DNA from: Bythopirellula sp.
GTDB taxonomy: Bacteria; Planctomycetota; Planctomycetia; Pirellulales; Lacipirellulaceae
Length of the DNA: 64,000 nt
Direction: 5' to 3'
Assembly: GCA_965216565.1 (NCBI GenBank)
Contig: OZ244170.1
Coordinates: 3,328,001-3,392,000, forward strand
Shown here one piece after another: positions 1-64,000 of the stretch. The notes below the pieces were generated by a model, which saw only the letters and a program-made list of their open reading frames with translations, ran no database searches and had not been told where the DNA came from. Numbering within the stretch: the first letter of the stretch is position 1; the number at the start of each line of letters is the position of its first letter. The position numbers and the translations under genes were made by a program.

Positions 1-2
1 CA

Positions 3-488
3 CTTTACTATTGGGTTGCAGTCGGCCCACTCTCTGCTGAGGGCTTGGGGCTTATTGAGATGACATATGATGGACGTGATGCGGCACTGAAACGCAACGA
101 AAAAAACAGCTTCAGAAGTATTACTGACGGAACCAGCAATACTTTGGTATTCGTCGAATCCGCCGGGAAAACGAAAGTTTACAATTCGCAAGGTATCATC
201 CAGACCGATGTGTCTGGAAAAGATCTACGGGTCGAGGGTGGAGCTTGGGCAGATAATTTCAACCTTATGGATCTTCGAGGCAGTTCTGTCGACGGGCAAA
301 CACTGGGTGGAGTCTGTGCGATCAACTGTACCAACCTTCAAGAGGCCTATGCATTCCATCCTGGTGGCGCAAACGCTGTTTTTGCCGATGGCTCCGTTCA
401 TTTCATTAACGATAACATTCCGATCGCAGTGATGTCCGCGCTAGTGACTCGCGCCAATTCGGAGACACTTTCGACTCCGGATTTCTAG
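3..488 (+). CDS. DUF1559 (SBP_bac_10 / H-X9-DG) family protein, C-terminal part; 5' end lies outside the window
   Basis: Frame is open from the window edge. ITDGTSNTL..E and AFHPGGANAVFADGSVHFI (H-X9-DG) motifs are typical of planctomycete DUF1559 proteins. Confidence 0.9.
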   Translation, partial: LYYWVAVGPLSAEGLGLIEMTYDGRDAALKRNEKNSFRSITDGTSNTLVFVESAGKTKVYNSQGIIQTDVSGKDLRVEGGAWADNFNLMDLRGSSVDGQTLGGVCAINCTNLQEAYAFHPGGANAVFADGSVHFINDNIPIAVMSALVTRANSETLSTPDF

Positions 489-501
489 GGAGCACGACCA
501 C

Positions 502-966
502 ATGCCAAGTCAATCAGAGGAGATACTGCGTCACAGCCGCCGTATTTTTTTAGTGCTAATCATTACAAGTGTGGCGGTTCTGGGCTGTTCGCAACGTGAG
601 GATTCATTCGACAGAAAACCCACCGTTAAGGCTACTGGAACAATACTCAGCAAAGGAGAGCCAGCGACAGGCGCGCTAGTCACATTCAGCAGGGCCGATG
701 GCCCCGATTCTGAGTTCCCCGGAGCACAGGGAATTGTCGATGAGCAAGGAGCCTATGAACTCACCACTTATGAAACCAAGGATGGGGTGATCGCGGGTGA
801 ATATAAAATCTCTATCTTGTGGCCGTCTCGTGCTGATTGGTGGAATTCGGAAGAGGAGCCTGACTCATTGGACAAGCTGAAAGGCAAATACTCACCTAAC
901 AAAACTGATATACGCAGGACCGTACAAGAAAATGACGAATCGATCGAAGCAATCGAGTTGAAATAG
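502..966 (+). CDS. Putative lipoprotein, carboxypeptidase-regulatory-like fold, usual partner of DUF1559 genes
   Basis: Lipobox-like VLGC after a hydrophobic stretch; G.P..GA.VTF...G..DE.G.Y.LTTY...DG...GEY.I pattern; directly after the DUF1559 gene. Confidence 0.8.
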   Translation: MPSQSEEILRHSRRIFLVLIITSVAVLGCSQREDSFDRKPTVKATGTILSKGEPATGALVTFSRADGPDSEFPGAQGIVDEQGAYELTTYETKDGVIAGEYKISILWPSRADWWNSEEEPDSLDKLKGKYSPNKTDIRRTVQENDESIEAIELK

Positions 967-1060
967 ATAGTCATACCACAGTGAATATTCTTGCTGGATA
1001 TGACAATTGCACTCAGTAGATAGGAATCCTTTGTTCACAGTTCTAGATATGTACTACTCA

Positions 1061-4024
1061 ATGAGATCGAAACGAGCCTGGGTCCGCATGCTAATTTGCA
1101 TGATAATTGGAAGCTATGCGCAAGCGTCCCATGCTCAATCTACTCAATTCAACGGTGTCACGGTGCCAGGCGTGGTCATCGACCATTCGCCAGCATCCAC
1201 CGGCGTCTACCTGACTTCGCCAACCATCACCATCATGTCTGATGGCTCATACATTGCGGCGACAGACCTGTCCGGACCAGGTTCCACCGAGTTTACGATT
1301 GGGCATACCCGTGTTTACAGATCGACAGACGATGGGCAGAGCTGGACGCAGCAGTCCGAGGTTGCTGGGGCTTTTTGGTCGAGTGTTTTTGAATATGATA
1401 ATCAACTCTATTTGGCGGGCCCCTCCAAAGCAGGAGGCGATTGGGTGATCCGGGCCTCTTCGGATAACGGCGCGACCTGGACCAATCCTACAGATTCCAG
1501 CAACGGACTAATCGCCCAAGGTGTTTATGGGTCCTCACCCAATCATGTCGAGTCCTACGGCGGTCGCCTCTGGATAGCCGCTTCAGGACCAAGGGCTTTC
1601 TCGGCAGAAATTGGCACGAATCTGCTTGACGCCAATAACTGGATAGAAAGCGCCATCGTGCCTGAAGAGTTCGAATGGTTCAACGAGAACATTACGTGGT
1701 CTGAATCGCAGGTTGTTGTCTCGCCGCAGACTGGACTGGTGATGATGCCCAAGATCAAGAATCACCCCGTGACCGCACTACTGCGAGCCGACCCGAATAA
1801 CGGTCAATTGACTCTCGACGATGAAAATGATTTTGTCGACCTGCCGGGTGCCGACAAAAAATTTGGCGCTAAATACGATCCAGTGTCAGGAAAGTTTTAT
1901 GTTCTCAGCAATGTGATCCCATCTGCTCACGCCGATGAAACTCCTACCAACGCAGTTCGAAACACGACCGGCATTGTCTCATCAAAGGACTTGTATAACT
2001 GGAACGTAGAGAAAGTGTTTATGTATACGCCCAATCTAAGTAACAGAGAAGGTTTCAACTACTTGATGTTTGATATCGATGACGACGACCTGGCAGTGGT
2101 ATCACGCACATCCTGGGACGATGGTCTAGGCGGAGCAGACAGCAATGGAAACTCCAACTTCTTCACTTTTCACCGCATTGAGGACTTTCGCACTGCTTCG
2201 CCAGAACAAGTACTCATAGCTGATACAAACAATAATCGTGTGATGCGCTACGAGGTGACTCAAACAGAGTTCTGGGCTCCAATTGGGGAGTTTGCGCTCG
2301 GCAACACGTTCGCCGGTGCTGCTCTTGATCAACCTGCGGGGCTAGCCCAAGACGCCAATGGATACGTCTACGTAAGTGAACAGAAGGATGGAGGGCGTGT
2401 GCTTCGTTTCGATGCCTTAGGCAATTTTGTCAGTGTAGTTGCTACGGAAGGAGTCGAGTTCACCGGCCAGCCCGAAGCGTTGACCGTGGGGCCAGACGGC
2501 AACCTCTACATGTCAGTGGCTTTTGGGGTCAACTCAGACAAGATCTATAAAGTGGATTTGTCCGATGATACTATCGCGACGTTCGTCGGGAGCAGTTTCG
2601 CTGGCGGTACATTGGACAACCCACATGGTGTCTCCTTTGGCCCTGATGGAAATCTCTACGTAGCTGACAGACAGAACAGCAAGGTGCGCAAGTTTAGCGG
2701 AGCTGACGGCACCTACTTAGGCGACCTGTACAGTGGCGTCCAGCCTGAAGCCTTGACGTGGGACGAGTCTCGACAGAAGTTTCTGGCTAGCAGTCGAGAC
2801 TTGGACGTCGATCTGAATTCTGTAGCCCTCAATGGTAGCAGCAATAAGTTTTACGACCCCGATGATATCGGAGTCGCTCTAGGCATCGTGGCGATCGATG
2901 GTGATATCTACTGGTCAGATTTCGACAACGATCAGATTTATAAGTTCACAGGTCTCAATCAAAAAGTCAGCAGCGTCCCCGTTGATTTGGATGGCCCAGG
3001 CCGTTTGCTACACGTTGACCAGGCCGCTTCAGGAGAACGAGCCTGGCAGATGTCAGGCTCTGCAGACTGGAAAGAAATGACGAACTGGTACTATTGGGGA
3101 CGGCCCGACACCAATGAGGAAATCGCCAATCTAGGTTCCGCTGCCAGCTCGTCTTCGACGATCACTATGAATCAGTCGTACACGATGAAGGGCTTGCGGT
3201 TTCGCAACGAGAATACTTACACCATAGACGGCGCAGGCGACATTACCTTGGAAGCTGACAATGAAAACGCGGTTCTGGATGCCCAGCTTGGCAGCCACAA
3301 CATTTCCGTAAATGTCTTACTGAATAGCGATGTTATTGCTACCACCTCGAACTCAACAGAAATTCACTTCTCCAATAAGCTCGACCTCAATGGACACACT
3401 TTATCACTACATGGGGAGGGGCGGCTCTCGATCGGCAATCAGTTGCTGATGAATGGTGGTGTCTTCGTTCTAGACGGCTTGTCATCCCTCACTTTTGTAG
3501 CCCTTGCCACTTTAACGCTCAACGGGGATCTTGAGTTCGAGCCCGATAGTAGTTTGTCGCTGTCGCTCAATTCTACTTTTCAGCTGATCAATGGTATTAC
3601 TAACGCTACCGGTCAATTTAATAATCTCATTCTACCTGATCTCGAAGATGGTCTGGTTTGGGACACCTCGAACTTCTACGTTGATGGAAGCTTGTCCATT
3701 GCCCCCCTTCTTTCAGCAGATTTCAATCAAGATGGTTTGGTAGACGGATTAGATTTTCTCCGTTGGCAACGTGGTTTTGGCACAGACTTAGGCACCCAAA
3801 ACACAGCCTCTTTGGCCGACGGCAATGCAAACGGCGATCAGTTCATTGACAAGGAAGATCTCGCCATTTGGCAAGCTCAATATGGCACGCAAGAACCACC
3901 CCTGTCTACTTCGAGTGCAGTCGTGCCAGAACCAACCAGCTTAGTACTACTAGGTTGCCTTACCCCATATCTATTGCGAGTCAGCTTTAGATCCCGCAGA
4001 GAAAAGCAATCATGGCCGATCTAA
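1061..4024 (+). CDS. PEP-CTERM surface protein: sialidase/BNR-like N-terminal propeller, NHL-like propeller, beta-rich linker, dockerin-like Ca-binding repeat
   Basis: Signal peptide; Asp-box motifs STDDGQSW and SSDNGATW; repeated P.G...GPDGNLYV; ADFNQDGLVDGLDFLRWQ; C-terminal VPEPTSLVLL followed by basic residues. Start uncertain (1007/1049/1061). Confidence 0.8.
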   Translation: MRSKRAWVRMLICMIIGSYAQASHAQSTQFNGVTVPGVVIDHSPASTGVYLTSPTITIMSDGSYIAATDLSGPGSTEFTIGHTRVYRSTDDGQSWTQQSEVAGAFWSSVFEYDNQLYLAGPSKAGGDWVIRASSDNGATWTNPTDSSNGLIAQGVYGSSPNHVESYGGRLWIAASGPRAFSAEIGTNLLDANNWIESAIVPEEFEWFNENITWSESQVVVSPQTGLVMMPKIKNHPVTALLRADPNNGQLTLDDENDFVDLPGADKKFGAKYDPVSGKFYVLSNVIPSAHADETPTNAVRNTTGIVSSKDLYNWNVEKVFMYTPNLSNREGFNYLMFDIDDDDLAVVSRTSWDDGLGGADSNGNSNFFTFHRIEDFRTASPEQVLIADTNNNRVMRYEVTQTEFWAPIGEFALGNTFAGAALDQPAGLAQDANGYVYVSEQKDGGRVLRFDALGNFVSVVATEGVEFTGQPEALTVGPDGNLYMSVAFGVNSDKIYKVDLSDDTIATFVGSSFAGGTLDNPHGVSFGPDGNLYVADRQNSKVRKFSGADGTYLGDLYSGVQPEALTWDESRQKFLASSRDLDVDLNSVALNGSSNKFYDPDDIGVALGIVAIDGDIYWSDFDNDQIYKFTGLNQKVSSVPVDLDGPGRLLHVDQAASGERAWQMSGSADWKEMTNWYYWGRPDTNEEIANLGSAASSSSTITMNQSYTMKGLRFRNENTYTIDGAGDITLEADNENAVLDAQLGSHNISVNVLLNSDVIATTSNSTEIHFSNKLDLNGHTLSLHGEGRLSIGNQLLMNGGVFVLDGLSSLTFVALATLTLNGDLEFEPDSSLSLSLNSTFQLINGITNATGQFNNLILPDLEDGLVWDTSNFYVDGSLSIAPLLSADFNQDGLVDGLDFLRWQRGFGTDLGTQNTASLADGNANGDQFIDKEDLAIWQAQYGTQEPPLSTSSAVVPEPTSLVLLGCLTPYLLRVSFRSRREKQSWPI

Positions 4025-6057
4025 AGCAAATGTTTGTGCAGTCCAGAAAGTTCAATAGTCGTCTATTAGCACTTCAGCTTACACTTATCAATTGCCTTAC
4101 AGTCAATTGCCTTGCTGGTGATAGGCTGGAGACTGGCGAAGCAATTCCGGTAGGAACTGATGATAAGGTCGGTGTGCTTGCCCTGCCGAGTATCTCGTGC
4201 AGTCCGCTCGGATCTGTGGCCGTTTCTGATCGGAGACGCCATGATTTGTTTGTCGTCGCCGATCGCTGGCATCCAGCTATTTATCTGTATCGTTGGGTCA
4301 AGGATGATGAGTCGGGCACGCCGATTTTTTCGCAGCCAATCGAAATCACTCCGCCCTTTAAGACTGCAGGTTCCTCCCCTGGGTATGTGCTAACCGACAG
4401 GTCGGGCAATTTTGTTGGCTTCTGGCTGAAGTCAAACAAAATGGTTGTGGCATCCTATGATGAATCAAATAAGAGATTCGATACCCAGGGGGAGATAGAG
4501 ATTGAGGCGCTTCCTCGTAATCCTAGCCGTCTACTTGTCCGCTTTATTGATGAGGGTTTACTCGAGTGCTTCGTCACTGTAGGAGATGGGGCGACGTATC
4601 GCCCAGGGAAACATCGTGCCAAAGACTATTATCCATACGACGGAGCTGGAATCTGGCGTGGCGAACTAACCCGTGATGGGATCTATCGATTTGGTTGCTC
4701 ATGGCCTACACTCCCGAAAAAGATTATTGTCAAAGCCGAATTGCTATCGCCAAACCATGGTGCACTATTTGGGATCAGCAGCCTTGATTGGGTCAAACAT
4801 GGCCAATCTCATCAACCTTTTTTGCTCTATGGAACGAAGCTGGGAGGCATCTTCACATTAGCGAACGCCTGGGATGACTCCCAGAATTCAAAGTCACCCC
4901 AGAAACGGCCAATCATCGACGTTCGTGGCTCGGTATTGCGACATCCGACCGTTGGCACAAACTTAACGGCATTCCCATCTGCTAACGGGAGCCGCATCGA
5001 TTTAATCGTAGCGGGCGAAGGAGGTATGTACTACTATCGTGCAGCCAAGAAATCTGCAGATCATGGCGAACCCATCTATGAATCGCCTCGACACGTGTTG
5101 CAGGAGTCAGCTGACCTGTACGATGGCTCACTCGTCGTGCCAAATTGCGTCGACTGGAATGGCGATGGCAAAATCGATATTGTCGCCGGCAATGCGGCGG
5201 GCCAATTGTTGTTTTTCGAGAACCAAGGAACGAATCAGCACCCTAGTTTTTTACCAGCGACGTATCTTGAAGCTGGCGGTGAAAAAGTCCTCGTCCGTGG
5301 AGGCTATCGAGGCAGTATTCAAGGCCCCGGCGAGGCACATTGGGGTTACACCTGCCCTACAGTCGTTGATTGGAATCTCGACGGAACGCTGGACATCGTG
5401 CTGCACGATATCCGAGGCATTCACACCGTTTACATCAACCGCGGTACGAGCGCCGAGCCGAAACTTAGTCTTCCCCAAGAGTTGAACGTCGAGTCGCTTG
5501 AGTTACATGGCACATGGCGCACGCGGCCCGCGGCTGGAATGCTAGGTGATCGCATGGCTTATGTGACGTTAGATGATGATGACGAGCTCCATCTCTATTG
5601 GCGAATTGATGACACCAATCTCGAGGATGGTGGCAAACTTCTCCTTACCAGCGGCAAACCCATTCAGGCCAATTTTCTTCATGCTGGTGGAACTGGGAGA
5701 GGAAAGTTTCAATTCGTGGATTGGGATCAAGACGGCGCGACTGATTTGCTAGTAGGCACTCCTCGACATAGCACTTATCCAGAACCTGAGAAAGGTGTTC
5801 CCTGGAGTATGGATCAGGCAGGGTCCGCTGTACTCTTGTTGAAAAATACAGGCTCGAATGAACAGCCACATTACGAGTATCCAGCCGTGATGCACGTAGA
5901 CGGCGAGTCAATGCACTTTGGCCAACACTCCTGCGCCCCTTATGCTACGTCTTTAGGAAGCGAGGATGGAGAATCGTTGAATATCCTAGTCGGCACGGAA
6001 CTTGGTCGAATGATATTTTTCAGCGGCGAGGATATTGAATGGAAAATCATTCGTTAG
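4012..6057 (+). CDS. Secreted FG-GAP/VCBS-repeat beta-propeller protein
   Basis: Repeated VDWNGDGKIDIVAG, VDWNLDGTLDIV and VDWDQDGATDLLVG Ca-binding motifs; putative signal peptide. Confidence 0.8.
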   Translation: MADLKQMFVQSRKFNSRLLALQLTLINCLTVNCLAGDRLETGEAIPVGTDDKVGVLALPSISCSPLGSVAVSDRRRHDLFVVADRWHPAIYLYRWVKDDESGTPIFSQPIEITPPFKTAGSSPGYVLTDRSGNFVGFWLKSNKMVVASYDESNKRFDTQGEIEIEALPRNPSRLLVRFIDEGLLECFVTVGDGATYRPGKHRAKDYYPYDGAGIWRGELTRDGIYRFGCSWPTLPKKIIVKAELLSPNHGALFGISSLDWVKHGQSHQPFLLYGTKLGGIFTLANAWDDSQNSKSPQKRPIIDVRGSVLRHPTVGTNLTAFPSANGSRIDLIVAGEGGMYYYRAAKKSADHGEPIYESPRHVLQESADLYDGSLVVPNCVDWNGDGKIDIVAGNAAGQLLFFENQGTNQHPSFLPATYLEAGGEKVLVRGGYRGSIQGPGEAHWGYTCPTVVDWNLDGTLDIVLHDIRGIHTVYINRGTSAEPKLSLPQELNVESLELHGTWRTRPAAGMLGDRMAYVTLDDDDELHLYWRIDDTNLEDGGKLLLTSGKPIQANFLHAGGTGRGKFQFVDWDQDGATDLLVGTPRHSTYPEPEKGVPWSMDQAGSAVLLLKNTGSNEQPHYEYPAVMHVDGESMHFGQHSCAPYATSLGSEDGESLNILVGTELGRMIFFSGEDIEWKIIR

Positions 6058-6107
6058 TTCACGAAAACTTGTTCACGTATCGCATTAGTAAAATCAATTG
6101 ACTCACT

Positions 6108-7754
6108 ATGAGAGAAGGTGTTGCAGTGACAACCAAGAATAATCACGTTTATCTTGTTGCAAGTGGCGATTTGCGCCTCTCTGCCAATCAGCAGTGCTGG
6201 GAAGCCCAGCGAGATATGGAAACACTGCTCGGCAAACAAATCGAAAAGTTGGGTTACAAAATCAAACGCGCACACTCCTACGATGAGGAGCAGCAGCACG
6301 GCTTCATCTCCAGCCAGCGGCAAGGGTTGGAAGTTCTTCGTCAAATTCCAAACGATGCGCCATTGATTGTTGCCGAAGCCGTCTGGCAATATTCGCATCA
6401 CGTTTTGGCGGGGCTAACATCTCACCAAGGGCCCATCTTGACCGTTGCCAACTGGTCTGGGCAATGGCCCGGGCTAGTGGGAATGCTGAATCTTAACGGA
6501 TCACTATCCAAGGCAGGAATAAGGTACTCAACACTCTGGAGCGATGACTTTTCTGACGACTACTTTCAGTCACGCCTTAATGACTGGCTGCAAAAAGGTG
6601 AGTGTACGCACGATTTGAGCCATGTAAGCCATTTTTCCCGTGAAAACGCCAACGCCAAAGCGACTGCCCTAGGGCAAGAACTAGCGAAAAAGTTGCTGCA
6701 TTCTAAAGCAATCATGGGCGTTTTCGACGAAGGCTGTATGGGCATGTTCAACGCTATCATTCCCGATCACTTGCTCAATGCGACGGGAGTTTTCAAGGAA
6801 CGTTTAAGTCAATCTGCACTCTACTATGAAACGACGCAGGTCACAGACCAAGAAGCCGCCGCGATCCGAGATTGGATGGAGCAGCAGGGGGCGAAATTCG
6901 AAACTGGACCTGTACACGAAACCGACCTCACCGACGAACAACTCTTGCAGCAATGCAAGATGTACATCGCTGCAGTTCGCATAGCAGACGAATTCGGCTG
7001 CGATTGCATCGGCATTCAATACCAGCAAGGTCTCAAGGACCTCATTGCTGCCAGTGATCTAGTCGAAGGCACACTGAACAATACGGCTAGACCCCCAGTG
7101 CAAAGCAGAGACGGCATGCGGGTTCTTTATGAAAACGAGCCGCTGCCTCACTTTAATGAAGTCGATGAATGCGCAGGATTAGATGGGCTGATGACTTACC
7201 ACGTACACCGAGCGCTGAAGCAGCCAGTCGAGAATACGCTCCATGATGTTCGCTGGGGAGATCACGACAAATCTTCTACCGTTGATGATTTTGTTTGGGT
7301 ATTCGAGATTAGCGGCAGCGTGCCTCCTGAACATTTGATTGATGGTTGGGCAGGAGTCACGAGCGTCCGTCAGCCCCCGATGTATTTCCCCCTGGGGGGA
7401 GGCACAATTCGCGGAGTCTCGAAACCCGGTGAGATAGTCTGGTCGAGAATCTTCGTAGAGGAAGACCGATTGAAGATGGATCTCGGCAGGGCCGAGGTTG
7501 TCCGTCTACCGTTTGAAGAGACCCAACGCCGCTGGCAAGAAACCACACCCCAGTGGCCGATCATGCACGCAGTGACTTATGGGGTGTCCCGCGACCAACT
7601 CATGGCGCGTCATAAAGCAAACCACATTCAAGTCGCCTATGCCAACTCAGCGGACGAGGCAGATCAAGCCATGCTGGTAAAAGCTGCGTACGCGGATTCG
7701 TTGGGTTTGGAAGTATCGCTCTGTGGCACACGGAAAGATAAATCCGCGTGGTGA
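6108..7754 (+). CDS. L-fucose/L-arabinose isomerase-like family protein
   Basis: Motifs [48 protein letters not shown]; next to a ribulokinase. Substrate not determinable from sequence. Confidence 0.65.
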
Positions 7755-7886
7755 CAGTTTGCTTCTTCTGTGATGAGCATTAAGGCTCAATCCGACACTT
7801 AAACAGCCTGAATACGAAAAGCTCGTGATTACAACACGTTTTTTTGATCTCACATACTAGAAATAAAGTCAGGAATATAGCTAATT

Positions 7887-9569
7887 ATGCCCTACTCGAT
7901 TGGAGTTGACTACGGAACGAGCAGCGTCCGAGCAATGCTAGTTGACGCCTCTAATGGGGCTGAACTAGCGACTGCAGTATACGAGTACCCCAGTGGTGTC
8001 GAAGGTGTCTTGATCGACCCGAGCGATCCTAACATAGCCCGCCAACATCCTGGTGACTACATCGACGGCTTTTACCACGCGGTGGCCGATGTAGTTCATA
8101 AAGCTGCGGGAATCAAAGGTTTCTGTGTGGAGGACGTTGTCGGTATCGGAATCGATACGACAGGTTCAACACCCATTCCAGTTAATAAACAAGGTATTGC
8201 GCTGGGTACGTTAGAAGAATTCAAATTGAATTTGAATGCGCAAGCGTGGCTCTGGAAAGATCACTCCTCCTACACCGAAGCGGAGAAAATTACTCGAGCT
8301 GCCGCGAATGCGAATCTACCCTATTTGGCGAAGTGCGGTGGTGTCTATTCATCTGAATGGTACTGGTCAAAGATTCTGCACTGTATGCATATCGATAGGA
8401 AAGTGGCGGAAGCCACCTACTCTTGGGTTGAACTTGCCGACTATGTTCCAGCCTACGTCACAGGTAATTCCGACCCCAATCGGATGTCGCGGAGCATCTG
8501 CGCTGCTGGACACAAGGCGATGTATCATACTGATTGGGGTGGATTACCAAGTGCTAGTTTTTTAGACAGCATCGAACGAGGATTGTCCCGTTTTCGCTAC
8601 GTGACAACTGCTGTCCCCTCTGACCGACTGGCTGGACGACTTACCGAATCCATTGCTGAGCGAGTTGGCCTGGTAGCGGGAATTCCTGTTGCCGTGGGAG
8701 CATTCGACGCTCATATGGGTGCCGTTGGGGCTGGATGTCGCGAGGGAACACTCGTCAAGATCATTGGGACGAGCACCTGCGATTGCATGCTCGCGCCAAT
8801 GACAAAAGCGCTGCCAGACATTCCCGGGCTTTGCGGCATTGTTCCGGAATCGATTGTACCGGGAATGTATGGTTTAGAAGCAGGGCAGTCTGCAGTGGGG
8901 GATATATTTAACTGGTTCATCAAACAGCTCTGCCCAGGCGAATATGAAAGCGACGATGAAGCTCACAAGGCACTTTCTAGCGCTGCCGCAAAGCTACTTC
9001 CTGGCGAATCGGGGCTGATTGCTCTTGATTGGAACAATGGCAACCGCACGATTCTGGTCGACCCTTTGCTGACCGGCCTACTTATCGGTCAGACTCTTCA
9101 TACCACCGCGGCAGAAATTTACCGGACATTGATCGAAGCGACTGCTCTCGGTGCATTAACAATAATCAACCGTATCGAAGAATACGGAGTGAAAGTCGAA
9201 CAAGTAATCAATTGTGGAGGCATTGCTGAAAAGAGCCCTCTGGTAATGCAAATCTATGCCGACGTATGCAATCGTCCGATGCGTATCAGTCGATCTGGTC
9301 AGACCTGTGCTCTTGGAGCAGCAATTTTCGGTGCAGTCGTGGGCGAAGTTTACCCGTCGGTGGAGGCAGCACAGCAAGAGATGACAGGCATTAAGGAGGT
9401 TGAGTATACGCCGATTCCAGAGAACGTCGCAATTTATGAGCAACTGCACAACATCTACCGCACCTTACATGATGCATTCGGTTTAGCTGAAAACACGCAA
9501 GCGTTGTCGGGAGTAATGAAGAATCTTCTCAATATTCGCAGTAGCGTTCGTTCAGGCAAAAGTAGCTAG
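7887..9569 (+). CDS. araB: Ribulokinase (FGGY carbohydrate kinase)
   Basis: IGVDYGTSSVRA, GIGIDTTGSTP, LWKDH, GGVYSSEWYWSK, GAFDAHMGAVG, IIGTSTCD, EAGQSAVGDIF, LDWNNGNRT. Confidence 0.88.
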   Translation: MPYSIGVDYGTSSVRAMLVDASNGAELATAVYEYPSGVEGVLIDPSDPNIARQHPGDYIDGFYHAVADVVHKAAGIKGFCVEDVVGIGIDTTGSTPIPVNKQGIALGTLEEFKLNLNAQAWLWKDHSSYTEAEKITRAAANANLPYLAKCGGVYSSEWYWSKILHCMHIDRKVAEATYSWVELADYVPAYVTGNSDPNRMSRSICAAGHKAMYHTDWGGLPSASFLDSIERGLSRFRYVTTAVPSDRLAGRLTESIAERVGLVAGIPVAVGAFDAHMGAVGAGCREGTLVKIIGTSTCDCMLAPMTKALPDIPGLCGIVPESIVPGMYGLEAGQSAVGDIFNWFIKQLCPGEYESDDEAHKALSSAAAKLLPGESGLIALDWNNGNRTILVDPLLTGLLIGQTLHTTAAEIYRTLIEATALGALTIINRIEEYGVKVEQVINCGGIAEKSPLVMQIYADVCNRPMRISRSGQTCALGAAIFGAVVGEVYPSVEAAQQEMTGIKEVEYTPIPENVAIYEQLHNIYRTLHDAFGLAENTQALSGVMKNLLNIRSSVRSGKSS

Positions 9570-9704
9570 GGAGTCCTGTCGACCGATAGTCGTTCATTAA
9601 GATATCAAGCCAGTGAAGGTTGAGACTTACAAAGGATCGAAACTATCCGTTTCAATTCAAAACAATCTACTTGTCAAGAGAAATTACTTCATTGAGGACT
9701 ACCA

Positions 9705-11699
9705 GTGATGAGAAGCATTCTAGGTCTCATGGCGATCGCAATGAGCTTTTACACGGACACCTCGATTAAAGCCTTCGAACGTATCAAATACAATCATCCA
9801 GGACTCACGGTCGATTTGGGAGTTGGCCTTTGGGCTTGGCCACTTCCCATGGACTGGGACAGCGATGGCGACCTGGACCTGATTGTCTCATGCCCCGACA
9901 AACCGTATCACGGTAGCTATTTCTTTGAAAACACGGGAGATGATTCAAGACTTCCCGTATTCCAAGCCGGTGTTCGAGTAAGCGGTGGAGTCAAGAATGC
10001 ACAGGTCTCCTATGTGAACGGTCAGCCGCGTGTACTGAAAGGACAAAACCCAGACAGAGGACGCTGCGTTGAATTCGTAAACTTTCTGGGTGAAGGTTTC
10101 AACGAATCACACGAGTTAGATTATCCGGCCGTAAAAGTTGGCGAAGGACGCGTACGGGCGAATCAATGGAAATATGTAGATTTCGACGATGATGGTGCGC
10201 TGGACTTGATCCATGGCGCCGGATTCTGGGGCGACTATGGTTGGGATAATGCCTTCGATAGTGAAGGAGAATGGCAACGCGGTCCGCTTCACGGCTATGT
10301 GTACGTCTTGCGGAACAAAGGATCGAATAAACAACCCGACTACGAAACTGCATATCGGCTGCAGGCGGCGGGCAAAGACGTGGATGTCTACGGAATGCCT
10401 TCGCCCAACTTTGCCGATTTTGATGGCGATGGAGATCTTGATCTTCTATGTGGCGAGTTTCTGGATGGTTTTACGTACTTCGAAAACGTCGGCACAAGAT
10501 CGAAACCGGAATACTCGGCTGGCGTCTATCTAACGAATGCAGGCAAAAAGGTTGCCATGCATGTGCAGATGATTACACCCGTAGCTATTGACTGGGATCG
10601 TGACGGTGACATCGATCTGGTTTGCGGTGATGAGGATGGACGAGTCGCATTTGTGGAAAACACCGGAGCGATTGAAGATGGCACTCCGCTCTTCGAACAA
10701 CCTGTCTATTTCCAACAAGTCGCCGAGGACGTCAAATTCGGGGCGCTAGTAACCCCGTTTGGGGTCGATTGGGATAACGACGGAGATGAAGATCTGATTT
10801 GCGGGAATACCTCTGGCAATATTGGATTCATCGAGAATCTAGATGGAGGCTATCCACCCAAATGGGCGGCACCGGAACTATTGGTTAGCGAGGGTGAAAC
10901 GATTCACATTCAGGCGGGGCCTACTGGTTCGATCCAGGGTCCTTGCGAGGCCAAGTGGGGGTACACGGTTCTAAACGTCGCAGATTGGGACCACGACGGG
11001 CTTCACGATTTAGTCGTCAACAGCATTTGGGGCAAAGTCATTTGGTACAAGAACACAGGTACCAAACACGAACCGCAACTTGCAGCCGCTCGACCTGTCC
11101 AAGTCGAATGGGCAGATGAACCCATGAAACCTACCTGGAATTGGTGGAATCCAGACTCGCATGAATTAGTCACTCAATGGCGCACTACACCTTGCGTGAT
11201 CGATTGGGACAAAGATGGGCTCAACGATTTGGTGATGTTGGACCACGAAGGATACCTGGCACTCTTTAAGCGAGTTGAACGCGACAATCAACTCATGCTT
11301 TTGCCCGGCAAGCGTATATTTCACGGAGGTACCTTCGATAACAAGCACAAGATCGTTGAAACTAGTATTGAAGATAAAGAACGTGCACTGCTCCGCTTAA
11401 CTAGAAATCAGGCCGGTGCCTCGGGAAGACGCAAGCTTTGCTTCTCTGACTGGACTGGTGATGGCAACTTAGATTTACTCGTCAATAGCGAGAACACGAA
11501 CCTACTTGAGAATGTCGGCACAAGAGACGGCAAGATTCTGTTCAAAGACAGAGGCAAGCTGGGCACACGTACCTTGGCTGGGCATAGTACATGTCCGACG
11601 ACTGTTGATTGGAATCGGGATGGAAAACCGGACTTAGTATGTGGTGCCGAAGATGGACGTCTTTACTATTTGCAGAACCCAAACTCGGAAGAGAAGTAG
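9705..11699 (+). CDS. Secreted FG-GAP/VCBS-repeat beta-propeller protein
   Basis: Many D-W/F-D-x-D-G-D-x-D-L motifs; N-terminal YNHPGLTVDLGVGLWAWPLPMDWD; signal peptide. Confidence 0.85.
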   Translation: MMRSILGLMAIAMSFYTDTSIKAFERIKYNHPGLTVDLGVGLWAWPLPMDWDSDGDLDLIVSCPDKPYHGSYFFENTGDDSRLPVFQAGVRVSGGVKNAQVSYVNGQPRVLKGQNPDRGRCVEFVNFLGEGFNESHELDYPAVKVGEGRVRANQWKYVDFDDDGALDLIHGAGFWGDYGWDNAFDSEGEWQRGPLHGYVYVLRNKGSNKQPDYETAYRLQAAGKDVDVYGMPSPNFADFDGDGDLDLLCGEFLDGFTYFENVGTRSKPEYSAGVYLTNAGKKVAMHVQMITPVAIDWDRDGDIDLVCGDEDGRVAFVENTGAIEDGTPLFEQPVYFQQVAEDVKFGALVTPFGVDWDNDGDEDLICGNTSGNIGFIENLDGGYPPKWAAPELLVSEGETIHIQAGPTGSIQGPCEAKWGYTVLNVADWDHDGLHDLVVNSIWGKVIWYKNTGTKHEPQLAAARPVQVEWADEPMKPTWNWWNPDSHELVTQWRTTPCVIDWDKDGLNDLVMLDHEGYLALFKRVERDNQLMLLPGKRIFHGGTFDNKHKIVETSIEDKERALLRLTRNQAGASGRRKLCFSDWTGDGNLDLLVNSENTNLLENVGTRDGKILFKDRGKLGTRTLAGHSTCPTTVDWNRDGKPDLVCGAEDGRLYYLQNPNSEEK

Positions 11700-11758
11700 T
11701 TCTCAGTAAGCTACTCGTGCCCAGCAGAATTCACGCTTAGAAAGAGTAATTAGTCGCT

Positions 11759-13144
11759 ATGAGAATCTGTGTTGTTCAAACCCTCCTTATCGCTGCCTTA
11801 TTTGGTGACTTAGCTAGCGCAGACGAAAATATCACGGCGTCGACGAGTGCGACGATTGCGCAGCTACAAAAGAAGACTGGAAAAGAAGGATCGACAAACA
11901 CGTTGCTGGGTTATGAGAATCCCGGAGATGGCGGCGGCGGACTTTTCTATTGGTCCTCTAATGCACCGAAGCCAATTGATGGGGGGACAATCGTTCGTTG
12001 CAACAATGGCGGGGCGTGGGTTCGGATTTTCAACGGACCGGTACATGCTGCTTGGTTTGGCGTATTGCCAACAGCGGAAAGGGACACTCTAACTCAAGAA
12101 GAGGTTGACCGTACTACCCATCGGTTAGAGCAGGCACTCCATGCAGCCGCTGGTGACACCTTGCGATTCGGGCAAGGCACATTCTATCTGTCTAAAACGC
12201 TCATCATTCCACCTAATACGCTGATAACAGGAGCAGGCCCACAAGATATTTGGACGCGCAGCCCAGGTGGCACGACAATACGACCATATGGGCCAGGAAA
12301 AGCCCAATTATGGCAAGACACGGGTGTGAAAGAGAACGATATGCTCCGGCCTCTATTCGTATGTGGCGGTAGCAATGTCCGATTTCGAGAAATAGGACTT
12401 CTTACTCAAGCCGACGAAAAGTCGGGCTCCACGGCATGGGATGTTGGCATTTTGCTACCAGCAACAAAACGCTGCTCGATCGACCACGTCAGCATCAGAG
12501 GTTATTGGCAAGTAGCCGCCTGTCTGCTCGATGCGACTTGGTCGGACAGGCACAAACGTATGATTGCTCTGCACAAGGGGCGAATAACGCCATCGTCGAT
12601 GAACGAATGTACAATCCTCCGTTGTTTTCTCTCAGGCAAATGGGGAGTTATGATTCGCGGAGCAGACAAGAGAGTCTATGACCCACGAGACTTTCGAGAT
12701 TACGACAAAACAGGAATGTCTGAACGTTGGGACGAGTGGATTTGGTCCTATGGTGGCACCTCCGATATTGAAATCATCAGTTGTCGAATCGAAGGAAAAG
12801 CTCCCAAAAGTCTACAGCACCTAGATGGAGGTGCATTCTACAGCGATGCCCCAATGGTAAATGGTGCGGCTGCTGGACAGGGGCACCGTATTATTGGTTG
12901 CAATTTACGTACGAACACCCGTTACATGGTTAAGCTCGGCTCCTCTAATCGAGATACTTTTATCGGCTGCTATTTTGAGGGCGGCTGGTGCGACCGACAA
13001 CCGAACGGCAAGTGCCAAGAGGCCCCCTCGTTTATGACAAACGACGCAGAACATACTGGCCAGACGCGCTTTATTGACTGTCGTTTCACAACTTGCGATA
13101 TCAAGTCGGAGTGGAACTATAAGAAGACACACACTTGGCCGTGA
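11759..13144 (+). CDS. Secreted pectate-lyase-superfamily (right-handed beta-helix) protein
   Basis: Signal peptide; GYENPGDGGGGLFYW...DGGT...GAWVR, then AWFG and TLRFGQGTFYLS..L.IP.NT.ITGAG, the usual start of a beta-helix. Confidence 0.6.
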   Translation: MRICVVQTLLIAALFGDLASADENITASTSATIAQLQKKTGKEGSTNTLLGYENPGDGGGGLFYWSSNAPKPIDGGTIVRCNNGGAWVRIFNGPVHAAWFGVLPTAERDTLTQEEVDRTTHRLEQALHAAAGDTLRFGQGTFYLSKTLIIPPNTLITGAGPQDIWTRSPGGTTIRPYGPGKAQLWQDTGVKENDMLRPLFVCGGSNVRFREIGLLTQADEKSGSTAWDVGILLPATKRCSIDHVSIRGYWQVAACLLDATWSDRHKRMIALHKGRITPSSMNECTILRCFLSGKWGVMIRGADKRVYDPRDFRDYDKTGMSERWDEWIWSYGGTSDIEIISCRIEGKAPKSLQHLDGGAFYSDAPMVNGAAAGQGHRIIGCNLRTNTRYMVKLGSSNRDTFIGCYFEGGWCDRQPNGKCQEAPSFMTNDAEHTGQTRFIDCRFTTCDIKSEWNYKKTHTWP

Positions 13145-13263
13145 CCAGAACAAGTAGCTTTGTCTGGCACAAGGGCAACTCAAGATAGGTCAGGGATTAG
13201 TCTTTGCTTCACTCCGCGCCATATCGCCATGCGATCCAATGCTGAAATCAGGAGAGTGCAATC

Positions 13264-16200
13264 GTGACATCAAAGAATATGGTATTGTTGGCCTTATTTG
13301 GAATTGCTCTCGACCTACATTTTACTAGCTCCGCAGTTGCAGACCTGCTACCGCCTAATACTCTCCGGATAAGCGAAGGGTTTAAGAACCCTCTTGGCTT
13401 CTATGACAAGGAACCAAGCTTTTCTTGGCGAGTTCCCGCCGACTCACAAGTGAAAAGCCAAAGCGCTTACCGTATCGTCGTCGCAAGCGACCCCGCACTT
13501 TTGCCAGAAAAGGCTGATTTGTGGGACACGGGTAAAACAGACTCAAACCAATCCGTCTGGGTGCGCTACTCGGGGCACTCGCTTGACTCTCGGAACTTAG
13601 TCTACTGGCAGGTGAAGTATTGGGATGAGAAGGATCGCCAGTCCTCCTGGAGTGAACAAGCGCATTTCGAGTTGGGCTTGCTCAATAACAGCGATTGGAA
13701 AGGCAAGTGGATACAAATGCAGGGCCCTAAGGCCTTTCCTCCTCCGCAAGTATGGTTAGAAGACCCTCAGCAAAGAGATCGCGAGGGTATAAATATAACG
13801 ATCAACCGTGCTGAATACGGAATCCACACCGCAAATGGCGAGACGGTTGATATTTCCGACTCAATTCGGCAGATGGTACATCAAGACAAATACCTTCTTC
13901 AAGTGTCTGATCGGTTAGCCAAGCAGAGCACTTTTTCTGCTGGCGAAGCGAAACTGTTGATTGATTACGATCTCAATCTCAAGCATGTTCGTAAACTGCT
14001 TACCCAAGGGACCACGTTCAATTTACTATCGCGAGAAGAGTATGTGACCCTTGTTCCGGAATATTTCCGAAAGCAGTTCGAGCTGACTGGCCCCATAAAG
14101 AAGGCAAGGTTGTACATTACCGCTCGCGGACTCTATCAGGTCCACATCAACGGCGAGCGTATTGGTGAAGATCATATGACGCCTGGTTGGACAACGTATA
14201 ACAGTTGGATTGAATCGCTCACTTACGATGTAACCGAACAACTTCGCAAAGGGAATAACGTCATTGCTGCCATTCTGAGTGAGGGTTGGTATGCCGGTCG
14301 CATTGGCAGTCCAGGTAAATATACCGAAACCCATCCAGAGCTCCTCTGTCAACTGGAAGTTACGTTTTCAAATGGGAAGAAAAAGGTCATTGTGACTGAT
14401 CGGAATTGGAAGGCCACCAACCAAGGACCAATTCGTGTCTCCAGCATCTTCGATGGCGAGGTCTACGATGCAAGAAAAGAGATGGCTGGATGGAAGTCTA
14501 CCGGATTCGATGATTCTCAGTGGAGCCCAGTCACTGCATCTGACCTTGATCCGAACGTTTCAATTGCTCCTAAACAACAGCCACCCGTTCGCGTTACGGA
14601 GAAGATAAATGCTTTACACGTAACCGAACCTGAGCCCGGCAAGTTCGTCTTTGATTTTGGCCAAAACGTGGTAGGCAAACCAAGCATTAAGATCCCGGTG
14701 AAGAAGGGCGAGACGATCAGAATCAGATTCGCTGAAATGCTCAATCCGGGTGGGACTCTATATACTGAGAACTATCGTAGTGCACGATCCAGCGACTATT
14801 ACGTAGCAGCAAGTGACAAGTCGATTACCTGGGAACCTACGTTCACCTTTCATGGTTTTCGCTATGTCGAGCTGTCCGGATTCTCAACTGATGTCGGGCC
14901 TCAATCTAATTGGGTAACGACTCATGTGTTGCATACGGACTTTGAAAGAACCGGAAGGTTCACCAGTTCACATGAGAAGCTCAATAGACTGCAAGAGAAT
15001 ATTATCTGGGGCCAAAGGGGAAATTTCCTAGATATACCGACCGATTGCCCCCAGCGGGACGAACGCCAAGGCTGGACAGGTGATGCACAAATCTTCTGTC
15101 CCACGTCGTTATTCAACTACGACACCCATGCATTTTGGAAAAGCTGGTTGCGTAGTATGCGAGCAAATCAACGCGAAGATGGCATTATCCCTTGGATTGT
15201 ACCTTCCAGTAGAGAGTTCAAGAAATTTGGTAGCGCAGCCTGGGGAGACGCAGCGGTTGTCGTGCCGTGGGAAGTTTATCTTCGAACAGGTGATGTTTCA
15301 GTACTTGAAGAAAACTATCGGATGATGCGGCGCTGGGTTGCAGCATACGAGCCTGATGCGAAAAATCACATAGTTAATCGCGATGGATTTGGAGATTGGC
15401 TGCAACCGTACTCAAAGGGGGATCTTCAAAAGAAACGCGGAGTATTAGTTGGTGAAACTGCTTTGGAATTGATCGCCACAGCGTACTACGGGCGAGGGAC
15501 AGAAATCATGCAGCAGGTCGCGTCAGTTCTAGGGCGTGACGAGGATGCCAATTTTTACAAAGAAGAAAGGTCAAAGATCCGCGATGCCTTTTCCCGTGAG
15601 TTTTTCGACCAGCAGGGGCGACTTACTACCAAATTTGAAACGCAAACCGGTTATCTACTGGCTCTCGCATTCGATTTGCTCAAGCCTAGTCTTAAGGCAG
15701 GAGCGATTCGAAACTTATTGCGTGAGGTCGACGAGGGTGATGGACACCTCCGTACAGGTTTCGTTGGCACACCCTTGCTCGCACCAGTTCTCGACGAGAA
15801 TGGCCACTCTGCAAGGGCTTACAGCATCCTTTTCAAGGAGTCATACCCTTCCTGGTTCTTTTCGATAAATCAGGGTGCAACGACTATGTGGGAACGCTGG
15901 AATAGTTTCAGTCATGCAGATGGCTTTGGCGATGCCAAGATGAACTCTTTCAATCATTACGCCTACGGAGCTATCGGCCAATGGATGTATGAGCGAGTTG
16001 CCGGCTTAGCGCCAGACTCAAAGCACCCTGGCTATAAGCATTTCTTCATTCAGCCGATACCCGGCGGGCCCTTGACCAAAGCCCGAGCAGAGCTTGAAAC
16101 GCCCTATGGCAAGGCGGTGAGCGGTTGGCAACGAGTCGAAGATTCGATCGTGATCTACGCCACTGTTCCAACCAATTCCACAGCAACACTTATTGTACCG

Positions 16201-16341
16201 CAAATAAAAGAAGGTGAACCCAAGCTCAGTCTGGATGGTAAGCCTTGCTCGTTGGATCGGCACGATAACCAATATAGATATGAGATCGCTCCAGGTAAGT
16301 ACGAGTTCATCCTGAAAACGGGATCGTTACCACTCGAATAG
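13264..16341 (+). CDS. Alpha-L-rhamnosidase, glycoside hydrolase family 78
   Basis: ARLYITARGLY, DFGQN, FTFHGFRY, IPTDCPQRDERQGWTGD, GATTMWERWN, MNSFNHYAYG; signal peptide. Confidence 0.92.
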   Translation: MTSKNMVLLALFGIALDLHFTSSAVADLLPPNTLRISEGFKNPLGFYDKEPSFSWRVPADSQVKSQSAYRIVVASDPALLPEKADLWDTGKTDSNQSVWVRYSGHSLDSRNLVYWQVKYWDEKDRQSSWSEQAHFELGLLNNSDWKGKWIQMQGPKAFPPPQVWLEDPQQRDREGINITINRAEYGIHTANGETVDISDSIRQMVHQDKYLLQVSDRLAKQSTFSAGEAKLLIDYDLNLKHVRKLLTQGTTFNLLSREEYVTLVPEYFRKQFELTGPIKKARLYITARGLYQVHINGERIGEDHMTPGWTTYNSWIESLTYDVTEQLRKGNNVIAAILSEGWYAGRIGSPGKYTETHPELLCQLEVTFSNGKKKVIVTDRNWKATNQGPIRVSSIFDGEVYDARKEMAGWKSTGFDDSQWSPVTASDLDPNVSIAPKQQPPVRVTEKINALHVTEPEPGKFVFDFGQNVVGKPSIKIPVKKGETIRIRFAEMLNPGGTLYTENYRSARSSDYYVAASDKSITWEPTFTFHGFRYVELSGFSTDVGPQSNWVTTHVLHTDFERTGRFTSSHEKLNRLQENIIWGQRGNFLDIPTDCPQRDERQGWTGDAQIFCPTSLFNYDTHAFWKSWLRSMRANQREDGIIPWIVPSSREFKKFGSAAWGDAAVVVPWEVYLRTGDVSVLEENYRMMRRWVAAYEPDAKNHIVNRDGFGDWLQPYSKGDLQKKRGVLVGETALELIATAYYGRGTEIMQQVASVLGRDEDANFYKEERSKIRDAFSREFFDQQGRLTTKFETQTGYLLALAFDLLKPSLKAGAIRNLLREVDEGDGHLRTGFVGTPLLAPVLDENGHSARAYSILFKESYPSWFFSINQGATTMWERWNSFSHADGFGDAKMNSFNHYAYGAIGQWMYERVAGLAPDSKHPGYKHFFIQPIPGGPLTKARAELETPYGKAVSGWQRVEDSIVIYATVPTNSTATLIVPQIKEGEPKLSLDGKPCSLDRHDNQYRYEIAPGKYEFILKTGSLPLE

Positions 16342-17445
16342 AAGATTCTGGATGACTCAATGAGTTTGAGGTTCCAGTGCATGGAAAACCTCTCTCAAAA
16401 GTGTTCGTGCAGCCCCGTACTTTTCAGTTAGTGTGTCGGTCAATTAGCATTCTGTTCGATTGGAGCAAAACGTTGTACTTGTATGCTATTGCCAGTCGCA
16501 TTTTATCCCATGAAATTTAAACTGTACTACCATCAGCTGGGTTGGGCGGTAAAGCAGTCTCGAGCAGTTATTGGCGTAGGAGAATTTCTTCTACGCTGAT
16601 ATCCAAATCGTTGATTCCCTCCCTAACGTCACTCTAGAGACGAAGGCCTGCCAATCGAGGGAGTAATCTTGCTGTCAATTCGATGACAAGCAAACTGCTT
16701 GAATAAGCACTAGTCGGCTCAGGCATGCTGATGGCACTAACCTTTTCTAACCTATGCCAGCTCATTGCACCTCGCCTCAGTGATTTCGACCGAAGCTAGG
16801 AATAGCAGTACCTGTACCTGCTTCGGTTGAGCACTCCGAAAGCATTTAGAATGGAGCTACAACTCTTGGGATGCCCCCACACGCGTGACTAGCGACATAC
16901 CTTACCTAGTTGCGAGATACACCACCCCTGCCATGAATGGGAGCTAAGAGTTTATAGATCTAACGCGGGTGGTCACCTTGTCCAGGTGTATAACTAGGGC
17001 GTGTGTCTGCCGAACAATACAAAGAAGAAAGCAAGAGATACCGACTTTCTACGAAAGTTACAGCTACTTACCCAGAGTGGCACTGATTTGGTCAGCGGTG
17101 AGAGAGAGCATATACTACCCCTTAATCCAGAAGCCCCCGGGAGGTGTGGTAAAAACTTCTGAGTAACCGGCAATCTGGAACGAGAAAGTTGTCTTTGTCC
17201 CATGACAGTTTTCTCGATACATATCATCAAAGAATCTGTATCAGGCCCATTACACTTTACAAATGACTCCGAGACCCTACTGAAACAAGTCTTGTTCAGT
17301 TCGGATTACGATCGAACCTAGCCCAGAGACTGGTCACTGCCCGATGACAAGTATTCACTCCTGAGAGACTAAAAAGAGCTGAGGAACGAACAACAATCAA
17401 GTGCCGACCTCAGCTCGCTGGAATCTCGAGCTAGACCACTTTGGA

Positions 17446-18624
17446 TTACCCAATCTGTTGTGCCACTTTGATCCCTTTGGCCAAATCCCGCTCCGCATAG
17501 ACCTGAGTGACGTCGGCCGTGCTGTGCCCTAGCACGATCTGAGCAGCCTCCAGGCCGAATTTACGCCGTATCTCGGTCGCAGCCGAGTGTCGGAGTCGAT
17601 TGGGACTCCATTGCTCAACACCTGCTTTCTTGCAGGCATAATGGATAGCACGACGGTAGCTACCCGTGGTGTAGTGATCTTGGGGCTTCTTCTTTGGTTT
17701 CTTCTTGCGGTTAGTTCCTGGACGGTTGCCACAACTTAGCGGGGTCTGACGCGCAGCGTGTTGGGCTGCTCTCCGCTTCGCCTCGCTGTCACGCCGCTGA
17801 AAGCAGTACTCTTCTGCTGCTCTTACCAGATATTTGAGCAAGATATCCTGGGATCTTGGTCCAAAACACACTACTCGATCTCTACCATGGTGCTGAGTCT
17901 TATGGGTAGCTGGCCGATACAACCAGACTTCCTCAGCACGCTCGATGTCGCAAGGCCGTAGCTGGCAGACCTCGGCAGGTCGCATACCCGTGAGACGTTG
18001 CAGCCGCACCATGTCGGCAACGGTCGATGAAAGGCTTTCCAATGTGTCATCCACGACGCAGTCCTCAACGGGCATGACTGGGGCATTATCTCGAGCCTCA
18101 GACCGCCCATGCCGCAAGCCAGACACAGCCCTCAAGCCTTCATAGACTGCGGGGGGCACCAACTCTTCGGCCACCCCCCACTTAAACATTCGCTTGATGC
18201 GGCCAATTTGGGCATTCACATAACTCCGAGAGTTGTCGGCCTCGATCATACGCTGCCGCACAGCTTGGAGAGCAAGAGGTCCGAATTCTGAGGCTGGCGT
18301 AGTCTTGTACCAGTCCCTGAGGAACCGGAGGGCCAATTTGATATTGGGCGCTTCGCCCGTACATTTTCCGTCCTTGCTGTAGTACTTCTTAGCGTACTGC
18401 CAATAGCGGGCACAGAGCTCGATGACCGTGAGCTCATCGGTCGATCCGAGGAGCGGATTGCGACCGCTTTGCAGCCACTCACCGATAAGGCGGTCGTAGT
18501 CCAGTTTACTGGCCCGCGTGCCATGGGGGCCCAGGTAATAGTCCCTGCCATTGAGGGTGACGACAGCTTGGCCGCTAGCTCGATGCTTGCGGTACTTGGG
18601 AAGATGGTTCTTAGAGTATGGCAT
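17446..18624 (-). CDS. Tyrosine recombinase / phage-type integrase
   Basis: TGMRPAE (R), HKT (K), PNRLRH, LGHS and TQVY catalytic motifs; N-terminal YRKHRASGQAVVTLNGRDYYLG arm typical of planctomycete integrases. Confidence 0.93.
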   Translation of the reverse strand: MPYSKNHLPKYRKHRASGQAVVTLNGRDYYLGPHGTRASKLDYDRLIGEWLQSGRNPLLGSTDELTVIELCARYWQYAKKYYSKDGKCTGEAPNIKLALRFLRDWYKTTPASEFGPLALQAVRQRMIEADNSRSYVNAQIGRIKRMFKWGVAEELVPPAVYEGLRAVSGLRHGRSEARDNAPVMPVEDCVVDDTLESLSSTVADMVRLQRLTGMRPAEVCQLRPCDIERAEEVWLYRPATHKTQHHGRDRVVCFGPRSQDILLKYLVRAAEEYCFQRRDSEAKRRAAQHAARQTPLSCGNRPGTNRKKKPKKKPQDHYTTGSYRRAIHYACKKAGVEQWSPNRLRHSAATEIRRKFGLEAAQIVLGHSTADVTQVYAERDLAKGIKVAQQIG

Positions 18625-18748
18625 AGCGCAGGTCTCCTAGTTTCTCAGCCCAGAAACGGTATGTACCGTTCTTGAGCCTTAGGAAACGCCGCGCTGCCGA
18701 TCATCGGCAGGTAACAGAAACTCTTGCTTCGGCAGTAGTTAAGTAAAG

Positions 18749-18822
18749 TATCCCCGAGTGGATTCGAACCACTAACCTTCGGCTTCGGAGGCCGACACTC
18801 TATCCAGTTGAGCTACGGGGAC
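18749..18822 (-). tRNA. tRNA-Arg (anticodon CCG), CCA not encoded
   Basis: Reverse complement GTCCCCG TAGCTCAACTGGATAGAGTG TCGGC CT CCG AA GCCGA AGGTT AGTGG TTCGAAT CCACT CGGGGAT A folds as a canonical cloverleaf. Confidence 0.97.
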
Positions 18823-18864
18823 GCGGATTGTTCGGAATCATAGATTGCGGGGTGCAATGGGTAG

Positions 18865-19206
18865 CTAACCGGGGGGCCATTTCATAGGACGCCCACCCAT
18901 TAGATGAAAGTGCAAATGGTCGACCGTTTGACCACCGTCTTTGCCGCAGTTCACAGTAACGCGGTACCCATTGTCTAATTCCAGTTGCTTTGCCACATCG
19001 CGGATCACCTGCCACAGGTGACCCATCAAGAGAGCGTCTTCCTCGGCGAGGTCGTCGATCGACGGGATAGGTTTTTTCGGAATTACCAACACATGGGTCG
19101 GTGCCTCTGGATTGATGTCGCGAAATGCCAGACATTTTTCGTCTTCGAAGACGATGTCAGCGGGGATCTCGCGGGCAATAATTTTTTCGAATAGCGTTTG
19201 ACTCAT
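18865..19206 (-). CDS. hinT: Histidine triad (HIT) nucleotide-binding protein
   Basis: TLFEKIIAREIPA, AFRDINPEAPTHVLVIPKK, GGQTVDHLHFHLMGGR. Confidence 0.93.
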   Translation of the reverse strand: MSQTLFEKIIAREIPADIVFEDEKCLAFRDINPEAPTHVLVIPKKPIPSIDDLAEEDALLMGHLWQVIRDVAKQLELDNGYRVTVNCGKDGGQTVDHLHFHLMGGRPMKWPPG

Positions 19207-19233
19207 CTTGGTGTGTCTCAATCACTTCCTAGC

Positions 19234-19488
19234 CTAAAGCTGTTCCAGTTTTATAGCTTCGTCTGGTAAGAGCACAGGAATTCCGTCTACTACCGGGTAA
19301 AGCAAGTCGCCTGCCTCTCGTAGGAGACCGGCGTCCATTTTCTTCTCCAGAGTCTGGCCGCAGTAGTTGATCAGCGTTCGATTCTCAATCGCCTGGTTCA
19401 GCTTGGCGACAAGCGCCGTATCGGCTTCGCTCAAGGAAGAATGGTCGTGCGGACAACGTAAGATGTCGAGTAACTCTTGATTGATCAA
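19234..19488 (-). CDS. Trm112/YcaR-like protein
   Basis: LLDILRCP...YPVVDGIPVLLPDEA. Confidence 0.85.
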   Translation of the reverse strand: MINQELLDILRCPHDHSSLSEADTALVAKLNQAIENRTLINYCGQTLEKKMDAGLLREAGDLLYPVVDGIPVLLPDEAIKLEQL

Positions 19489-19947
19489 ATGAATCTTCTC
19501 TCTATACAGTCGGCAACCTTAGGCATATGCGGGCTCATGCAAGTTGCTAGTATTCTGGGAAGTGCAGCCCGAGGTTTGCACGCATTTTATGGCTTGTTTG
19601 CGGCCACTGCTAGCGGACACCCCCAAGACGGGCGGATTTCAACGCCCCTAATTTGCCCAGATAGTGCTGGCATAGTGAGAATTCTCACCTCGGCCTGATG
19701 AACTTCTCCGACCCTGCCGATAACAACGGGGATGTCTCACAACGACCGAAGGGACGCGGTCTGGACATCGTGATAGACGAAACCGGGGTACTGGGTGGGC
19801 CAAGTTTCCAACTCTCTTCGACTGGAAGAAAGCCCATATTGGCGGGTCGCCGACTCGCGAGTGCTTTGAGAACCTGCCGAAAAGCAGGAACACGCGGCAC
19901 TAAATTGTTTGACTGTTTTCAGCCTAGTAATCGCCGAGGTAGATAGC

Positions 19948-20586
19948 ATGGAAGCTCATCGAAGATGGGCCGGCCCCGCGCTGGTACTTGTTTTCACCGT
20001 TCTCTCTCAAACCACATTCGCACAAAATACCCGCGTCGAAGAGCGTGATGGCGTGCGTTATCAAGTCTCAACCCGCAAAGTGCAACGCACAGTGCCGGTC
20101 ACAGAGATGCAGGATCGCCATCAGACGGTCTACACCCAGCAAATTACGACTGAGAATCTCACTTCCCAGCAAACGTACATCACTCCGGTTACGCAGTACC
20201 AACCCGTAACGCGGCTACGGGGCCGTTGGAACCCGTTTATCACGCCGTACTACACCTATGATGTAAAGCCGGTTACCACTTGGCATCAGTCGGTTGCCAA
20301 CGTGCAAGTCCCGGTGAGCCGTACAGCTTGGGTACCTCAAACCCAAACCGTGCAAGTGCCCGTCACTACTTACCGCACCGCGGAAGTTGAAGAAACAACC
20401 CGCGTCGCTATGAGCGAGCCGCGCACCTTCGCCACTGCCCAACCACTCGCGCCGACGGCCATCATCGCGGCGCGACCCAGCACTACGGTCATCAGTAGCA
20501 CTCCGCTAGGCGGCGTGGCACTGCAAAACGACCCGCCACGCTCGGGAACTGGCTGGCAATCTCCTGGCAACTCGCGATATCGCTAA
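19948..20586 (+). CDS. Secreted planctomycete-type hypothetical protein with V/P/T/Q-rich beta repeats
   Basis: ATG at 19948 after GAGG; signal peptide; repeated VPVT motifs. Confidence 0.7.
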   Translation: MEAHRRWAGPALVLVFTVLSQTTFAQNTRVEERDGVRYQVSTRKVQRTVPVTEMQDRHQTVYTQQITTENLTSQQTYITPVTQYQPVTRLRGRWNPFITPYYTYDVKPVTTWHQSVANVQVPVSRTAWVPQTQTVQVPVTTYRTAEVEETTRVAMSEPRTFATAQPLAPTAIIAARPSTTVISSTPLGGVALQNDPPRSGTGWQSPGNSRYR

Positions 20587-20691
20587 TCATTTAGTGGTTG
20601 CTTAGTTGATAGTCACTAGAAGGTCACTTCTGGTGACTGAAGCTCGCACATCGCCGCGATCTGCCAGGCTGCCGAGACAAATTGCTCGAAG

Positions 20692-21207
20692 CTATGGAGC
20701 CGTTGACGAACGCCAATGTCGCCAGGAGACATAGCCCATCAACACACCACCCATCGCATAGGCTGCCGCTGCGCACCACATCAGGGTCTCGTGACCTCGG
20801 GCATCCAGTTGCCGAAGCGTGAGTGAAGTGGAGATGGCAAAGAAGGCTGCAAATAGCACGGTGAACCCAACCACAAACGAGTGGTCCACCTCGCGCAGTT
20901 GCTTTTTCATTTCTAACCAATGCTCCCAGCCTGTAATCTGACCATTGATCGGCTCGACCACTTCACGCACGTAGCGACCTGCGCGGGCAATGTTATTCTG
21001 TTCGGCGGTAAAGGAGAGCATCAGGGCTATTAACAAGAAAGGAATCGCGGCATTGGCAAAGGCAGACGGATGCTCGGCGGCCAAGTAGCCAGAGACCATC
21101 ACCAGAACAATCGCGACGATCAGCAACCAGAAGATTCGTGACTTCGATTCTCGGATTTCATCCTTCAACGAGAGATATTGCTGCTTGGTAAATTCATCGT
21201 TCGTCAT
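20692..21207 (-). CDS. Hypothetical membrane protein (about 4 TM)
   Basis: Four hydrophobic segments. Start MTNDEF preferred over the longer, non-protein-like ORF extension. Confidence 0.7.
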   Translation of the reverse strand: MTNDEFTKQQYLSLKDEIRESKSRIFWLLIVAIVLVMVSGYLAAEHPSAFANAAIPFLLIALMLSFTAEQNNIARAGRYVREVVEPINGQITGWEHWLEMKKQLREVDHSFVVGFTVLFAAFFAISTSLTLRQLDARGHETLMWCAAAAYAMGGVLMGYVSWRHWRSSTAP

Positions 21208-21447
21208 CTTGGGCCTCCGAAATTTGAAGCAGGTATTCAAGAAAAGAGTGTGAGAAATAAGCGTTGCAGTCTCCACGTAGTTTCCACGCAAGGTCCAGAT
21301 TCTTGCACTCTCTGTGCAAGAGCCGTCGATCGCCCTCCTCCTGTCGCCTCTGCAAGCCCTTTCGTCACTGTAATCGCAGGATATTCTAAACACAACGGGG
21401 CAAGGCCCGCCTTTCCGAAACAGGGCTCGGTGCGATAAGATGCGTCA

Positions 21448-22449
21448 ATGAAAGTCGCCATCTTCAGCACCAAGCCCTACGATCGCAGGTTCTTCGAGTC
21501 GGTCAACGAAAGCCATGGCCATAATCTCGTGTTCTTCGAGACCCGGCTCAGCAGCGAATCGGTGAAGTTGGCTGCCGGTTTTCCCATCGTATGTGTGTTT
21601 GTCAACGACCTGCTAGATAAGTCGATGGTTGCTGAGCTGGCGTCACACGGCACACGGCTAATCGCGCTGCGGTGTGCGGGCTATAACAATGTCGATTTGT
21701 CAGCTGCCGCCAAGAACGATCTCACGATTGCCCGCGTCCCATCGTATTCCCCTTACGCCGTGGCCGAGCACACGGTGGGTCTATTGCTAACACTTAATCG
21801 CAATATCCATCGTGCGTACAACCGAGTGCGAGAAGGCAACTTCGCCATTGACGGGTTGTTAGGATTCGACCTGCATGGCAAGACAGTTGGCGTTTTGGGT
21901 ACCGGACGCATCGGGGCTCTGGTTTGTAGAATATTAAACGGCTTCGGTTGCAAGCTACTCGCCTACGATGTGAAGCCAAACCCTGATTGCGAATCGCTCG
22001 GCGTCGAGTACGTCGAGCGAGAGGAGATTTTTGCATCATCTGACATCGTCACACTTCACTGCCCTCTTACTCCCGAAACGCATCACGTCATCGATGCCGT
22101 GGCCATCGACCAGATGCAAAAGGGGACACTGCTTGTCAATACTAGCCGAGGCCCGTTGGTGGATACCGACGCGGTGGTTGCTGGTTTGAAGTCGGGCAAG
22201 CTCGGAGCCGTTGGCCTGGACGTCTATGAAGAAGAAGCAGATCTTTTTTTTGAGGACCTTTCGAACCAAGTGCTGCAAGACGACACACTAGCACGACTAC
22301 TCACATTCCCCAACGTATTAATCACTAGTCATCAAGCATTTTTTACCCGCGAGGCAATGCAGAATATCGCAGAGACCACTTTGTCGAACATCACTGCATT
22401 TGAACATGGCGAACTCGATCCCACAAATGTTGTTTCAGAGTCGAGCTAA
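21448..22449 (+). CDS. ldhA: D-lactate dehydrogenase (D-2-hydroxyacid dehydrogenase)
   Basis: [52 protein letters not shown]. Confidence 0.9.
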
Positions 22450-22503
22450 AATCTCCTGGCTAAAGTTATATCCAGTTGTCTTTACGCATGCCGAAAGCCT
22501 GTA

Positions 22504-23763
22504 ATGAATAGAAAAAGTATGCTCCACTTCCCTATTCTCGCCTCAGCTCTGCTGCTGGGCACGCCTGCCCACGCTGGGGAGCTTCCTACCTCTACGCCAG
22601 AACAAGAAGGCATCTCTGCTGAGAAGCTGGAGCAGGTAGATGAAGTCATGAATGGATTTGTCAGTGATCGAATAATCGCTGGCGGAACCGTGATCATCGC
22701 TCGCCACGGCAAAGTAGTTTTCAATGAATGCTACGGTCTGAAGCACCTGGAAAGTAGAGAACCGATCAGTGAGGACACCATCTTCCGCATCTATTCCATG
22801 AGCAAGGCAATCACGTCGTCAGCAGCGCTAATTCTTGCAGATGATGGAAAACTCGACCTGAATGCACCCGTCTCCAGGTACTTGCCAGAATTTGCAGAAT
22901 TGCAGGTGCTAGAGGAGGAGTCGGAGCGTCCCGCACAGCACGAGATGACAGTCACCGACTTGTTCCTGCATACCTCGGGCATCATCTACGGATCAGCAGC
23001 GGGAAGCGATGTCGAGAAGATGTTCGAAGTCGTGAACGTGCTCGACAAGAATTCCGACTTATCCCTGATGACTACTAAGCTGGGACAAATTCCACTCGCA
23101 TTCGATCCGGGCCAAGATTGGCAGTATGGGGCGTCGTCAGATGTACTTGGCCGAGTGGTAGAAGTAGCTTCGGGTCAGGCCCTCGACGAGTTTCTGCGCA
23201 CGCGAATTTTTGCTCCCCTAGGCATGGACGACACAGGATTCTACGTGCCGCCCGAGAAACAAGATCGTTTTGCTGCCAATTACTACTCCGACAATCAAGG
23301 ACGGCTGATCATCCGCGACGAGCCAACGAAAAGTCGCTACCTAAAGATGCCGGGGCTTCAGTCAGGCGGTGGTGGCTTAGTAGGAACCGCGGCTGACTAC
23401 ATGCGATTCCTACTGATGATTGAGCGCGGCGGCGCCGTCAATGGCACCCGCATTCTCTCCCCAGAATCTGTCGGCCTTATGACAACCAATCAACTGCCGG
23501 AGCAGGCCGGTTGGGTGACTTTCGGCGAGGATGTCCAAACGGGCGTCGGTTTCGGATTCGGATTTTCCGTGGCCACGAAACCGCTCGAAGGCGACCCCCA
23601 CGCACGGCAAGACGAGTACGGATGGGGTGGTGCGGCAAGTACCCACTACTGGATCTCTCCCCGCGACGAACTAGTCGTGGTGACGATGGAACAATGCATG
23701 CCCTTCACCACCCGCACGGAAGACGCACTGAAGCCCATTATCTACGACGCGATTATCAAGTAG
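22504..23763 (+). CDS. Serine hydrolase, beta-lactamase class C / esterase family
   Basis: FRIYSMSK (SxxK), LHTSG, PGQDWQYG, SGGGGL, WGGAAST; signal peptide. Confidence 0.88.
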   Translation: MNRKSMLHFPILASALLLGTPAHAGELPTSTPEQEGISAEKLEQVDEVMNGFVSDRIIAGGTVIIARHGKVVFNECYGLKHLESREPISEDTIFRIYSMSKAITSSAALILADDGKLDLNAPVSRYLPEFAELQVLEEESERPAQHEMTVTDLFLHTSGIIYGSAAGSDVEKMFEVVNVLDKNSDLSLMTTKLGQIPLAFDPGQDWQYGASSDVLGRVVEVASGQALDEFLRTRIFAPLGMDDTGFYVPPEKQDRFAANYYSDNQGRLIIRDEPTKSRYLKMPGLQSGGGGLVGTAADYMRFLLMIERGGAVNGTRILSPESVGLMTTNQLPEQAGWVTFGEDVQTGVGFGFGFSVATKPLEGDPHARQDEYGWGGAASTHYWISPRDELVVVTMEQCMPFTTRTEDALKPIIYDAIIK

Positions 23764-23838
23764 CGCAGAGAGTCGGCGTTTTAGAAATCGCAAATACTAG
23801 TCGCGATCCGGCAGATCGCCGATGAGCGATTAATTTGC

Positions 23839-24132
23839 TCAACTGCGTGCACGGCGACGCGATTTCCGACCGCTTGGCGTGGCGGACCAGTCTTTGGTCA
23901 GAGATTCGAATACTTCCGGCGCCTCGTAGCGAACAATCCCCTTGCCCTCTGGCATTGGTCCAATCAGGCCCCGAAAGACGGGCATTCCTCGAAGACTCAA
24001 GTCAGTACTACAATCGTCGATGCCAATTTGGGTATGCATTTCCATGACAGTGTCGTGCTGATCGTAGTCGCGAGTGCGTAATTCGCCGTTTTTTCCTCGA
24101 GTCACAATTCGGATTGTTTTTTCAGCGGGCAT
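23839..24132 (-). CDS. Small hypothetical protein
   Basis: ATG start, protein-like composition, basic C-terminal tail. Confidence 0.65.
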   Translation of the reverse strand: MPAEKTIRIVTRGKNGELRTRDYDQHDTVMEMHTQIGIDDCSTDLSLRGMPVFRGLIGPMPEGKGIVRYEAPEVFESLTKDWSATPSGRKSRRRARS

Positions 24133-24442
24133 AGGTGGGTTCGCACTTGTTGGATTTTTGGGGAGGGCGGTTCAGGACATTAGCAAGCATCGGTATCTGG
24201 CGGGCAAATGTGCGAACGTTTTTTGGTGTCCGTCGCACTACCTACAGAGGGAGGAACCTGCATAGGCGGACTTCTCTGGAGCTTCCTCACAAAATCGCTC
24301 CGAAGAGGACGGCGGGGCTGGTTATGACGGTCCCACAACCCACGAGTTTGCGGGGTATGCCAATTGGCCCTGCTAGAGAGAAATGAAAGGCTAGCTGTTC
24401 TTGCCGGACTGTGCCGCGAACATTAGATTAGAGGGTGCCGAA

Positions 24443-24525
24443 GGAGGATACGCGAATTGGCTAGCAGCCTGACTCGAAATCAGGTGCCCCGCAAGGGGTT
24501 GAGGGTTCGAGTCCCTTGTCCTCCG
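24443..24525 (+). tRNA. tRNA-Ser (anticodon CGA), CCA not encoded
   Basis: Acceptor GGAGGAT/GTCCTCC plus G discriminator; anticodon arm CCTGA-CTCGAAA-TCAGG; long variable arm CCCC-GCAA-GGGG; T arm GAGGG-TTCGAGT-CCCTT. Confidence 0.92.
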
Positions 24526-24531
24526 CTTGAG

Positions 24532-24559
24532 AAGCCTCCGCAGTAGCGGAGGCTTTTTT
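24532..24559 (+). terminator. Rho-independent terminator after tRNA-Ser
   Basis: AAGCCTCCGC-AGTA-GCGGAGGCTT running into a T tract. Confidence 0.85.
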
Positions 24560-24595
24560 CGTTTCAAGAGTGACGAAGTGGGGGCTATTCGCCCG

Positions 24596-26125
24596 CTACT
24601 TTGGCCAGGTAAAACAAATCTTGGTACCCCGGGGCTGGTTCTGTTCAATCCAGATTCTGCCCCCGTTGCTCTCGATAATTCTTTTTACGATTGCCAAGCC
24701 CATCCCACTGCCCTCCACTTCGTCTCGCGGTTGAAGTGTTTGGAACATGGTAAATGCCTTCTGATATAGCTCTGGGCTGATACCAGGACCATCATCACTA
24801 ACCCTAAAGAAAGTCATATCGCGTTGGTCGATCGTCTCGACAAGTATGTTGCCGTTCTCTTGATCGTGATGCTTGAGTGAATTGGAGACGAGGTTGCGAA
24901 TGACTGTTTCTAGCGAAATCCGATAGCCGCGTAATTGAGTGACTTCGAACTGGGTTTTGACAGAGAAACCCTCTTTCTTGTTTAACTCGGAGACATTCTC
25001 CATGACTTCGTTCAGGTCGATGATCGTTTCCTCACCCTGCGAGCGACCCGCTCGCGAATACTCAAGCAAATCGCTCAGCAACTTATCCATGCGCGCTGTG
25101 CGCGACTTCAATTGCTTGAGATGCTTAGCTGCCTCCTCGGACAACTTTCCCTTCATATCTTCTTCAATCCAGCTAGACAAATGACTAATTGCCCTCAACG
25201 GGGCCTTCAGATCATGCGAGGCCACGTAAGTGAACTCTTGCAAGTCGCGATTAACCCGTTCCAGTTCATTGGCGTGTCGCTTCAGATCCGAGATGTCGGA
25301 CCAGGTCGAAGAACTGTAGAGTATTGCCCCATTCTCATCCCTTACCGACGAGACATTCAATATCACAGGCAATTCGCTGCCATCGGAACGCTTGAGCGAT
25401 AGTTCTGCGTTCTCCACTGAGCCTGAGTCCACAAATTGTCGAAAAGCACGCTCGACATCCTTTCGACATCCTTCGTGATAGATGAAGTGAATCGATTGGC
25501 CCAGGATTTGGTCTTTAGCGTCGTAGCCGAGTCGGTCGACGAGAAGCTGATTGCAATCCTTAATGGTCGCATTCAATGGGTCGACGTGGGCATGCATTGC
25601 AGGCGACTCCTCATAGAGAGCTTTGTACTTTCGCTCACTCTCCTGAAGTTGACGAATCAGATTCTGAAGCTCTGCATTCAGTTTTTGCAGAATCTCATTG
25701 TTAAGCTTCTTATCCGTCGCGTCTCGAGCTATGGCATACATGAATGAATCGCCCGGTTGAACAGCCGGACAGGTCCACTCCAACCATCGATACTCGCCAT
25801 CCTTGGTTCTATAGCGATTCGTAAATCCACGTAGATCTTGCCCCTTCGCAATTTCGCCAAGAACTTCCCTGGTGCTCTCTCGGTCTTCGGGATGAACAAA
25901 CTCCATATAGGGTTTGCCGAGGAGTTCTTCTAAGGAATATCCCAAGACGTGCGACCATGCGGGATTGAGCTTTGTAAAATAACCGTCAAGATTCGCGACA
26001 CAGATCAGGTCGAGAGAAATTGAGAAGAACGTTTCAATTTCCGACTCAGTCCAAACCTGAGTAAATCCTGAACCCTCGCCCTGGAGGACACCTTGAGGCT
26101 TTGATGATTTCTGATTGGCAGTCAT
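24596..26125 (-). CDS. Cytoplasmic PAS-PAS sensor histidine kinase (Cph1-like kinase class)
   Basis: Two PAS/PAC domains (FVHPEDRE..; YRWLEW); H box YVASHDLKAPL; NLVSNSLKH, DDGPGI, GSGMGL. Confidence 0.92.
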   Translation of the reverse strand: MTANQKSSKPQGVLQGEGSGFTQVWTESEIETFFSISLDLICVANLDGYFTKLNPAWSHVLGYSLEELLGKPYMEFVHPEDRESTREVLGEIAKGQDLRGFTNRYRTKDGEYRWLEWTCPAVQPGDSFMYAIARDATDKKLNNEILQKLNAELQNLIRQLQESERKYKALYEESPAMHAHVDPLNATIKDCNQLLVDRLGYDAKDQILGQSIHFIYHEGCRKDVERAFRQFVDSGSVENAELSLKRSDGSELPVILNVSSVRDENGAILYSSSTWSDISDLKRHANELERVNRDLQEFTYVASHDLKAPLRAISHLSSWIEEDMKGKLSEEAAKHLKQLKSRTARMDKLLSDLLEYSRAGRSQGEETIIDLNEVMENVSELNKKEGFSVKTQFEVTQLRGYRISLETVIRNLVSNSLKHHDQENGNILVETIDQRDMTFFRVSDDGPGISPELYQKAFTMFQTLQPRDEVEGSGMGLAIVKRIIESNGGRIWIEQNQPRGTKICFTWPK

Positions 26126-26320
26126 TTGAAATTAGCCCGATGCTTTTTGGCAACGCCTCGACTCGATTCTCTATTCAAAGATACGAGAATTCGTCTCGAA
26201 ATGCACTCCCAGCATCGATGAAACTAATGCTGACCCTAGAAGTGAGTGTTCAGCGATTGACTAAACCCATTGCAATCACCATGAGAGTCTGAGGGATTCC
26301 TTAATGAGATCCCACTTGGC

Positions 26321-27061
26321 TCAAATTGCATCAACAAGGAACTGCGGGTTAAGAGGCTTGCGGAACCATCGGTCCACGCCCCCCTCGCCAATCTCTAGAT
26401 TGTTGTCTTCTGGAGTAGAACCGCTAATCGCAAAAACACGTGTCTCATTATGCACACCATCCGAACGCAGTTGGCGGACCATTTCTCCGCCGCTACATCG
26501 TGGCATGTTCATGTCGACTAGGACCACCGAAGGATCGTTATGGCCTGCTAGGTACTCTAGTGCCTCGTCCCCGTCTCGAGCCGATACGACCGTATGGCCT
26601 TGCAATCGAAGAAAACCTGCAAGCATTTCGCGCTCGTTGTCATCGTCTTCCACGATAAGCACGGTCCCTGGTAGGTTTACCGTGCCCCCTGTGTTTGGAC
26701 TCTTTAGCACGTCGTTATCGTCAAGACGTTCGATGGCCCCCTGTATTTCACGAAAAGTATCAGTGGCTTCGTCACTAGCTCCAGCCTTCACCTGCTCTCT
26801 GAACAAATGAAGTCCGATACTAATCGCATGCAGTTCGTTCCGGATCTCGTGACGCACTTCTTTGGGTAGTAGGGACCATTGTTCCCTGAGCTTTTCTGCT
26901 GCTTCCGGATTATCGGATACCTCATCCCGAACAATGACGATGTCGCGGGGTGCGTCGATCCCGACTTTGGCCGTGCCCCCTTGGACTCGGACAAAATGAA
27001 CAGTGATGCCCACTTGTGGAAAAGAAATACGGTCGGATGTTCTGCGCGAGATGACGAGCAT
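26321..27061 (-). CDS. CsrA-domain / HisKA-like helix / receiver fusion protein
   Basis: N-terminus MLVISRR...ITVHFVRVQGGTAKVGIDAPRDIVIVRDE aligns with CsrA; middle HEIRNEL; receiver VLIVEDD..VLVDMNMP..FRKP. Confidence 0.85.
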   Translation of the reverse strand: MLVISRRTSDRISFPQVGITVHFVRVQGGTAKVGIDAPRDIVIVRDEVSDNPEAAEKLREQWSLLPKEVRHEIRNELHAISIGLHLFREQVKAGASDEATDTFREIQGAIERLDDNDVLKSPNTGGTVNLPGTVLIVEDDDNEREMLAGFLRLQGHTVVSARDGDEALEYLAGHNDPSVVLVDMNMPRCSGGEMVRQLRSDGVHNETRVFAISGSTPEDNNLEIGEGGVDRWFRKPLNPQFLVDAI

Positions 27062-27501
27062 TTGTTTTACTACTGAACCAGTAACTCCATTTGTGGTTGC
27101 TCGTGTAAGAGCCCGAATTAGGGCAACCTGCTAAGGGAAACCCACTAAGGACTAACTCGAAAGACTATCACCCAACCTCTACTGCGGTCAACCTAGCGTT
27201 GCTTTAGCCTATAAAAGTGGTGGTTGTTAATTGGGGGACTCCAATCAAGTTGGGTTCCGACAATAGGCCGCACCAAACAGAGATTGGACATTCGAACGAA
27301 ACGTTCACCTGGGAATTAAGGTTTTCCCTCGAATTGTCCGTACAGGCAGTAAATCTGGTACAGCCCAACTGATTTCGAAGAGGAAGAGCCACTTCGGCCC
27401 CTTTCATGGCCTATCTTTGAGAGAAGTTCTAGCACCACAAATATGCGATTAGACAGGTGATCTCTGACTCGGATTGGAAGACAGGAAAAGGCAATAGGAC
27501 A

Positions 27502-27912
27502 ATGACGATTGAAAACGGAGTAGTAGCGGCAACCCGAATCCTGATGATCGAAGACGATTCCGTTGACGAAGAGAATATTCGTCGACTACTGCAAGTCGCG
27601 GATGGCGAGTACGCCGTCTCTGCCAGGACTTGCCTACAAGCCGGAGTCGAAGTTCTTCGATCCGAGGAATTTGACGTTGTGCTACTGGATCTCACGCTAC
27701 CTGATAGCTATGGGATGGATACTGTCAAACGTCTCGTTGAAGAGTTTCCAGGCACCCCGATCATTGTTTTGTCGGGCGTAGATGCCGAGCATTTTGCTCA
27801 GTCGGCTATCGAGCACGGCGTGAAAGACTACTTGATCAAAGGCCAGGCATCGGGGCAAGTTGTCTGCGAAGCAATCAGCCGAGTCATGGAAAGCGTGAGT
27901 TCCGACGCTTAG
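27502..27912 (+). CDS. Single-domain response regulator
   Basis: ILMIEDD, VLLDLTLPDSYG, IIVLSG, DYLIKG. Confidence 0.88.
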   Translation: MTIENGVVAATRILMIEDDSVDEENIRRLLQVADGEYAVSARTCLQAGVEVLRSEEFDVVLLDLTLPDSYGMDTVKRLVEEFPGTPIIVLSGVDAEHFAQSAIEHGVKDYLIKGQASGQVVCEAISRVMESVSSDA

Positions 27913-27955
27913 CCGCTCATGTTGGTGAAGCCCTCAGCCTAGCCTCACGCAATGG

Positions 27956-28396
27956 TCACATCTCCGAAATTGGCGGCATCTCGATCACCCGCCAATAGTG
28001 ATCAAGCAACCCGATTAGCTGAATGAAGTCTTCTCCCGCCTTCGATTTAATCATGTAGCCTGCAACATGATTTTCATATGCGGCCAGCATATCGCGATCG
28101 TCGTCCGAGGTTGTCAGCACAAAGACAATTGATTTATCAAGTTCCGGGTCTTTGCGTAATTCTTCCAGGAACTCAATGCCATTCATGCGTGGCATATTGA
28201 GATCTAGCAGAACGATATAAGGGGGCTCAAGCTTCTCTTGCCCCTCTTCCCCACGAAGCATCTGCAAAGCTTCCATCCCATCCGAGGCATTCACGATCGG
28301 ATTGGCAATTTTGGCTTTTTTGAATGCGCGTTCGATGGCTTCCGCATCAATCGCATCGTCTTCCACTAGTAACACAGTTACCGTATTGCTCGACAT
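27956..28396 (-). CDS. Single-domain response regulator, Rcp1-like
   Basis: LLVEDD, LLDLNMPRMNG, VFVLTTSDDDRD...AY...VAGYM.K, YW near the C-terminus. Confidence 0.92.
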   Translation of the reverse strand: MSSNTVTVLLVEDDAIDAEAIERAFKKAKIANPIVNASDGMEALQMLRGEEGQEKLEPPYIVLLDLNMPRMNGIEFLEELRKDPELDKSIVFVLTTSDDDRDMLAAYENHVAGYMIKSKAGEDFIQLIGLLDHYWRVIEMPPISEM

Positions 28397-28744
28397 ATCA
28401 GATTACTCCCCGTTGCTCGAAACCAAATCACGTTCAATGAGATCGGCTCATGCATTCTCGGGCTAGGGCCGGCAGAAGCATTAATCCAAGTCGACCAGAG
28501 TCCCTGCCATCGCATTGTCTGCGGATTGGTTCCGGTTGGCAAGGTATAGCCGACCCCTCGCAAATCTCGCACGTAAGATACACAGGCGATTCTGCCAATA
28601 TTGCCTGAATGTTGACCGAATTGCACCTGGCTGTTGATCTACTCCAGTGTCTTTTCACTCTTGGTCTGTTTTGTTAGCATAAATCAGCCTTTTCTTATGA
28701 TTCTTACCAGCTACGAATACCCCAATTGATGGAGCGATTGTACG

Positions 28745-31700
28745 TTGAGCGACGACACATCTTCGGCTTTATCTTCCGAGCAAAACAAAATATTAAAATC
28801 AGACAACCTGTATGTTGTCGGCGTCGGCGCATCGGCTGGTGGACTCGATGCGATTGAGCGACTATTTGGCAATATGCCTATCGACTCCAACATGGCGTTT
28901 GTTGTCGTGCAGCACCTTTCCCCAGACTTTGAAAGTCTAATGGACGAATTGCTGGCCCGGCACACATCGATGCCAATCCACCGGGTAAAAGATGGCATGC
29001 AAGTTGAAGCCAACGGAATCTATCTGATTCCACCTAAGAAAAACATGATGTTGTCTCAAGGGAAGCTTCTGCTAACCGATCAGGATTCAGCTGGGTCTTT
29101 GAATCTACCGATCGACATCTTCTTCCGTTCCCTAGCTCAAGACGTGGGCAATCGGGCTATTGCCATTGTCCTTTCCGGGACTGGCAGTGACGGGTCTCGC
29201 GGACTCCGAGACGTTCACGATGCAGGCGGGCTGGTGTTGGTGCAGGACTTAGAGTCCGCCAGTTTCGATGGCATGCCGCGCAGTGCTGCTTCAACTGAAG
29301 TCGTCGACGTAGTCTGCCCTCCCGAATTAATGCCTCAACGAATTCAAGAGTATCTACGCAATCCAGTCGAATTCGACCGTGAACAGATTCATTATCCTGA
29401 CGACCTCACCGGAACCGGCGATCGTTACGAAATATTCCGCTTGTTTCGTCACAAGTTTGGAATTGACTTTTCCCTCTACAAGCCAGCAACCATCGATAGG
29501 CGAATCGAGCGCCGAGTTCAGCTAACTCGCTCCAATGACCTCAAATCCTATGTGGAATCGTTGGAGTCCAATACGGAGGAACTCGACACACTCTATCGCG
29601 ATCTCTTGGTCGAAGTAACGCAGTTCTTTCGCGACCCTGAATCCTTCGATATTGTGCGTACAGAAGTTATTCCGCGCATGGTCGCAGATGCAGAACCAGA
29701 TAACGAACTACGAGCCTGGGTTCCTGGATGTGCCACTGGCGAAGAAGCTTATTCTTTGGCAATGCTGTTTCAAGATGAAATTGCTCGCACTGATAAAGAC
29801 ATTAGCTTTAAGGTGTTCGCCACAGATGTTCACCAGAACTCGTTAGAAATGGCAAGTTCGGGTGTCTACACCCGCGCTGCTTTAGAAAACGTCCCGGAAG
29901 ACTTCCAGTCCAAGTATTTTACGGCTAGCGGCGATCTCTACCACATCACACGTGAATTACGTCAGAGGGTCATTTTTGCTCCCAACGACATAACACGTGA
30001 TCCACCATTTACGAAAATCGATTTTATCAGTTGCAGAAACGTGCTCATTTATCTTGAGCCCAAGGTCCAGAAGAAGGTTCTGTCTCTCTTTCATTTTGGA
30101 CTAGAGACGGGCGGAATCCTCTTCCTTGGCCCCAGCGAAAGTTTAGGAGACCTTGCCAACGACTTTGCAACGATTGATCGTCATTGGCGTATCTATCGTA
30201 AAGAACGGGATGCCCGACTGCCAATGTCTGCCCGGCTGCCAATGACGTCTGCGCTTTCTCGTGTCATTTCCCAACGTCCGCCGTTTGTGGCGAAGAGCCC
30301 TTTGCAAGGTACAGATCCTATTCTGGCAAATGCATTCCATGAATTGCTTACCAAGTATGTTCCCCCTAGCCTGCTGGTCAATGAATACTTCGAACTGGTG
30401 CATTCCTTTGGTGATGCAACAAAGCTACTTATTCAACCCGAGGGCCGATCTACGCTTGATGTGCTGAAAATGGTCAACGGCGACCTACGCATGGCGATGA
30501 GCGCTGCCCTGCACAAAGCCAGCCAACAGAGATCCCCGGTTGTTTACAAGGGCGTCCGAGTCAATCTAGATGATGAGGAACTTCAGTACAAAGTAGTTGT
30601 CGAACCCTTCTTCAAAGACAATCACCGGATGTACCTGATTAGCATGGAGCGCATTGAAGTACCTGTTGCTCCCAAGCCAAGCGAAGAGCAGTTTGACGTT
30701 CAAGAACAATCAACAGAGCGGATCTCAGTATTGGAGCAAGAACTCTCTTATACGCGCGAGTCTCTGCAATCGACCGTCGAAGAACTAGAGACAAGCAACG
30801 AAGAACTCCAAAGCACCAACGAAGAGCTCATTGCCTCGAACGAAGAACTACAGAGCACGAATGAAGAACTGCATAGCGTTAATGAAGAACTCTACACCGT
30901 CAACGCTGAGCACAAGCAAAAAATTGAAGAGCTAACTCAGCTGACGAACGATATGGACAATTTGCTGAAAAGCACTCATATCGGTACGGTCTTCTTGGAC
31001 CGCAGCCTGCATATCCGGATGTTCACACCGGCAATATCGGCTGCCTTCAATATGCTCGATCAAGATATCGGTCGTCCCATTGATCACATTGCTTTCCGGC
31101 TCGATCATCCCAACCTGATGGCAGATGTTAGCGATGTAATGCAGCATGCCAAACCCATTGAACGAGAATGCAAAGGTGCCGATCAAAAAACATATCTCTT
31201 CCGAGTGATGCCCTACAGGACAGGAGCAAATCGGATGGATGGCATCGCCATGACGGTGACTGACATCACGGCAGTAAAAGAAGTCGAAAAAGCACAGCAG
31301 AGGAATGTCGATCTTGCGCGGGCAAATAAGGATCTCCAAGATTTTGCTTACGCGGTATCGCACGATCTCCAAGCACCCCTACGTCACCTGGGTGATGCTT
31401 GCCAAGAGCTGAAGCGGACGATGTCGCCAGTAGAGCTGGAATCGTACGAACAGATGATTTCTCAAATAGGCAATTCTTCTGCCAGTCTGTCCAGGATGAT
31501 CCAAGGGCTGCTGACTTACTCTCGCGTCTCCACACGTGGCAAGACCTTTGGGCCCGTCGATTGCGAGGAAATACTCGTGGATGCGGTCGAGGAGCTTTCG
31601 GAACAGATTACCGACACACGAGCGAAAGTGACGTCGGACGATTTACCCACGATCAGAGCGGATGATCGCCAAATAACTCGCGTGTTTCTAGAGCTACTTG

Positions 31701-31993
31701 ACAACGCAATCTTATATCGAGGGAAAACGGAGCCAAAAATTCACATCGGGTGCCGCAAAGATGAGACCGACTGGTTGTTCTCATTTGAAGACAACGGCGT
31801 AGGAATCGAGGAGAGACACTACGAACGGATCTTCATCATATTCCAACGCTTAGGATTCAAACCCGAGGTGAGAGGAAACGGACTTGGCCTCGCACTCACA
31901 AAAAGGATTGTGGAACGTCATGGCGGACGCATCTGGGTAGAATCGGTACCCGAAGAGAAAACTACATTCTACTTCACAATTCCAGCAATTTAG
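28745..31993 (+). CDS. CheB methylesterase - CheR methyltransferase - coiled coil - PAS - histidine kinase fusion
   Basis: [19 protein letters not shown] (CheB); [21 protein letters not shown] (CheR); ELQSTNEEL heptads; [22 protein letters not shown]. Confidence 0.92.
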
Positions 31994-32074
31994 TTTGACA
32001 CGTTCGTCTAATCACAATCATTGATAATATGAATCTACTCTTCTAAAGTTTGAAATGTTACGGAGCTCCTCGAT

Positions 32075-35000
32075 ATGGATTCGCTACAAGGAAGTCCAGA
32101 GAACCAAGATACTATTCCTTTTGTTGTCGGAATTGGTGCATCAGCAGGTGGGCTAGAAGCCTTAGAAGAGTTCTTCCGAAACGTGAAGGAAGATTCCGGA
32201 TTGTCATATGTTGTGGTCCAACATTTGTCACCCGATTTTGAAAGCTTAATGGACCAATTGCTTGCGCGGACGACTAACTTACCCATTAAGCTGATAGAAA
32301 ATGAACAGGAAATCTTAGAGAACACCATCTACCTGCTGCCTCCCAAAAAGGAGGTCATCCTTTCCGAGGGCAAGCTCCTACTGACCGATCGCCCTAAGGG
32401 ACGTGAACTGTCCTACCCCATCGACAACTTCTTTCGCTCCCTAGCCCAAGACATTGGACCGGCGGCAATCGCTGTTGTCCTTTCCGGCACAGGAAGTGAC
32501 GGTTCGCGGGGTATCGTCGATGTGCACGAATCTGGAGGGTTCGTCCTTGTTCAGAGCGAAGCCTCTGCCCGCTTCGATGGCATGCCCCGAAGTGCGTGCG
32601 ACACGGGAATTGTGGATGCCATACTATCTGCCTCAGAAATGGCGGAGGCAATTGAACGATACACGCAAAGCTCGATTGGACTGGGGCGCAGAGCCGATCT
32701 ACTCGACCCACAGAGAACCAAAGGCCCTACGTTTGCGATTCTCAATTTATTGAAGAAGAGCTATGAAATCGACTTCAGCCACTACAAAACCAATACGATT
32801 TCTCGGCGCATCGAGCGACGGGTTCTGCTCAGCGGTTCAGAGAATGTCAGCACGTATGCCAAACGCCTTCGGACCGATGACAAAGAACTTGATTCGCTCT
32901 ATAAGGACTTGCTGATCGGCGTAACGGGATTCTTCAGAGATAGCGAAGTCTTTCAGAGCCTGGAATCCGAGGTCATCCCGAAGCTGATTGAAAATATCGA
33001 TAGCGAGCAGGAAATCAGGGTTTGGGTTGTTGCCACGGCTACCGGGGAGGAGGCCTACTCGATTGCAATCTTGCTAAATGAAGCCTACGAAAAAAGTGGC
33101 AAGGTACCTCGAGTCAAAATCTTTGCCTCGGACGTTCACCATGAGTCGCTGGAACATGCCAGCCGAGGCATTTATCAGGAAGAGAGCTTAGGGGGCCTCA
33201 CTCCCGAAAGGAGAGAGAGGTATTTTGAAGAAAGGCTTGATGGCTTTCACGCTTCGCCTGAGCTACGCAAGATGGTGGTCTTCGTGCCCCATAATGTCAT
33301 CTTCAATGCACCATTTACCAATCTAGATCTGATTACATGTCGCAACTTGTTCATCTATCTAACTCCCTCGACACAAAAAAAGGTTCTATCGCTGTTCCAC
33401 TTCGGCTTGAAGACCGGAGGTTGCCTATGCTTGGGTTCTAGTGAAACGCCCGGGGAGCTCTCGCACGAATTTGAAGCTATTGACGAAAAGAGTCGCATCT
33501 ATCGCAAGCATCGCGATGTAAATTTGCCTGCCAGTATGCGGATGCCATTCTCTAGTTCACCACTTTCACTGCCTCCAATCAGCACGACTGCAACTGAGAC
33601 TCAGCCTGCCGGCATGCGGAAGCTGATGGGAACCTATGACGTATTGCTAGACAAGTACTTACCGCCCTCCCTGCTTCTTTCGCAGGAACACGAGCTCTTG
33701 CATACTTTTGGAGATGCTTCGAGCTACATGCGAGTGCCGAGAGGTCGGCCTCCCCGCAATGCACTCGACCTGTTGAACCCAGCACTTAAGTCAGCCGCAT
33801 CGGCAGCAGTTCGGCGATCGAAACAAGAGGGTTCCGCTGCTTGCTATGCCAAGCTACCAATGGCTAACAGTGATACCGAGCAGCATCTCCGTATCTCCGC
33901 CGAGGTATTCACAGAGCAAGACAACCAAATACTGGTCTGCTTTTCACTAGAAGACGAAGTCACTATCGCAAACAGGCCTGCGGTAGAGATTGGGCATGCT
34001 GATATCACCTCAGAAGAGTACGACGCACTAGAAAGAGAATTAGCACGCACCCAAGCAAACCTCCAATCCACTGTAGAGGAAGCTCAAACCACCAACGAAG
34101 AACTCCAGGCCGCCAACGAGCAGCTCACTGCATCGAACGAAGAATTGCAGAGCACAAACGAGGAGCTTCACAGCGTTAACGAAGAGCTCTACACAGTCAA
34201 CGCAGAGCACCAGAGAAAAATCGATGAGCTAATCGAACTCACCGACGACATGGACAATCTGCTTAACAGCACAAACATCCACACAATTTTCCTAGACCGC
34301 CAGCTACGGATTCGTCGATTCACTCCCGGAATCCGTGAAACGTTCAACTTATTGAGTCAAGACGTAGGTCGACCTTTCGGTTCGTTCACACATAACATCA
34401 ATCACGACAATCTAGCCAGGCTTGCTGAAAGCGTGATCGACTCCAAGTCGTCCGTCGAGCAGGAAGTCCAAGATAAGAACGACCATTGGTACCTACTTCG
34501 AATTCTGCCCTATCAAACGAGAGGCCAGGTTGACGGGGCAGTCCTAACCCTCATCGATATCACTTCGTTGAAACAAGCAGAGTCGAAGCTGGCCGAATTG
34601 TCGGAAATCGTAGAGCATTCGGACGATGCGATTTTCCGACAGGACATTGACGGTACAATTCGCACTTGGAACCGTGGAGCAGAGCGGCTCTTTGCTATCA
34701 AAGCCCCTAAGGTTCTGGGAGGACACGTCGAAATGCTCGGCCTCGATTGCCGAGATATTGCATTCAATAAGATTCTAAAACTCACCGCCAGCGGCGAATC
34801 GCTCGACCACATCGAAGCCCGACACAAACGCCAAGATGGCGATTTCGTCGATATCGCGATCTCGGTTTCTCCAATTCGAGATGTCAACGGCAATGTCATC
34901 GGAGCGTCTACCATTGCCCGGGATGTCACTCGACAGAAGCAAGCAGAGGCAGAAGTCCGCGAAGCGGTTAAACGACGCGATGATTTCCTTGCGATGCTTT

Positions 35001-36070
35001 CGCACGAATTGCGTAATCCATTAGCTGCCGTTCTCAATGCTACCAATCTAATGACAGAAATCGGCCTTCAAGAAAAACCAATCGAAGAAGCCAAAGACGT
35101 GATCGAACACAATGTTCGGCACGTCGCTCGTATCCTTGATGATCTACTCGACGTGTCGCGAATAGCAAACGACAAGATCAACTTGCACAAAGAAGTCGTT
35201 GACCTGTGCTCCCTAACGATTGATGTTGTCGAATGCGTCCAGCACCGCATTGATGACAAAGGGCAGGAACTACACGTCCATCAGCCGCCCGAACCGTTGT
35301 ACGTGGAGGGAGATGTTGGTCGTTTGCAGCAGATGCAAGTCAATTTGTTGGTAAACGCATCGAAGTATACGGCTGAGGGAGGACGCATCGAATATGAAGT
35401 CTATCAAGACGGCGATGAAGCTATCATATCGGTCACGGACAATGGCGTTGGGATCCCAGAGAGCTTATTGAATACGATTTTTGAGCCGTTCGTACAGGCA
35501 GAACAAACAATCGACCGAGCACAAGGAGGCATGGGCCTGGGGCTTACCTTAGTTAGCAAAGTAGCCGAGGCACATGGTGGCAGTGTCTCTGCAAATAGTG
35601 ATGGAAATGGCATGGGAAGTTGTTTCTCCATCATTTTGCCTATCACCAGGAAGCGTCCAAAGTCTCAGGTGCAAACAGAGCTTACCGAGATCGATGGCTT
35701 GAAGCTGGTCATTGTCGAAGACAATGACGGCGTGCGAAACATGCTTGCGCGGACCCTCGAACTGAAAGGCTTTGTCGTTGCCACAGCAGCAACAGGCCGC
35801 GAAGGAATTGAGTTGATTCAGCAGATGCATCCCACCGTTGCGGTGATTGATATCGGTCTCCCCGACCTCAATGGCTATGAGGTAGCTAATGAGATTCGTG
35901 ATGATCCCGAACTTCAAAACGTGCTAAAGGTGGCTCTTACGGGCTACGGGCGGGATCGAGATCAACAGAAAGCAATGCAAGCTGGGTTTGACATTCACCT
36001 TGTAAAGCCGCTCGACCCCGACGAATTGCTTCGCGCCGTCGCCGAAAAGTATGTCGCCATTACAAGCTAG
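32075..36070 (+). CDS. CheB-CheR-coiled coil-PAS-PAS hybrid histidine kinase with C-terminal receiver
   Basis: Same CheB/CheR motifs; FLAMLSHELRNPL; NASKYT, DNGVGI, GGMGLGL; receiver VIVEDN..IDIGLPDLNG..ALTGYG..HLVKP. Confidence 0.93.
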   Translation: MDSLQGSPENQDTIPFVVGIGASAGGLEALEEFFRNVKEDSGLSYVVVQHLSPDFESLMDQLLARTTNLPIKLIENEQEILENTIYLLPPKKEVILSEGKLLLTDRPKGRELSYPIDNFFRSLAQDIGPAAIAVVLSGTGSDGSRGIVDVHESGGFVLVQSEASARFDGMPRSACDTGIVDAILSASEMAEAIERYTQSSIGLGRRADLLDPQRTKGPTFAILNLLKKSYEIDFSHYKTNTISRRIERRVLLSGSENVSTYAKRLRTDDKELDSLYKDLLIGVTGFFRDSEVFQSLESEVIPKLIENIDSEQEIRVWVVATATGEEAYSIAILLNEAYEKSGKVPRVKIFASDVHHESLEHASRGIYQEESLGGLTPERRERYFEERLDGFHASPELRKMVVFVPHNVIFNAPFTNLDLITCRNLFIYLTPSTQKKVLSLFHFGLKTGGCLCLGSSETPGELSHEFEAIDEKSRIYRKHRDVNLPASMRMPFSSSPLSLPPISTTATETQPAGMRKLMGTYDVLLDKYLPPSLLLSQEHELLHTFGDASSYMRVPRGRPPRNALDLLNPALKSAASAAVRRSKQEGSAACYAKLPMANSDTEQHLRISAEVFTEQDNQILVCFSLEDEVTIANRPAVEIGHADITSEEYDALERELARTQANLQSTVEEAQTTNEELQAANEQLTASNEELQSTNEELHSVNEELYTVNAEHQRKIDELIELTDDMDNLLNSTNIHTIFLDRQLRIRRFTPGIRETFNLLSQDVGRPFGSFTHNINHDNLARLAESVIDSKSSVEQEVQDKNDHWYLLRILPYQTRGQVDGAVLTLIDITSLKQAESKLAELSEIVEHSDDAIFRQDIDGTIRTWNRGAERLFAIKAPKVLGGHVEMLGLDCRDIAFNKILKLTASGESLDHIEARHKRQDGDFVDIAISVSPIRDVNGNVIGASTIARDVTRQKQAEAEVREAVKRRDDFLAMLSHELRNPLAAVLNATNLMTEIGLQEKPIEEAKDVIEHNVRHVARILDDLLDVSRIANDKINLHKEVVDLCSLTIDVVECVQHRIDDKGQELHVHQPPEPLYVEGDVGRLQQMQVNLLVNASKYTAEGGRIEYEVYQDGDEAIISVTDNGVGIPESLLNTIFEPFVQAEQTIDRAQGGMGLGLTLVSKVAEAHGGSVSANSDGNGMGSCFSIILPITRKRPKSQVQTELTEIDGLKLVIVEDNDGVRNMLARTLELKGFVVATAATGREGIELIQQMHPTVAVIDIGLPDLNGYEVANEIRDDPELQNVLKVALTGYGRDRDQQKAMQAGFDIHLVKPLDPDELLRAVAEKYVAITS

Positions 36071-36122
36071 CTTTCCGAATTCTATTTGACAGGCTATTCT
36101 TCAGACGTCTTACCGGCTCAAG

Positions 36123-37427
36123 TTGCGTTGCCAACATCCTACACTCACAACATCCAACTGGTGCACACCTTTGAACACGACTCGTAGAACTGCGTTGAAA
36201 GGAATCATCGGTTCTGGTGTGACATTCGGAACCGCTCCCTATGCCTTCGCTAAACGAAAACACACGCTTCGAGTGTTGGGGACGCATGTCACACTGCAGG
36301 AGGCACTCCGCAAGCAGGCTGAAAAAGACTTAGGTATTTCTATCGAGTTTCAGCCCGGTGGTAGCGCCAGAGTCTTGCACCAGGCATCCACACAACCCGA
36401 ATCGTTCGACCTTTACGAACAATGGTCGAACAGCATCAAAGTGCTTTGGCAAGCGGGGGCCATTCAATCCATCGACGTAGAGCGTTTGACGTATTGGAAA
36501 GAGATAAACAATCTCACCAAAACAGGACAACTAACTCCTGCTGCAAACACTGGTGCCGGCGATGCTCCTAATAAACTACTATTCGTTCAAGAAAACAATG
36601 CGCTCGGCGATAACACAACCGGCAACATCAGCTTCCTGCCCTACGTTCACAATGTCGACTCGTTTGGTTACGATGCGGGCATTGTAGATCGTGGGGTCCC
36701 ATATGAAACCGAAAGTTGGGGCTGGCTCTTTGATGACCAGTGGCAAGGTCGTGTAGCACTGGTGAATGCTCCAACTATTGGACTCTTCGACGCAGCCCTC
36801 GGTGCGCAATCGAGGGGACTGGCTGAATTTGCAGACATCGGCAATATGACTAAGCCGGAAATTGATTCCCTGTTCCGGTTACTCGTCGACTTGCGGCGGC
36901 AAGGACACTTCCGTGGCATCTGGAGCAGCGTGCCACGCTCGGTAGAGCTTATGAAGCGAGGCGAAGTCGTCATCGAAAGCATGTTCTCGCCCGGCGTATT
37001 TGCCCTCAAAGGCGAAGGAATCGATTGCGTCTATGCATCGCCTAAAGAAGGCTATCGTGCCTGGCACGGCGTGATGTGCCTTTCCTCGCAGACCGAAGGC
37101 AGCGCCAAAGACATGGCCTACGAGTACATGAATTGGTGGCTTTCCGGCTGGCCTGGGGCGTTTATCGCTCGGCAAGGTTATTACATTTCCAATCCCGAAC
37201 GAGCCCGTACTCATTTAAGCAACGACGAATGGGATTATTGGTACGAAGGCAAACCTGCCCGCTCCGATCTTTTGGGCACCGATGGGAAGGTGGTCGTCAA
37301 ACAAAACGAAGTGCGCGATGGTGGGTCCTACACACGTCGGTTCAGTAATATCGCAGTGTGGAATACGGTGATGGACAACTACGAATACACGTTACAGGCG
37401 TGGAACGAATTTCTTTCCGCAGTATAA
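36123..37427 (+). CDS. Periplasmic solute-binding protein, PotD/polyamine-like class, Tat-type signal
   Basis: TRRTALKG twin-arginine signal; SWGWLFD..W.GRVAL; PKEGYRAW; AYEYMNWWL. True start may be TTG at 36171. Confidence 0.75.
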   Translation: MRCQHPTLTTSNWCTPLNTTRRTALKGIIGSGVTFGTAPYAFAKRKHTLRVLGTHVTLQEALRKQAEKDLGISIEFQPGGSARVLHQASTQPESFDLYEQWSNSIKVLWQAGAIQSIDVERLTYWKEINNLTKTGQLTPAANTGAGDAPNKLLFVQENNALGDNTTGNISFLPYVHNVDSFGYDAGIVDRGVPYETESWGWLFDDQWQGRVALVNAPTIGLFDAALGAQSRGLAEFADIGNMTKPEIDSLFRLLVDLRRQGHFRGIWSSVPRSVELMKRGEVVIESMFSPGVFALKGEGIDCVYASPKEGYRAWHGVMCLSSQTEGSAKDMAYEYMNWWLSGWPGAFIARQGYYISNPERARTHLSNDEWDYWYEGKPARSDLLGTDGKVVVKQNEVRDGGSYTRRFSNIAVWNTVMDNYEYTLQAWNEFLSAV

Positions 37428-37445
37428 TCTCTGCAATCTCAAGCT

Positions 37446-39290
37446 ATGCCAACTCAGTCTCTCAAATCGAAAATATTTGCTGGATTTGCAATCATTGTAC
37501 TATTGCTGATCGCTAATGGGATTGTTTCCTATTTGGGCCTTGAGCATGTTCGCTCTGACAACTCCCGTCTAAGTCAGGTCGAGGCAACCCGCAACACGAT
37601 CCAACGCATCGACCGAGACGTGCAGGAACTGAAACTACGCGTCGCGCGTTATGTTTCGACTGGATACGATTCCCAACGAGAGGAAGCGCACCTCCTCTAT
37701 CAGCGCTTGATCGATAACCTGGACGCTGCTAAGGAGAGGGAACTGGAACCTACGACGTTGCAATTACTCGATCAAATTGGCGGCCATTTGCAGGAATACT
37801 CGAAACAATTCGAATTGGTCACCCAGGAACGAAGCCTTCGCGAAAAACTCGTCAATGTAGAACTTTCCTCCCAAGCAGAAGATGTCGCTAAAGGATTCTC
37901 TCAATTAGCTTCCTTCTCGGATTTAAACGAATTGTCAGACTCTGCACTGCTGGAAATGCTGCAAGTCCAGGCCTTGTTTACAGAAGCTGAGCAATCTCTG
38001 CTGCGGTACTTTGAAACTCCCGATTCCCTGCATGCTAGTTCTTTCGTTCGCTCAATCAACGCCACCATCTCTGGAGTAGAGTCAACAGAAGGGCCCAAAG
38101 AGGCTCTGAACTCCCTAGTCGAGTCGGTTCAACAGTTTGAACGTCTCGGCATCCGTGCCATTCAGGCTACAAGAAGCTATATGTTTCTCTTAAATGTTGT
38201 GATGTCAGGAGAGGCCTCGGAGATTTCCTATTACTCCCGTGTGCTGAGTGATCGTGCTGAGCAAAGCCGCGACGAAATTTCTGCCCGCGTGGCTGCCACG
38301 AGTAGTCGCGTGAAAAGGACGACGGGCTTCACCGTTCTAGCCGCCATTATTCTTTCCAGCTTGATCGCAGGTCGACTGGGAATGCTTATCGTCCCCCCCA
38401 TTACCGCACTCACAAAGGCATTTGGCCAACTTTCCTCTGGCGAAACGCTACACGAAATTCCTGGCACCGAAAGACACGACGAAATTGGCCAAATGGCGCA
38501 GGCCGCGAAAGTCTTCAATAGCCAAAACCTAAAAACTCGCGAACTCCTGGCCGAATCCGAGCAGCTTAGTAACGAATTACAGGAACAAGCGTTGGAACTA
38601 GAGTTGATGAACCAAGACTTAGACAGTTTTGCGTACGTCGCATCGCACGATCTCAAATCTCCTTTACGAGGAATCCGACAGTTAGCCACCTGGATAGAGG
38701 AAGACGCCGGGCAACACCTGCCGGCAGAATCTGCCAAACACCTAGAGCTATTGAAGTCCCGCATCACAAAAATGGAAACACTCTTAGAAGACCTACTCGA
38801 GTTTTCGAGAGTGGGCCGTATTGAGCCAACCGCCGAGGAAGTCGATCTCTCTGAAATGATGCAGTCCCTGGTTGATTTGACCGACAACCCAAATCGCGTT
38901 GAAGTGCAGTGGGCCAATGATATGCCCACCTTCAACACATTGCGAGCACCTCTGGAACAAGTTCTATTAAACCTCATTGGCAATGCTATAAAACACAATC
39001 ACCGGGACTCACACGGACGCGTCGACATCGAGTGCCACGAAATTGGCGACCGGTACAGGTTTATGGTAAAAGACAATGGTCCAGGAATTCACAAGAATGA
39101 CCATGAACGCGTGTTCCAAATGTATCAGAGAGTCGGGGACACAAGTATCGAAGGCAGTGGTATGGGGCTGGCGATAGTGAAAAAACAGATTGAACATCTT
39201 GGCGGGGAAGTCACGCTCGACTCTCAGCTGGGAGAGGGAACAACTTTTGAATTCACCTGGCCTGCAACAATAGAAAACACTCAGGCGTAA
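37446..39290 (+). CDS. Membrane sensor histidine kinase (TM - helical periplasmic domain - TM - HAMP - HisKA - HATPase)
   Basis: Two TM helices; HAMP PITAL...ERHDEIGQMAQA; FAYVASHDLKSPL; NAIKH, DNGPGI, GSGMGL. Confidence 0.92.
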   Translation: MPTQSLKSKIFAGFAIIVLLLIANGIVSYLGLEHVRSDNSRLSQVEATRNTIQRIDRDVQELKLRVARYVSTGYDSQREEAHLLYQRLIDNLDAAKERELEPTTLQLLDQIGGHLQEYSKQFELVTQERSLREKLVNVELSSQAEDVAKGFSQLASFSDLNELSDSALLEMLQVQALFTEAEQSLLRYFETPDSLHASSFVRSINATISGVESTEGPKEALNSLVESVQQFERLGIRAIQATRSYMFLLNVVMSGEASEISYYSRVLSDRAEQSRDEISARVAATSSRVKRTTGFTVLAAIILSSLIAGRLGMLIVPPITALTKAFGQLSSGETLHEIPGTERHDEIGQMAQAAKVFNSQNLKTRELLAESEQLSNELQEQALELELMNQDLDSFAYVASHDLKSPLRGIRQLATWIEEDAGQHLPAESAKHLELLKSRITKMETLLEDLLEFSRVGRIEPTAEEVDLSEMMQSLVDLTDNPNRVEVQWANDMPTFNTLRAPLEQVLLNLIGNAIKHNHRDSHGRVDIECHEIGDRYRFMVKDNGPGIHKNDHERVFQMYQRVGDTSIEGSGMGLAIVKKQIEHLGGEVTLDSQLGEGTTFEFTWPATIENTQA

Positions 39291-39296
39291 CGATTT

Positions 39297-39731
39297 ATGA
39301 ACCCTGGTACTCTCACAGTCTTAGTCGTGGACGATGACGTTGTTGACGTAGAAATCGTTGAGCGTGGGACAAGACAACGCAATTTGCCCTGCGAAATGAG
39401 GTCTATGCCAGATGGCCGGCATGCGCTGGAATTCTTGCGAAGTGACTCGTTGACGGAGGATCAGCGAGAACGATTAGCGATTGTTCTCGACATAAATATG
39501 CCAGGCATGAATGGCCATCAATTTCTAGAAGAGTTACGCAAAGACCCTCAGCTGCGTCGTACTCTCGTGTTTGTCCTATCCACATCAGACCACGTACGCG
39601 ACAAATCAAAGGCCTACGACATGAACGTTGCGGGTTACTTTACCAAGCCAAACATTGACTCGCTAATCGATACATTGGAACTCTATGCTCAGCACGCTGA
39701 GTTCCCTCCTTGGCCAGGCGGACTAAACTAG
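39297..39731 (+). CDS. Single-domain response regulator, Rcp1-like
   Basis: VLVVDDD, VLDINMPGMNG, VFVLSTSD..RD..KAY..NVAGYFTKP. Confidence 0.9.
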   Translation: MNPGTLTVLVVDDDVVDVEIVERGTRQRNLPCEMRSMPDGRHALEFLRSDSLTEDQRERLAIVLDINMPGMNGHQFLEELRKDPQLRRTLVFVLSTSDHVRDKSKAYDMNVAGYFTKPNIDSLIDTLELYAQHAEFPPWPGGLN

Positions 39732-39732
39732 C

Positions 39733-39783
39733 AAAAAAACGAGGCGGCAGCAGGAGAACCAATGGCTCCCCCACTACCGCCTC
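39733..39783 (-). terminator. Rho-independent terminator downstream of the second CsrA-receiver gene
   Basis: On the minus strand, a long hairpin GAGGCGGTAG...CTGCCGCCTC followed by GTTTTTTT. Confidence 0.7.
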
Positions 39784-39866
39784 TTAGACCGAGTTGCTTC
39801 CATGCGGTACGCGGCTTCCGTGCCTTCCAGCGATTTACGAATAAATCCTGGCCCACCTGAACCCAG

Positions 39867-40667
39867 TCAAGCTCCGATCATCTCTCCCCTGCAACGCGCA
39901 CTGTCTCCAGGCACGTTAGCGTCGAAGGCAAGACGAAATACCAAGGCCTCGGGGTCGAGCGGTTTTGGAAACCAGCCATCGACACCTTCCGGCCCTACTT
40001 CCACGCCGTAGTCGGTGGGATCACCACCACTAACGGCAAATACTTTTAACGTTCGCAAACGGTTGTTCGCTCTCATCCGACGGATGGCTGTTGCACCATC
40101 CATCTTGGGCATTTGCATATCGAGCAGCACAATATCGGGCGTGCGATTGACGTCCAAGTAATCGAGCGCTTCCTGGCCGTTGCTGGCGAGATCGACGTCA
40201 TAACGCTTCGTTCTCAAATAACTGGCCAACAGTCGCGATTCGTTGGCGTTATCATCGACCAGAAGTGCGCGGGGCGATTTGCAATCTTCCCTCGGGGCTG
40301 AGGGGTTTTGCGACTTGCCAGAGGGACCGGCAGCAATTTGATTGTCAATTCCTTTCAGGTGATGGAATATCTCTAGCATCAAATGCTCTGTCTTGGCATC
40401 CTGCGTAGCATTAGATAATTCTTGCAGCTCTTGAAGTGCTTGCGTAGCGTTCTTCAAATGTAGATTCCGCTGGGCGTCTGAACTCGGATGCGAGATAGAG
40501 AAAGGCTCATTCTCTTCTCCTGCCAGTTCGTGACGTAGTACGCGAACATCACGAGGAGCATCTATGCCGACGCGTACCTTGTTGCCGTCAACACGCAAGA
40601 TCTGCACACTGATTCCTAAGCTCGGGAAGAGAATTTTATCGTCTTCCCGACGAGACAAGACCAACAT
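39867..40667 (-). CDS. CsrA-domain / receiver fusion protein
   Basis: MLVLSRREDDKILFPSLGISVQILRVDGNKVRVGIDAPRDVRVLRHE aligns with CsrA; receiver ALLVDDN..VLLDMQMP..FPKP. Confidence 0.87.
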   Translation of the reverse strand: MLVLSRREDDKILFPSLGISVQILRVDGNKVRVGIDAPRDVRVLRHELAGEENEPFSISHPSSDAQRNLHLKNATQALQELQELSNATQDAKTEHLMLEIFHHLKGIDNQIAAGPSGKSQNPSAPREDCKSPRALLVDDNANESRLLASYLRTKRYDVDLASNGQEALDYLDVNRTPDIVLLDMQMPKMDGATAIRRMRANNRLRTLKVFAVSGGDPTDYGVEVGPEGVDGWFPKPLDPEALVFRLAFDANVPGDSARCRGEMIGA

Positions 40668-41196
40668 CGGCGGTTTCCTTTCCTAGAGAGCAGCGTCCCT
40701 TAGTGTCAAATGTTTCTGCTACTCTCGATTCCATATTGGGGACGAGCCCGCGTTAGGTGGGAGAACTGGTTTCGCGGGTGCTTTGCAGGACAAAGCGTGT
40801 CTGGTTCGATGTGCCCAATCTTAGGAACGGATAACCGTCGAAAATCATATTCGTACATCGTGTCCGATCGAACGTGCGTAGATTCTGCACAGAACCACCC
40901 ATTCGTTCAACACCATTTTCGATTTAGTTTCGAAAAAAAATTTGCAGTATTGCTAGCGTATGGCAATGCAGTTTTGGGGTTGATTCGACGGTGCCCTTGC
41001 GCAGGAAAACAGAGGCATCTAACCGTTCATGCGGCGCGACCAATCGAGAGATAGCTTCCATAGCTTGGGCCCGCTTCAATCTCATGAACATGAAATCGAG
41101 AACATTGCTTTTGCGATCCATGATCGTGAAGATACAATTCGGCAAGCTGGGTCCACATTGCTTCGAATCACCATTAACGCCTCCAGGAGGACTGTG

Positions 41197-41778
41197 ATGA
41201 AAACCTCGGTAGCCCTCACGCTGCTCTTAGCTTGTTCCGCAAGCGCTGCACCACCTGCACAGGTTTCAGTCCCTATTGAACTTGGTCCGAAAGCATACCG
41301 TAATGGAGATGCCATTGAGATCACTGAGGTGACGGCAACTTCCCCACTCCTCGAGCAAGGCGACTCGGTCACCGTTACTGGCAGATTCTATTTGAAGAGC
41401 CAAGAAACAGCGAATCTCAGCCTCAATCTGACAGCAACTGTTGGCGACGGTAGATCATTGGCCATTCCAGAGGCGTCGATGACTGTTAGCAAAGGACATG
41501 GCGAGTTTACCCTTTCAACGCTTATCCGTAGCACGGGGTATCTGCATCTCACGTTCTACGACCCAACCACGGGCAAACCTTTTGGCGGAACGTATTTTGG
41601 TACTCCACAACAAGTGAAATCTATTTCCAATTGGGATGTGAGCTATTACTTAGACTCGGAAAAGCCCTCGAAACGATTATCTCGAAGGCGAGATGAACTT
41701 GCAAAGCTGCAACAAAAGGTGCAAACGTTGGAGAAGCGATTTGAGGAGCTGAATCGCAAATTCAACGCCATCAAGTAG
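41197..41778 (+). CDS. Secreted hypothetical protein, beta-sandwich-like domain with C-terminal coiled coil
   Basis: AGGAGG SD before GTG-ATG; signal peptide MKTSVALTLLLACSASA; heptad-rich tail. Confidence 0.72.
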   Translation: MKTSVALTLLLACSASAAPPAQVSVPIELGPKAYRNGDAIEITEVTATSPLLEQGDSVTVTGRFYLKSQETANLSLNLTATVGDGRSLAIPEASMTVSKGHGEFTLSTLIRSTGYLHLTFYDPTTGKPFGGTYFGTPQQVKSISNWDVSYYLDSEKPSKRLSRRRDELAKLQQKVQTLEKRFEELNRKFNAIK

Positions 41779-42019
41779 TTCGTTTCGCTGGAGGACTTAG
41801 AACCGCGTTCTCCCGCCCTGCCCTACAGACCTTGCTAGCAATACCAGCAAGCGGCAACTCCAAAATGTAAATCTGTAACGGTTAGCTTCAAACTTCTCAA
41901 TCAACCGCCAGTAACGGTTCGATCAATTCTCCGTAGCGGTGCGCCGTAATTCTTGGGCGTCCTCGCTCGTCGTGTACTTTGGGGGTGCGCGGCAACTCAT
42001 TGCTTCTACTCTTGCTGCT

Positions 42020-42033
42020 GAACAAGGACGTTC
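42020..42033 (+). promoter_or_regulatory. Candidate CsrA-binding hairpin over the SD of the pentaheme cytochrome gene
   Basis: GAAC-AAGGAC-GTTC: ANGGA hexaloop closed by a C-G pair, 5 nt before ATG 42039. Confidence 0.45.
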
Positions 42034-42038
42034 GCTGC

Positions 42039-44675
42039 ATGGTGCGAAATAGGTTGGGAAAACACAGAAATCCTGTGGTGTTGTTCGGCTCAGTGCTGCT
42101 ACTGAGCGCCGTGGTAGGCGTTTGGCACGCGGAACAGGTCGAGCAGGAGCGCCTTGCGCGGATTTCGGCTTCTAGTTCGTCTTCTGCCCTGTCCATCAAT
42201 GAAGCTGGACAGAACTTCGAGCAAGATATCGAAGAAGAGGCCTATCTGGTCGAAATGCAAAAAGCCCTGGCTCAGGCCGGTTGTCCAGGGTGGATGACGC
42301 TAGCCAGCGAAGGCGAAGCGGCGCTGCACCCTCCAGAATCTGGCGGCGACATCCAGCAAGTCGCGCATGCCCAACCGGTGACAGCAAGTGAACTCACTGA
42401 GAGAACGGTTCCGCGTGTTTCTTATCCCGTCCCGGTAAGAGTTGCCAGCAGGCCGCGGATCTCGGTAGCCTTGCGCGAAGCTCATCCCGTGGCAGGATCG
42501 CCAGAAGATCCCGATGACTTGCTCGATGGCCAACCTGACCTGCTGAGCACCCCTGCAGGAGATCATGCAGAAGAATCAGAACCGCAGGCACCACCGCAAC
42601 CGCCAGCGGAAAGTGCTAGCACGAACGAGAACGTTCCCGAGCAGCCGCAGTCAGCGCCCGCCAATCAGCCAGCACCAAGAGTGCAACCTCCCACCACACC
42701 AGCTCCGCCTGCCGTGGAAGTGCCTCCTTCGGCTACGCAAACTCCCACGATCACCGGGCCCGATCTTAGTTTGCCGTCTGTAGAAATGCCTACGAGTGAA
42801 CAGCCCGTCAATGTCCCGCTTGATTTGACTCCCCCGGCTAAAGAACCCGCGGAGCCGGTCCAGCCCAAGCCCGTCTTCAGCTCCCCGCCAGCTGCCAAAC
42901 AGACAAGCCCCAGTGTCCCGAGACAGGAAACCATCGAGGCGCCTGCGCCGTCTCCATTTTCGCCTCCACCCCGTCCCGCGGCCCCCCACTCGGTTTCTGC
43001 CCCGGCCAAGAAAGACAAGGCAACTTCGCATTGCGAATTCGTGGCACAGAACTGCTTTCCCACTGCCGAGGCATGTTCGAAGTGCCACGAGAAAATCTAT
43101 GACGAATGGCGCGGGTCGAGCCATGCCTACGCGGCCATCTCGCCAATGTTTCATAAATTCGAGCAGAAAATCAACGATCTCTCGCAGGGAACGATCGGCT
43201 ACTTCTGCTATCGCTGTCACATGCCCGTGGGCACCACGATGGGCGTCTCACGCGACGCACCGCTATGGGATTTGCCTCAGGTAGCTCGCGAAGGTGTCAC
43301 CTGTGTGGCCTGCCATCGAGTGAATCAGCGCTATAGCAAGGTCAACGGCGAACGTCGCATCGAGCCAGGCAACATCCACGCACCCGTTTATGGTTCCATC
43401 GGCGGTGGCGGCGTTGCCGAAGTGTTGGCACACAAGAATGAATTCAAGGTGAAGACGCATCCCAACGAGCCTGGCCCGGGACAAGACATTCACGTTGCCG
43501 GCTATTACTTCGATCAATTGCACAAGGCGGAGTTCTGTGTTTCGTGTCACCAGGTGGCCGTGCATCCAGGCATCAAGCTGGAGGTTGTGTGGGAGCAATA
43601 CCGCGCTTCGCCCGCTTGCAAGAAAGGCATCTCCTGTCAGGACTGCCACATGGGTCGGCTCCCGGGCGTGCCTAGCGGTTACGAGTATGATTCAGCCGCC
43701 GTAGTGAATGGCAAGAGTGTTAACAAACATCGCAAGCATGCCAATCACATGTTCTACGGACCGGGCTATTCGATTGCCCATCCCGGCATCTTCCCGCACA
43801 ACCCTAAAGCAAAACGCTGGTCGATGCGCGAGTGGCTGCTGTTCGATTACCGCAATGGCTGGGGAACAGAAGAATTTGAAGAACGAGTTGCCAACGGACA
43901 AATCCGCTTGAATTTCCCGCCAGTGTGGGCAGAAGCCGACGACCGCTACGATGCTCGCGAGATCGTCGAGGACAACCAAACGAAGCTATCCGAAAAGGCG
44001 TTGATGCGTCAGCAGCTGATGGAAAACGGATCGCATGTGGATGGACCCTTCTTCGATGGACCCCAAGCGCGCGGTCGCGATTTGGAATTTCACTACATCG
44101 TTACCAACACGAACGAAGGTCATAATCTGCCGAGTGGTTCCTTAGGTGCTCAGCCTCAACTTTGGGCCAACGTGGCCCTTATCGGTCCGCGAGGGAACCG
44201 ACTGTGGGAATCGGGATACACCGACCGGTGGGGGGATGTCGCGGACATCCACTCTGAGGACGTGCGTCATAAAAGAATTCCCTACGACTGGCAACTATTC
44301 AATCTACAAACGATGTTCCTCATTACCGGTGCCAAAGGTACCGACCGTGAGTTCCCCTTACCGGTGAATGTTGACTTCGATCAGCTCCCCTACCTGCGTC
44401 CCGGGGCCCAGCCAATTTCGGTATTGAACCATCCACCGTTTATTCGCATGGAAGGGCGCTCGCTGCCGCCGCTCGGCTCGCGGCAGGTGCCGTACAAAGT
44501 CCCCGGCCACTTGATGCAAGAGCCCGGTTGCTACCGGTTGTCGTTCCGAATGCGAAGCCGAGCCGAACCGATCTACTTCATGCGTTTTTGCGACGCGACC
44601 AAGGAAATGCAACGCGCCATGAATGAATGGATGGTCGACTTTCACCAATCGTCGGTGCAATTCATCGTTAAATAA
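42039..44675 (+). CDS. Pentaheme c-type cytochrome (c554/c552-like core) with long Pro-rich N-terminal linker
   Basis: CSKCH, CYRCH, CVACH, CVSCH, CQDCH; N-terminal hydrophobic signal/anchor; GHNLPSG motif; AAGGA SD supports start 42039. Confidence 0.88.
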   Translation: MVRNRLGKHRNPVVLFGSVLLLSAVVGVWHAEQVEQERLARISASSSSSALSINEAGQNFEQDIEEEAYLVEMQKALAQAGCPGWMTLASEGEAALHPPESGGDIQQVAHAQPVTASELTERTVPRVSYPVPVRVASRPRISVALREAHPVAGSPEDPDDLLDGQPDLLSTPAGDHAEESEPQAPPQPPAESASTNENVPEQPQSAPANQPAPRVQPPTTPAPPAVEVPPSATQTPTITGPDLSLPSVEMPTSEQPVNVPLDLTPPAKEPAEPVQPKPVFSSPPAAKQTSPSVPRQETIEAPAPSPFSPPPRPAAPHSVSAPAKKDKATSHCEFVAQNCFPTAEACSKCHEKIYDEWRGSSHAYAAISPMFHKFEQKINDLSQGTIGYFCYRCHMPVGTTMGVSRDAPLWDLPQVAREGVTCVACHRVNQRYSKVNGERRIEPGNIHAPVYGSIGGGGVAEVLAHKNEFKVKTHPNEPGPGQDIHVAGYYFDQLHKAEFCVSCHQVAVHPGIKLEVVWEQYRASPACKKGISCQDCHMGRLPGVPSGYEYDSAAVVNGKSVNKHRKHANHMFYGPGYSIAHPGIFPHNPKAKRWSMREWLLFDYRNGWGTEEFEERVANGQIRLNFPPVWAEADDRYDAREIVEDNQTKLSEKALMRQQLMENGSHVDGPFFDGPQARGRDLEFHYIVTNTNEGHNLPSGSLGAQPQLWANVALIGPRGNRLWESGYTDRWGDVADIHSEDVRHKRIPYDWQLFNLQTMFLITGAKGTDREFPLPVNVDFDQLPYLRPGAQPISVLNHPPFIRMEGRSLPPLGSRQVPYKVPGHLMQEPGCYRLSFRMRSRAEPIYFMRFCDATKEMQRAMNEWMVDFHQSSVQFIVK

Positions 44676-44707
44676 GAACCATTGAATTAGCGACAAGCTC
44701 CCCAGAC

Positions 44708-46591
44708 ATGCCATCGCAATCCCATAGCTTCGAAGCAGCAATACTCAGGCGACTGATTTTGTCGACCCTGATCTTGCTGTCGATGTGTGGGCTAGCAAAG
44801 GCCGAGGCCTCAGGGCAACCTCTCTTTGAAGAGCCGGCAGCTCGCCTGGCTCAACGTTGCGGGCCCTACTCGAATTGTTGGCCGCGAGTTGAGGGACGCG
44901 ATTGCAAAACTTCGCTGCTGCCATCGACCACAACAGGCCCGTTGGAATCGCCCCTATTCGGACCGCCGCAGGTAACGCGTCCGCTAATCGGTCCGCCTCT
45001 ATTGCGACTTCCTCCCGTCCATGGCTGCCCACCCGATAAATGCCCGCCTCCATCTGCGCCGGGCTATATGGCCAGCCCGTTCCGGTTCGGGATCGCTTCG
45101 CCCGTTCCACCAGCAGTGGTTTCGGCGCACGCTCCGCCTTGGGAACAACTGCCCACGCAAGCGGAGCTCAAGGGCAAGGTGATGCGTGCCACGCCGCATC
45201 GTGCCGATTGTCGTAGTTCGCATGGGCAATATAGTAGCGGCGACTTCACGCCCGATCCCTTCTACAATGGCAATTGGGAAGTCTGTCAGGAGTTGGGCAT
45301 CTATGGCAACAAACGTCTCAATCCCGTCCAACGCCCGGCCATCGAATGGGGCTTGCCCTTCTATTTGAATGGCCCCATCCCGCGTTCCGAAACATGGCTT
45401 GGGAAAACCAACCTGGTGCAACCCAAGTTCTATGTCTACGGCGACTACCGGTCGGCGATGGCATACAACGACTTCAACGGCAATGACCAATCTATTTGGG
45501 CGAACCGTTTGAATTTGGATATCGATCTATGGATTACTTCTACAGAGCGATTCCATATGTTCTGGGGACCGCTCGACGAACGGCTCGAATTCACTAGCCT
45601 CGTCTACGACAATGGTGAGGTAAACAGAAACGATGCCTGGGATGGCTGGGACCAGCGTACCGATACGATGTTTTTCGAGGGCGATCTGGGCTACATCCTC
45701 GGCGGACTACAAGGCATCGAAGCCCCCTTCGACCTGCCGTTTGCCGTCGGCTTGATTCCGCTGGTTTATCAAAATGGTATTTGGATCGAAGACGCATTCG
45801 TCGGCGCGGCCATGACGATTCCCGCCAGAAACAACCCGACGCTAGATTGGTCCAACTTTGATACCACTGTGTTTGTTGGCTTTGACGAAGTCACAAACAA
45901 TCAAGCTTTTAACAATGACAACCGTGCCGCCAATATCGTAGGCGTCACGACGCAAATCGAACGTCGGGGCGGGTATTTCGAATTTGGCTACGCCTTTCTC
46001 GATGATGACGAGCAGCTAGGCCGCAGTTTCCATAGCATCGGTGCGTCCTACACCAGACGCTATTTGAATCTCCTTTCCAATTCAGTCCGCACCCTAGTGA
46101 ACACGGGCCAGGACGGGCCGCGCGATTTGCGGCCTGCAGATGGCGTGTTGGTGCTCGTCGAAAATAGCTTCCTCACTCGCAATCCTTACAACGTAATCCC
46201 CTATGCCAACTTCTTTGCCGGCTTCGGTACGCCCCGGTCAGCCGCTCGCCTGCAGGGGCCTCTGAAGAACACCGGCATCAATTTCGAGTCCGACTTGCTC
46301 ACCGGCTACCCTCTGTTGGACGACACAGGGAACAACACCTACGGCGGTGCGATCGGCGTCGATCTCCTGGGCTGGGATTTCGAGCAGCAGTTGATTCTGG
46401 AGTTTGCCTTCTTGCAAGCATTCGACGACGCCGCGAGCCGCGCTGCTCCGGGAGATCAGTATGCCGCCGGTATCCGCTACCAAAAGCCGCTGAGTCACAC
46501 GCTAATTTTCCGCGCCGACGCGATGCATGGCTGGCTGGAAAACGCCGAGGACATCAGCGGTGCCCGCATGGAACTGAGGCGGAAGTTCTAG
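44708..46591 (+). CDS. Putative outer-membrane beta-barrel protein
   Basis: Signal peptide; alternating amphipathic strands (FYVYGDYR, LNLDIDLW, YFEFGYAFL, LILEFAFL, IRYQKPL); C-terminal ARMELRRKF ends in Phe. Confidence 0.7.
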   Translation: MPSQSHSFEAAILRRLILSTLILLSMCGLAKAEASGQPLFEEPAARLAQRCGPYSNCWPRVEGRDCKTSLLPSTTTGPLESPLFGPPQVTRPLIGPPLLRLPPVHGCPPDKCPPPSAPGYMASPFRFGIASPVPPAVVSAHAPPWEQLPTQAELKGKVMRATPHRADCRSSHGQYSSGDFTPDPFYNGNWEVCQELGIYGNKRLNPVQRPAIEWGLPFYLNGPIPRSETWLGKTNLVQPKFYVYGDYRSAMAYNDFNGNDQSIWANRLNLDIDLWITSTERFHMFWGPLDERLEFTSLVYDNGEVNRNDAWDGWDQRTDTMFFEGDLGYILGGLQGIEAPFDLPFAVGLIPLVYQNGIWIEDAFVGAAMTIPARNNPTLDWSNFDTTVFVGFDEVTNNQAFNNDNRAANIVGVTTQIERRGGYFEFGYAFLDDDEQLGRSFHSIGASYTRRYLNLLSNSVRTLVNTGQDGPRDLRPADGVLVLVENSFLTRNPYNVIPYANFFAGFGTPRSAARLQGPLKNTGINFESDLLTGYPLLDDTGNNTYGGAIGVDLLGWDFEQQLILEFAFLQAFDDAASRAAPGDQYAAGIRYQKPLSHTLIFRADAMHGWLENAEDISGARMELRRKF

Positions 46592-46621
46592 GGTGCACAG
46601 AGTCCACTGCGCGTGTCGTTG

Positions 46622-46918
46622 CTATTGAGATCCCAGATTGAACGGCTTGTCCCGAGCACCATGCACAACGGCAAGGATTTCCGATCTTTGTGATTCGACA
46701 CGGTAAATGATTCGATAAGAACCTTCAATTACTTGCCGTATGTTTGTGTCTTTGAACTCGGGTACGAGTTGGCCCAATTCCGGTGCCGTCGAAATCTGTT
46801 TCGTACGTGCGGTAATACGATCGACCATGCGTAAAGCATATCGTTCCGAATCACCAGCAATGTACTCGTAAATGTCTGTCAGGTGCGAGATAGCGGTAGC
46901 CGTCCATACCACTTTCAT
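46622..46918 (-). CDS. Type II toxin, RelE/ParE family
   Basis: MKVVWTATA..HL..IYEYIA.DS...A...P..G..VPE....IR......YRIIYR.....ILAVVHGARD. Confidence 0.88.
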   Translation of the reverse strand: MKVVWTATAISHLTDIYEYIAGDSERYALRMVDRITARTKQISTAPELGQLVPEFKDTNIRQVIEGSYRIIYRVESQRSEILAVVHGARDKPFNLGSQ

Positions 46919-47112
46919 AGCTTCAGACCAAACTGTAATCGCAATTGTTCAACATCCACGACGCGATCCTCTGCGGCGTCCTGCATGCCTGATTCAACGC
47001 ACTGTCGCACGTAAATTCGATACATGAGATCGTCCCAAGTCGCATCCTCAGGCAGCTCTTTGATTATTTCAAAAGCATCGGATCTGATGTTTGGCGAGTT
47101 GGCACTAGCCAT
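46915..47112 (-). CDS. Putative antitoxin
   Basis: 65 aa acidic protein (LPEDATWDDLMYRIYVRQ.VE.G) overlapping the toxin start by ATGA. Confidence 0.8.
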   Translation of the reverse strand: MASANSPNIRSDAFEIIKELPEDATWDDLMYRIYVRQCVESGMQDAAEDRVVDVEQLRLQFGLKL

Positions 47113-47442
47113 GACTGATTCCTCGAAAAGCCTAGAAAACCGTAGCCGTTAACCCGATTCATTCTACATAACATAGTGCTCCAGGGCGATTATGTTCCTA
47201 CATTCAACGGTTTGCGGTCTTTTGCTTGCACGGGGCTCAAAACCGGCTATCTTGGTAGGTAGAGTTCCATCGGTGAAGTAGCAAAAAATCTGGCAACGCT
47301 AATACAAATAGAATCAACAGTCGAAGGCGTTTGGACATTTCCCGCATAGCGGGGACAGTCCTAACGCCTTTTTCTATTGGCTCGCGAAAATCCTGGCCGG
47401 CGCGTAAGCAACGCGACTCATTTCTTGCCCAGGAACCACTAC

Positions 47443-47514
47443 ATTTACATTGGCAACACTATTTACATTGGCAACACTATTTACATTGGCAACACTACTT
47501 ACATTGGCAGCACT
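47443..47514 (+). repeat. Tandem repeat, 4 x 18 bp (ATTTACATTGGCAACACT)
   Basis: Three exact copies at 47443, 47461 and 47479, and one copy with 2 mismatches at 47497; abuts the GAGGAG SD. Confidence 0.95.
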
Positions 47515-47531
47515 GAGGAGAAGAGATTCCT

Positions 47532-48134
47532 ATGATTCGAAAGCGTATTAGTCTGCACTTGGTAATCGCATCACTTGTTATCGCACCCGGCGCATCGGCA
47601 CTCGCTCAAACTATTTGGACAGGTCCAGATGTCGTGGTCGACCAGCCGGCCGGCGCGCCTCTCTCGGTCGTCGACGTCCTGATCCCGGGCGTAGCTTCGC
47701 TAACTCGCAATAGCACGGGATTATTGTGCAATACCTTGAATGGTGATACCTGTGCGTCATTTCAGGCGATCCCCTCTGATTTTGAGTTTGCGTTCTCCAA
47801 TCTCAATGGCAACGGTCCGATTGTGTATGGCTCGGCAGCGAACTTTGCGAATTTTACGTTTTCTAACATGGATAGTGCCTTCCCGAACCGGGTGGGCAAC
47901 GATCTGCCGAATCCGCAAAATGGCTTGCCCCCGGTGGCTGGAATTGGGCATCACCTCTCCAGCGATACCTACTTCGACATCGAGTTCTCGAATTGGGGCC
48001 AAGGTCCCCGTGGCAACAATCAGCCCGGTGCCTTCACCTACCGACGTTCTTCCGCCGTGCCGGAGCCGACTTCCATCGCACTTTGCACGCTACTTGGCAC
48101 CTGCGTCTTAGCGAGTGTCCGACAACGAAACTAG
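47532..48134 (+). CDS. Small PEP-CTERM protein
   Basis: Signal peptide; C-terminal VPEPTSIALCTLLG...RQR. Confidence 0.85.
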   Translation: MIRKRISLHLVIASLVIAPGASALAQTIWTGPDVVVDQPAGAPLSVVDVLIPGVASLTRNSTGLLCNTLNGDTCASFQAIPSDFEFAFSNLNGNGPIVYGSAANFANFTFSNMDSAFPNRVGNDLPNPQNGLPPVAGIGHHLSSDTYFDIEFSNWGQGPRGNNQPGAFTYRRSSAVPEPTSIALCTLLGTCVLASVRQRN

Positions 48135-48153
48135 AAGCAGTTTCAGAATCAAT

Positions 48154-48250
48154 GAGCCGAACGCGCTAGTTGAAAATCCGCCATGGCGGGCGTCGGGTGG
48201 CATCAGAACAACACCTAGACTTACGCTACCCGCGGCTAGCGCCGTCGGCT
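48154..48250. repeat. REP-like imperfect inverted repeat
   Basis: GAGCCGAACGCGCTAG...CGTCGGGT versus ACCCGCGGCTAGCGCCGTCGGCT; the left arm is interrupted by a segment containing the palindrome CCGCCATGGCGG. Confidence 0.55.
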
Positions 48251-48311
48251 TACATAGAACTATTTTCGGTTCTTGAAACTGGTTCTAGTACTCCAGCACA
48301 GGATGAGCTTG

Positions 48312-48386
48312 AAAAGGGGACAGGCACGACGACCCGACGTTTGCTCAAACGCAGGTCGTTATCGTGCGTCGAGCCAGTCCCCTTTC
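48312..48386. repeat. REP-like hairpin element
   Basis: AAAGGGGACAGGC...GCCAGTCCCCTTT outer arms, with an inner ACGACC..CGTTTG/CAAACG..GGTCGT stem. Confidence 0.65.
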
Positions 48387-48413
48387 TACGACTCCCGGAC
48401 CTGCGCAGTAGTA

Positions 48414-50444
48414 TTAATGTCCCCCCACATGATAGCGATGGCAGGTAAGGCAACTGTCGCCGGCCGCTTGTTGCGTGTGGCACTCCGCGCAGCTTGCACG
48501 GGTGATAGGCTCAAAGCCGTAGACTGCCTTGTGCGGAGAGTCGCCCTCATAGTTCGACTTGGTGATTGCCGTTGTGCTGATCGCATGACAAGCCTGGCAA
48601 TCGGCAAGGCTGGCTTGTGATAAATGGGGGCTGTGATTGAACACGGTGAAGTCGCGTCCACGATCGGTCGACTGTTTCGCCAGCCAATTGATTTCGAACT
48701 CACCGCTCTCTAGCCGATCGAGACTATGACAACTACCGCACTGCCCTGCCGCGGTCGGCACAAGCTGTTGTCGCAAGAGGGGCTCGGCAATCGCTGCGTG
48801 CGTGCCTTCAGCAGCTTCAGCCAACACATCGAGCCACGCAGTCAGAAACGGATCGGCGTGGCCCGTGGGTTGGTAGCGGATCGAAAGCGTCAAGTCGTCG
48901 CGGAACCAACCCCCGGCCGCTACCTTTTGTCGTGCTGCCGCCCGATCTTGGGCGCCTGCCGCAGAACTGTTCGCTGGCGTTGACTGCCGAGGTGGCATTT
49001 TCCGACGCGCCGCGATTTCGGCCGGCAAATCATTCAGCCATTGCGAACTGAGAGCGGCAACGTTCTCTGGCGCCAATCGCGCCGCAAGCCGCGAGAGTTC
49101 CGCCCCGCTGAGATCTCTCCCCAAAAGGGCTTGCAACCGTTCTTCAATCGCTTGCTGGCCGTGCGTTTCCAGATCGTAATATAGCTCCTTGGCTGCCCAG
49201 ACAATCTCAGCGGCAGCCGCTAGTAGCACTTCGTCGTCGGGATCGATGTCGAAAAAGTCGAAATCAACGCCCACTTGTTTCATCGCCGCGGCTGCCTTCG
49301 GATCGCTGGCGATCAGCAGCTTGGTGATTGGAGGCAGTGCTCCGTCGAACTCGTCGCCGGCCTCCGCGGGCCACTGCCCAATCCCATGGCCACTGTCGGC
49401 CAAAGTTTCCGTCTCGAGCATCGGCAATGTAAAGATCGGAACACCTGCCACCCAACTGTTCGCCAAGTCTTCGTCATGGCACTTCGCACACGATGCTTCG
49501 TAAGGCAAAGTTTGCTGGAATGCACCGGTCTCGTCGGTCGTGTGACACAGCGCGCAATCAAAATCTTGTTTCGATTCCACAAAGTGTTTCGCCTGATGCG
49601 AGCTATGATCGAACACAATGCGGGTTCGCCGTTGAGCGGGCCAGGCGGTAAACTCCGGATGATCGGTCGCAAAGCTCTCGTATTGCTCGGCATGACAAGA
49701 TTGGCAGGCCGAGTCGCTCATCCAGCTCAAATTGTGCTCGGCTCCGTGATGTTCGCGATGACACGTGCTGCACGCCAATGGCTCGGTGGGGTCGACATCG
49801 CGGTGAGTCGCAGGCATGACTGTCTCGGATTGGCCACTTGTTAGTAATACCTGCGGTTCGATATTGTGAGCCCACAGCTCGGTCCCCTGCTCGATTTGCT
49901 TGCGGTGGCACTCCATGCAGAGTTCCGACTGGGTGGGCTGCGCCAATTCAGGATGGGTCGCATGGCCGATCCATTCTCCAACCGTCTGATTGCCGGCCGC
50001 ATGACAAGTGGCACAGCGATCGGTCGCGTGCCCCTCGGCCAACAGTTGGGCATGGTGGGTGGTCAGTTCCCCCGGTGCCAGGAACTCGTTCCGCCAGTCG
50101 GCACTCAGAATGACAATCAGTGCCCCCAGCGAAAACAGCAAACACCCCCAAACAAACCGCCGACGCTGCAGACGCAGCGACATCAACGGCTGGCATTGGT
50201 AAATGTGCGAACAATGGCCCTCGGGCGAGGGACCATCGTCGCAAGGACCTCCTCGACCGGGCGAGCGGTTGCACTTCCAGCGCTCCCCTTCCAGCACGGG
50301 GTGGCAAGCCGCCGCTTGCGGACATCGACCCAGCCGCGACGGACCAACCGGGCACGACCCGTGCTCGTCGTCGAGCGCGCACATCCATGCCTGGTTCGGT
50401 CGTTCGTAGGAATCGCCCTGGAAGTCTTGTAATTTGTCTCTCAC
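48414..50444 (-). CDS. Membrane-anchored decaheme c-type cytochrome with Cys-rich N-terminal domain
   Basis: Ten CxxCH motifs (CATCH, CMECH, CSTCH, CQSCH, CALCH, CAKCH, CGSCH, CQACH, CAECH, CLTCH); one TM after RLQRRR; GTG start overlaps the upstream stop (GTGA). Confidence 0.9.
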   Translation of the reverse strand: MRDKLQDFQGDSYERPNQAWMCALDDEHGSCPVGPSRLGRCPQAAACHPVLEGERWKCNRSPGRGGPCDDGPSPEGHCSHIYQCQPLMSLRLQRRRFVWGCLLFSLGALIVILSADWRNEFLAPGELTTHHAQLLAEGHATDRCATCHAAGNQTVGEWIGHATHPELAQPTQSELCMECHRKQIEQGTELWAHNIEPQVLLTSGQSETVMPATHRDVDPTEPLACSTCHREHHGAEHNLSWMSDSACQSCHAEQYESFATDHPEFTAWPAQRRTRIVFDHSSHQAKHFVESKQDFDCALCHTTDETGAFQQTLPYEASCAKCHDEDLANSWVAGVPIFTLPMLETETLADSGHGIGQWPAEAGDEFDGALPPITKLLIASDPKAAAAMKQVGVDFDFFDIDPDDEVLLAAAAEIVWAAKELYYDLETHGQQAIEERLQALLGRDLSGAELSRLAARLAPENVAALSSQWLNDLPAEIAARRKMPPRQSTPANSSAAGAQDRAAARQKVAAGGWFRDDLTLSIRYQPTGHADPFLTAWLDVLAEAAEGTHAAIAEPLLRQQLVPTAAGQCGSCHSLDRLESGEFEINWLAKQSTDRGRDFTVFNHSPHLSQASLADCQACHAISTTAITKSNYEGDSPHKAVYGFEPITRASCAECHTQQAAGDSCLTCHRYHVGGH

Positions 50445-51265
50445 AGCACTCCCCCATCGAACAGGTGGGCGAGCACTCCGTGCAATGCCGCGAGTAACAA
50501 GAGTGGATAGGTAAGACCGATGTGCAAGAACAACCACATCTTCAACCGCCACTGCAAAGCGGAGTGAAAGTCGAGATCGTCGCGGCGGCGAATCAACGCG
50601 AACAACTGCTCGCAATACTGCTGTTCGGCGCTGGAAAGGTAACGACCGATTGAAGTGAGGCCTGCCAAATGAGACCGGCGCAATTCGCTGTTAGGCTTCA
50701 GATAGTATCCGAGCCGACGTGGCCGCTCGAAGTATGACTGCAAGTTCTCTGCGTAGTATTCGCCCAAGGTGGTCGCGCCTGAGGAGCGTACCGCCGCCAG
50801 CGCGACTTGCTGGGCCCGCTCCTGCAACTGGCTCCGCAGCATGGGGATGCGCTCGTAAATCACTTCCTCAGCAACGTTGGCCAGCTTGGGTGGCAACGTC
50901 CTGGTCCAATAGAGCCCTAGCAACCCACTGGCAAAGGTTAGCCCATAGAGCACGGCGAGAATCGTCTCCAAACTTCCATTGGGTAACCGCCAGGAAATAT
51001 GCATTCCAAAGACAGCCGCAGATGCCAGGCCGACATAAATATGTGTTTGCAACCAGGCGGCCGAGGACCCCCACGATGCCACCGGGATTTTTTTGCGCAG
51101 ATTATAAGCCGCCAAGAATAGCAGAGCGGCGAGGAGCAGATAGCCTGTCTGGAAATCGGTGCGTGCCAGCCGATAGTCCTGCCAGCGACACCAAATCGCA
51201 ACCGCTGCCACCGCGGCAATCGCAATGGCTGAATTTCGTAGTCTCCGACTGACGAATGATCTCAT
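50441..51265 (-). CDS. Integral membrane protein, His-rich (ferric-reductase/cytochrome b-like)
   Basis: About 5 TM segments; His pairs WLQTHIYVG...GMH and WLFLHIGL...ALH; YNLRKK loop. Confidence 0.75.
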   Translation of the reverse strand: MRSFVSRRLRNSAIAIAAVAAVAIWCRWQDYRLARTDFQTGYLLLAALLFLAAYNLRKKIPVASWGSSAAWLQTHIYVGLASAAVFGMHISWRLPNGSLETILAVLYGLTFASGLLGLYWTRTLPPKLANVAEEVIYERIPMLRSQLQERAQQVALAAVRSSGATTLGEYYAENLQSYFERPRRLGYYLKPNSELRRSHLAGLTSIGRYLSSAEQQYCEQLFALIRRRDDLDFHSALQWRLKMWLFLHIGLTYPLLLLAALHGVLAHLFDGGVL

Positions 51266-51313
51266 ACCGATACAAGTGGACTTAGCTAATGGTTCATGTT
51301 GAACGACGACAAA

Positions 51314-51501
51314 TAAGCCCGGAGGGCTGACACAACCTTAGCCGGTGCCGTCAGGCACGGGACTCATGGATGAATTAATGGTTAGGCCTGAAAGGCCGAC
51401 ACAGCGATTTTGTGTCGGCCCTTCAGGCCTAGCGTTTCCACGCCTAATACGCACCGGTGGCTCACGCCACCGGCTAAGGTTGTTATAACCCTCCGGGCTT
51501 A
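51314..51501. mobile_element. MITE/REPIN-like palindromic element; transposase-less copy of the element at 63.2-63.9 kb
   Basis: Terminal IR TAAGCCCGGAGGG-N5-ACAACCTTAGCCGGTG; central hairpin TAGGCCTGAAAGGCCGACACA/TGTGTCGGCCCTTCAGGCCTA; both halves resemble the tnpA flanks. Confidence 0.8.
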
Positions 51502-51644
51502 GTGAAAACTGTTTGCTGACTACTCTCAAGTACCGGTAGGCGTTGGGGAATAATCATTTTCAAGACTCAAACTTGAATACTCGTCAACACAACCTAGCGT
51601 CTAGCAGTCTGCATGCGAAGTGCTGGGGGCGAACTGGCGGATTT

Positions 51645-53393
51645 CTACCGACTCACCCACTGGGAAAGTTCCCCCAGGTTACCCAAGTCCAAACGCACCA
51701 GTGCATCGTGGGGACAAGCATTCTGGCATGCAGGCCCCGCAGCGTGATCGGCGCACAGGTCGCATTTAGTTGCCTTGAGAATCGGCTGGCGAGAGGTTTC
51801 ATCGATTAGGATCGCACCCTGCCGGTCTCGGATCTCGACCATCCGAATGTTATCGTACGGACAACTATCCGCGCAGGTGCTACAGCCAATGCACGTCAGG
51901 TCGTTAATGCGGACGGTGCCATCGCCCGTGTCGCGGGCAATTGCCCCGGTCGGGCAACCGATCATACAGACGGGATCGACGCAATGCATGCAGGCATGGG
52001 TCACCATATACTGATTGTGTTGCATTCCGTGCCGTAGGAAACGCGGATTGTTGTCGTGCGTCGCAGCACACGCCCGCACACAATCGTCGCAGCGCGTGCA
52101 GCGATCTAAATCGATCACCATCGCCTCGCGACCGTTCATGAATCGCTTCTCGACGAGAAACTCAAGCAGCGCCGAGTCGACCTGCGGTTGCGGCACGTCG
52201 CTCGAGACTGAGGAATCAATCTCTGTTGTCTGCGGACAATAAAGCGTGTGCTTCTCGACCAAATCGTCTAGTACACTGGCCGAGATATGAGGCATGACAT
52301 GTTTGACGATCGTCTTTTGAGGGATCCGCAACACATCGACATAGCCAAGGGCCCGCAGAGAATTCGACAGTGGCACGGGCTGGCCCTCGCGAATCGAGCG
52401 AATCGTTTCCGCCAAGCCATGAACTTGCCCTTTTCCAAGATAGGCGATCGTTCGATGGCCATGGCCATGGCGATGGCTGAGCCGGGCGAAACCTGCGCGA
52501 ATGAGCGTTAGGCCATCGTTGGGCAGACCTTCCTCGACAATTAATGGCTCGTTCACAATGGCGTCAGCAGCAGGCGATTTGGTCGACGCATCAAACGCCG
52601 CCTGCCATTCAAAATTGCCATGCGTTTCGAACACCGTTGCCTCGGCCACCGCGCTCAGTTCCACTTCCGGCAATGAACCAAACAGCGGTGTTTCGCGCAA
52701 ATGAACCCGCAAGCTGCTTTCGCGGTAGAGACGCTCGATGTGGTTCCGCAGCGCCTCGGTACGGCGCATCAAATCTCTCAGTCCTTGCCAACGAATTTCC
52801 AAGAGCTGCGCGTCGCCATCGGCGAGCACCGTAGCCGCTCGGGGCATCCGCGTCATGGCAGCCAGCTCACCGAAGATTTCGCCCGCGTGCAAGCTCAGCG
52901 TGTGCGACCCGTACAACAATCGCGGCACATCCTGCAAGAAGATTCTCGGGTGCGTCGAATGGTCCGATGTAAATGTATCGGGTTGACCTGTGGCGCCCTG
53001 CGCCGACCATTGGCTGCGAACCTCCGGCAACTTGGGATTCTTCCAAAGCCGCATCATTGAACTGAGCAGACCCGGCTTTGGTTTTTCCGGACGCCCCAGC
53101 AGCAGGTCGTCTAGTCCATCCAGAACGACCTTCACACGCCCAGAGAGCACCAAGAACGCGCTATTTCCATAGTCGCCTTCTCGCACCACGATCGAACCAT
53201 CAGGAAAGTCGACCACCCGCGTGTCGTTACGCAAAATTCCTTCCAAAGGGACCGCCGCAGGAAATTCTTCGGGGTCCATACTCTCGAAAGGCTCGAACTT
53301 GAGCAATCGCTCCACGTCGGCATCGGTCATCGACTGGCCGAAGGGCGCATCCCAGCGCTGAGGTCGTGTGATGGCAATTTCGAGAGGCGCCAT
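51645..53393 (-). CDS. Cyclic-nucleotide-binding (2 domains) / 4x[4Fe-4S] (DmsB/NrfC-like) fusion protein
   Basis: VREGDYGNSAFLVLSGRV...FGELAAMTRMPRAATV; CTRCDDCVRAC, CMHCVDPVCMIGCP, CIGCSTCADSCP, KCDLC...PACQNACP. Confidence 0.9.
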   Translation of the reverse strand: MAPLEIAITRPQRWDAPFGQSMTDADVERLLKFEPFESMDPEEFPAAVPLEGILRNDTRVVDFPDGSIVVREGDYGNSAFLVLSGRVKVVLDGLDDLLLGRPEKPKPGLLSSMMRLWKNPKLPEVRSQWSAQGATGQPDTFTSDHSTHPRIFLQDVPRLLYGSHTLSLHAGEIFGELAAMTRMPRAATVLADGDAQLLEIRWQGLRDLMRRTEALRNHIERLYRESSLRVHLRETPLFGSLPEVELSAVAEATVFETHGNFEWQAAFDASTKSPAADAIVNEPLIVEEGLPNDGLTLIRAGFARLSHRHGHGHRTIAYLGKGQVHGLAETIRSIREGQPVPLSNSLRALGYVDVLRIPQKTIVKHVMPHISASVLDDLVEKHTLYCPQTTEIDSSVSSDVPQPQVDSALLEFLVEKRFMNGREAMVIDLDRCTRCDDCVRACAATHDNNPRFLRHGMQHNQYMVTHACMHCVDPVCMIGCPTGAIARDTGDGTVRINDLTCIGCSTCADSCPYDNIRMVEIRDRQGAILIDETSRQPILKATKCDLCADHAAGPACQNACPHDALVRLDLGNLGELSQWVSR

Positions 53394-53408
53394 ATCTGAA
53401 GACTCTTT

Positions 53409-54425
53409 CTATTTGTAATCCTGCGGCGAAGGAAGGTAACTGTCGATCACAGCCAAGTCTTTCCCATTGGCCGTCTCGGCAAACTCACTTGCCGCGGCAC
53501 CAATCTCGTCGGCTGCGTTGACGAGTGCTTCGCTCTGCCCCAGCTTCAATGGCACCGAAAGCGCAGCGTCCACCGCATGGCTGAGATGCTCGTTCGGTAT
53601 CTGCTGAGAGATCTCATAGAGCTTGTGTTTCAACCTGGCAGCACGTTGAGCGGATGCGATGCCGTACACGTCTTTTGAGGTCGCCAACGCGGTGGCTCGA
53701 AAACTCGCTTCCAAGTCTGCCAGCATCCCCACCACATACATCACGCGGAGTCTTTCTATCGACGAGGGCACGTTGCTATTGTTGCCCGAGCGCAAAAAGT
53801 TGTGCCGCACCATTCCCTGCGACCAGGCGACCAATTCGAAATCTCCACTGCCGGTCGGATGGCCGCCGACGTTCACCAGTTGTTCGTCGGGAGCGGAATG
53901 ACAAGTCAGACATTGCCGCGCTATCAAATACAGATTGCTAGGATTATTCATGCCCGCTTCGATGCTGGCTTCAATTCTTTGCTGAGCATGCTCTGCCGAT
54001 TCCTGCGCCTTGGTCGCACTGGGCCCTCCGTAATCGTTGTGTAGTGGCACCCAATCCATTCCGGCACCATGGCACGACTCGCAGGAAATCCCCGAGACAA
54101 CCCTGACCCGCTCACCCTTCTGCTGCTGTGTGTAATGACACTTCACGCACACGTCGTTTCGCTTGACGCTGGAAAGATCGAGCCGCTTGGCGATTTCCTT
54201 CGCTTTTGGATTTCGATGCAGAGTTTCGAATGTCGCAAAGTGCGGAGTTTGCTGCCACTGCTGCACTTCCGACTCGTGGCACTTCGCGCACGATTCGGCT
54301 CCCAGGACCTTTGCGGGATCGCAGTCGATTTCCACACTATATTTACTCTCGGCACGAACGCTGCTCCCTGCGCACAGTGCCCAGCACGCGAGGAGAATAG
54401 CGATCGTTGTTTTACGCACTTTCAT
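53409..54425 (-). CDS. Periplasmic tetraheme cytochrome c, c554-like
   Basis: Signal peptide; CAKCH, CVKCH, GISCESCHGAG, CLTCH. Confidence 0.88.
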   Translation of the reverse strand: MKVRKTTIAILLACWALCAGSSVRAESKYSVEIDCDPAKVLGAESCAKCHESEVQQWQQTPHFATFETLHRNPKAKEIAKRLDLSSVKRNDVCVKCHYTQQQKGERVRVVSGISCESCHGAGMDWVPLHNDYGGPSATKAQESAEHAQQRIEASIEAGMNNPSNLYLIARQCLTCHSAPDEQLVNVGGHPTGSGDFELVAWSQGMVRHNFLRSGNNSNVPSSIERLRVMYVVGMLADLEASFRATALATSKDVYGIASAQRAARLKHKLYEISQQIPNEHLSHAVDAALSVPLKLGQSEALVNAADEIGAAASEFAETANGKDLAVIDSYLPSPQDYK

Positions 54426-54486
54426 AACCTATTCCGTATTGGCATTTTGTTTCGCATCGAGGAAAAATATCTTCCATGTTTTTCCT

Positions 54487-54522
54487 CCCCTCACCTAACC
54501 TCTCCCCAAAGGGGCGAGGGAC
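54487..54522. repeat. Short REP-like palindrome
   Basis: CCCCTCACCTAACCTCTCCCC-AAA-GGGGCGAGGGAC. Confidence 0.55.
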
Positions 54523-54550
54523 TGTAGGAGTAGATATTTTTCCTTGATGC

Positions 54551-55804
54551 TCACGCCTCTAACACCAAGTCTTCTTCCGGCACGGCGATACAAGCCAAAC
54601 ATTCCTTTTCGCTCACCGTGATCCCAGGTTGTTTTATATGAGCAAACTTTCCAGACCGCACCGCCGTTACGCACTGCCCACAGTTCCCGGCTCGGCACCC
54701 GGACTCCAGCCGCACCCCGTTAGACTCCGCGAAATCGAGAAGTGTCGAATCACTTTCTGTCCACACGGCCGCTTTATTTGTCTTCGCAAAGTTGATATTC
54801 CGTGGACCGGTGTTGCGATTCTTGCGATAGCGTTTCACACTCGCTGGACCAAAGGCCTCGAAATATATGTGATCGTCCGGCACACCCCAATCGAGTAACG
54901 CTGGCACCAGGGCTTCCATCATCGCCGGTGGACCACAGATGTAGAAGCGAAAGTTGTTCGACGGTAACACCTCGCGCAGACGCTGCAAATCGATATAGCC
55001 TCGTTGGTCGAAATCGCGTCCATTTCGGTCCCCCGGCATGGGTCGCGAATAGCTCACGTCGAGCTTGATATTGTCGTGCCGACTACATAGGTCGCGCATC
55101 GGCTCAGCAAAGGGATGCTCACGGCTATTGCGAAACCCAGTGAATACATACACCTGTCGTTCGTTGCGGTCGTGCACGATCGAGTTGATCATGCTCATCA
55201 CCGGCGTCACGCCAATTCCGCCCCCAATCAGAACAACAGGCACCTCGTCCCGCGGATCGAGAAAGAAGGCTCCCTGCGGGGCTCGGACGTCGAGTTGCGA
55301 ACCGACCTCCACTTGTTGGTGAAAGTACGTGCTCCCCTGCCCCGGCGGCAATGTCGGATTGTCGGTGGGTGGCTGAGCATGCTTGATCGTTATGCGATAG
55401 TAGTCTTCACGTGGCCGATCGGAGAGGGAGTAACAACGCACCAGCGCCGCTTGTTCGGTGGCAACCGGTAATTCGAACGTCAGATATTGGCCTGGCTCGA
55501 AACGCGCCAAGGGTCGTCCGTCTTCGGGCAGTAGATAATACGACTTACAGTCAATGGCTTCGTCTACGATCGCTGCCACCTGCATGGGCCTGGTTCCTGT
55601 CCAGGCCTTAAGCATCGGCTTGACGGCCCGCGCCCAATTCAACACGGCCCGTAGTTGCTGATCGAATAGTAGTCGCTGATTTCGATAGCGAATTTGCGTC
55701 TGGCCATTTCGCCGACGGGCGCGCCACACCGCCCACAGCAACTGCATTCCAGCTACTCCTAACAGCGCGGTCCCTGCGATTGTGCCCATCGAATGCCAGT
55801 CCAC
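54551..55804 (-). CDS. Membrane-anchored FAD/NAD(P)H oxidoreductase with C-terminal 2Fe-2S ferredoxin (FNR/PDR family)
   Basis: FEPGQYL, RCYSLS, GGGIGVTP, YICGP, FEAF; CRAGNCGQC...CLAC; N-terminal TM. Start uncertain; GTG 55804 follows AAGGA. Confidence 0.9.
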   Translation of the reverse strand: MDWHSMGTIAGTALLGVAGMQLLWAVWRARRRNGQTQIRYRNQRLLFDQQLRAVLNWARAVKPMLKAWTGTRPMQVAAIVDEAIDCKSYYLLPEDGRPLARFEPGQYLTFELPVATEQAALVRCYSLSDRPREDYYRITIKHAQPPTDNPTLPPGQGSTYFHQQVEVGSQLDVRAPQGAFFLDPRDEVPVVLIGGGIGVTPVMSMINSIVHDRNERQVYVFTGFRNSREHPFAEPMRDLCSRHDNIKLDVSYSRPMPGDRNGRDFDQRGYIDLQRLREVLPSNNFRFYICGPPAMMEALVPALLDWGVPDDHIYFEAFGPASVKRYRKNRNTGPRNINFAKTNKAAVWTESDSTLLDFAESNGVRLESGCRAGNCGQCVTAVRSGKFAHIKQPGITVSEKECLACIAVPEEDLVLEA

Positions 55805-55995
55805 TTCGCTTCCTTGCCTCAAGCCGCGATTCGCTGCGGAGTCGTAGATCTTTCCGCCAGCAATTTCGCACCCAAACCCGCCAACCCCCCAGAATGCTTG
55901 TCGTATGCTACTGACAGCATTGACATTATTTCTGAACCTACGATTGCTGTCGATAACAATCGCGATGCTAGCAAGTGGCGATCAATGGATACATC

Positions 55996-57300
55996 CTAGC
56001 GGGACTTCGAATCCTTAGGATGCGTGGCAATCTCTTGCTGGGCGTCCTCAGAGGGAACCGGCCCGACTCTCGGCAATGGCAATGAGCCCGCCATCTCGTT
56101 GGCTTCGCGAGAACCAGGAATCCAGCTTCGTGCAGGCTGGGAGAGCACTTGCACCATCAATGTCACCGGCAAATTAGAATACTCTGGCTCAACAAGAATT
56201 GGCTCCCCCCCCGCCGCCACCATACACCCGGGAGCACCGTCGTTGATGGATTGACAGCGACCTACGATCGTTAACCCTGCACTGGTGAGATGAAATCCGC
56301 AAGAGAGTTCGTCGAAAGCCACACTTGCTGCTTCAACTAGATTTGCTTTAGGTCCAACCTTGCAATACAGTCGCTCGGCAAACGCTTGGAGAAGCGAAGA
56401 ACTCATGCTCCCCGCACTGGCCACCAGGCTCCCATGGGCCACCTCGATTCGACCGCCGACCCAGCGCAGTTGTTCGAGTTCCATATCGATGGTGGCTTCG
56501 AGACGATGATCGGCGGTGGGCTCGAACCATGCTTGGGCATTCAGATCTTCGAAGCGGCCGTCCAAAGATCCATGCAGTTGGTCAAATTCGCTTTCAAGCT
56601 GCAGAACGCCCGAGTATGTCGAGCCTTCGCAAGTCGCAATGCCTGGCAACACACTTCGCAATAACCAACTCGGGAGTCGCTCTCCGCCCGTATCGAGAAT
56701 TGCCGAGGTCGTCGTGCCCGATCGCTCGGCAATGATCTTAATCGTGGACGATGCCGTGGCATCTTCCTCGACCGGCAACTCTGCCTGAGCGACTAATTTG
56801 CCCAGTGGCTGCGCTCCTCGTTCTGAAAAGCAACGCAATTTCATCAGCGAGATTCGTTCGGCATTCGCACCGATGATCTGCACGGCTTTTGCTTGCAATT
56901 GGCATGGTGGTAGATCGCTGGCCGATAGGGCCGTGGATAGTGTCTCAGCCAATGCCGGGAAACTCTTGGCGGCAATTTCTAGCTGATCTGTATCGAGTAC
57001 CAACCGCGGACCACGCCAATAGACGCGCACCTTGTCGATGGCACCGAGTGGATACCCGGTGTGCAGATCGGCCAGCGTCACTTGACGAAGATGCGTTGTG
57101 CCGGGGCGGGGCGAGTTGACCTCTCCCACCTCTACTTGCACATGCAGCTGTTGTGAGATGGCTTGCTGCCAATCGACTTCTCGCCAGGGACGCAATGAGT
57201 ACGCCATCCACAGCAGGGTCGCAATCGCAGGAATCAACGCGCACAGCAAGAAAAGCGCGCGACAAACAATCCGCTGAGTTGATTCGTGCATCGAGAACAT
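55996..57300 (-). CDS. Hypothetical membrane-anchored beta-rich protein (possibly AsmA-like)
   Basis: N-terminal TM followed by a long beta-strand-rich region; no diagnostic motif. Confidence 0.65.
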   Translation of the reverse strand: MFSMHESTQRIVCRALFLLCALIPAIATLLWMAYSLRPWREVDWQQAISQQLHVQVEVGEVNSPRPGTTHLRQVTLADLHTGYPLGAIDKVRVYWRGPRLVLDTDQLEIAAKSFPALAETLSTALSASDLPPCQLQAKAVQIIGANAERISLMKLRCFSERGAQPLGKLVAQAELPVEEDATASSTIKIIAERSGTTTSAILDTGGERLPSWLLRSVLPGIATCEGSTYSGVLQLESEFDQLHGSLDGRFEDLNAQAWFEPTADHRLEATIDMELEQLRWVGGRIEVAHGSLVASAGSMSSSLLQAFAERLYCKVGPKANLVEAASVAFDELSCGFHLTSAGLTIVGRCQSINDGAPGCMVAAGGEPILVEPEYSNLPVTLMVQVLSQPARSWIPGSREANEMAGSLPLPRVGPVPSEDAQQEIATHPKDSKSR

Positions 57301-57432
57301 CCATGTCTCCCGAAAAATCGAAAATGTAAGATCGAAGATTGTTGATGTGCTCGTTTAGGCACAGGCCTAAGCACTATCAACATGAATTACGTCTACAATC
57401 TCACATCAAACATCCAACTTCTACTGTTATCT

Positions 57433-58572
57433 CTATCTCTCTCGAGCCATTTGCAGAAATAGCTCGTAGCGGCCTAGCATTTCCGGCAAACTGTCGCTGC
57501 CAAACTTCTCGACCACCGCACAGGCAATCTCAAAGGCGACTACGTTTTCCACAATCACACTCGCTGCGGAAATCGCACACACGTCGCTTCGCTCGTAGCT
57601 AGCCGACTCTGACTCTTTTGTGTCTAGGTTGACTGACTCTAACGGCTTGGCCAACGTGCTAATCGGTTTCTTTGCAGCGCGAATTACAATCGGCTGGCCG
57701 TTGGTCATCCCTGCTTCAAGCCCGCCCGCGTTGTTGGTCGGTCGCTCGTAGCCCAGCGATGAAGTCTCTTTCTTGCTCTCATCATACTGAATAGGATCGT
57801 GTACCTGCGAACCGGGCCGCCGCGCGGCTTCGAAACCTAGTCCGATCTCCACGCCTTTGATGGCCTGCACCGCCATCACTGCCTGGGCGAGTCGGCCATC
57901 GAGTTTGCGATCCCACTGGGCATGGGTGCCCAGGCCGAACGGAATGCCGTCGACCCGCACCTCCACGATGCCGCCCAAGGTATCGCCCTGTTTGCCGGCT
58001 TCGTCAATCATCTTTTTAATCGCCGGATCCCGATCGAGATTGAGGCCGTACAGTTCGCTCTTGTCCCGGATGGCTTTGAGCTCGTCCACGGTGCCATCGA
58101 CCGGTTCAATTTTTTCGCCGCCCACTTCCACGACGTAGCCGAACACAGTCATGTCAAACGCCGCGAGCAGTTGCTTGGCGAGCGCACCGGCTGCAACCCG
58201 CACGGCGGTTTCGCGGGCCGAGGCTCGTTCGAGAATGCCGCGAATACTACCCAAAAACTTCACTGCCCCGGTCAAATCGCCATGCCCGGGCCGCGGCCGC
58301 GGCAGATCGTCGAGCCGCTCCAGTTTGTAATCGCGATTAATCACTTCCAGCGCGATGGGACTTCCCAGCGAAATACCTTTCCAAATCCCCGTGCGGACGT
58401 CGACCTTGTCGGTCTCAATCCGCTGGCGACCACCGCGGCCATAGCCTCCTTGACGACGCTTGAGTTCCACATCGATCAGGTCGGTATCAATCTCGACACC
58501 CGCAGGAAACCCATCGACCAAGGCCAGCAGGGTCTTGCCATGAGATTCTCCAGCGGTCAAATAACGCAACAT
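57433..58572 (-). CDS. aroC: Chorismate synthase
   Basis: MLRYLTAGESHG, RRQGGYGRGGR, PRPGHGD, ERASARET, NNAGGLEAGMTNG, ERSDVC. Confidence 0.97.
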   Translation of the reverse strand: MLRYLTAGESHGKTLLALVDGFPAGVEIDTDLIDVELKRRQGGYGRGGRQRIETDKVDVRTGIWKGISLGSPIALEVINRDYKLERLDDLPRPRPGHGDLTGAVKFLGSIRGILERASARETAVRVAAGALAKQLLAAFDMTVFGYVVEVGGEKIEPVDGTVDELKAIRDKSELYGLNLDRDPAIKKMIDEAGKQGDTLGGIVEVRVDGIPFGLGTHAQWDRKLDGRLAQAVMAVQAIKGVEIGLGFEAARRPGSQVHDPIQYDESKKETSSLGYERPTNNAGGLEAGMTNGQPIVIRAAKKPISTLAKPLESVNLDTKESESASYERSDVCAISAASVIVENVVAFEIACAVVEKFGSDSLPEMLGRYELFLQMARER

Positions 58573-58794
58573 CTTGTACCTGGTTGAGTTGGGCGATTCC
58601 GACGATTTTCCAGCGGAAGAGTAGGTTCCAGCCGTCGCGGTCGCAAGGCGAACAAACCATCGATTCTACACTGGCGAAGCTTGGCAGGATAGGCAGACAG
58701 ATTGACAAGCTAGCAGAAAACGTTTTGTCTTGAGCTCGAATAGAAGCTGAAAAAGATTAAGAGCGAGACGGGCTGAAGCAGGCTGGAAATACGA

Positions 58795-60198
58795 TCATCG
58801 TCTTCGCTTGTATTGTGAAAGCGCTTCTGCAATATCCTTGTCTGAAGGTTCGGGATCGATATTTGCATAATAACGCAAATAGCCATTGAGAATTTGTTTA
58901 CTACTTTTGTCGAACAATTCAAAATCTACGGAGAAACTTAACAGAGTTGAGTCATCAGACTCAAACGCAACTTCGTAGACCTTGAAATACCCCCGACCAG
59001 TAACTTTTGGAGAAGTGTTACTTGTTAACTGTAAGGCCGGCTGGCTTAGAACGTAATCACTGAGAGGAGAAGATAGTCGATACTCTTTTGGCCTTAAAGG
59101 TAAACCGTATGGAGTTCGAATTATTATCTGCCACCAGTTCTTGTCGCTCTCACTTGTATGATTAATAGTGAACCACATTGCACCAGCTTCGATACGTAAA
59201 ACCTTTATCTCTAGGCCATCATCGGGTTCAATGAATGATACCGCTAGTTCATCATCTTCAAGATTACTTCTCACCAACGCAAAGTAGGTCTTTGTTTTCG
59301 AATCATTTTTGAAAGAATTGCTGTCTTGTGAGATGTCAGCTGGCAACTCGGAAGATTCTTCTCTGAGAAATCCTGGAACACTGTCATCTCTCCTTCCCCG
59401 ACAATAGAGATACGGTCTCTTCTTAATCTCAGGCAACAGTGATTCTAGACCCAACACTCTGCCATCATTGCAGACATACATACCTTCGAGAGTACTAGAG
59501 TTAGTTTCTCTAGGCAGCAAATGGACGCTTGTATCAGCCAAAGCAAATAAAAAGTTGTTCTGTTCGCCTCTGACCCCAATGCCCTCATTAGGATTATCGC
59601 GATTCCAATTAAAGTCTTGAGGGGAGGTCCATACCATCGAATTCGCACGATCTACTTCTATGACACTGATAGTATTCGAGGTCCCATCGTTACAACTACC
59701 AACTCTACTTCTACCAGTGTGTCTGAAAAAGCTCTGCTCTCCACCAACTGCCAGATAATTAGTAAAGCCTCTTCTAGACTCATGCCTCGGAGATCGATAC
59801 ACCTCGGGCATCTCTGCAATCAATCGTTTGTTGGATTGACTATCCCAGGCTTCGTCCAACTTAAACTTTGAATAGAGTTGGTCTTCACCGAGCATCGGCA
59901 GTAGAGCCACCCGCCAACTTAGGCCCGGCTCTCCGTCTCTCGTCTTTAGGCAGTAGAGGGGTAAATTTGGTTTATTGTCCAATTGCCAGTATGCCAATGC
60001 TTTTGCAATGACGGCTAGATTTCCTGCCGAGTTCTTCATTGCTAACACAGTTTCAGATGAGGACTCGTTCTGCACTAAAGTATTTGCAGCATCTGCTTTA
60101 GTCACTTCTGCGCTTAAGAAACCAGAATCTATCACAAGCACAATCGTAGCGACAACGAAGTAGTATAATCTGAATATGATAAATCGTAGTGTGCTCAT
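58795..60198 (-). CDS. DUF1559-like domain protein with unrelated C-terminal domain
   Basis: NL..I..AL, LSWRVALLPMLGE..LY..F.LDE.WDS..N..L...MP.VY, DGTSNTI.V.E. Confidence 0.75.
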   Translation of the reverse strand: MSTLRFIIFRLYYFVVATIVLVIDSGFLSAEVTKADAANTLVQNESSSETVLAMKNSAGNLAVIAKALAYWQLDNKPNLPLYCLKTRDGEPGLSWRVALLPMLGEDQLYSKFKLDEAWDSQSNKRLIAEMPEVYRSPRHESRRGFTNYLAVGGEQSFFRHTGRSRVGSCNDGTSNTISVIEVDRANSMVWTSPQDFNWNRDNPNEGIGVRGEQNNFLFALADTSVHLLPRETNSSTLEGMYVCNDGRVLGLESLLPEIKKRPYLYCRGRRDDSVPGFLREESSELPADISQDSNSFKNDSKTKTYFALVRSNLEDDELAVSFIEPDDGLEIKVLRIEAGAMWFTINHTSESDKNWWQIIIRTPYGLPLRPKEYRLSSPLSDYVLSQPALQLTSNTSPKVTGRGYFKVYEVAFESDDSTLLSFSVDFELFDKSSKQILNGYLRYYANIDPEPSDKDIAEALSQYKRRR

Positions 60199-60318
60199 TC
60201 TTCTATCGACTTGACAATTAAGAGATTCAATAACTACTAGCGATCCTGATCGATATTACTACCAATAGGGGATTAAGAATTGACACGCCAAAGAAATTTC
60301 TTGAATTCGCATAGTTAC

Positions 60319-61212
60319 TCACCCCCACCCAAACTGCTTACCCGTAATCCGCTCACACGCTTCGATATACTTCCCGCGGGTACCAGCAATCACATCAGCG
60401 GGCAACTCCGGAGGCGGACTGTTTTTGTCCCAGCCGCTGTTGGAAAGCCAATCGCGGACGAATTGTTTGTCGAACGATGCCTGCGCTCGCCCCGGCTCGT
60501 AATCGTCGGCGGGCCAGAATCGCGAGCTATCGGGCGTCATCACTTCGTCGATCAGAATCAATTCGCCATCGACCTGACCGAACTCGAACTTGGTGTCGGC
60601 AAGAATGATTCCCTGCGCGGCAGCGTGTGCGACACCCTGGTTGTAGATGGCTAGGCTCGTCTCGCGTAACTGCTCGGCTAGCTCGTTGCCGATGCGGCGT
60701 TTCATCTCCTCAAATGAAATGTTGATATCGTGTGCGCCCACTTCCTCTTTCGTGGCCGGTGTAAAAATTGGTTCGGGCAACTGCTCACTTTCCACCAGCC
60801 CCGCCGGTAGCTCGACTCCACAGACTTGACCATTCTGCTGATACTCCTGCCAACCGGAACCGGAAAGGTAGCCTCGCACCACGCACTCAATGGGCACCAC
60901 GTCTGTTTTGCGCACCAAGATCGTCCGCCCAGCTAGCGATTCGCGATCCGCCCCGTCGGGCAAATCCATCTTCTGCACGTCGGTCTCAATCAAATGGTGT
61001 GTCGTGCCGAGCCGGTCGAACCAAAAATTACTCACCTGCGTCAGCACGCGGCCTTTGTCCGGAACTGCGGAGGGAAGCACCCAGTCGAATGCGCTAATGC
61101 GATCGGTCGAAACGATCAGCAACCGATCGCCGAGATCATAGACGTCGCGGACCTTGCCCCTTTTCAGCGGCAGGTCGGGCAGATTGGTTTCCAACACAGG
61201 GGCTGCCGTCAT
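60319..61212 (-). CDS. purC: Phosphoribosylaminoimidazole-succinocarboxamide (SAICAR) synthase
   Basis: [64 protein letters not shown]. Confidence 0.97.
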
Positions 61213-61509
61213 AGGAATTCCCACTAGAAATCTCAGGGCTTTGCCGCAAAGTTTGCGGATGGACATGAATATACCGAGTAACGCCAGCCGCCGTCAGCCC
61301 TCCCCCTTCCGCCTCCCCGATTCCGCCCCCGGAAGGCATCCCGCGCCGAGCATTTTGCTGCTAAACTAAGAGCCACAGATCAATTGTCCTTCGACACGTA
61401 ACGCATTCGAGAAGCTCGCAACTTCGCCTCAGCGAGTCTCCTAAGGAGACCTGCACCCCGAGGGTATGGCCAGGAAACATTGCGGGACTAGAGACACGGG
61501 ATATCCGCG

Positions 61510-62991
61510 ATGGGTCAGCTGCGATTCAACCTTGAAAATCGGGATCGCATTACCTCGGATGCCCTGCAGCGAATCTACGTGGCCGGCACCGAAGAGATTC
61601 CTTGGTCGACTCGATCCAAGTGGGAAGGCGACATCCTAGTTGTTGAGCGTGGCATCGACGACTCGGGCTCGGTCTATATCCCCTGGCGTGTCGATGGCAT
61701 GGGGCAGTGTATTCTGTCGACTTCCACACTCGTCGAGCGAACGCGTCCTTATCTCTTAGAAGTGGAATTGGCCCGCGGACTGCTTAATCGGATTCGCAAT
61801 CGCGTCTTTGTTTGGGAATGGCTGGGGCTTGAGACGCCGGCCAAAGTTCTCCAGCAATTAACGGATGCTACTCGCGACTTTTCCCGCGCGGCCACCACTC
61901 AAAGCAAACCTGCTGAGTCGGCGACCCTAGCCTTGAACGCAGTCGACCAGGCACTCGCTGCAGCCGACGAACTGGTCCGTTGCTACGCCCAACAAGCCAT
62001 CGTGTCGCGGCAGGAGCAAAGCCCTATTCCCGCGCTGCTGGGAGTAGCATTGCCGCCAGAAACTCCCAGCGTCGACACGCGTCGCGAACTATTGAGTGCC
62101 TGCAACTTGGTTCAGCTACCGGTTGCTTGGAAAAAAATCGAAGCACGCGAAGGCAATCGTGATTGGAAGGATACCGATGAAAAACTTGCCTGGTGCCAGA
62201 AGGCGGGACTGAAAGTCGCAGCCGGCCCGCTGCTATTCATGGACGATGCCGGTGTGCCCGACTGGATGTACCTTTGGGAAGACGATTTCGACAACCTCAC
62301 ACGCATGATGCTCGATCACGTGGAGGCGGTTGTTTCCCGATATGCGGGCCGTGTGCATTTATGGCATGTAGCATCGCGCGTGAACACGGGAAATCTACTG
62401 GGACTGGTCGAAGAGCAACGTTTGCAACTGGTCGCCCAAGTCTTAGAACTAGTTAAAAAAATAGATCCTCGCACGCCCACGGTGGTCTCCTTCGATCAAC
62501 CCTGGGGCGAATATCTGTCCGACCACGATGAGGACCTAGCCCCAGTTCACTATGCCGACGCGTTAGTCCGGGCGGGCTTAGGAATTTCTGGTTTTGGCCT
62601 GGAGCTGAATGTTGGCTACCAACCGGGTGGAAGTGCCGTGCGGCCCACCTTCGAAGTCGGTCGATTGCTCGATCAATGGAGTGTGTGGGGACTACCGTTG
62701 ATGCTTACGATCACCGCCCCCAGTGATTACTCGCAAGATCCCAACGCCAAGAAGGGGATCGAGACCCTCTTTCAAGAAGGGGACGTATCGGGCGATCTCG
62801 ATTATCAGCAGCAATGGGCCAGTTCTATCTTGCCACTGCTGATAGCCCGTTCGACGGTGCAGATTGTGCTGTGGAACCAACTGAGCGACGCCGTCCCCCA
62901 CGAGTTCCCCCACGGCGGCCTCTTCGATCAAAAAGACCAACCAAAGCCCACGCTAGATCTGATGCGCGACCTGCGAAAGAGTCTGTCTTAG
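61510..62991 (+). CDS. GH10-like TIM-barrel protein, catalytic glutamates apparently absent
   Basis: WKKIE..EG..DW..TD...AW....GL.V.AGPL; PDW; VV.RYAGRV.LW; W..LSD...GLFD....PKP. Confidence 0.65.
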   Translation: MGQLRFNLENRDRITSDALQRIYVAGTEEIPWSTRSKWEGDILVVERGIDDSGSVYIPWRVDGMGQCILSTSTLVERTRPYLLEVELARGLLNRIRNRVFVWEWLGLETPAKVLQQLTDATRDFSRAATTQSKPAESATLALNAVDQALAAADELVRCYAQQAIVSRQEQSPIPALLGVALPPETPSVDTRRELLSACNLVQLPVAWKKIEAREGNRDWKDTDEKLAWCQKAGLKVAAGPLLFMDDAGVPDWMYLWEDDFDNLTRMMLDHVEAVVSRYAGRVHLWHVASRVNTGNLLGLVEEQRLQLVAQVLELVKKIDPRTPTVVSFDQPWGEYLSDHDEDLAPVHYADALVRAGLGISGFGLELNVGYQPGGSAVRPTFEVGRLLDQWSVWGLPLMLTITAPSDYSQDPNAKKGIETLFQEGDVSGDLDYQQQWASSILPLLIARSTVQIVLWNQLSDAVPHEFPHGGLFDQKDQPKPTLDLMRDLRKSLS

Positions 62992-63219
62992 GGGAGACTT
63001 CGAGGCTGGGGGCTTTGAGGCTTCGAGACTGGTAAGATTCACGTTCGAGGTCGGAATTCTAACACTCCCGCCCATAGCCTTACCCTTCCAGTCTAGCGCG
63101 GCTTCTAAACCATGCCTGAAAAGACTATAGAGTGTAGGTGTAGCAGAATTCGCAAGAAATCAGCTAAATAGACTTCGGAATACTTGCCGAATCTCGTTAC
63201 TTCGAAATGGGGCTCGCTC

Positions 63220-63873
63220 TAGGCCCAGAGGGCCGCAACAACCCTAGCCGGTGCCGTGAGGCACCTGTAACGTAGGCTTATCCTTCAGGTGAGCCCCGGA
63301 GGGGCGACACAATCGGAGCCAACCAATGCCCAGCACACACCAACAACTTCTCTACCATGTCGTGTTTAGCACAAAAAATCGCAAACCGTATCTTTCAAAT
63401 CAACAACAACGCGAAGCAATCTTTGCCTACATGGCTGGGGTGGTAAAGAATTTGGACGGCTTCGCACTGGAGATCGGTGGTTGGAGCGACCACGTCCACC
63501 TACTTGTGAGAATCCCCGCCAAGCACGCGGTCTCCGAGTTCATTGGTCGACTCAAAGCAAGTACTAGTCGCCACAACAATCAGTCCTGCGGACAGATCCA
63601 CAAGTTTGGCTGGCAAGATGGGTTTGGTGCATTCTCAGTAAGCATGTCGCAAAAAGACAAGGTCGCCCGATACATCCTCAATTAGGAATCGCATCATGCG
63701 TGCGAATCGTTTGAGGACGAGTACGTTGGACTCTTGAAAATAACACGGCGTGCAGTATGATGCTCGCTACGTTTGGGACTAATCAATTGTGCCGCCCTTG
63801 GGGCTTGTCTCTTGGCGTGCCCTATAACCGGGGCCTGACGGCCCCGTCTAAGGTTGCACAGGCCCTCCGGGCC
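63220..63873. mobile_element. IS200/RAYT-like element: Y1 transposase flanked by nested palindromic ends
   Basis: Left end 63220-63313 and right end 63787-63873 are inverted relative to each other and resemble the halves of 51314-51501. Confidence 0.75.
63326..63782 (+). pseudogene. tnpA: IS200/IS605-family (Y1 HUH) transposase, disrupted
   Basis: YHVVFSTKNR, DHVHLL (HUH), WQDGFGAFSVS, YILN; premature TAG at 63683 where Q is expected; a 1-nt insertion near 63741 shifts HGVQYDARYVWD-stop out of frame. Confidence 0.85.
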
Positions 63874-64000
63874 AACCCTTGAAGAAGATTGCAGTGATTG
63901 TGAACTGCAGGACTGCTCAGAATCTGGCTCAAGAACAACTCATTGGGCTCCAGAGGCCTAAGCCCGATAGAGTGCTCCTTCAATACCTCGAAGCCCACAG

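Follow-up and report, generated by a model that had tools for sequence, protein, structure and literature searches.

A histidine-less and a histidine-bearing CsrA-receiver protein in a planctomycete signalling cluster, and their possible pairing

CsrA contacts RNA through residues of strands 1 and 5 (Met1, Leu2, Leu4, Arg6, Arg7, Val40, Val42, Arg44, and Ile47), among which Arg44 is the main RNA-contacting arginine. The ANTAR regulators AmiR and EutV are the established case of RNA binding controlled by phosphorylation. ChpT passes phosphate to two receivers (CckA-ChpT-CtrA/CpdR), and both ChpT and Spo0B are separate proteins that keep a degenerate ATPase-like domain. Control of CsrA is known to be exerted by sponge RNAs or FliW, and FliW was suggested to be a CsrA regulator in Planctomycetes, in a paper whose relevant passages do not contain fusion proteins (PMC4682653). 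Planctomycetota encode many CsrAs, and the largest functional survey of CsrA took only proteins of ≤100 aa, so that fusions lie outside it (PMC13443453). CsrA is named as an output domain of response regulators in a 2007 paper (PMC2222644), which refers for this to the Galperin 2006 classification.

Two CsrA-receiver fusions, proteins A and B, are encoded in the window, by which we mean the whole 64,000-nucleotide stretch of the Bythopirellula sp. genome (G000) that was analysed (Table 1). The preliminary description of the locus had recognised a CsrA-like domain and an intact receiver in both proteins. Indeed, A scored 56.3 bits against Pfam CsrA (PF02599, cut-off 27, residues 1–50) and 74.0 bits against Response_reg (PF00072, cut-off 30.2), and the corresponding scores of B were 46.3 and 67.0 bits. 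The description overlooked the helical hairpin located between the two domains, which carries His71 in B and lacks the histidine in A. No HATPase domain was found in A or B by Pfam. The genome encodes 12 CsrA domains, three fused to a receiver and nine in stand-alone paralogues of 67–129 aa. The third fusion, which is His-bearing (G000:C1:2179922-2180686), sits behind a CheB-CheR hybrid kinase, and a 129-aa csrA is located 1.2 kb downstream; the whole locus spans G000:C1:2175192-2182295.

Table 1. Positions of genes A and B, their domains, and neighbouring signalling genes in the window
Feature	Position	Strand	Evidence
Gene A, 266 aa: CsrA and receiver flanking a His-less helical hairpin	39867..40667	-	ORF, Pfam, structure model
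A, CsrA domain, residues 1–50; R6, R7, R45, E47 kept	40518..40667	-	Pfam, alignment
A, degenerate DHp-like hairpin, residues 61–113; Ala65 in the family His column, R-N motif absent	40329..40487	-	
A, receiver, residues 133–246; phospho-Asp183 codon 40119-40121	39930..40271	-	Pfam, fold match
Terminator-like hairpin, 20 pairs and T run, 3' of gene A	39741..39783	-	consensus match only
Gene B, 246 aa: CsrA and receiver flanking a His-bearing DHp-like hairpin	26321..27061	-	ORF, Pfam, structure model
B, HisKA-like hairpin, residues 67–114; His71 codon 26849-26851; R74, N75 present	26720..26863	-	
Hybrid kinase CheB-CheR-PAS-HisKA-HATPase-receiver (His977, Asp1259), Hpt absent; putative phosphate source	32075..36070	+	
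Orthodox kinase CheB-CheR-PAS-HisKA-HATPase, usually in the same cluster	28745..31993	+	
Single-domain receiver, of the type accompanying orthodox kinases	27956..28396	-	
Trio of solute-binding protein, HAMP kinase (37446-39290), and single-domain receiver, between hybrid kinase and A	36123..39731	+	

The CsrA domain of A contains Met1, Leu2, Leu4, Arg6, Arg7, Val41, Val43, Arg45, and Leu48. Residues 1–48 align with the solved CsrA chains 1y00, 2bti, 1vpz, 2jpp, and 7yr6 with E-values from 2.5e-6 to 1.2e-5, and Arg45 is aligned on Arg44 of 1y00 and 2bti. The CsrA domain of B contains Met1, Leu2, Ile4, Arg6, Arg7, and Arg45. The strand 1 motif and the equivalent of Arg44 are thus intact in both proteins, in agreement with the preliminary description. 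The receiver of A contains Asp138, Asp139, Asp183, Ser213, and Lys235, and that of B differs in this set only by Glu138. The structure model of A matched the response regulator RR468 (PDB: 3gl9) in Foldseek with an E-value of 1.4e-10 and an rmsd of 2.0, and a receiver match to EutV (PDB: 6wsh) had a Z-score of 15.7 and an rmsd of 2.1 over 112 aligned residues. Fold searches with the models of A and B returned only receiver matches, which filled the lists and left the hairpin and the CsrA domain almost unprobed.

The search with A found 622 proteins, and the combination of CsrA and receiver seen in the preliminary description was present in 119 of the best 120, which argues against a chance join or an assembly artefact; the organism names given were Planctomycetota. 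Pfam CsrA was matched at E ≤ 0.01 by all 54 A-type and all 80 B-type members of the alignment. A full-length match to the fusion occurs in 89 of 401 genomes of the same order, and at least 8 of 301 genomes contain a fusion according to a phylum-wide search, which scored eight candidates per genome and therefore undercounts; it found the fusion of genome G190, which another search had missed. Among 80 loci listed in a genome scan there are at least 17 fusions, 16 of them labelled Planctomycetota and one located on a metagenome-assembled contig labelled Alcaligenaceae. The latter encodes a CsrA-hairpin-receiver fusion (L026:10001-10708), and the contig may be misbinned. The family is very probably the CsrA-output entry of the Galperin 2006 classification, as this is represented in the paper that cites it (PMC2222644), and the novelty claimed in the preliminary description was therefore overstated. 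Our literature searches found no experimental study of a CsrA-receiver fusion, nor any reference to a paralogue without the histidine or to the pairing of His-less and His-bearing proteins. The architecture is real, widespread, and catalogued, and it is the division of labour between His-less and His-bearing proteins that is apparently undescribed.

The hairpin of A is formed by helices of residues 61–85 and 91–113 (mean pLDDT 82.4), and that of B by helices of residues 67–93 and 96–114 (mean pLDDT 78.2), according to the structure models. Of 362 sequences, 27 were removed as partial or duplicate, and 251 of the remaining 335 distinct full-length fusions have a histidine at the start of the first hairpin helix, in the position of an H-box. 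The 250 His-bearing members outside the clade of A have an arginine at position +3 from the histidine in 93% and an asparagine at +4 in 94% of cases, and the +1 position is occupied by glutamate in 42% and aspartate in 9%. Pfam HisKA was matched at E ≤ 0.01 by 36 of 80 B-type proteins compared to 0 of 54 A-type proteins; B itself scored 19.2 bits (E 0.0013), which is under the cut-off of 26.9. The B-type profile aligns with the DHp domain of the adjacent hybrid kinase, which has the same H-E-L-R-N box, with an E-value of 1.3e-4, whereas the A-type profile does not. No kinase-complete longer forms (432–2000 aa) were present among 333 candidates, a result that carries little weight. Because the histidine and the Arg/Asn pair are kept, the +1 acid occurs in about half of the sequences, the ATPase domain is absent, and the hairpin resembles HisKA and DHp domains, we infer that the B-type hairpin is a kinase-dead phosphotransfer element.

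Protein A groups with 62 other sequences in a clade of 63 with a FastTree support of 0.967, which persists with a support of 0.973 when the hairpin columns are removed. A histidine occupies the family His column in only one of the 63. The receiver residues Asp139, Asn142, Glu143, Asp183, Ser213, and Lys235 and the CsrA residues Arg6, Arg45, and Glu47 are conserved in all members, and Leu146 and Leu147 from helix 1 are also invariant. Since the H-box was lost while the catalytic and docking residues of the receiver stayed invariant, A, as judged from its sequence, could not relay phosphate but looks fully able to accept it. The possibility of a displaced phospho-histidine in A was rejected, as His70, His102, and His103 are conserved in just 54%, 40%, and 48% of the clade, respectively. 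The histidine is also missing from about 20 sequences outside the clade.

Genes of the A and B types are linked. A profile of the His-less clade identified 56 places in 55 of the 401 genomes, and the His column was read in the best 30 of these, 14 of which were His-less and 16 His-bearing. A His-bearing orthologue of B is present in the same genome for all 14 His-less genes and, in 13 cases, on the same contig at a distance of 0.5–13 kb. In 11 of the 13 same-contig cases, A and B are separated by an intact CheB-CheR hybrid kinase, and in G685 the kinase is split over two open reading frames. In G559, A and B are adjacent, and the best match to the hybrid kinase is about 776 kb away. In G924, the two genes are found on separate contigs, and no kinase lies closer than 9 kb to A. 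Among 17 genes of the B clade, 14 have an A-type partner, two have a CsrA-receiver protein without a hairpin about 6 kb away, and one has neither; the last is B of G423, which stands alone, as about 29 kb to its left and right contain no partner. The hairpin-less proteins (L291:16848-17420 in G635, 190 aa, and L292:2752-3312 in G911, 186 aa) are encoded across a hybrid kinase from a His-bearing B-type gene. They fall outside the clade of A in the FastTree tree and may therefore represent a separate loss, and an acceptor-only partner may possibly have arisen twice, independently. In an indirect comparison, made by eye, of A-type homologues on contigs of at least 10 kb, the longest contig of 10 out of 18 was equal in size to that of a B-type homologue. 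The 14 linked cases come from eight genera and three families, involve a single A-type and a single B-type clade, and are thus not independent; probably, they reflect one inherited event.

The surroundings of the fusions point to the hybrid kinase as a partner of the His-bearing type. A hybrid kinase is located within 6 kb of 47 of the 61 His-bearing fusions with flanks of at least 6 kb, only an orthodox kinase near three, and no kinase near 11, as determined with kinase-domain profiles built from G000. The idea that loss of the histidine tracks an adjacent orthodox kinase failed: among 12 His-less genes with 6 kb flanks, seven have a hybrid kinase, two only an orthodox one, and three none. 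When helix 1 of the receiver of A was compared with those of the other 46 receivers of G000, the nearest were B, the third fusion, and the receivers of two CheB-CheR hybrid kinases (ranks 1, 2, 3 tied, and 5). The next-door single-domain receiver scored 1 against helix 1 of A, compared to 16–31 for the nearest receivers. Orthodox kinases from different clusters share an S-H-D-L-x-x-P-L-R box and mostly occur with a distinct type of single-domain receiver, and the one in the window probably serves the receiver beside it. The sole Hpt found in G000 is fused to another hybrid kinase and no free Hpt was found, so that hybrid kinases without an Hpt appear to need a histidine relay. In the stretch G000:C1:1487053-1489792, a stand-alone csrA is located directly upstream of this only Hpt-bearing hybrid kinase. 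No MCPsignal (chemoreceptor) domain was detected at E ≤ 0.001 in G000, which is 94% complete, despite the presence of three CheB-CheR kinases.

The trio of binding protein, kinase, and receiver is absent from the orthologous clusters of relatives. Based on synteny only, it is probably a separate module that was inserted between the hybrid kinase and A; no repeats or shift in composition marking it as an insertion were seen.

The complex of B and A was predicted with a score of 0.81, compared to 0.01 for the best control. The mark used for complex scores is reached by 116 of 157 solved pairs and 2 of 215 mismatched pairs, counts that are only a rough guide when own alignments are used. At least 95% of contacts are common to the runs, and the pLDDT of the partners is at least 81. 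The tightest contacts in the model are formed by the CsrA strands, which give an intertwined CsrA dimer. In addition, the helix containing His71 of B docks on helix 1 of A and on the loop that follows Lys235, which we take to be the faces used in kinase-regulator complexes. The contacts beyond the CsrA strands include residues 71, 74–75, 77–83, 85–86, 89–90, and 93 of B and residues 140, 142–143, 146–147, 149–150, 153, 185, 214, and 235–240 of A. The confident contacts do not include any between the hairpins or any involving the hairpin of A or the receiver of B, which is not evidence against their touching. The predicted CsrA heterodimer is likely to owe part of the score to its resemblance to CsrA dimers of known structure, and the predicted docking of the hairpin on the receiver may reflect family-wide covariation that a B:B dimer would also show. 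The suggestion of heterodimers in the preliminary description nevertheless gains support from the conservation of the paralogues as a linked pair and, with that qualification, from the model.

The loss of the histidine from A and its retention in the nearby B make it likely that the two proteins pair, with one handing phosphate to the other. The scheme that we favour, to which we give somewhat less than an even chance, is a branched relay of the His-Asp-His-Asp kind. Phosphate would pass from His977 to Asp1259 of the neighbouring hybrid kinase and load His71 of B, which would transfer it to Asp183 of A in A:B heterodimers, predicted to form through the CsrA fold, and to Asp183 of B in B:B dimers. 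The fused CsrA would bind RNA, and phosphorylation would shift the receivers and thus alter binding to GGA-type leaders. The outputs of the relay would be translational regulators that differ in their subunit make-up. The broader proposition, that planctomycetes possess a branched relay with CsrA itself as its end point and that some lineages divide it between a donor paralogue, which keeps the histidine, and an acceptor-only paralogue, which lacks the histidine or the entire hairpin, the two forming an asymmetric, phosphorylation-switched, RNA-binding CsrA heterodimer, is possible and, on present evidence, rather doubtful.

The direction of transfer at His71 could be the opposite of that in the branched relay. 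The DHp of the hybrid kinase would then phosphorylate the receiver of A directly, and the hairpin of B would be mainly a phosphatase or drain that resets A. In HisKA proteins, an acidic residue at +1 is needed for autokinase activity, and Asn or Thr at +4 for phosphatase and not kinase activity (PMC3510030), and the phosphatase-type asparagine is the residue conserved in 94% of the His-bearing members. Furthermore, the modelled docking of the His71 helix on A fits either direction, and the receiver of A could dock on the hybrid DHp or on the B hairpin, which are alike. The retention of the histidine in 251 of the 335 fusions, and the seeming need of the Hpt-less hybrid kinases for a histidine relay, speak against the reversed direction, which we regard as unlikely. 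In addition, a tethered receiver usually outcompetes free ones, which counts against the direct route from the hybrid DHp. It is more improbable still that A does not depend on B and is phosphorylated in one step by the HAMP kinase or the orthodox CheB-CheR kinase of the window. A adjoins the trio to which the HAMP kinase belongs, an orthodox CheB-CheR kinase is part of the cluster in 10 of 14 genomes with A and directly follows A in five, and the search of the G603 cluster yielded no single-domain receiver. However, no fusion locus harbours any of the homologues of the binding protein of the trio, which occur in a further 13 of the 401 genomes, and the orthodox kinases are mostly paired with their own receiver type, whose helix 1 is unlike that of A. 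Moreover, in three genomes whose clusters yielded no intact orthodox kinase (G559, G685, and G808), A is still located next to B. These observations leave such a one-step route very unlikely, the least probable of the explanations weighed here.

A different alternative concerns the output: the CsrA module could be chiefly a dimerisation scaffold, with A acting as a phosphate sink that tunes the hybrid pathway and RNA binding being weak or independent of phosphorylation. A does not reach the NCBIfam equivalog thresholds that define stand-alone CsrA (47.9 compared to 73 bits for NF002469 and 42.6 compared to 70.1 bits for TIGR00202), and the fusion family has an F-P-x-L-G insertion in CsrA and a leucine or valine at the position of His43 of solved CsrAs. 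Nine stand-alone CsrAs are available in G000 for RNA control, and about half of the CsrAs from nature did not pass an assay in B. subtilis (PMC13443453). On the other side, Arg45 is present in 100% of the 63 His-less and 100% of the 250 His-bearing members, with Leu2, Leu4, Arg6, and Lys or Arg at position 7 likewise kept. CsrA is also the best-kept part of A between orthologues, with 42 and 37 of 50 residues kept in two comparisons in which the hairpin retains 25 and 22 of 51. The conservation of RNA-contacting positions speaks against the scaffold function, which we consider quite unlikely, a little less so than phosphorylation of A without B.

An Rfam search of the window found nothing but two tRNAs and, in particular, no match to a sponge RNA. 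One of these, tRNA-Ser (24443-24526), is located just ahead of the signalling cluster, and the other, tRNA-Arg (18748-18822), lies beside a phage-type integrase (17446-18624). Cytochrome c-type genes (41979-44675 and 48414-50615) and an unannotated 627-aa open reading frame (44708-46591) are upstream of A on the other strand. A crude scan of the non-coding DNA of G000 for the density of ANGGA motifs, performed without a shuffle control, identified 51 clusters, none of them near A or B. A non-coding 7-base tandem repeat with 14 ANGGA motifs (G000:C1:313614-313709) is located about 10 kb from fliW-csrA; it could be an ordinary VNTR or an array of binding sites for CsrA. The fliW gene of G000 adjoins a separate stand-alone csrA within the flagellar cluster.

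If the branched relay is correct, receiver-fused CsrA would represent a third route of control beside titration by sponge RNAs and FliW, namely direct covalent control. Control of mRNA translation by kinases would be direct, in a phylum where numerous CsrA paralogues are unstudied, and the A/B pair would provide the Hpt-less hybrid kinases with a plausible output. In the case of a split relay, the mixing of subunits would set both the path of phosphate and the mRNA targets. The pair names a candidate donor (His71 of B), acceptor (Asp183 of A), and kinase, which makes the idea directly testable.

The A and B proteins are similar to CsrA, RsmA, and RsmE in the strand 1 motif and the equivalent of Arg44, an intertwined dimer being predicted for A with B, and differ from them in the fused hairpin and receiver, the F-P-x-L-G insertion, and, in the case of A, the sub-threshold NCBIfam scores. 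The combination of a receiver with an RNA-binding output is shared with the ANTAR regulators AmiR and EutV; however, these have another RNA-binding fold, act by antitermination and not translational control, carry the receiver at the N-terminus, and lack a His hairpin. By analogy to ChpT and Spo0B, the hairpin of B may be regarded as a kinase-dead, His-bearing DHp-type element that is encoded near a hybrid kinase and apparently serves two receivers. In contrast to ChpT and Spo0B, it lacks an ATPase-like domain and forms part of a larger protein, flanked by an RNA-binding domain and a receiver, and the paralogue of B would itself be one of its receiver-bearing clients.

Follow-up and report, generated by a model that had tools for sequence, protein, structure and literature searches.

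The window analyzed here, 64,000 nucleotides of Bythopirellula sp. DNA with coordinates counted from its first letter, carries seven intact open reading frames in two convergent arms, ptdAB on the plus strand and ptdGFEDC on the minus strand. These encode a pentaheme cytochrome c (PtdA) and a predicted outer-membrane beta-barrel (PtdB) on one side, and on the other a decaheme cytochrome c (PtdG), an inner-membrane protein (PtdF), a cNMP/4x[4Fe-4S] protein (PtdE), a periplasmic tetraheme cytochrome c (PtdD), and an FAD/NAD(P)H-[2Fe-2S] reductase (PtdC). This confirms the seven genes and 19 CxxCH motifs of a preliminary description of this DNA: five motifs fall in ptdA (42039 to 44675, plus), four in ptdD (53409 to 54425, minus), and ten in ptdG (48414 to 50444, minus). 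None of the three cytochromes contains a CxxCK motif. Among the 22,415 stop-to-stop frames of at least 80 amino acids (aa) in the genome, 27 have at least two CxxCH motifs and 13 at least four; three of those 13 belong to this locus, and the decaheme is the richest genome-wide. CxxCH density at the locus is far above chance. Pfam profiles place FAD_binding_6, NAD_binding_1, and Fer2 domains in PtdC, cNMP_binding and Fer4_11 in PtdE, and Cytochrome_C554/C7 at the locus, while PtdB and PtdF have no Pfam or NCBIfam match.

The arms converge as first described but do not adjoin. About 1.8 kb separates them, holding an insert (46622 to 48134) that lies outside the seven-gene system and encodes a ParE/RelE toxin (46622 to 46918, minus; PF05016, E 3e-16), a probable antitoxin assigned by position only (about 46918 to 47112, minus), and a PEP-CTERM protein (47532 to 48134, plus) with weak profile matches (E 0.006 to 0.04).

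Inner-membrane and periplasmic proteins

PtdC (54551 to 55789, minus; an upstream TTG at 55822 is a possible start) joins a membrane anchor to an FAD/NAD(P)H reductase and a C-terminal [2Fe-2S] domain, as indicated by Pfam, hydropathy, and conservation in 38 aligned rows. Its catalytic part is predicted to be cytoplasmic, because basic residues follow the anchor. PtdE (51645 to 53393, minus) fuses two cNMP-type domains to a DmsB/NrfC-type 4x[4Fe-4S] domain, identified by Pfam and NCBIfam profiles (PF13247, E 2.7e-9, over the cut-off); a hydropathy scan found no hydrophobic segment in it, and it is predicted to be cytoplasmic. All 16 Fe-S cysteines are invariant in a 51-row alignment. The first cNMP domain retains an intact G-E...R phosphate-binding cassette, with G175, R182, and R185 in 51/51 rows and E176 in 50/51, and the second is degenerate. 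The residue after the cassette arginine is Thr in 40 of the 51 rows, Ser in 7, and Ala in 2, this copy having Ala. From the cassette, we infer that PtdE binds a cNMP.

The preliminary description called the membrane protein PtdF (50441 to 51265, minus) His-rich, which it is not: only 7 of its 274 residues are His, four of them (His75, His89, His248, and His262) invariant in 47/47 rows. These lie in two W-x3-H-x13-H motifs, which occur in 47/47 rows, and an SGxxG motif is found in 39/47; the window protein carries both kinds of motif. A simple hydropathy scan picked out four segments over its threshold, where the definition of PCC4, a genome-predicted cluster described below, has five transmembrane helices. 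PtdF has no match to PF01794, and its top cluster in the Atlas, possibly its own, is named ferric-reductase-like (score 0.97). The motifs predict a diheme cytochrome b of the ferric-reductase/NOX transmembrane type, which may be quinone-reactive. Like FRE/NOX and MsrQ, PtdF has H-x13-H pairs, two in number, that would bind two b hemes, with an FNR-type flavoprotein to feed them; unlike FRE/NOX, the reductase is separate, a cNMP-FeS relay is inserted, and the acceptor is a multiheme chain.

All three cytochromes have export signals or anchors. The N-terminal part of PtdD resembles cytochrome c554 (E 5e-10 to 1BVB), although PtdD scores 43.7 bits against the cytochrome c554 (CycA) family, where the cut-off is 400. 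Cytochrome c554 has one five-coordinate heme. In PtdD, the non-motif residues His62, His129, His189, and His208 are invariant, and in PtdG ten non-motif His are conserved across 56 rows beside the ten CxxCH motifs. Counting 4+4 and 10+10 conserved His, there are enough for all-bis-His wires, and we predict PtdD to be such a carrier and PtdG such a wire, anchored in the inner membrane by its one membrane helix. The most likely start of PtdG is the GTG at 50444, which overlaps the ptdF stop (GTGA). Ahead of the helix lie two 4-Cys repeats, the Cys8 domain (50193 to 50381, minus), with 8/8 Cys in 46/56 rows and 4 or 5 Cys in 7. An Atlas search with this domain gave no usable match. It is absent from all four loci examined that have ptdFG and lack ptdE (L099, L100, L104, and L106). 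We predict that it is cytoplasmic and metal-binding, and it is likely the docking point for PtdE.

An outer-membrane barrel encoded beside multiheme cytochromes, including a decaheme, is common to this locus and MtrCAB, MtoAB, and PioAB. Unlike the decaheme of those systems, PtdG is anchored in the inner membrane and falls outside the DmsE/MtrA family, with no match to TIGR03508 at E 0.05; that profile gives weak 21-bit matches to PtdA and PtdD, where the cut-off is 192.

PtdA and PtdB

PtdA consists of an N-terminal hydrophobic segment, likely a signal peptide, a Pro/Glu-rich linker of about 300 aa, a five-heme domain, and a C-terminal Ig-like domain; translation could also start at an upstream TTG at 41979. 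Its profile matches cytochrome c552 of Thermochromatium tepidum (5ZE8), a relative of the polysulfide reductase MccSep described below, at E 6e-17. The PtdA model (pLDDT 85.7) has a 550-aa two-domain globule as its core, and over its whole length aligns with 5ZE8 with a VIA Z of 22.5 and an rmsd of 3.1 (352 aligned residues, 19% identity). In a Nitratiruptor plasmid cluster, a protein of this fold accompanies an OprD porin.

MccSep/ExtKL is the Geobacter sulfurreducens polysulfide reductase, in which heme 2 is reported to be catalytic (bioRxiv 10.1101/2025.11.18.688581; PMC13510729; PMC5877670). As described there, MccSep shares with PtdA a periplasmic five-heme and Ig-like architecture with four conserved distal His, and its gene cluster, like ptd, includes a porin (ExtI in Geobacter) and further multihemes. 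ExtI-ExtKL/MccSep and the Nitratiruptor plasmid cluster are precedents for a porin paired with a c552-type fold. PtdA differs in lacking the heme-ligating Cys and the Ig-loop Sec/Cys of MccSep, and its core is about 130 aa longer. No Cys occurs in the PtdA columns aligned with either site: the first reads Leu189-Glu190 and the Ig loop Ser/Gly/Leu/Phe. The MccSep profile NF040886 gives 19 bits on PtdA against a 250-bit cut-off. PtdA resembles MccSep in working fold at most and is not a member of that family.

At or beside the position of the heme-ligating MccSep Cys, PtdA has Glu190 (43581 to 43583, plus; numbered within the core, and residue 515 when counted from the ATG). Glu is found there in 66/71 rows, four sequences having His instead, and in 98/105 aligned stretches of 50%-cluster representatives. 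In the alignments, Glu190 is at or one residue from MccSep Cys239/Cys240, T. tepidum Cys241, and NrfA Gln263/His264; the PtdA-MccSep alignment is weak (E 1.5), is otherwise bridged via a 23%-identical relative, and carries a one-residue uncertainty. Against c552, Glu stands where 5ZE8 has Cys241. A fifth conserved non-motif His, His256 (core numbering; 43779 to 43781, plus), is present in 71/71 rows and in 68/83 of a second set; it is possibly the sixth ligand of heme 2 or a catalytic residue. If His256 completes heme 2 as bis-His, PtdA would be a plain carrier. The preliminary description saw no catalytic subunit here. Molybdopterin and hydrogenase genes are indeed absent, but the wider statement is doubtful given that the predicted pentaheme fold is that of an enzyme family: unless His256 fills the heme-2 site, PtdA may itself be the catalytic subunit. 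PtdA as an NrfA nitrite reductase was rejected, as it has no CxxCK catalytic heme motif. Elsewhere the genome carries what we read as a separate NrfAH-like pair.

PtdB (44708 to 46591, plus) starts 32 bases past ptdA and comprises a signal peptide, a Pro-rich linker, and a 438-aa barrel domain with an invariant C-terminal Phe. The earlier call of a barrel is borne out by its model (pLDDT 88.2), a barrel with long loops that appears to have 18 strands, the size class of OprD/Occ/MOMP. Its best structure matches, in searches that included Foldseek, are OprD/Occ, MOMP, and AlgE (Z 23 to 26.5), with OpdQ at a VIA Z of 26.5 (rmsd 2.9, 322 aligned). In at least 80% of 65 rows, 24 strand positions are charged. 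We predict from the model an OprD/Occ-type solute channel rather than an MtrB-type sheath (VIA Z 11.9, rmsd 9.2 to MtrB). Against this, some electron-conducting barrels are smaller than MtrB, OmbB having near 20 strands. He et al. give 28 strands for MtrB and 24 to 32 for MtoB/PioB, and describe Cyc2 as a conducting barrel smaller than MtrB (He 2017, PMC5566968). With 18 strands against 24 to 32, and with neither MtrC nor CymA, the set is unlike MtrCAB/CymA, as initially proposed.

Family identity and synteny

The system is not the undescribed one it was first taken for. We are nearly certain that this seven-gene set is one more copy of the PCC4 subgroup II/ptdABCDEFG cluster, an identification based on gene composition and on motifs matching the accounts of He et al. 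and Elbon et al. The cluster has been named twice in genome papers, as the predicted porin-cytochrome cluster PCC4 (He, Barco, Emerson, and Roden 2017, PMC5566968) and as the predicted ptdABCDEFG (Elbon, Stewart, and Glass 2024, bioRxiv 10.1101/2023.11.21.568154). The locus matches a named cluster, but in the papers found there was neither a bench or function test nor a biochemical characterization of it. Taken as a discovery, this copy is unremarkable.

With PCC4 subgroup II as described, the locus shares a porin gene adjoining a cytochrome gene; periplasmic cytochromes with 4, 5, and 10 heme sites; an inner-membrane protein with SGxxG and two WX3HX13H motifs; a pfam13247 gene upstream of the membrane gene; and a redox gene upstream of the tetraheme. 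PCC4 is listed in Planctomycetes (PMC5566968). The two convergent arms with an insert differ from the PCC4 layout. Subgroup I, from Hyphomicrobium, is described as divergent, without the Fe-S gene (PtdE) and with reordered reductase domains (PMC5566968); the same profiles recover it in Hyphomicrobium sp. (L099), in its exact layout, and in L100. With ptd of Elbon et al., the locus shares the same seven products, among them the cNMP-FeS protein, a membrane protein of ferric-reductase-like type, and a pentaheme with a beta-sandwich related to T. tepidum c552, as well as the same phyla. Its order, AB facing GFEDC, differs from the single codirectional ABCDEFG run given there; since gene order is variable within the family, and differing directions are also reported by He et al., the layout does not exclude membership. 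The 16 invariant Cys of PtdE make four clusters, against the two stated by Elbon et al., and the PtdG Cys8 domain and the PtdA Glu/His pocket go beyond their description.

That the two arms form one unit, previously argued from proximity, is borne out by synteny across related loci and by single-operon genomes. In 26/80 related loci, the full set of seven genes falls within 10 kb of ptdA, and ptdB follows ptdA in 66/67 loci with room for it. One-operon carriers have the order ABCDEFG (L006, L014 to L017, and L098), the order DEFGABC occurs in 12/80 loci, and in many relatives the arms converge without any insert. Several loci have ptdAB or ptdABD without neighboring ptdC/ptdE (L104 to L107, L109, L110, and L118), so not all loci share the NAD(P)H link. 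Across the loci compared, no extra gene is conserved beside the clusters, whether iron permease, kinase, cyclase, or DNA-binding output. In some genomes, PtdC and PtdE carry fused FHA domains. GTDB species genomes hold 275 confirmed PtdA stretches, and the cluster is near-core in the family of the source organism (29/36 relatives). An alphaproteobacterial MAG from the ETNP (L046) has the full gene set, with a PtdA 58% identical. Cultured carriers are Bythopirellula polymerisocia, Lacipirellula limnantheis, and Adhaeretor mobilis.

Direction of electron flow and competing readings

Building on the observed genes, motifs, synteny, and conservation and on the predicted folds, we infer cofactors, direction, gating, and catalysis as follows. 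We lean modestly toward an outward, likely cNMP-gated chain from NAD(P)H to the periplasm that ends at PtdA under the narrow barrel PtdB. Electrons would pass from NAD(P)H to FAD and [2Fe-2S] within PtdC on the cytoplasmic side, then to the four [4Fe-4S] clusters of PtdE, where the first cNMP domain would gate flow, and across the inner membrane through the two b hemes of PtdF, with decaheme PtdG and tetraheme PtdD as wires. A small solute would enter via PtdB and be reduced by periplasmic PtdA, with heme 2 as the active site and a Glu/His/Arg pocket replacing the Cys/Sec pair of MccSep. The direction is suggested by the FNR-type reductase and the H-x13-H diheme motif as in FRE/NOX, and MsrQ-like systems with NAD-binding domains are read in the same direction. 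Of the two outlets once proposed, a wire to the periplasm is the best reading, whereas one to the surface is weakened by the barrel, which models as an 18-strand solute channel. Against an enzyme at the end of an outward chain, the catalytic Cys and Sec of MccSep are both missing in PtdA; against outward flow itself, PCC4 is found in Fe(II)-oxidizing Zetaproteobacteria (He 2017, PMC5566968). Outward flow from NAD(P)H would spend membrane potential and generate none. The system therefore looks like a service for detoxification or electron dumping that can be switched on and off, and this would account for the cNMP gate. If PtdA is an enzyme, we judge nitrogen oxides (nitrite, NO, or hydroxylamine) the leading candidates, still well short of an even chance, then with declining probability chelated Fe/Mn and S/Se species; peroxide and any other substrate are each improbable.

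Electrons might instead leave the cell, an option raised by both the preliminary description and Elbon et al.: the chain would end at the barrel, with PtdA or the C-terminal hemes of PtdG extending far enough into or across PtdB for Fe(III), Mn(IV), humics, or partner cells to be reduced. A continuous chain of 19 hemes plus 2 heme b from the cytoplasm to the outer membrane fits this, as do the ptdA-ptdB linkage, the likening of the set by Elbon et al. to porin-cytochrome complexes, and the heme arrangement that small pentahemes of the PtdA fold share with an archaeal nanowire cytochrome. We think it unlikely: the barrel has long loops, belongs with the 18-strand solute channels, and is far from MtrB; the PtdA core is a two-domain globule of 550 aa; the cluster has no surface cytochrome; and it is near-core (29/36) in a family whose members are heterotrophs that respire aerobically or ferment. 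He et al. likewise describe PCC4 without an extracellular cytochrome (He 2017, PMC5566968). Their model is an extracellular electron transfer conduit with inward flow, in which Fe(II), Mn(II), or another donor at the barrel or PtdA feeds PtdD/PtdG, PtdF, and the quinone pool; the folds predicted here favor a solute channel together with a pentaheme that resembles an enzyme. Occurrence of PCC4 in Zetaproteobacteria and Hyphomicrobium (PMC5566968), the resemblance of PtdF to quinone-active cytochromes b, and the loci without ptdC/ptdE speak for it. Most complete clusters, however, include an NAD(P)H reductase on the cytoplasmic side and an Fe-S relay, both needless for a quinone path, and the nearest relative with a solved structure is a cytochrome of low potential. 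Transfer from Fe(II) to NAD(P)+ is also energetically unfavorable, being uphill and running against the membrane potential, and we give inward oxidation a low probability.

We hold assimilatory metal uptake, with PtdB admitting chelated iron and PtdA shifting its redox state for a permease in FRE-like fashion, to be just as improbable. A PtdA relative (hhalign probability 99.8, E 3e-29) does sit between an OprD porin, a ferritin, an imelysin protein, and an FTR1 permease, and a link to iron uptake exists for MsrQ-like NAD(P)H systems; yet the clusters have no conserved extra neighbor, iron permease or otherwise, no match to a Fur box within 6 mismatches lies upstream of either arm (a weak test), and a 21-heme machine would be costly under iron shortage. 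Least probable to us is a redox sensor, a chain that reports periplasmic ligand state to the cytoplasm via the cNMP domains of PtdE and carries no bulk current. Those domains, the FHA fusions to PtdC and PtdE in some genomes, and six class III cyclase matches in this genome would suit it. The cluster nevertheless has no conserved kinase, cyclase, or DNA-binding output in or beside it, cNMP and FHA domains serve as input modules, PtdE is missing from subgroup I as described, and ptdAB is highly transcribed in MAGs from the oxygen-deficient zone (ODZ) (Elbon, bioRxiv 10.1101/2023.11.21.568154).

Beyond the outward chain to periplasmic PtdA, we raise, as a doubtful proposal, that PtdA represents a new multiheme enzyme class, with Glu, and His and Arg nearby, at the c552/MccSep/NrfA active-site position over an open heme 2, capping a dedicated anion channel and fed by a cyclic-nucleotide-switched NAD(P)H chain. 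Because cultured carriers exist and Glu190 and His256 are direct targets, the question is testable. The cluster is widespread and, in the ODZ, highly transcribed, and has so far been interpreted as pointing to iron oxidation or metal reduction. Should PtdA prove to be an enzyme of the periplasm beneath a solute pore, that metal reading of metagenomes would be wrong and a redox reaction would have been missed. If it is a new enzyme class, the cluster would place a trans-envelope electron circuit under second-messenger control and would bring an unrecognized nitrogen-oxide or metal reaction to abundant marine planctomycetes and oxygen-minimum-zone proteobacteria.

A conserved seven-gene cluster

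All seven open reading frames named in the preliminary description are present and uninterrupted. The plus-strand arm comprises ptdA (pentaheme cytochrome, 42039-44675) and ptdB (barrel, 44708-46591); the minus-strand arm comprises ptdG (decaheme cytochrome, 48414-50444), ptdF (membrane protein, 50441-51265), ptdE (cNMP-4x[4Fe-4S] protein, 51645-53393), ptdD (tetraheme cytochrome, 53409-54425), and ptdC (FAD/NAD(P)H reductase, 54551-55789). A motif count gave the expected 19 CxxCH (5 in PtdA, 4 in PtdD, and 10 in PtdG), and the same three cytochromes contain no CxxCK. At least four CxxCH occur in 13 of 22,415 stop-to-stop frames of the 5.2-Mb genome, and three of those 13 belong to this cluster. 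In the source genome, a search at high similarity found one copy of each ptd gene. Pfam and NCBIfam matches back the reductase, the cNMP-ferredoxin, and the cytochromes; PtdB and PtdF match neither collection. The nearest named homologues are from Bythopirellula and other Lacipirellulaceae, which makes a planctomycete of this family the most probable host.

He et al. (2017; PMC5566968), in the portion of the article available, define PCC4 as the combination of a porin with three periplasmic cytochromes (4, 5, and 10 hemes) and a protein of the inner membrane carrying SGXXG and two WX3HX13H motifs; their subgroup II, which includes Planctomycetes, adds a pfam13247 gene. All of these subgroup II features are present in the window. 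Elbon et al. (bioRxiv 10.1101/2023.11.21.568154) list the same seven products as ptdABCDEFG and, in the accessible part of the preprint, term their function "completely unknown." Matched in sequence features to both published descriptions, the cluster is almost certainly the conserved PCC4/ptd set. The system had been proposed as a distinct one; it does stand apart from MtrCAB but, as far as these partial texts show, was already published in 2017 (PCC4) and 2023-24 (ptd). Among the matches listed, no bench test of PCC4/ptd function appeared in the literature; PMC10732223 concerns a different cluster. The ptd profiles also pick up a divergent Hyphomicrobium locus, without the Fe-S gene and with reordered reductase domains, whose layout agrees with the available description of PCC4 subgroup I by He et al.

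The arms are separated by genes for a ParE/RelE toxin and its probable antitoxin, followed by a PEP-CTERM gene. A short tandem repeat of ~18 bp (47408-47530) lies directly 5' of the PEP-CTERM gene, with repeated peptides in its reading frames, and dispersed intergenic repeats (74 blastn pieces across the genome) are found from this gene to the end of ptdG (48135-48413). The 379-bp gap between ptdE and ptdF (51266-51644) probably contains an inserted element: a long imperfect inverted repeat there extends over ~190 bp at 72% and has a single short match at another place in the window. By inspection, an ORF at 17449-18624 resembles a site-specific integrase. The window also has a signalling block (24599-40667) in which two large proteins look CheB/CheR-like; it further encodes sensor kinases and receivers, a solute-binding protein, and two CsrA-like/receiver genes.

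The suggestion that the two arms form a single unit is borne out by synteny across relatives. Among 251 genomes drawn from the phylum Planctomycetota, PtdE matched in 52 and the PtdA profile in 30. For 17 of the 52 genomes we inspected the neighborhood of strong PtdE matches; 10 had all seven genes, and five of these 10 keep the order ABCDEFG on a single strand (four of the five from one family). A GTDB-wide PtdA scan yielded 275 confirmed stretches, and the best 80 of these 275 come from Planctomycetota, Alphaproteobacteria, and Gammaproteobacteria. At these 80 loci, ptdB follows ptdA in 66, 13 end within 1.5 kb, and the one locus without ptdB has a broken ptdA. The complete set lies <10 kb from ptdA in 26 of the same 80, arranged convergently as in the window (13), as DEFGABC (12), or as ABCDEFG (1). 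Strong matches in 60 relatives (E < 1e-150 and < 1e-80 for ptdB and ptdF, cutoffs that drop weaker paralogues) placed ptdB and ptdF together in 29, ptdF by itself in 1, ptdB by itself in none, and neither in 30. The CDEFG arm stays intact even where it is 48 kb or 690 kb distant from ptdAB. Because the genomes are kin, these co-occurrence counts are not independent and do not amount to a statistical test. Chance juxtaposition of the arms was rejected. Several loci that have AB or ABD show neither C nor E in the vicinity, which speaks against universality of the full set. The conserved-neighbor search turned up no catalytic partner shared among the loci; most of its candidates were shadow frames or lineage-specific genes.

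At one related locus (L101:6532-16992), PtdAB adjoins a divergent run of 17-heme, PtdF-like, cNMP-FeS, and 15-heme genes, which suggests that the input module is interchangeable. Other planctomycetes (L111:8716-12500, L112, L113, and L114) have a divergent PtdA-PtdB pair with six hemes, by way of an extra N-terminal planctomycete cytochrome domain; no CDEFG was found near this pair at these four loci.

The barrel and the electron carriers

The predicted beta-barrel is upheld by a confident AlphaFold model of PtdB residues 190-627 (pLDDT 88.2). Manual reading of the modelled secondary structure gives 18 strands with one loop hairpin set aside, compared with 28 for MtrB and 24-32 for MtoB/PioB in the accessible text of PMC5566968. 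In structural comparison the model lies closest to OpdQ (Z 26.5, rmsd 2.9, 322 aligned), MOMP, OccAB, and AlgE, with Foldseek concordant; MtrB ranks only 38th (Z 11.9, rmsd 9.2). MtrCAB membership was rejected. A PDB sequence search with the PtdB profile returned nothing meaningful. At 24 strand positions, at least 80% of 65 homologues have a charged residue, a pattern that would suit a binding surface or a selective lumen. Fold likeness by itself shows no function, and the model makes PtdB an unlikely sheath around a large cytochrome.

PtdC has basic residues after its N-terminal anchor, from which its flavin domain is predicted to be cytoplasmic. PtdE has no export signal and 16 invariant Cys, hence four predicted clusters; by motif, its cNMP binding cassette is intact in the first domain and not in the second. 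PtdF carries four invariant His as two H-x13-H pairs (47/47 rows), the FRE/NOX diheme signature, and its profile found nothing meaningful among PDB sequences. Alignments show 4 conserved non-motif His in PtdD and 10 in PtdG, enough for all-bis-His carriers. In PtdG, a Cys8 domain precedes the membrane helix and is complete in 46 of 56 rows; the available parts of He et al. 2017 and Elbon et al. do not mention it, and an ESM Atlas search gave no usable match for the region. The domain is absent at all four examined loci with ptdFG and without ptdE, two of which also have a shortened PtdF. Though few, these loci are consistent with PtdE docking at the Cys8 domain or using it as a relay.

Two ABDFG clusters without C and E (L104:2017-2568 and L106:10393-10887) encode a short PtdF of 165-184 aa without the cytoplasmic insert and W-x3-H-x13-H. 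Control by phosphorylation is hinted at by L003 and L117, where PtdC and PtdE carry fused FHA domains. The source genome has a second, smaller module (L123:1507-5158; source contig G000:C1:503006-507478) that combines a PtdC-like reductase with a heptaheme cytochrome and a PtdF-like membrane protein extended by an additional C-terminal domain; neither a barrel nor a cNMP-FeS gene was seen in it.

A candidate active site in PtdA

The PtdA core model (pLDDT 85.7) matches T. tepidum c552 (5ZE8) over its full length (Z 22.5, rmsd 3.1, 352 aligned). The Leu189-Glu190 stretch (core numbering; Glu190 is residue 515 from the ATG) aligns with the NrfA Gln-His pair, which we take to be active-site residues; the PDB has variant entries at both. 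NrfA membership was rejected for want of CxxCK in the three cytochromes, and membership in cytochrome c554 was also rejected.

PtdA shares its five-heme plus Ig architecture with MccSep (ExtKL; 9WT8), which was absent from the fold-search matches listed and found weakly, by sequence search alone. The accessible portions of the MccSep sources (bioRxiv 10.1101/2025.11.18.688581, PMC13510729, PMC5877670) describe it as a polysulfide reductase of the periplasm: its hemes 1, 3, 4, and 5 are bis-His, and heme 2, with His/Cys239, is the active site, served by Sec325. In Geobacter its genes are clustered with that of the porin ExtI; cells that have lost ExtI reduce less selenite and tellurite but no less Fe(III)-citrate. 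PtdA retains His37, His160, His245, and His370, assigned from sequence as the distal ligands of the bis-His hemes; three align with His of MccSep or 5ZE8, and His245 is assigned by position. The PtdA Ig loop has no Cys or Sec, and MccSep membership was rejected on that ground.

Leu189-Glu190 stands at the MccSep Cys site, with Glu at position 190 in 66 of 71 sequences and in 98 of 105 more distant stretches. By analogy with cytochrome P460, in which, according to the part of the source available, a distal Glu can serve as catalytic base over a c-type heme, Glu190 can be proposed as a catalytic residue over heme 2. The register against MccSep is uncertain by one residue in a weak alignment, and His256, a fifth conserved His, could be the missing heme ligand instead.

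On a Nitratiruptor plasmid (NZ_AP023062.1; L122:2592-9324), an iron-uptake cluster includes a PtdA relative (23% identical, with Gln at the Glu190 position) next to genes for an OprD porin, ferritin, an imelysin protein, and an FTR1 permease. Among the matches listed, we found no description of such a PtdA-like system in the literature.

Direction of flow and competing readings

Electrons would pass outward from NAD(P)H through PtdC, PtdE, PtdF, PtdG, and PtdD to PtdA, which would reduce a solute admitted through PtdB. We regard this outward chain ending in solute reduction by PtdA under PtdB as the likeliest reading, at somewhat better than even chances. Of the proposed NAD(P)H-to-periplasm/surface wire, the NAD(P)H-to-periplasm direction is favored, but the surface end is not, since the PtdB fold is unlike the MtrB sheath; extracellular electron transfer by the same outward route is rather unlikely. 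The reverse direction, inward electron flow from Fe(II)/Mn(II) oxidation, follows the model of He et al. 2017 in its available text and seems improbable to us. We give equally little credence to assimilatory iron uptake. A scan with consensus motifs found no match to Fur or CRP boxes. FNR-like boxes in the same scan, only 2-mismatch matches without a shuffle control, were rejected as evidence. Redox sensing, which the cNMP cassette could also serve, we rate lowest. From established energetics, outward flow would spend membrane potential, so a cNMP gate would be sensible. Six matches to class III cyclases occur in the source genome, all of them outside the window. Translations of its contig G000:C1 (604000-614500 and 3114262-3116406) also read as a cluster for a NapA-like nitrate reductase and tetrahemes, plus an NrfAH-like pair.

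Our analysis adds to the published cluster the barrel class, the Glu190/His256 question, a count of four Fe-S clusters in PtdE, and the Cys8 domain at the start of PtdG. That the whole is a cNMP-gated circuit with a new Glu-pocket heme enzyme as its end point is a tentative idea, to which we give well under even chances. Lacipirellula parvula, the type of the family, is described in the available source text as capable of oxygen respiration, fermentation, and limited anaerobic respiration; with the strain compared by physiology alone, detoxification or electron disposal would sit better with this way of life than metal respiration.
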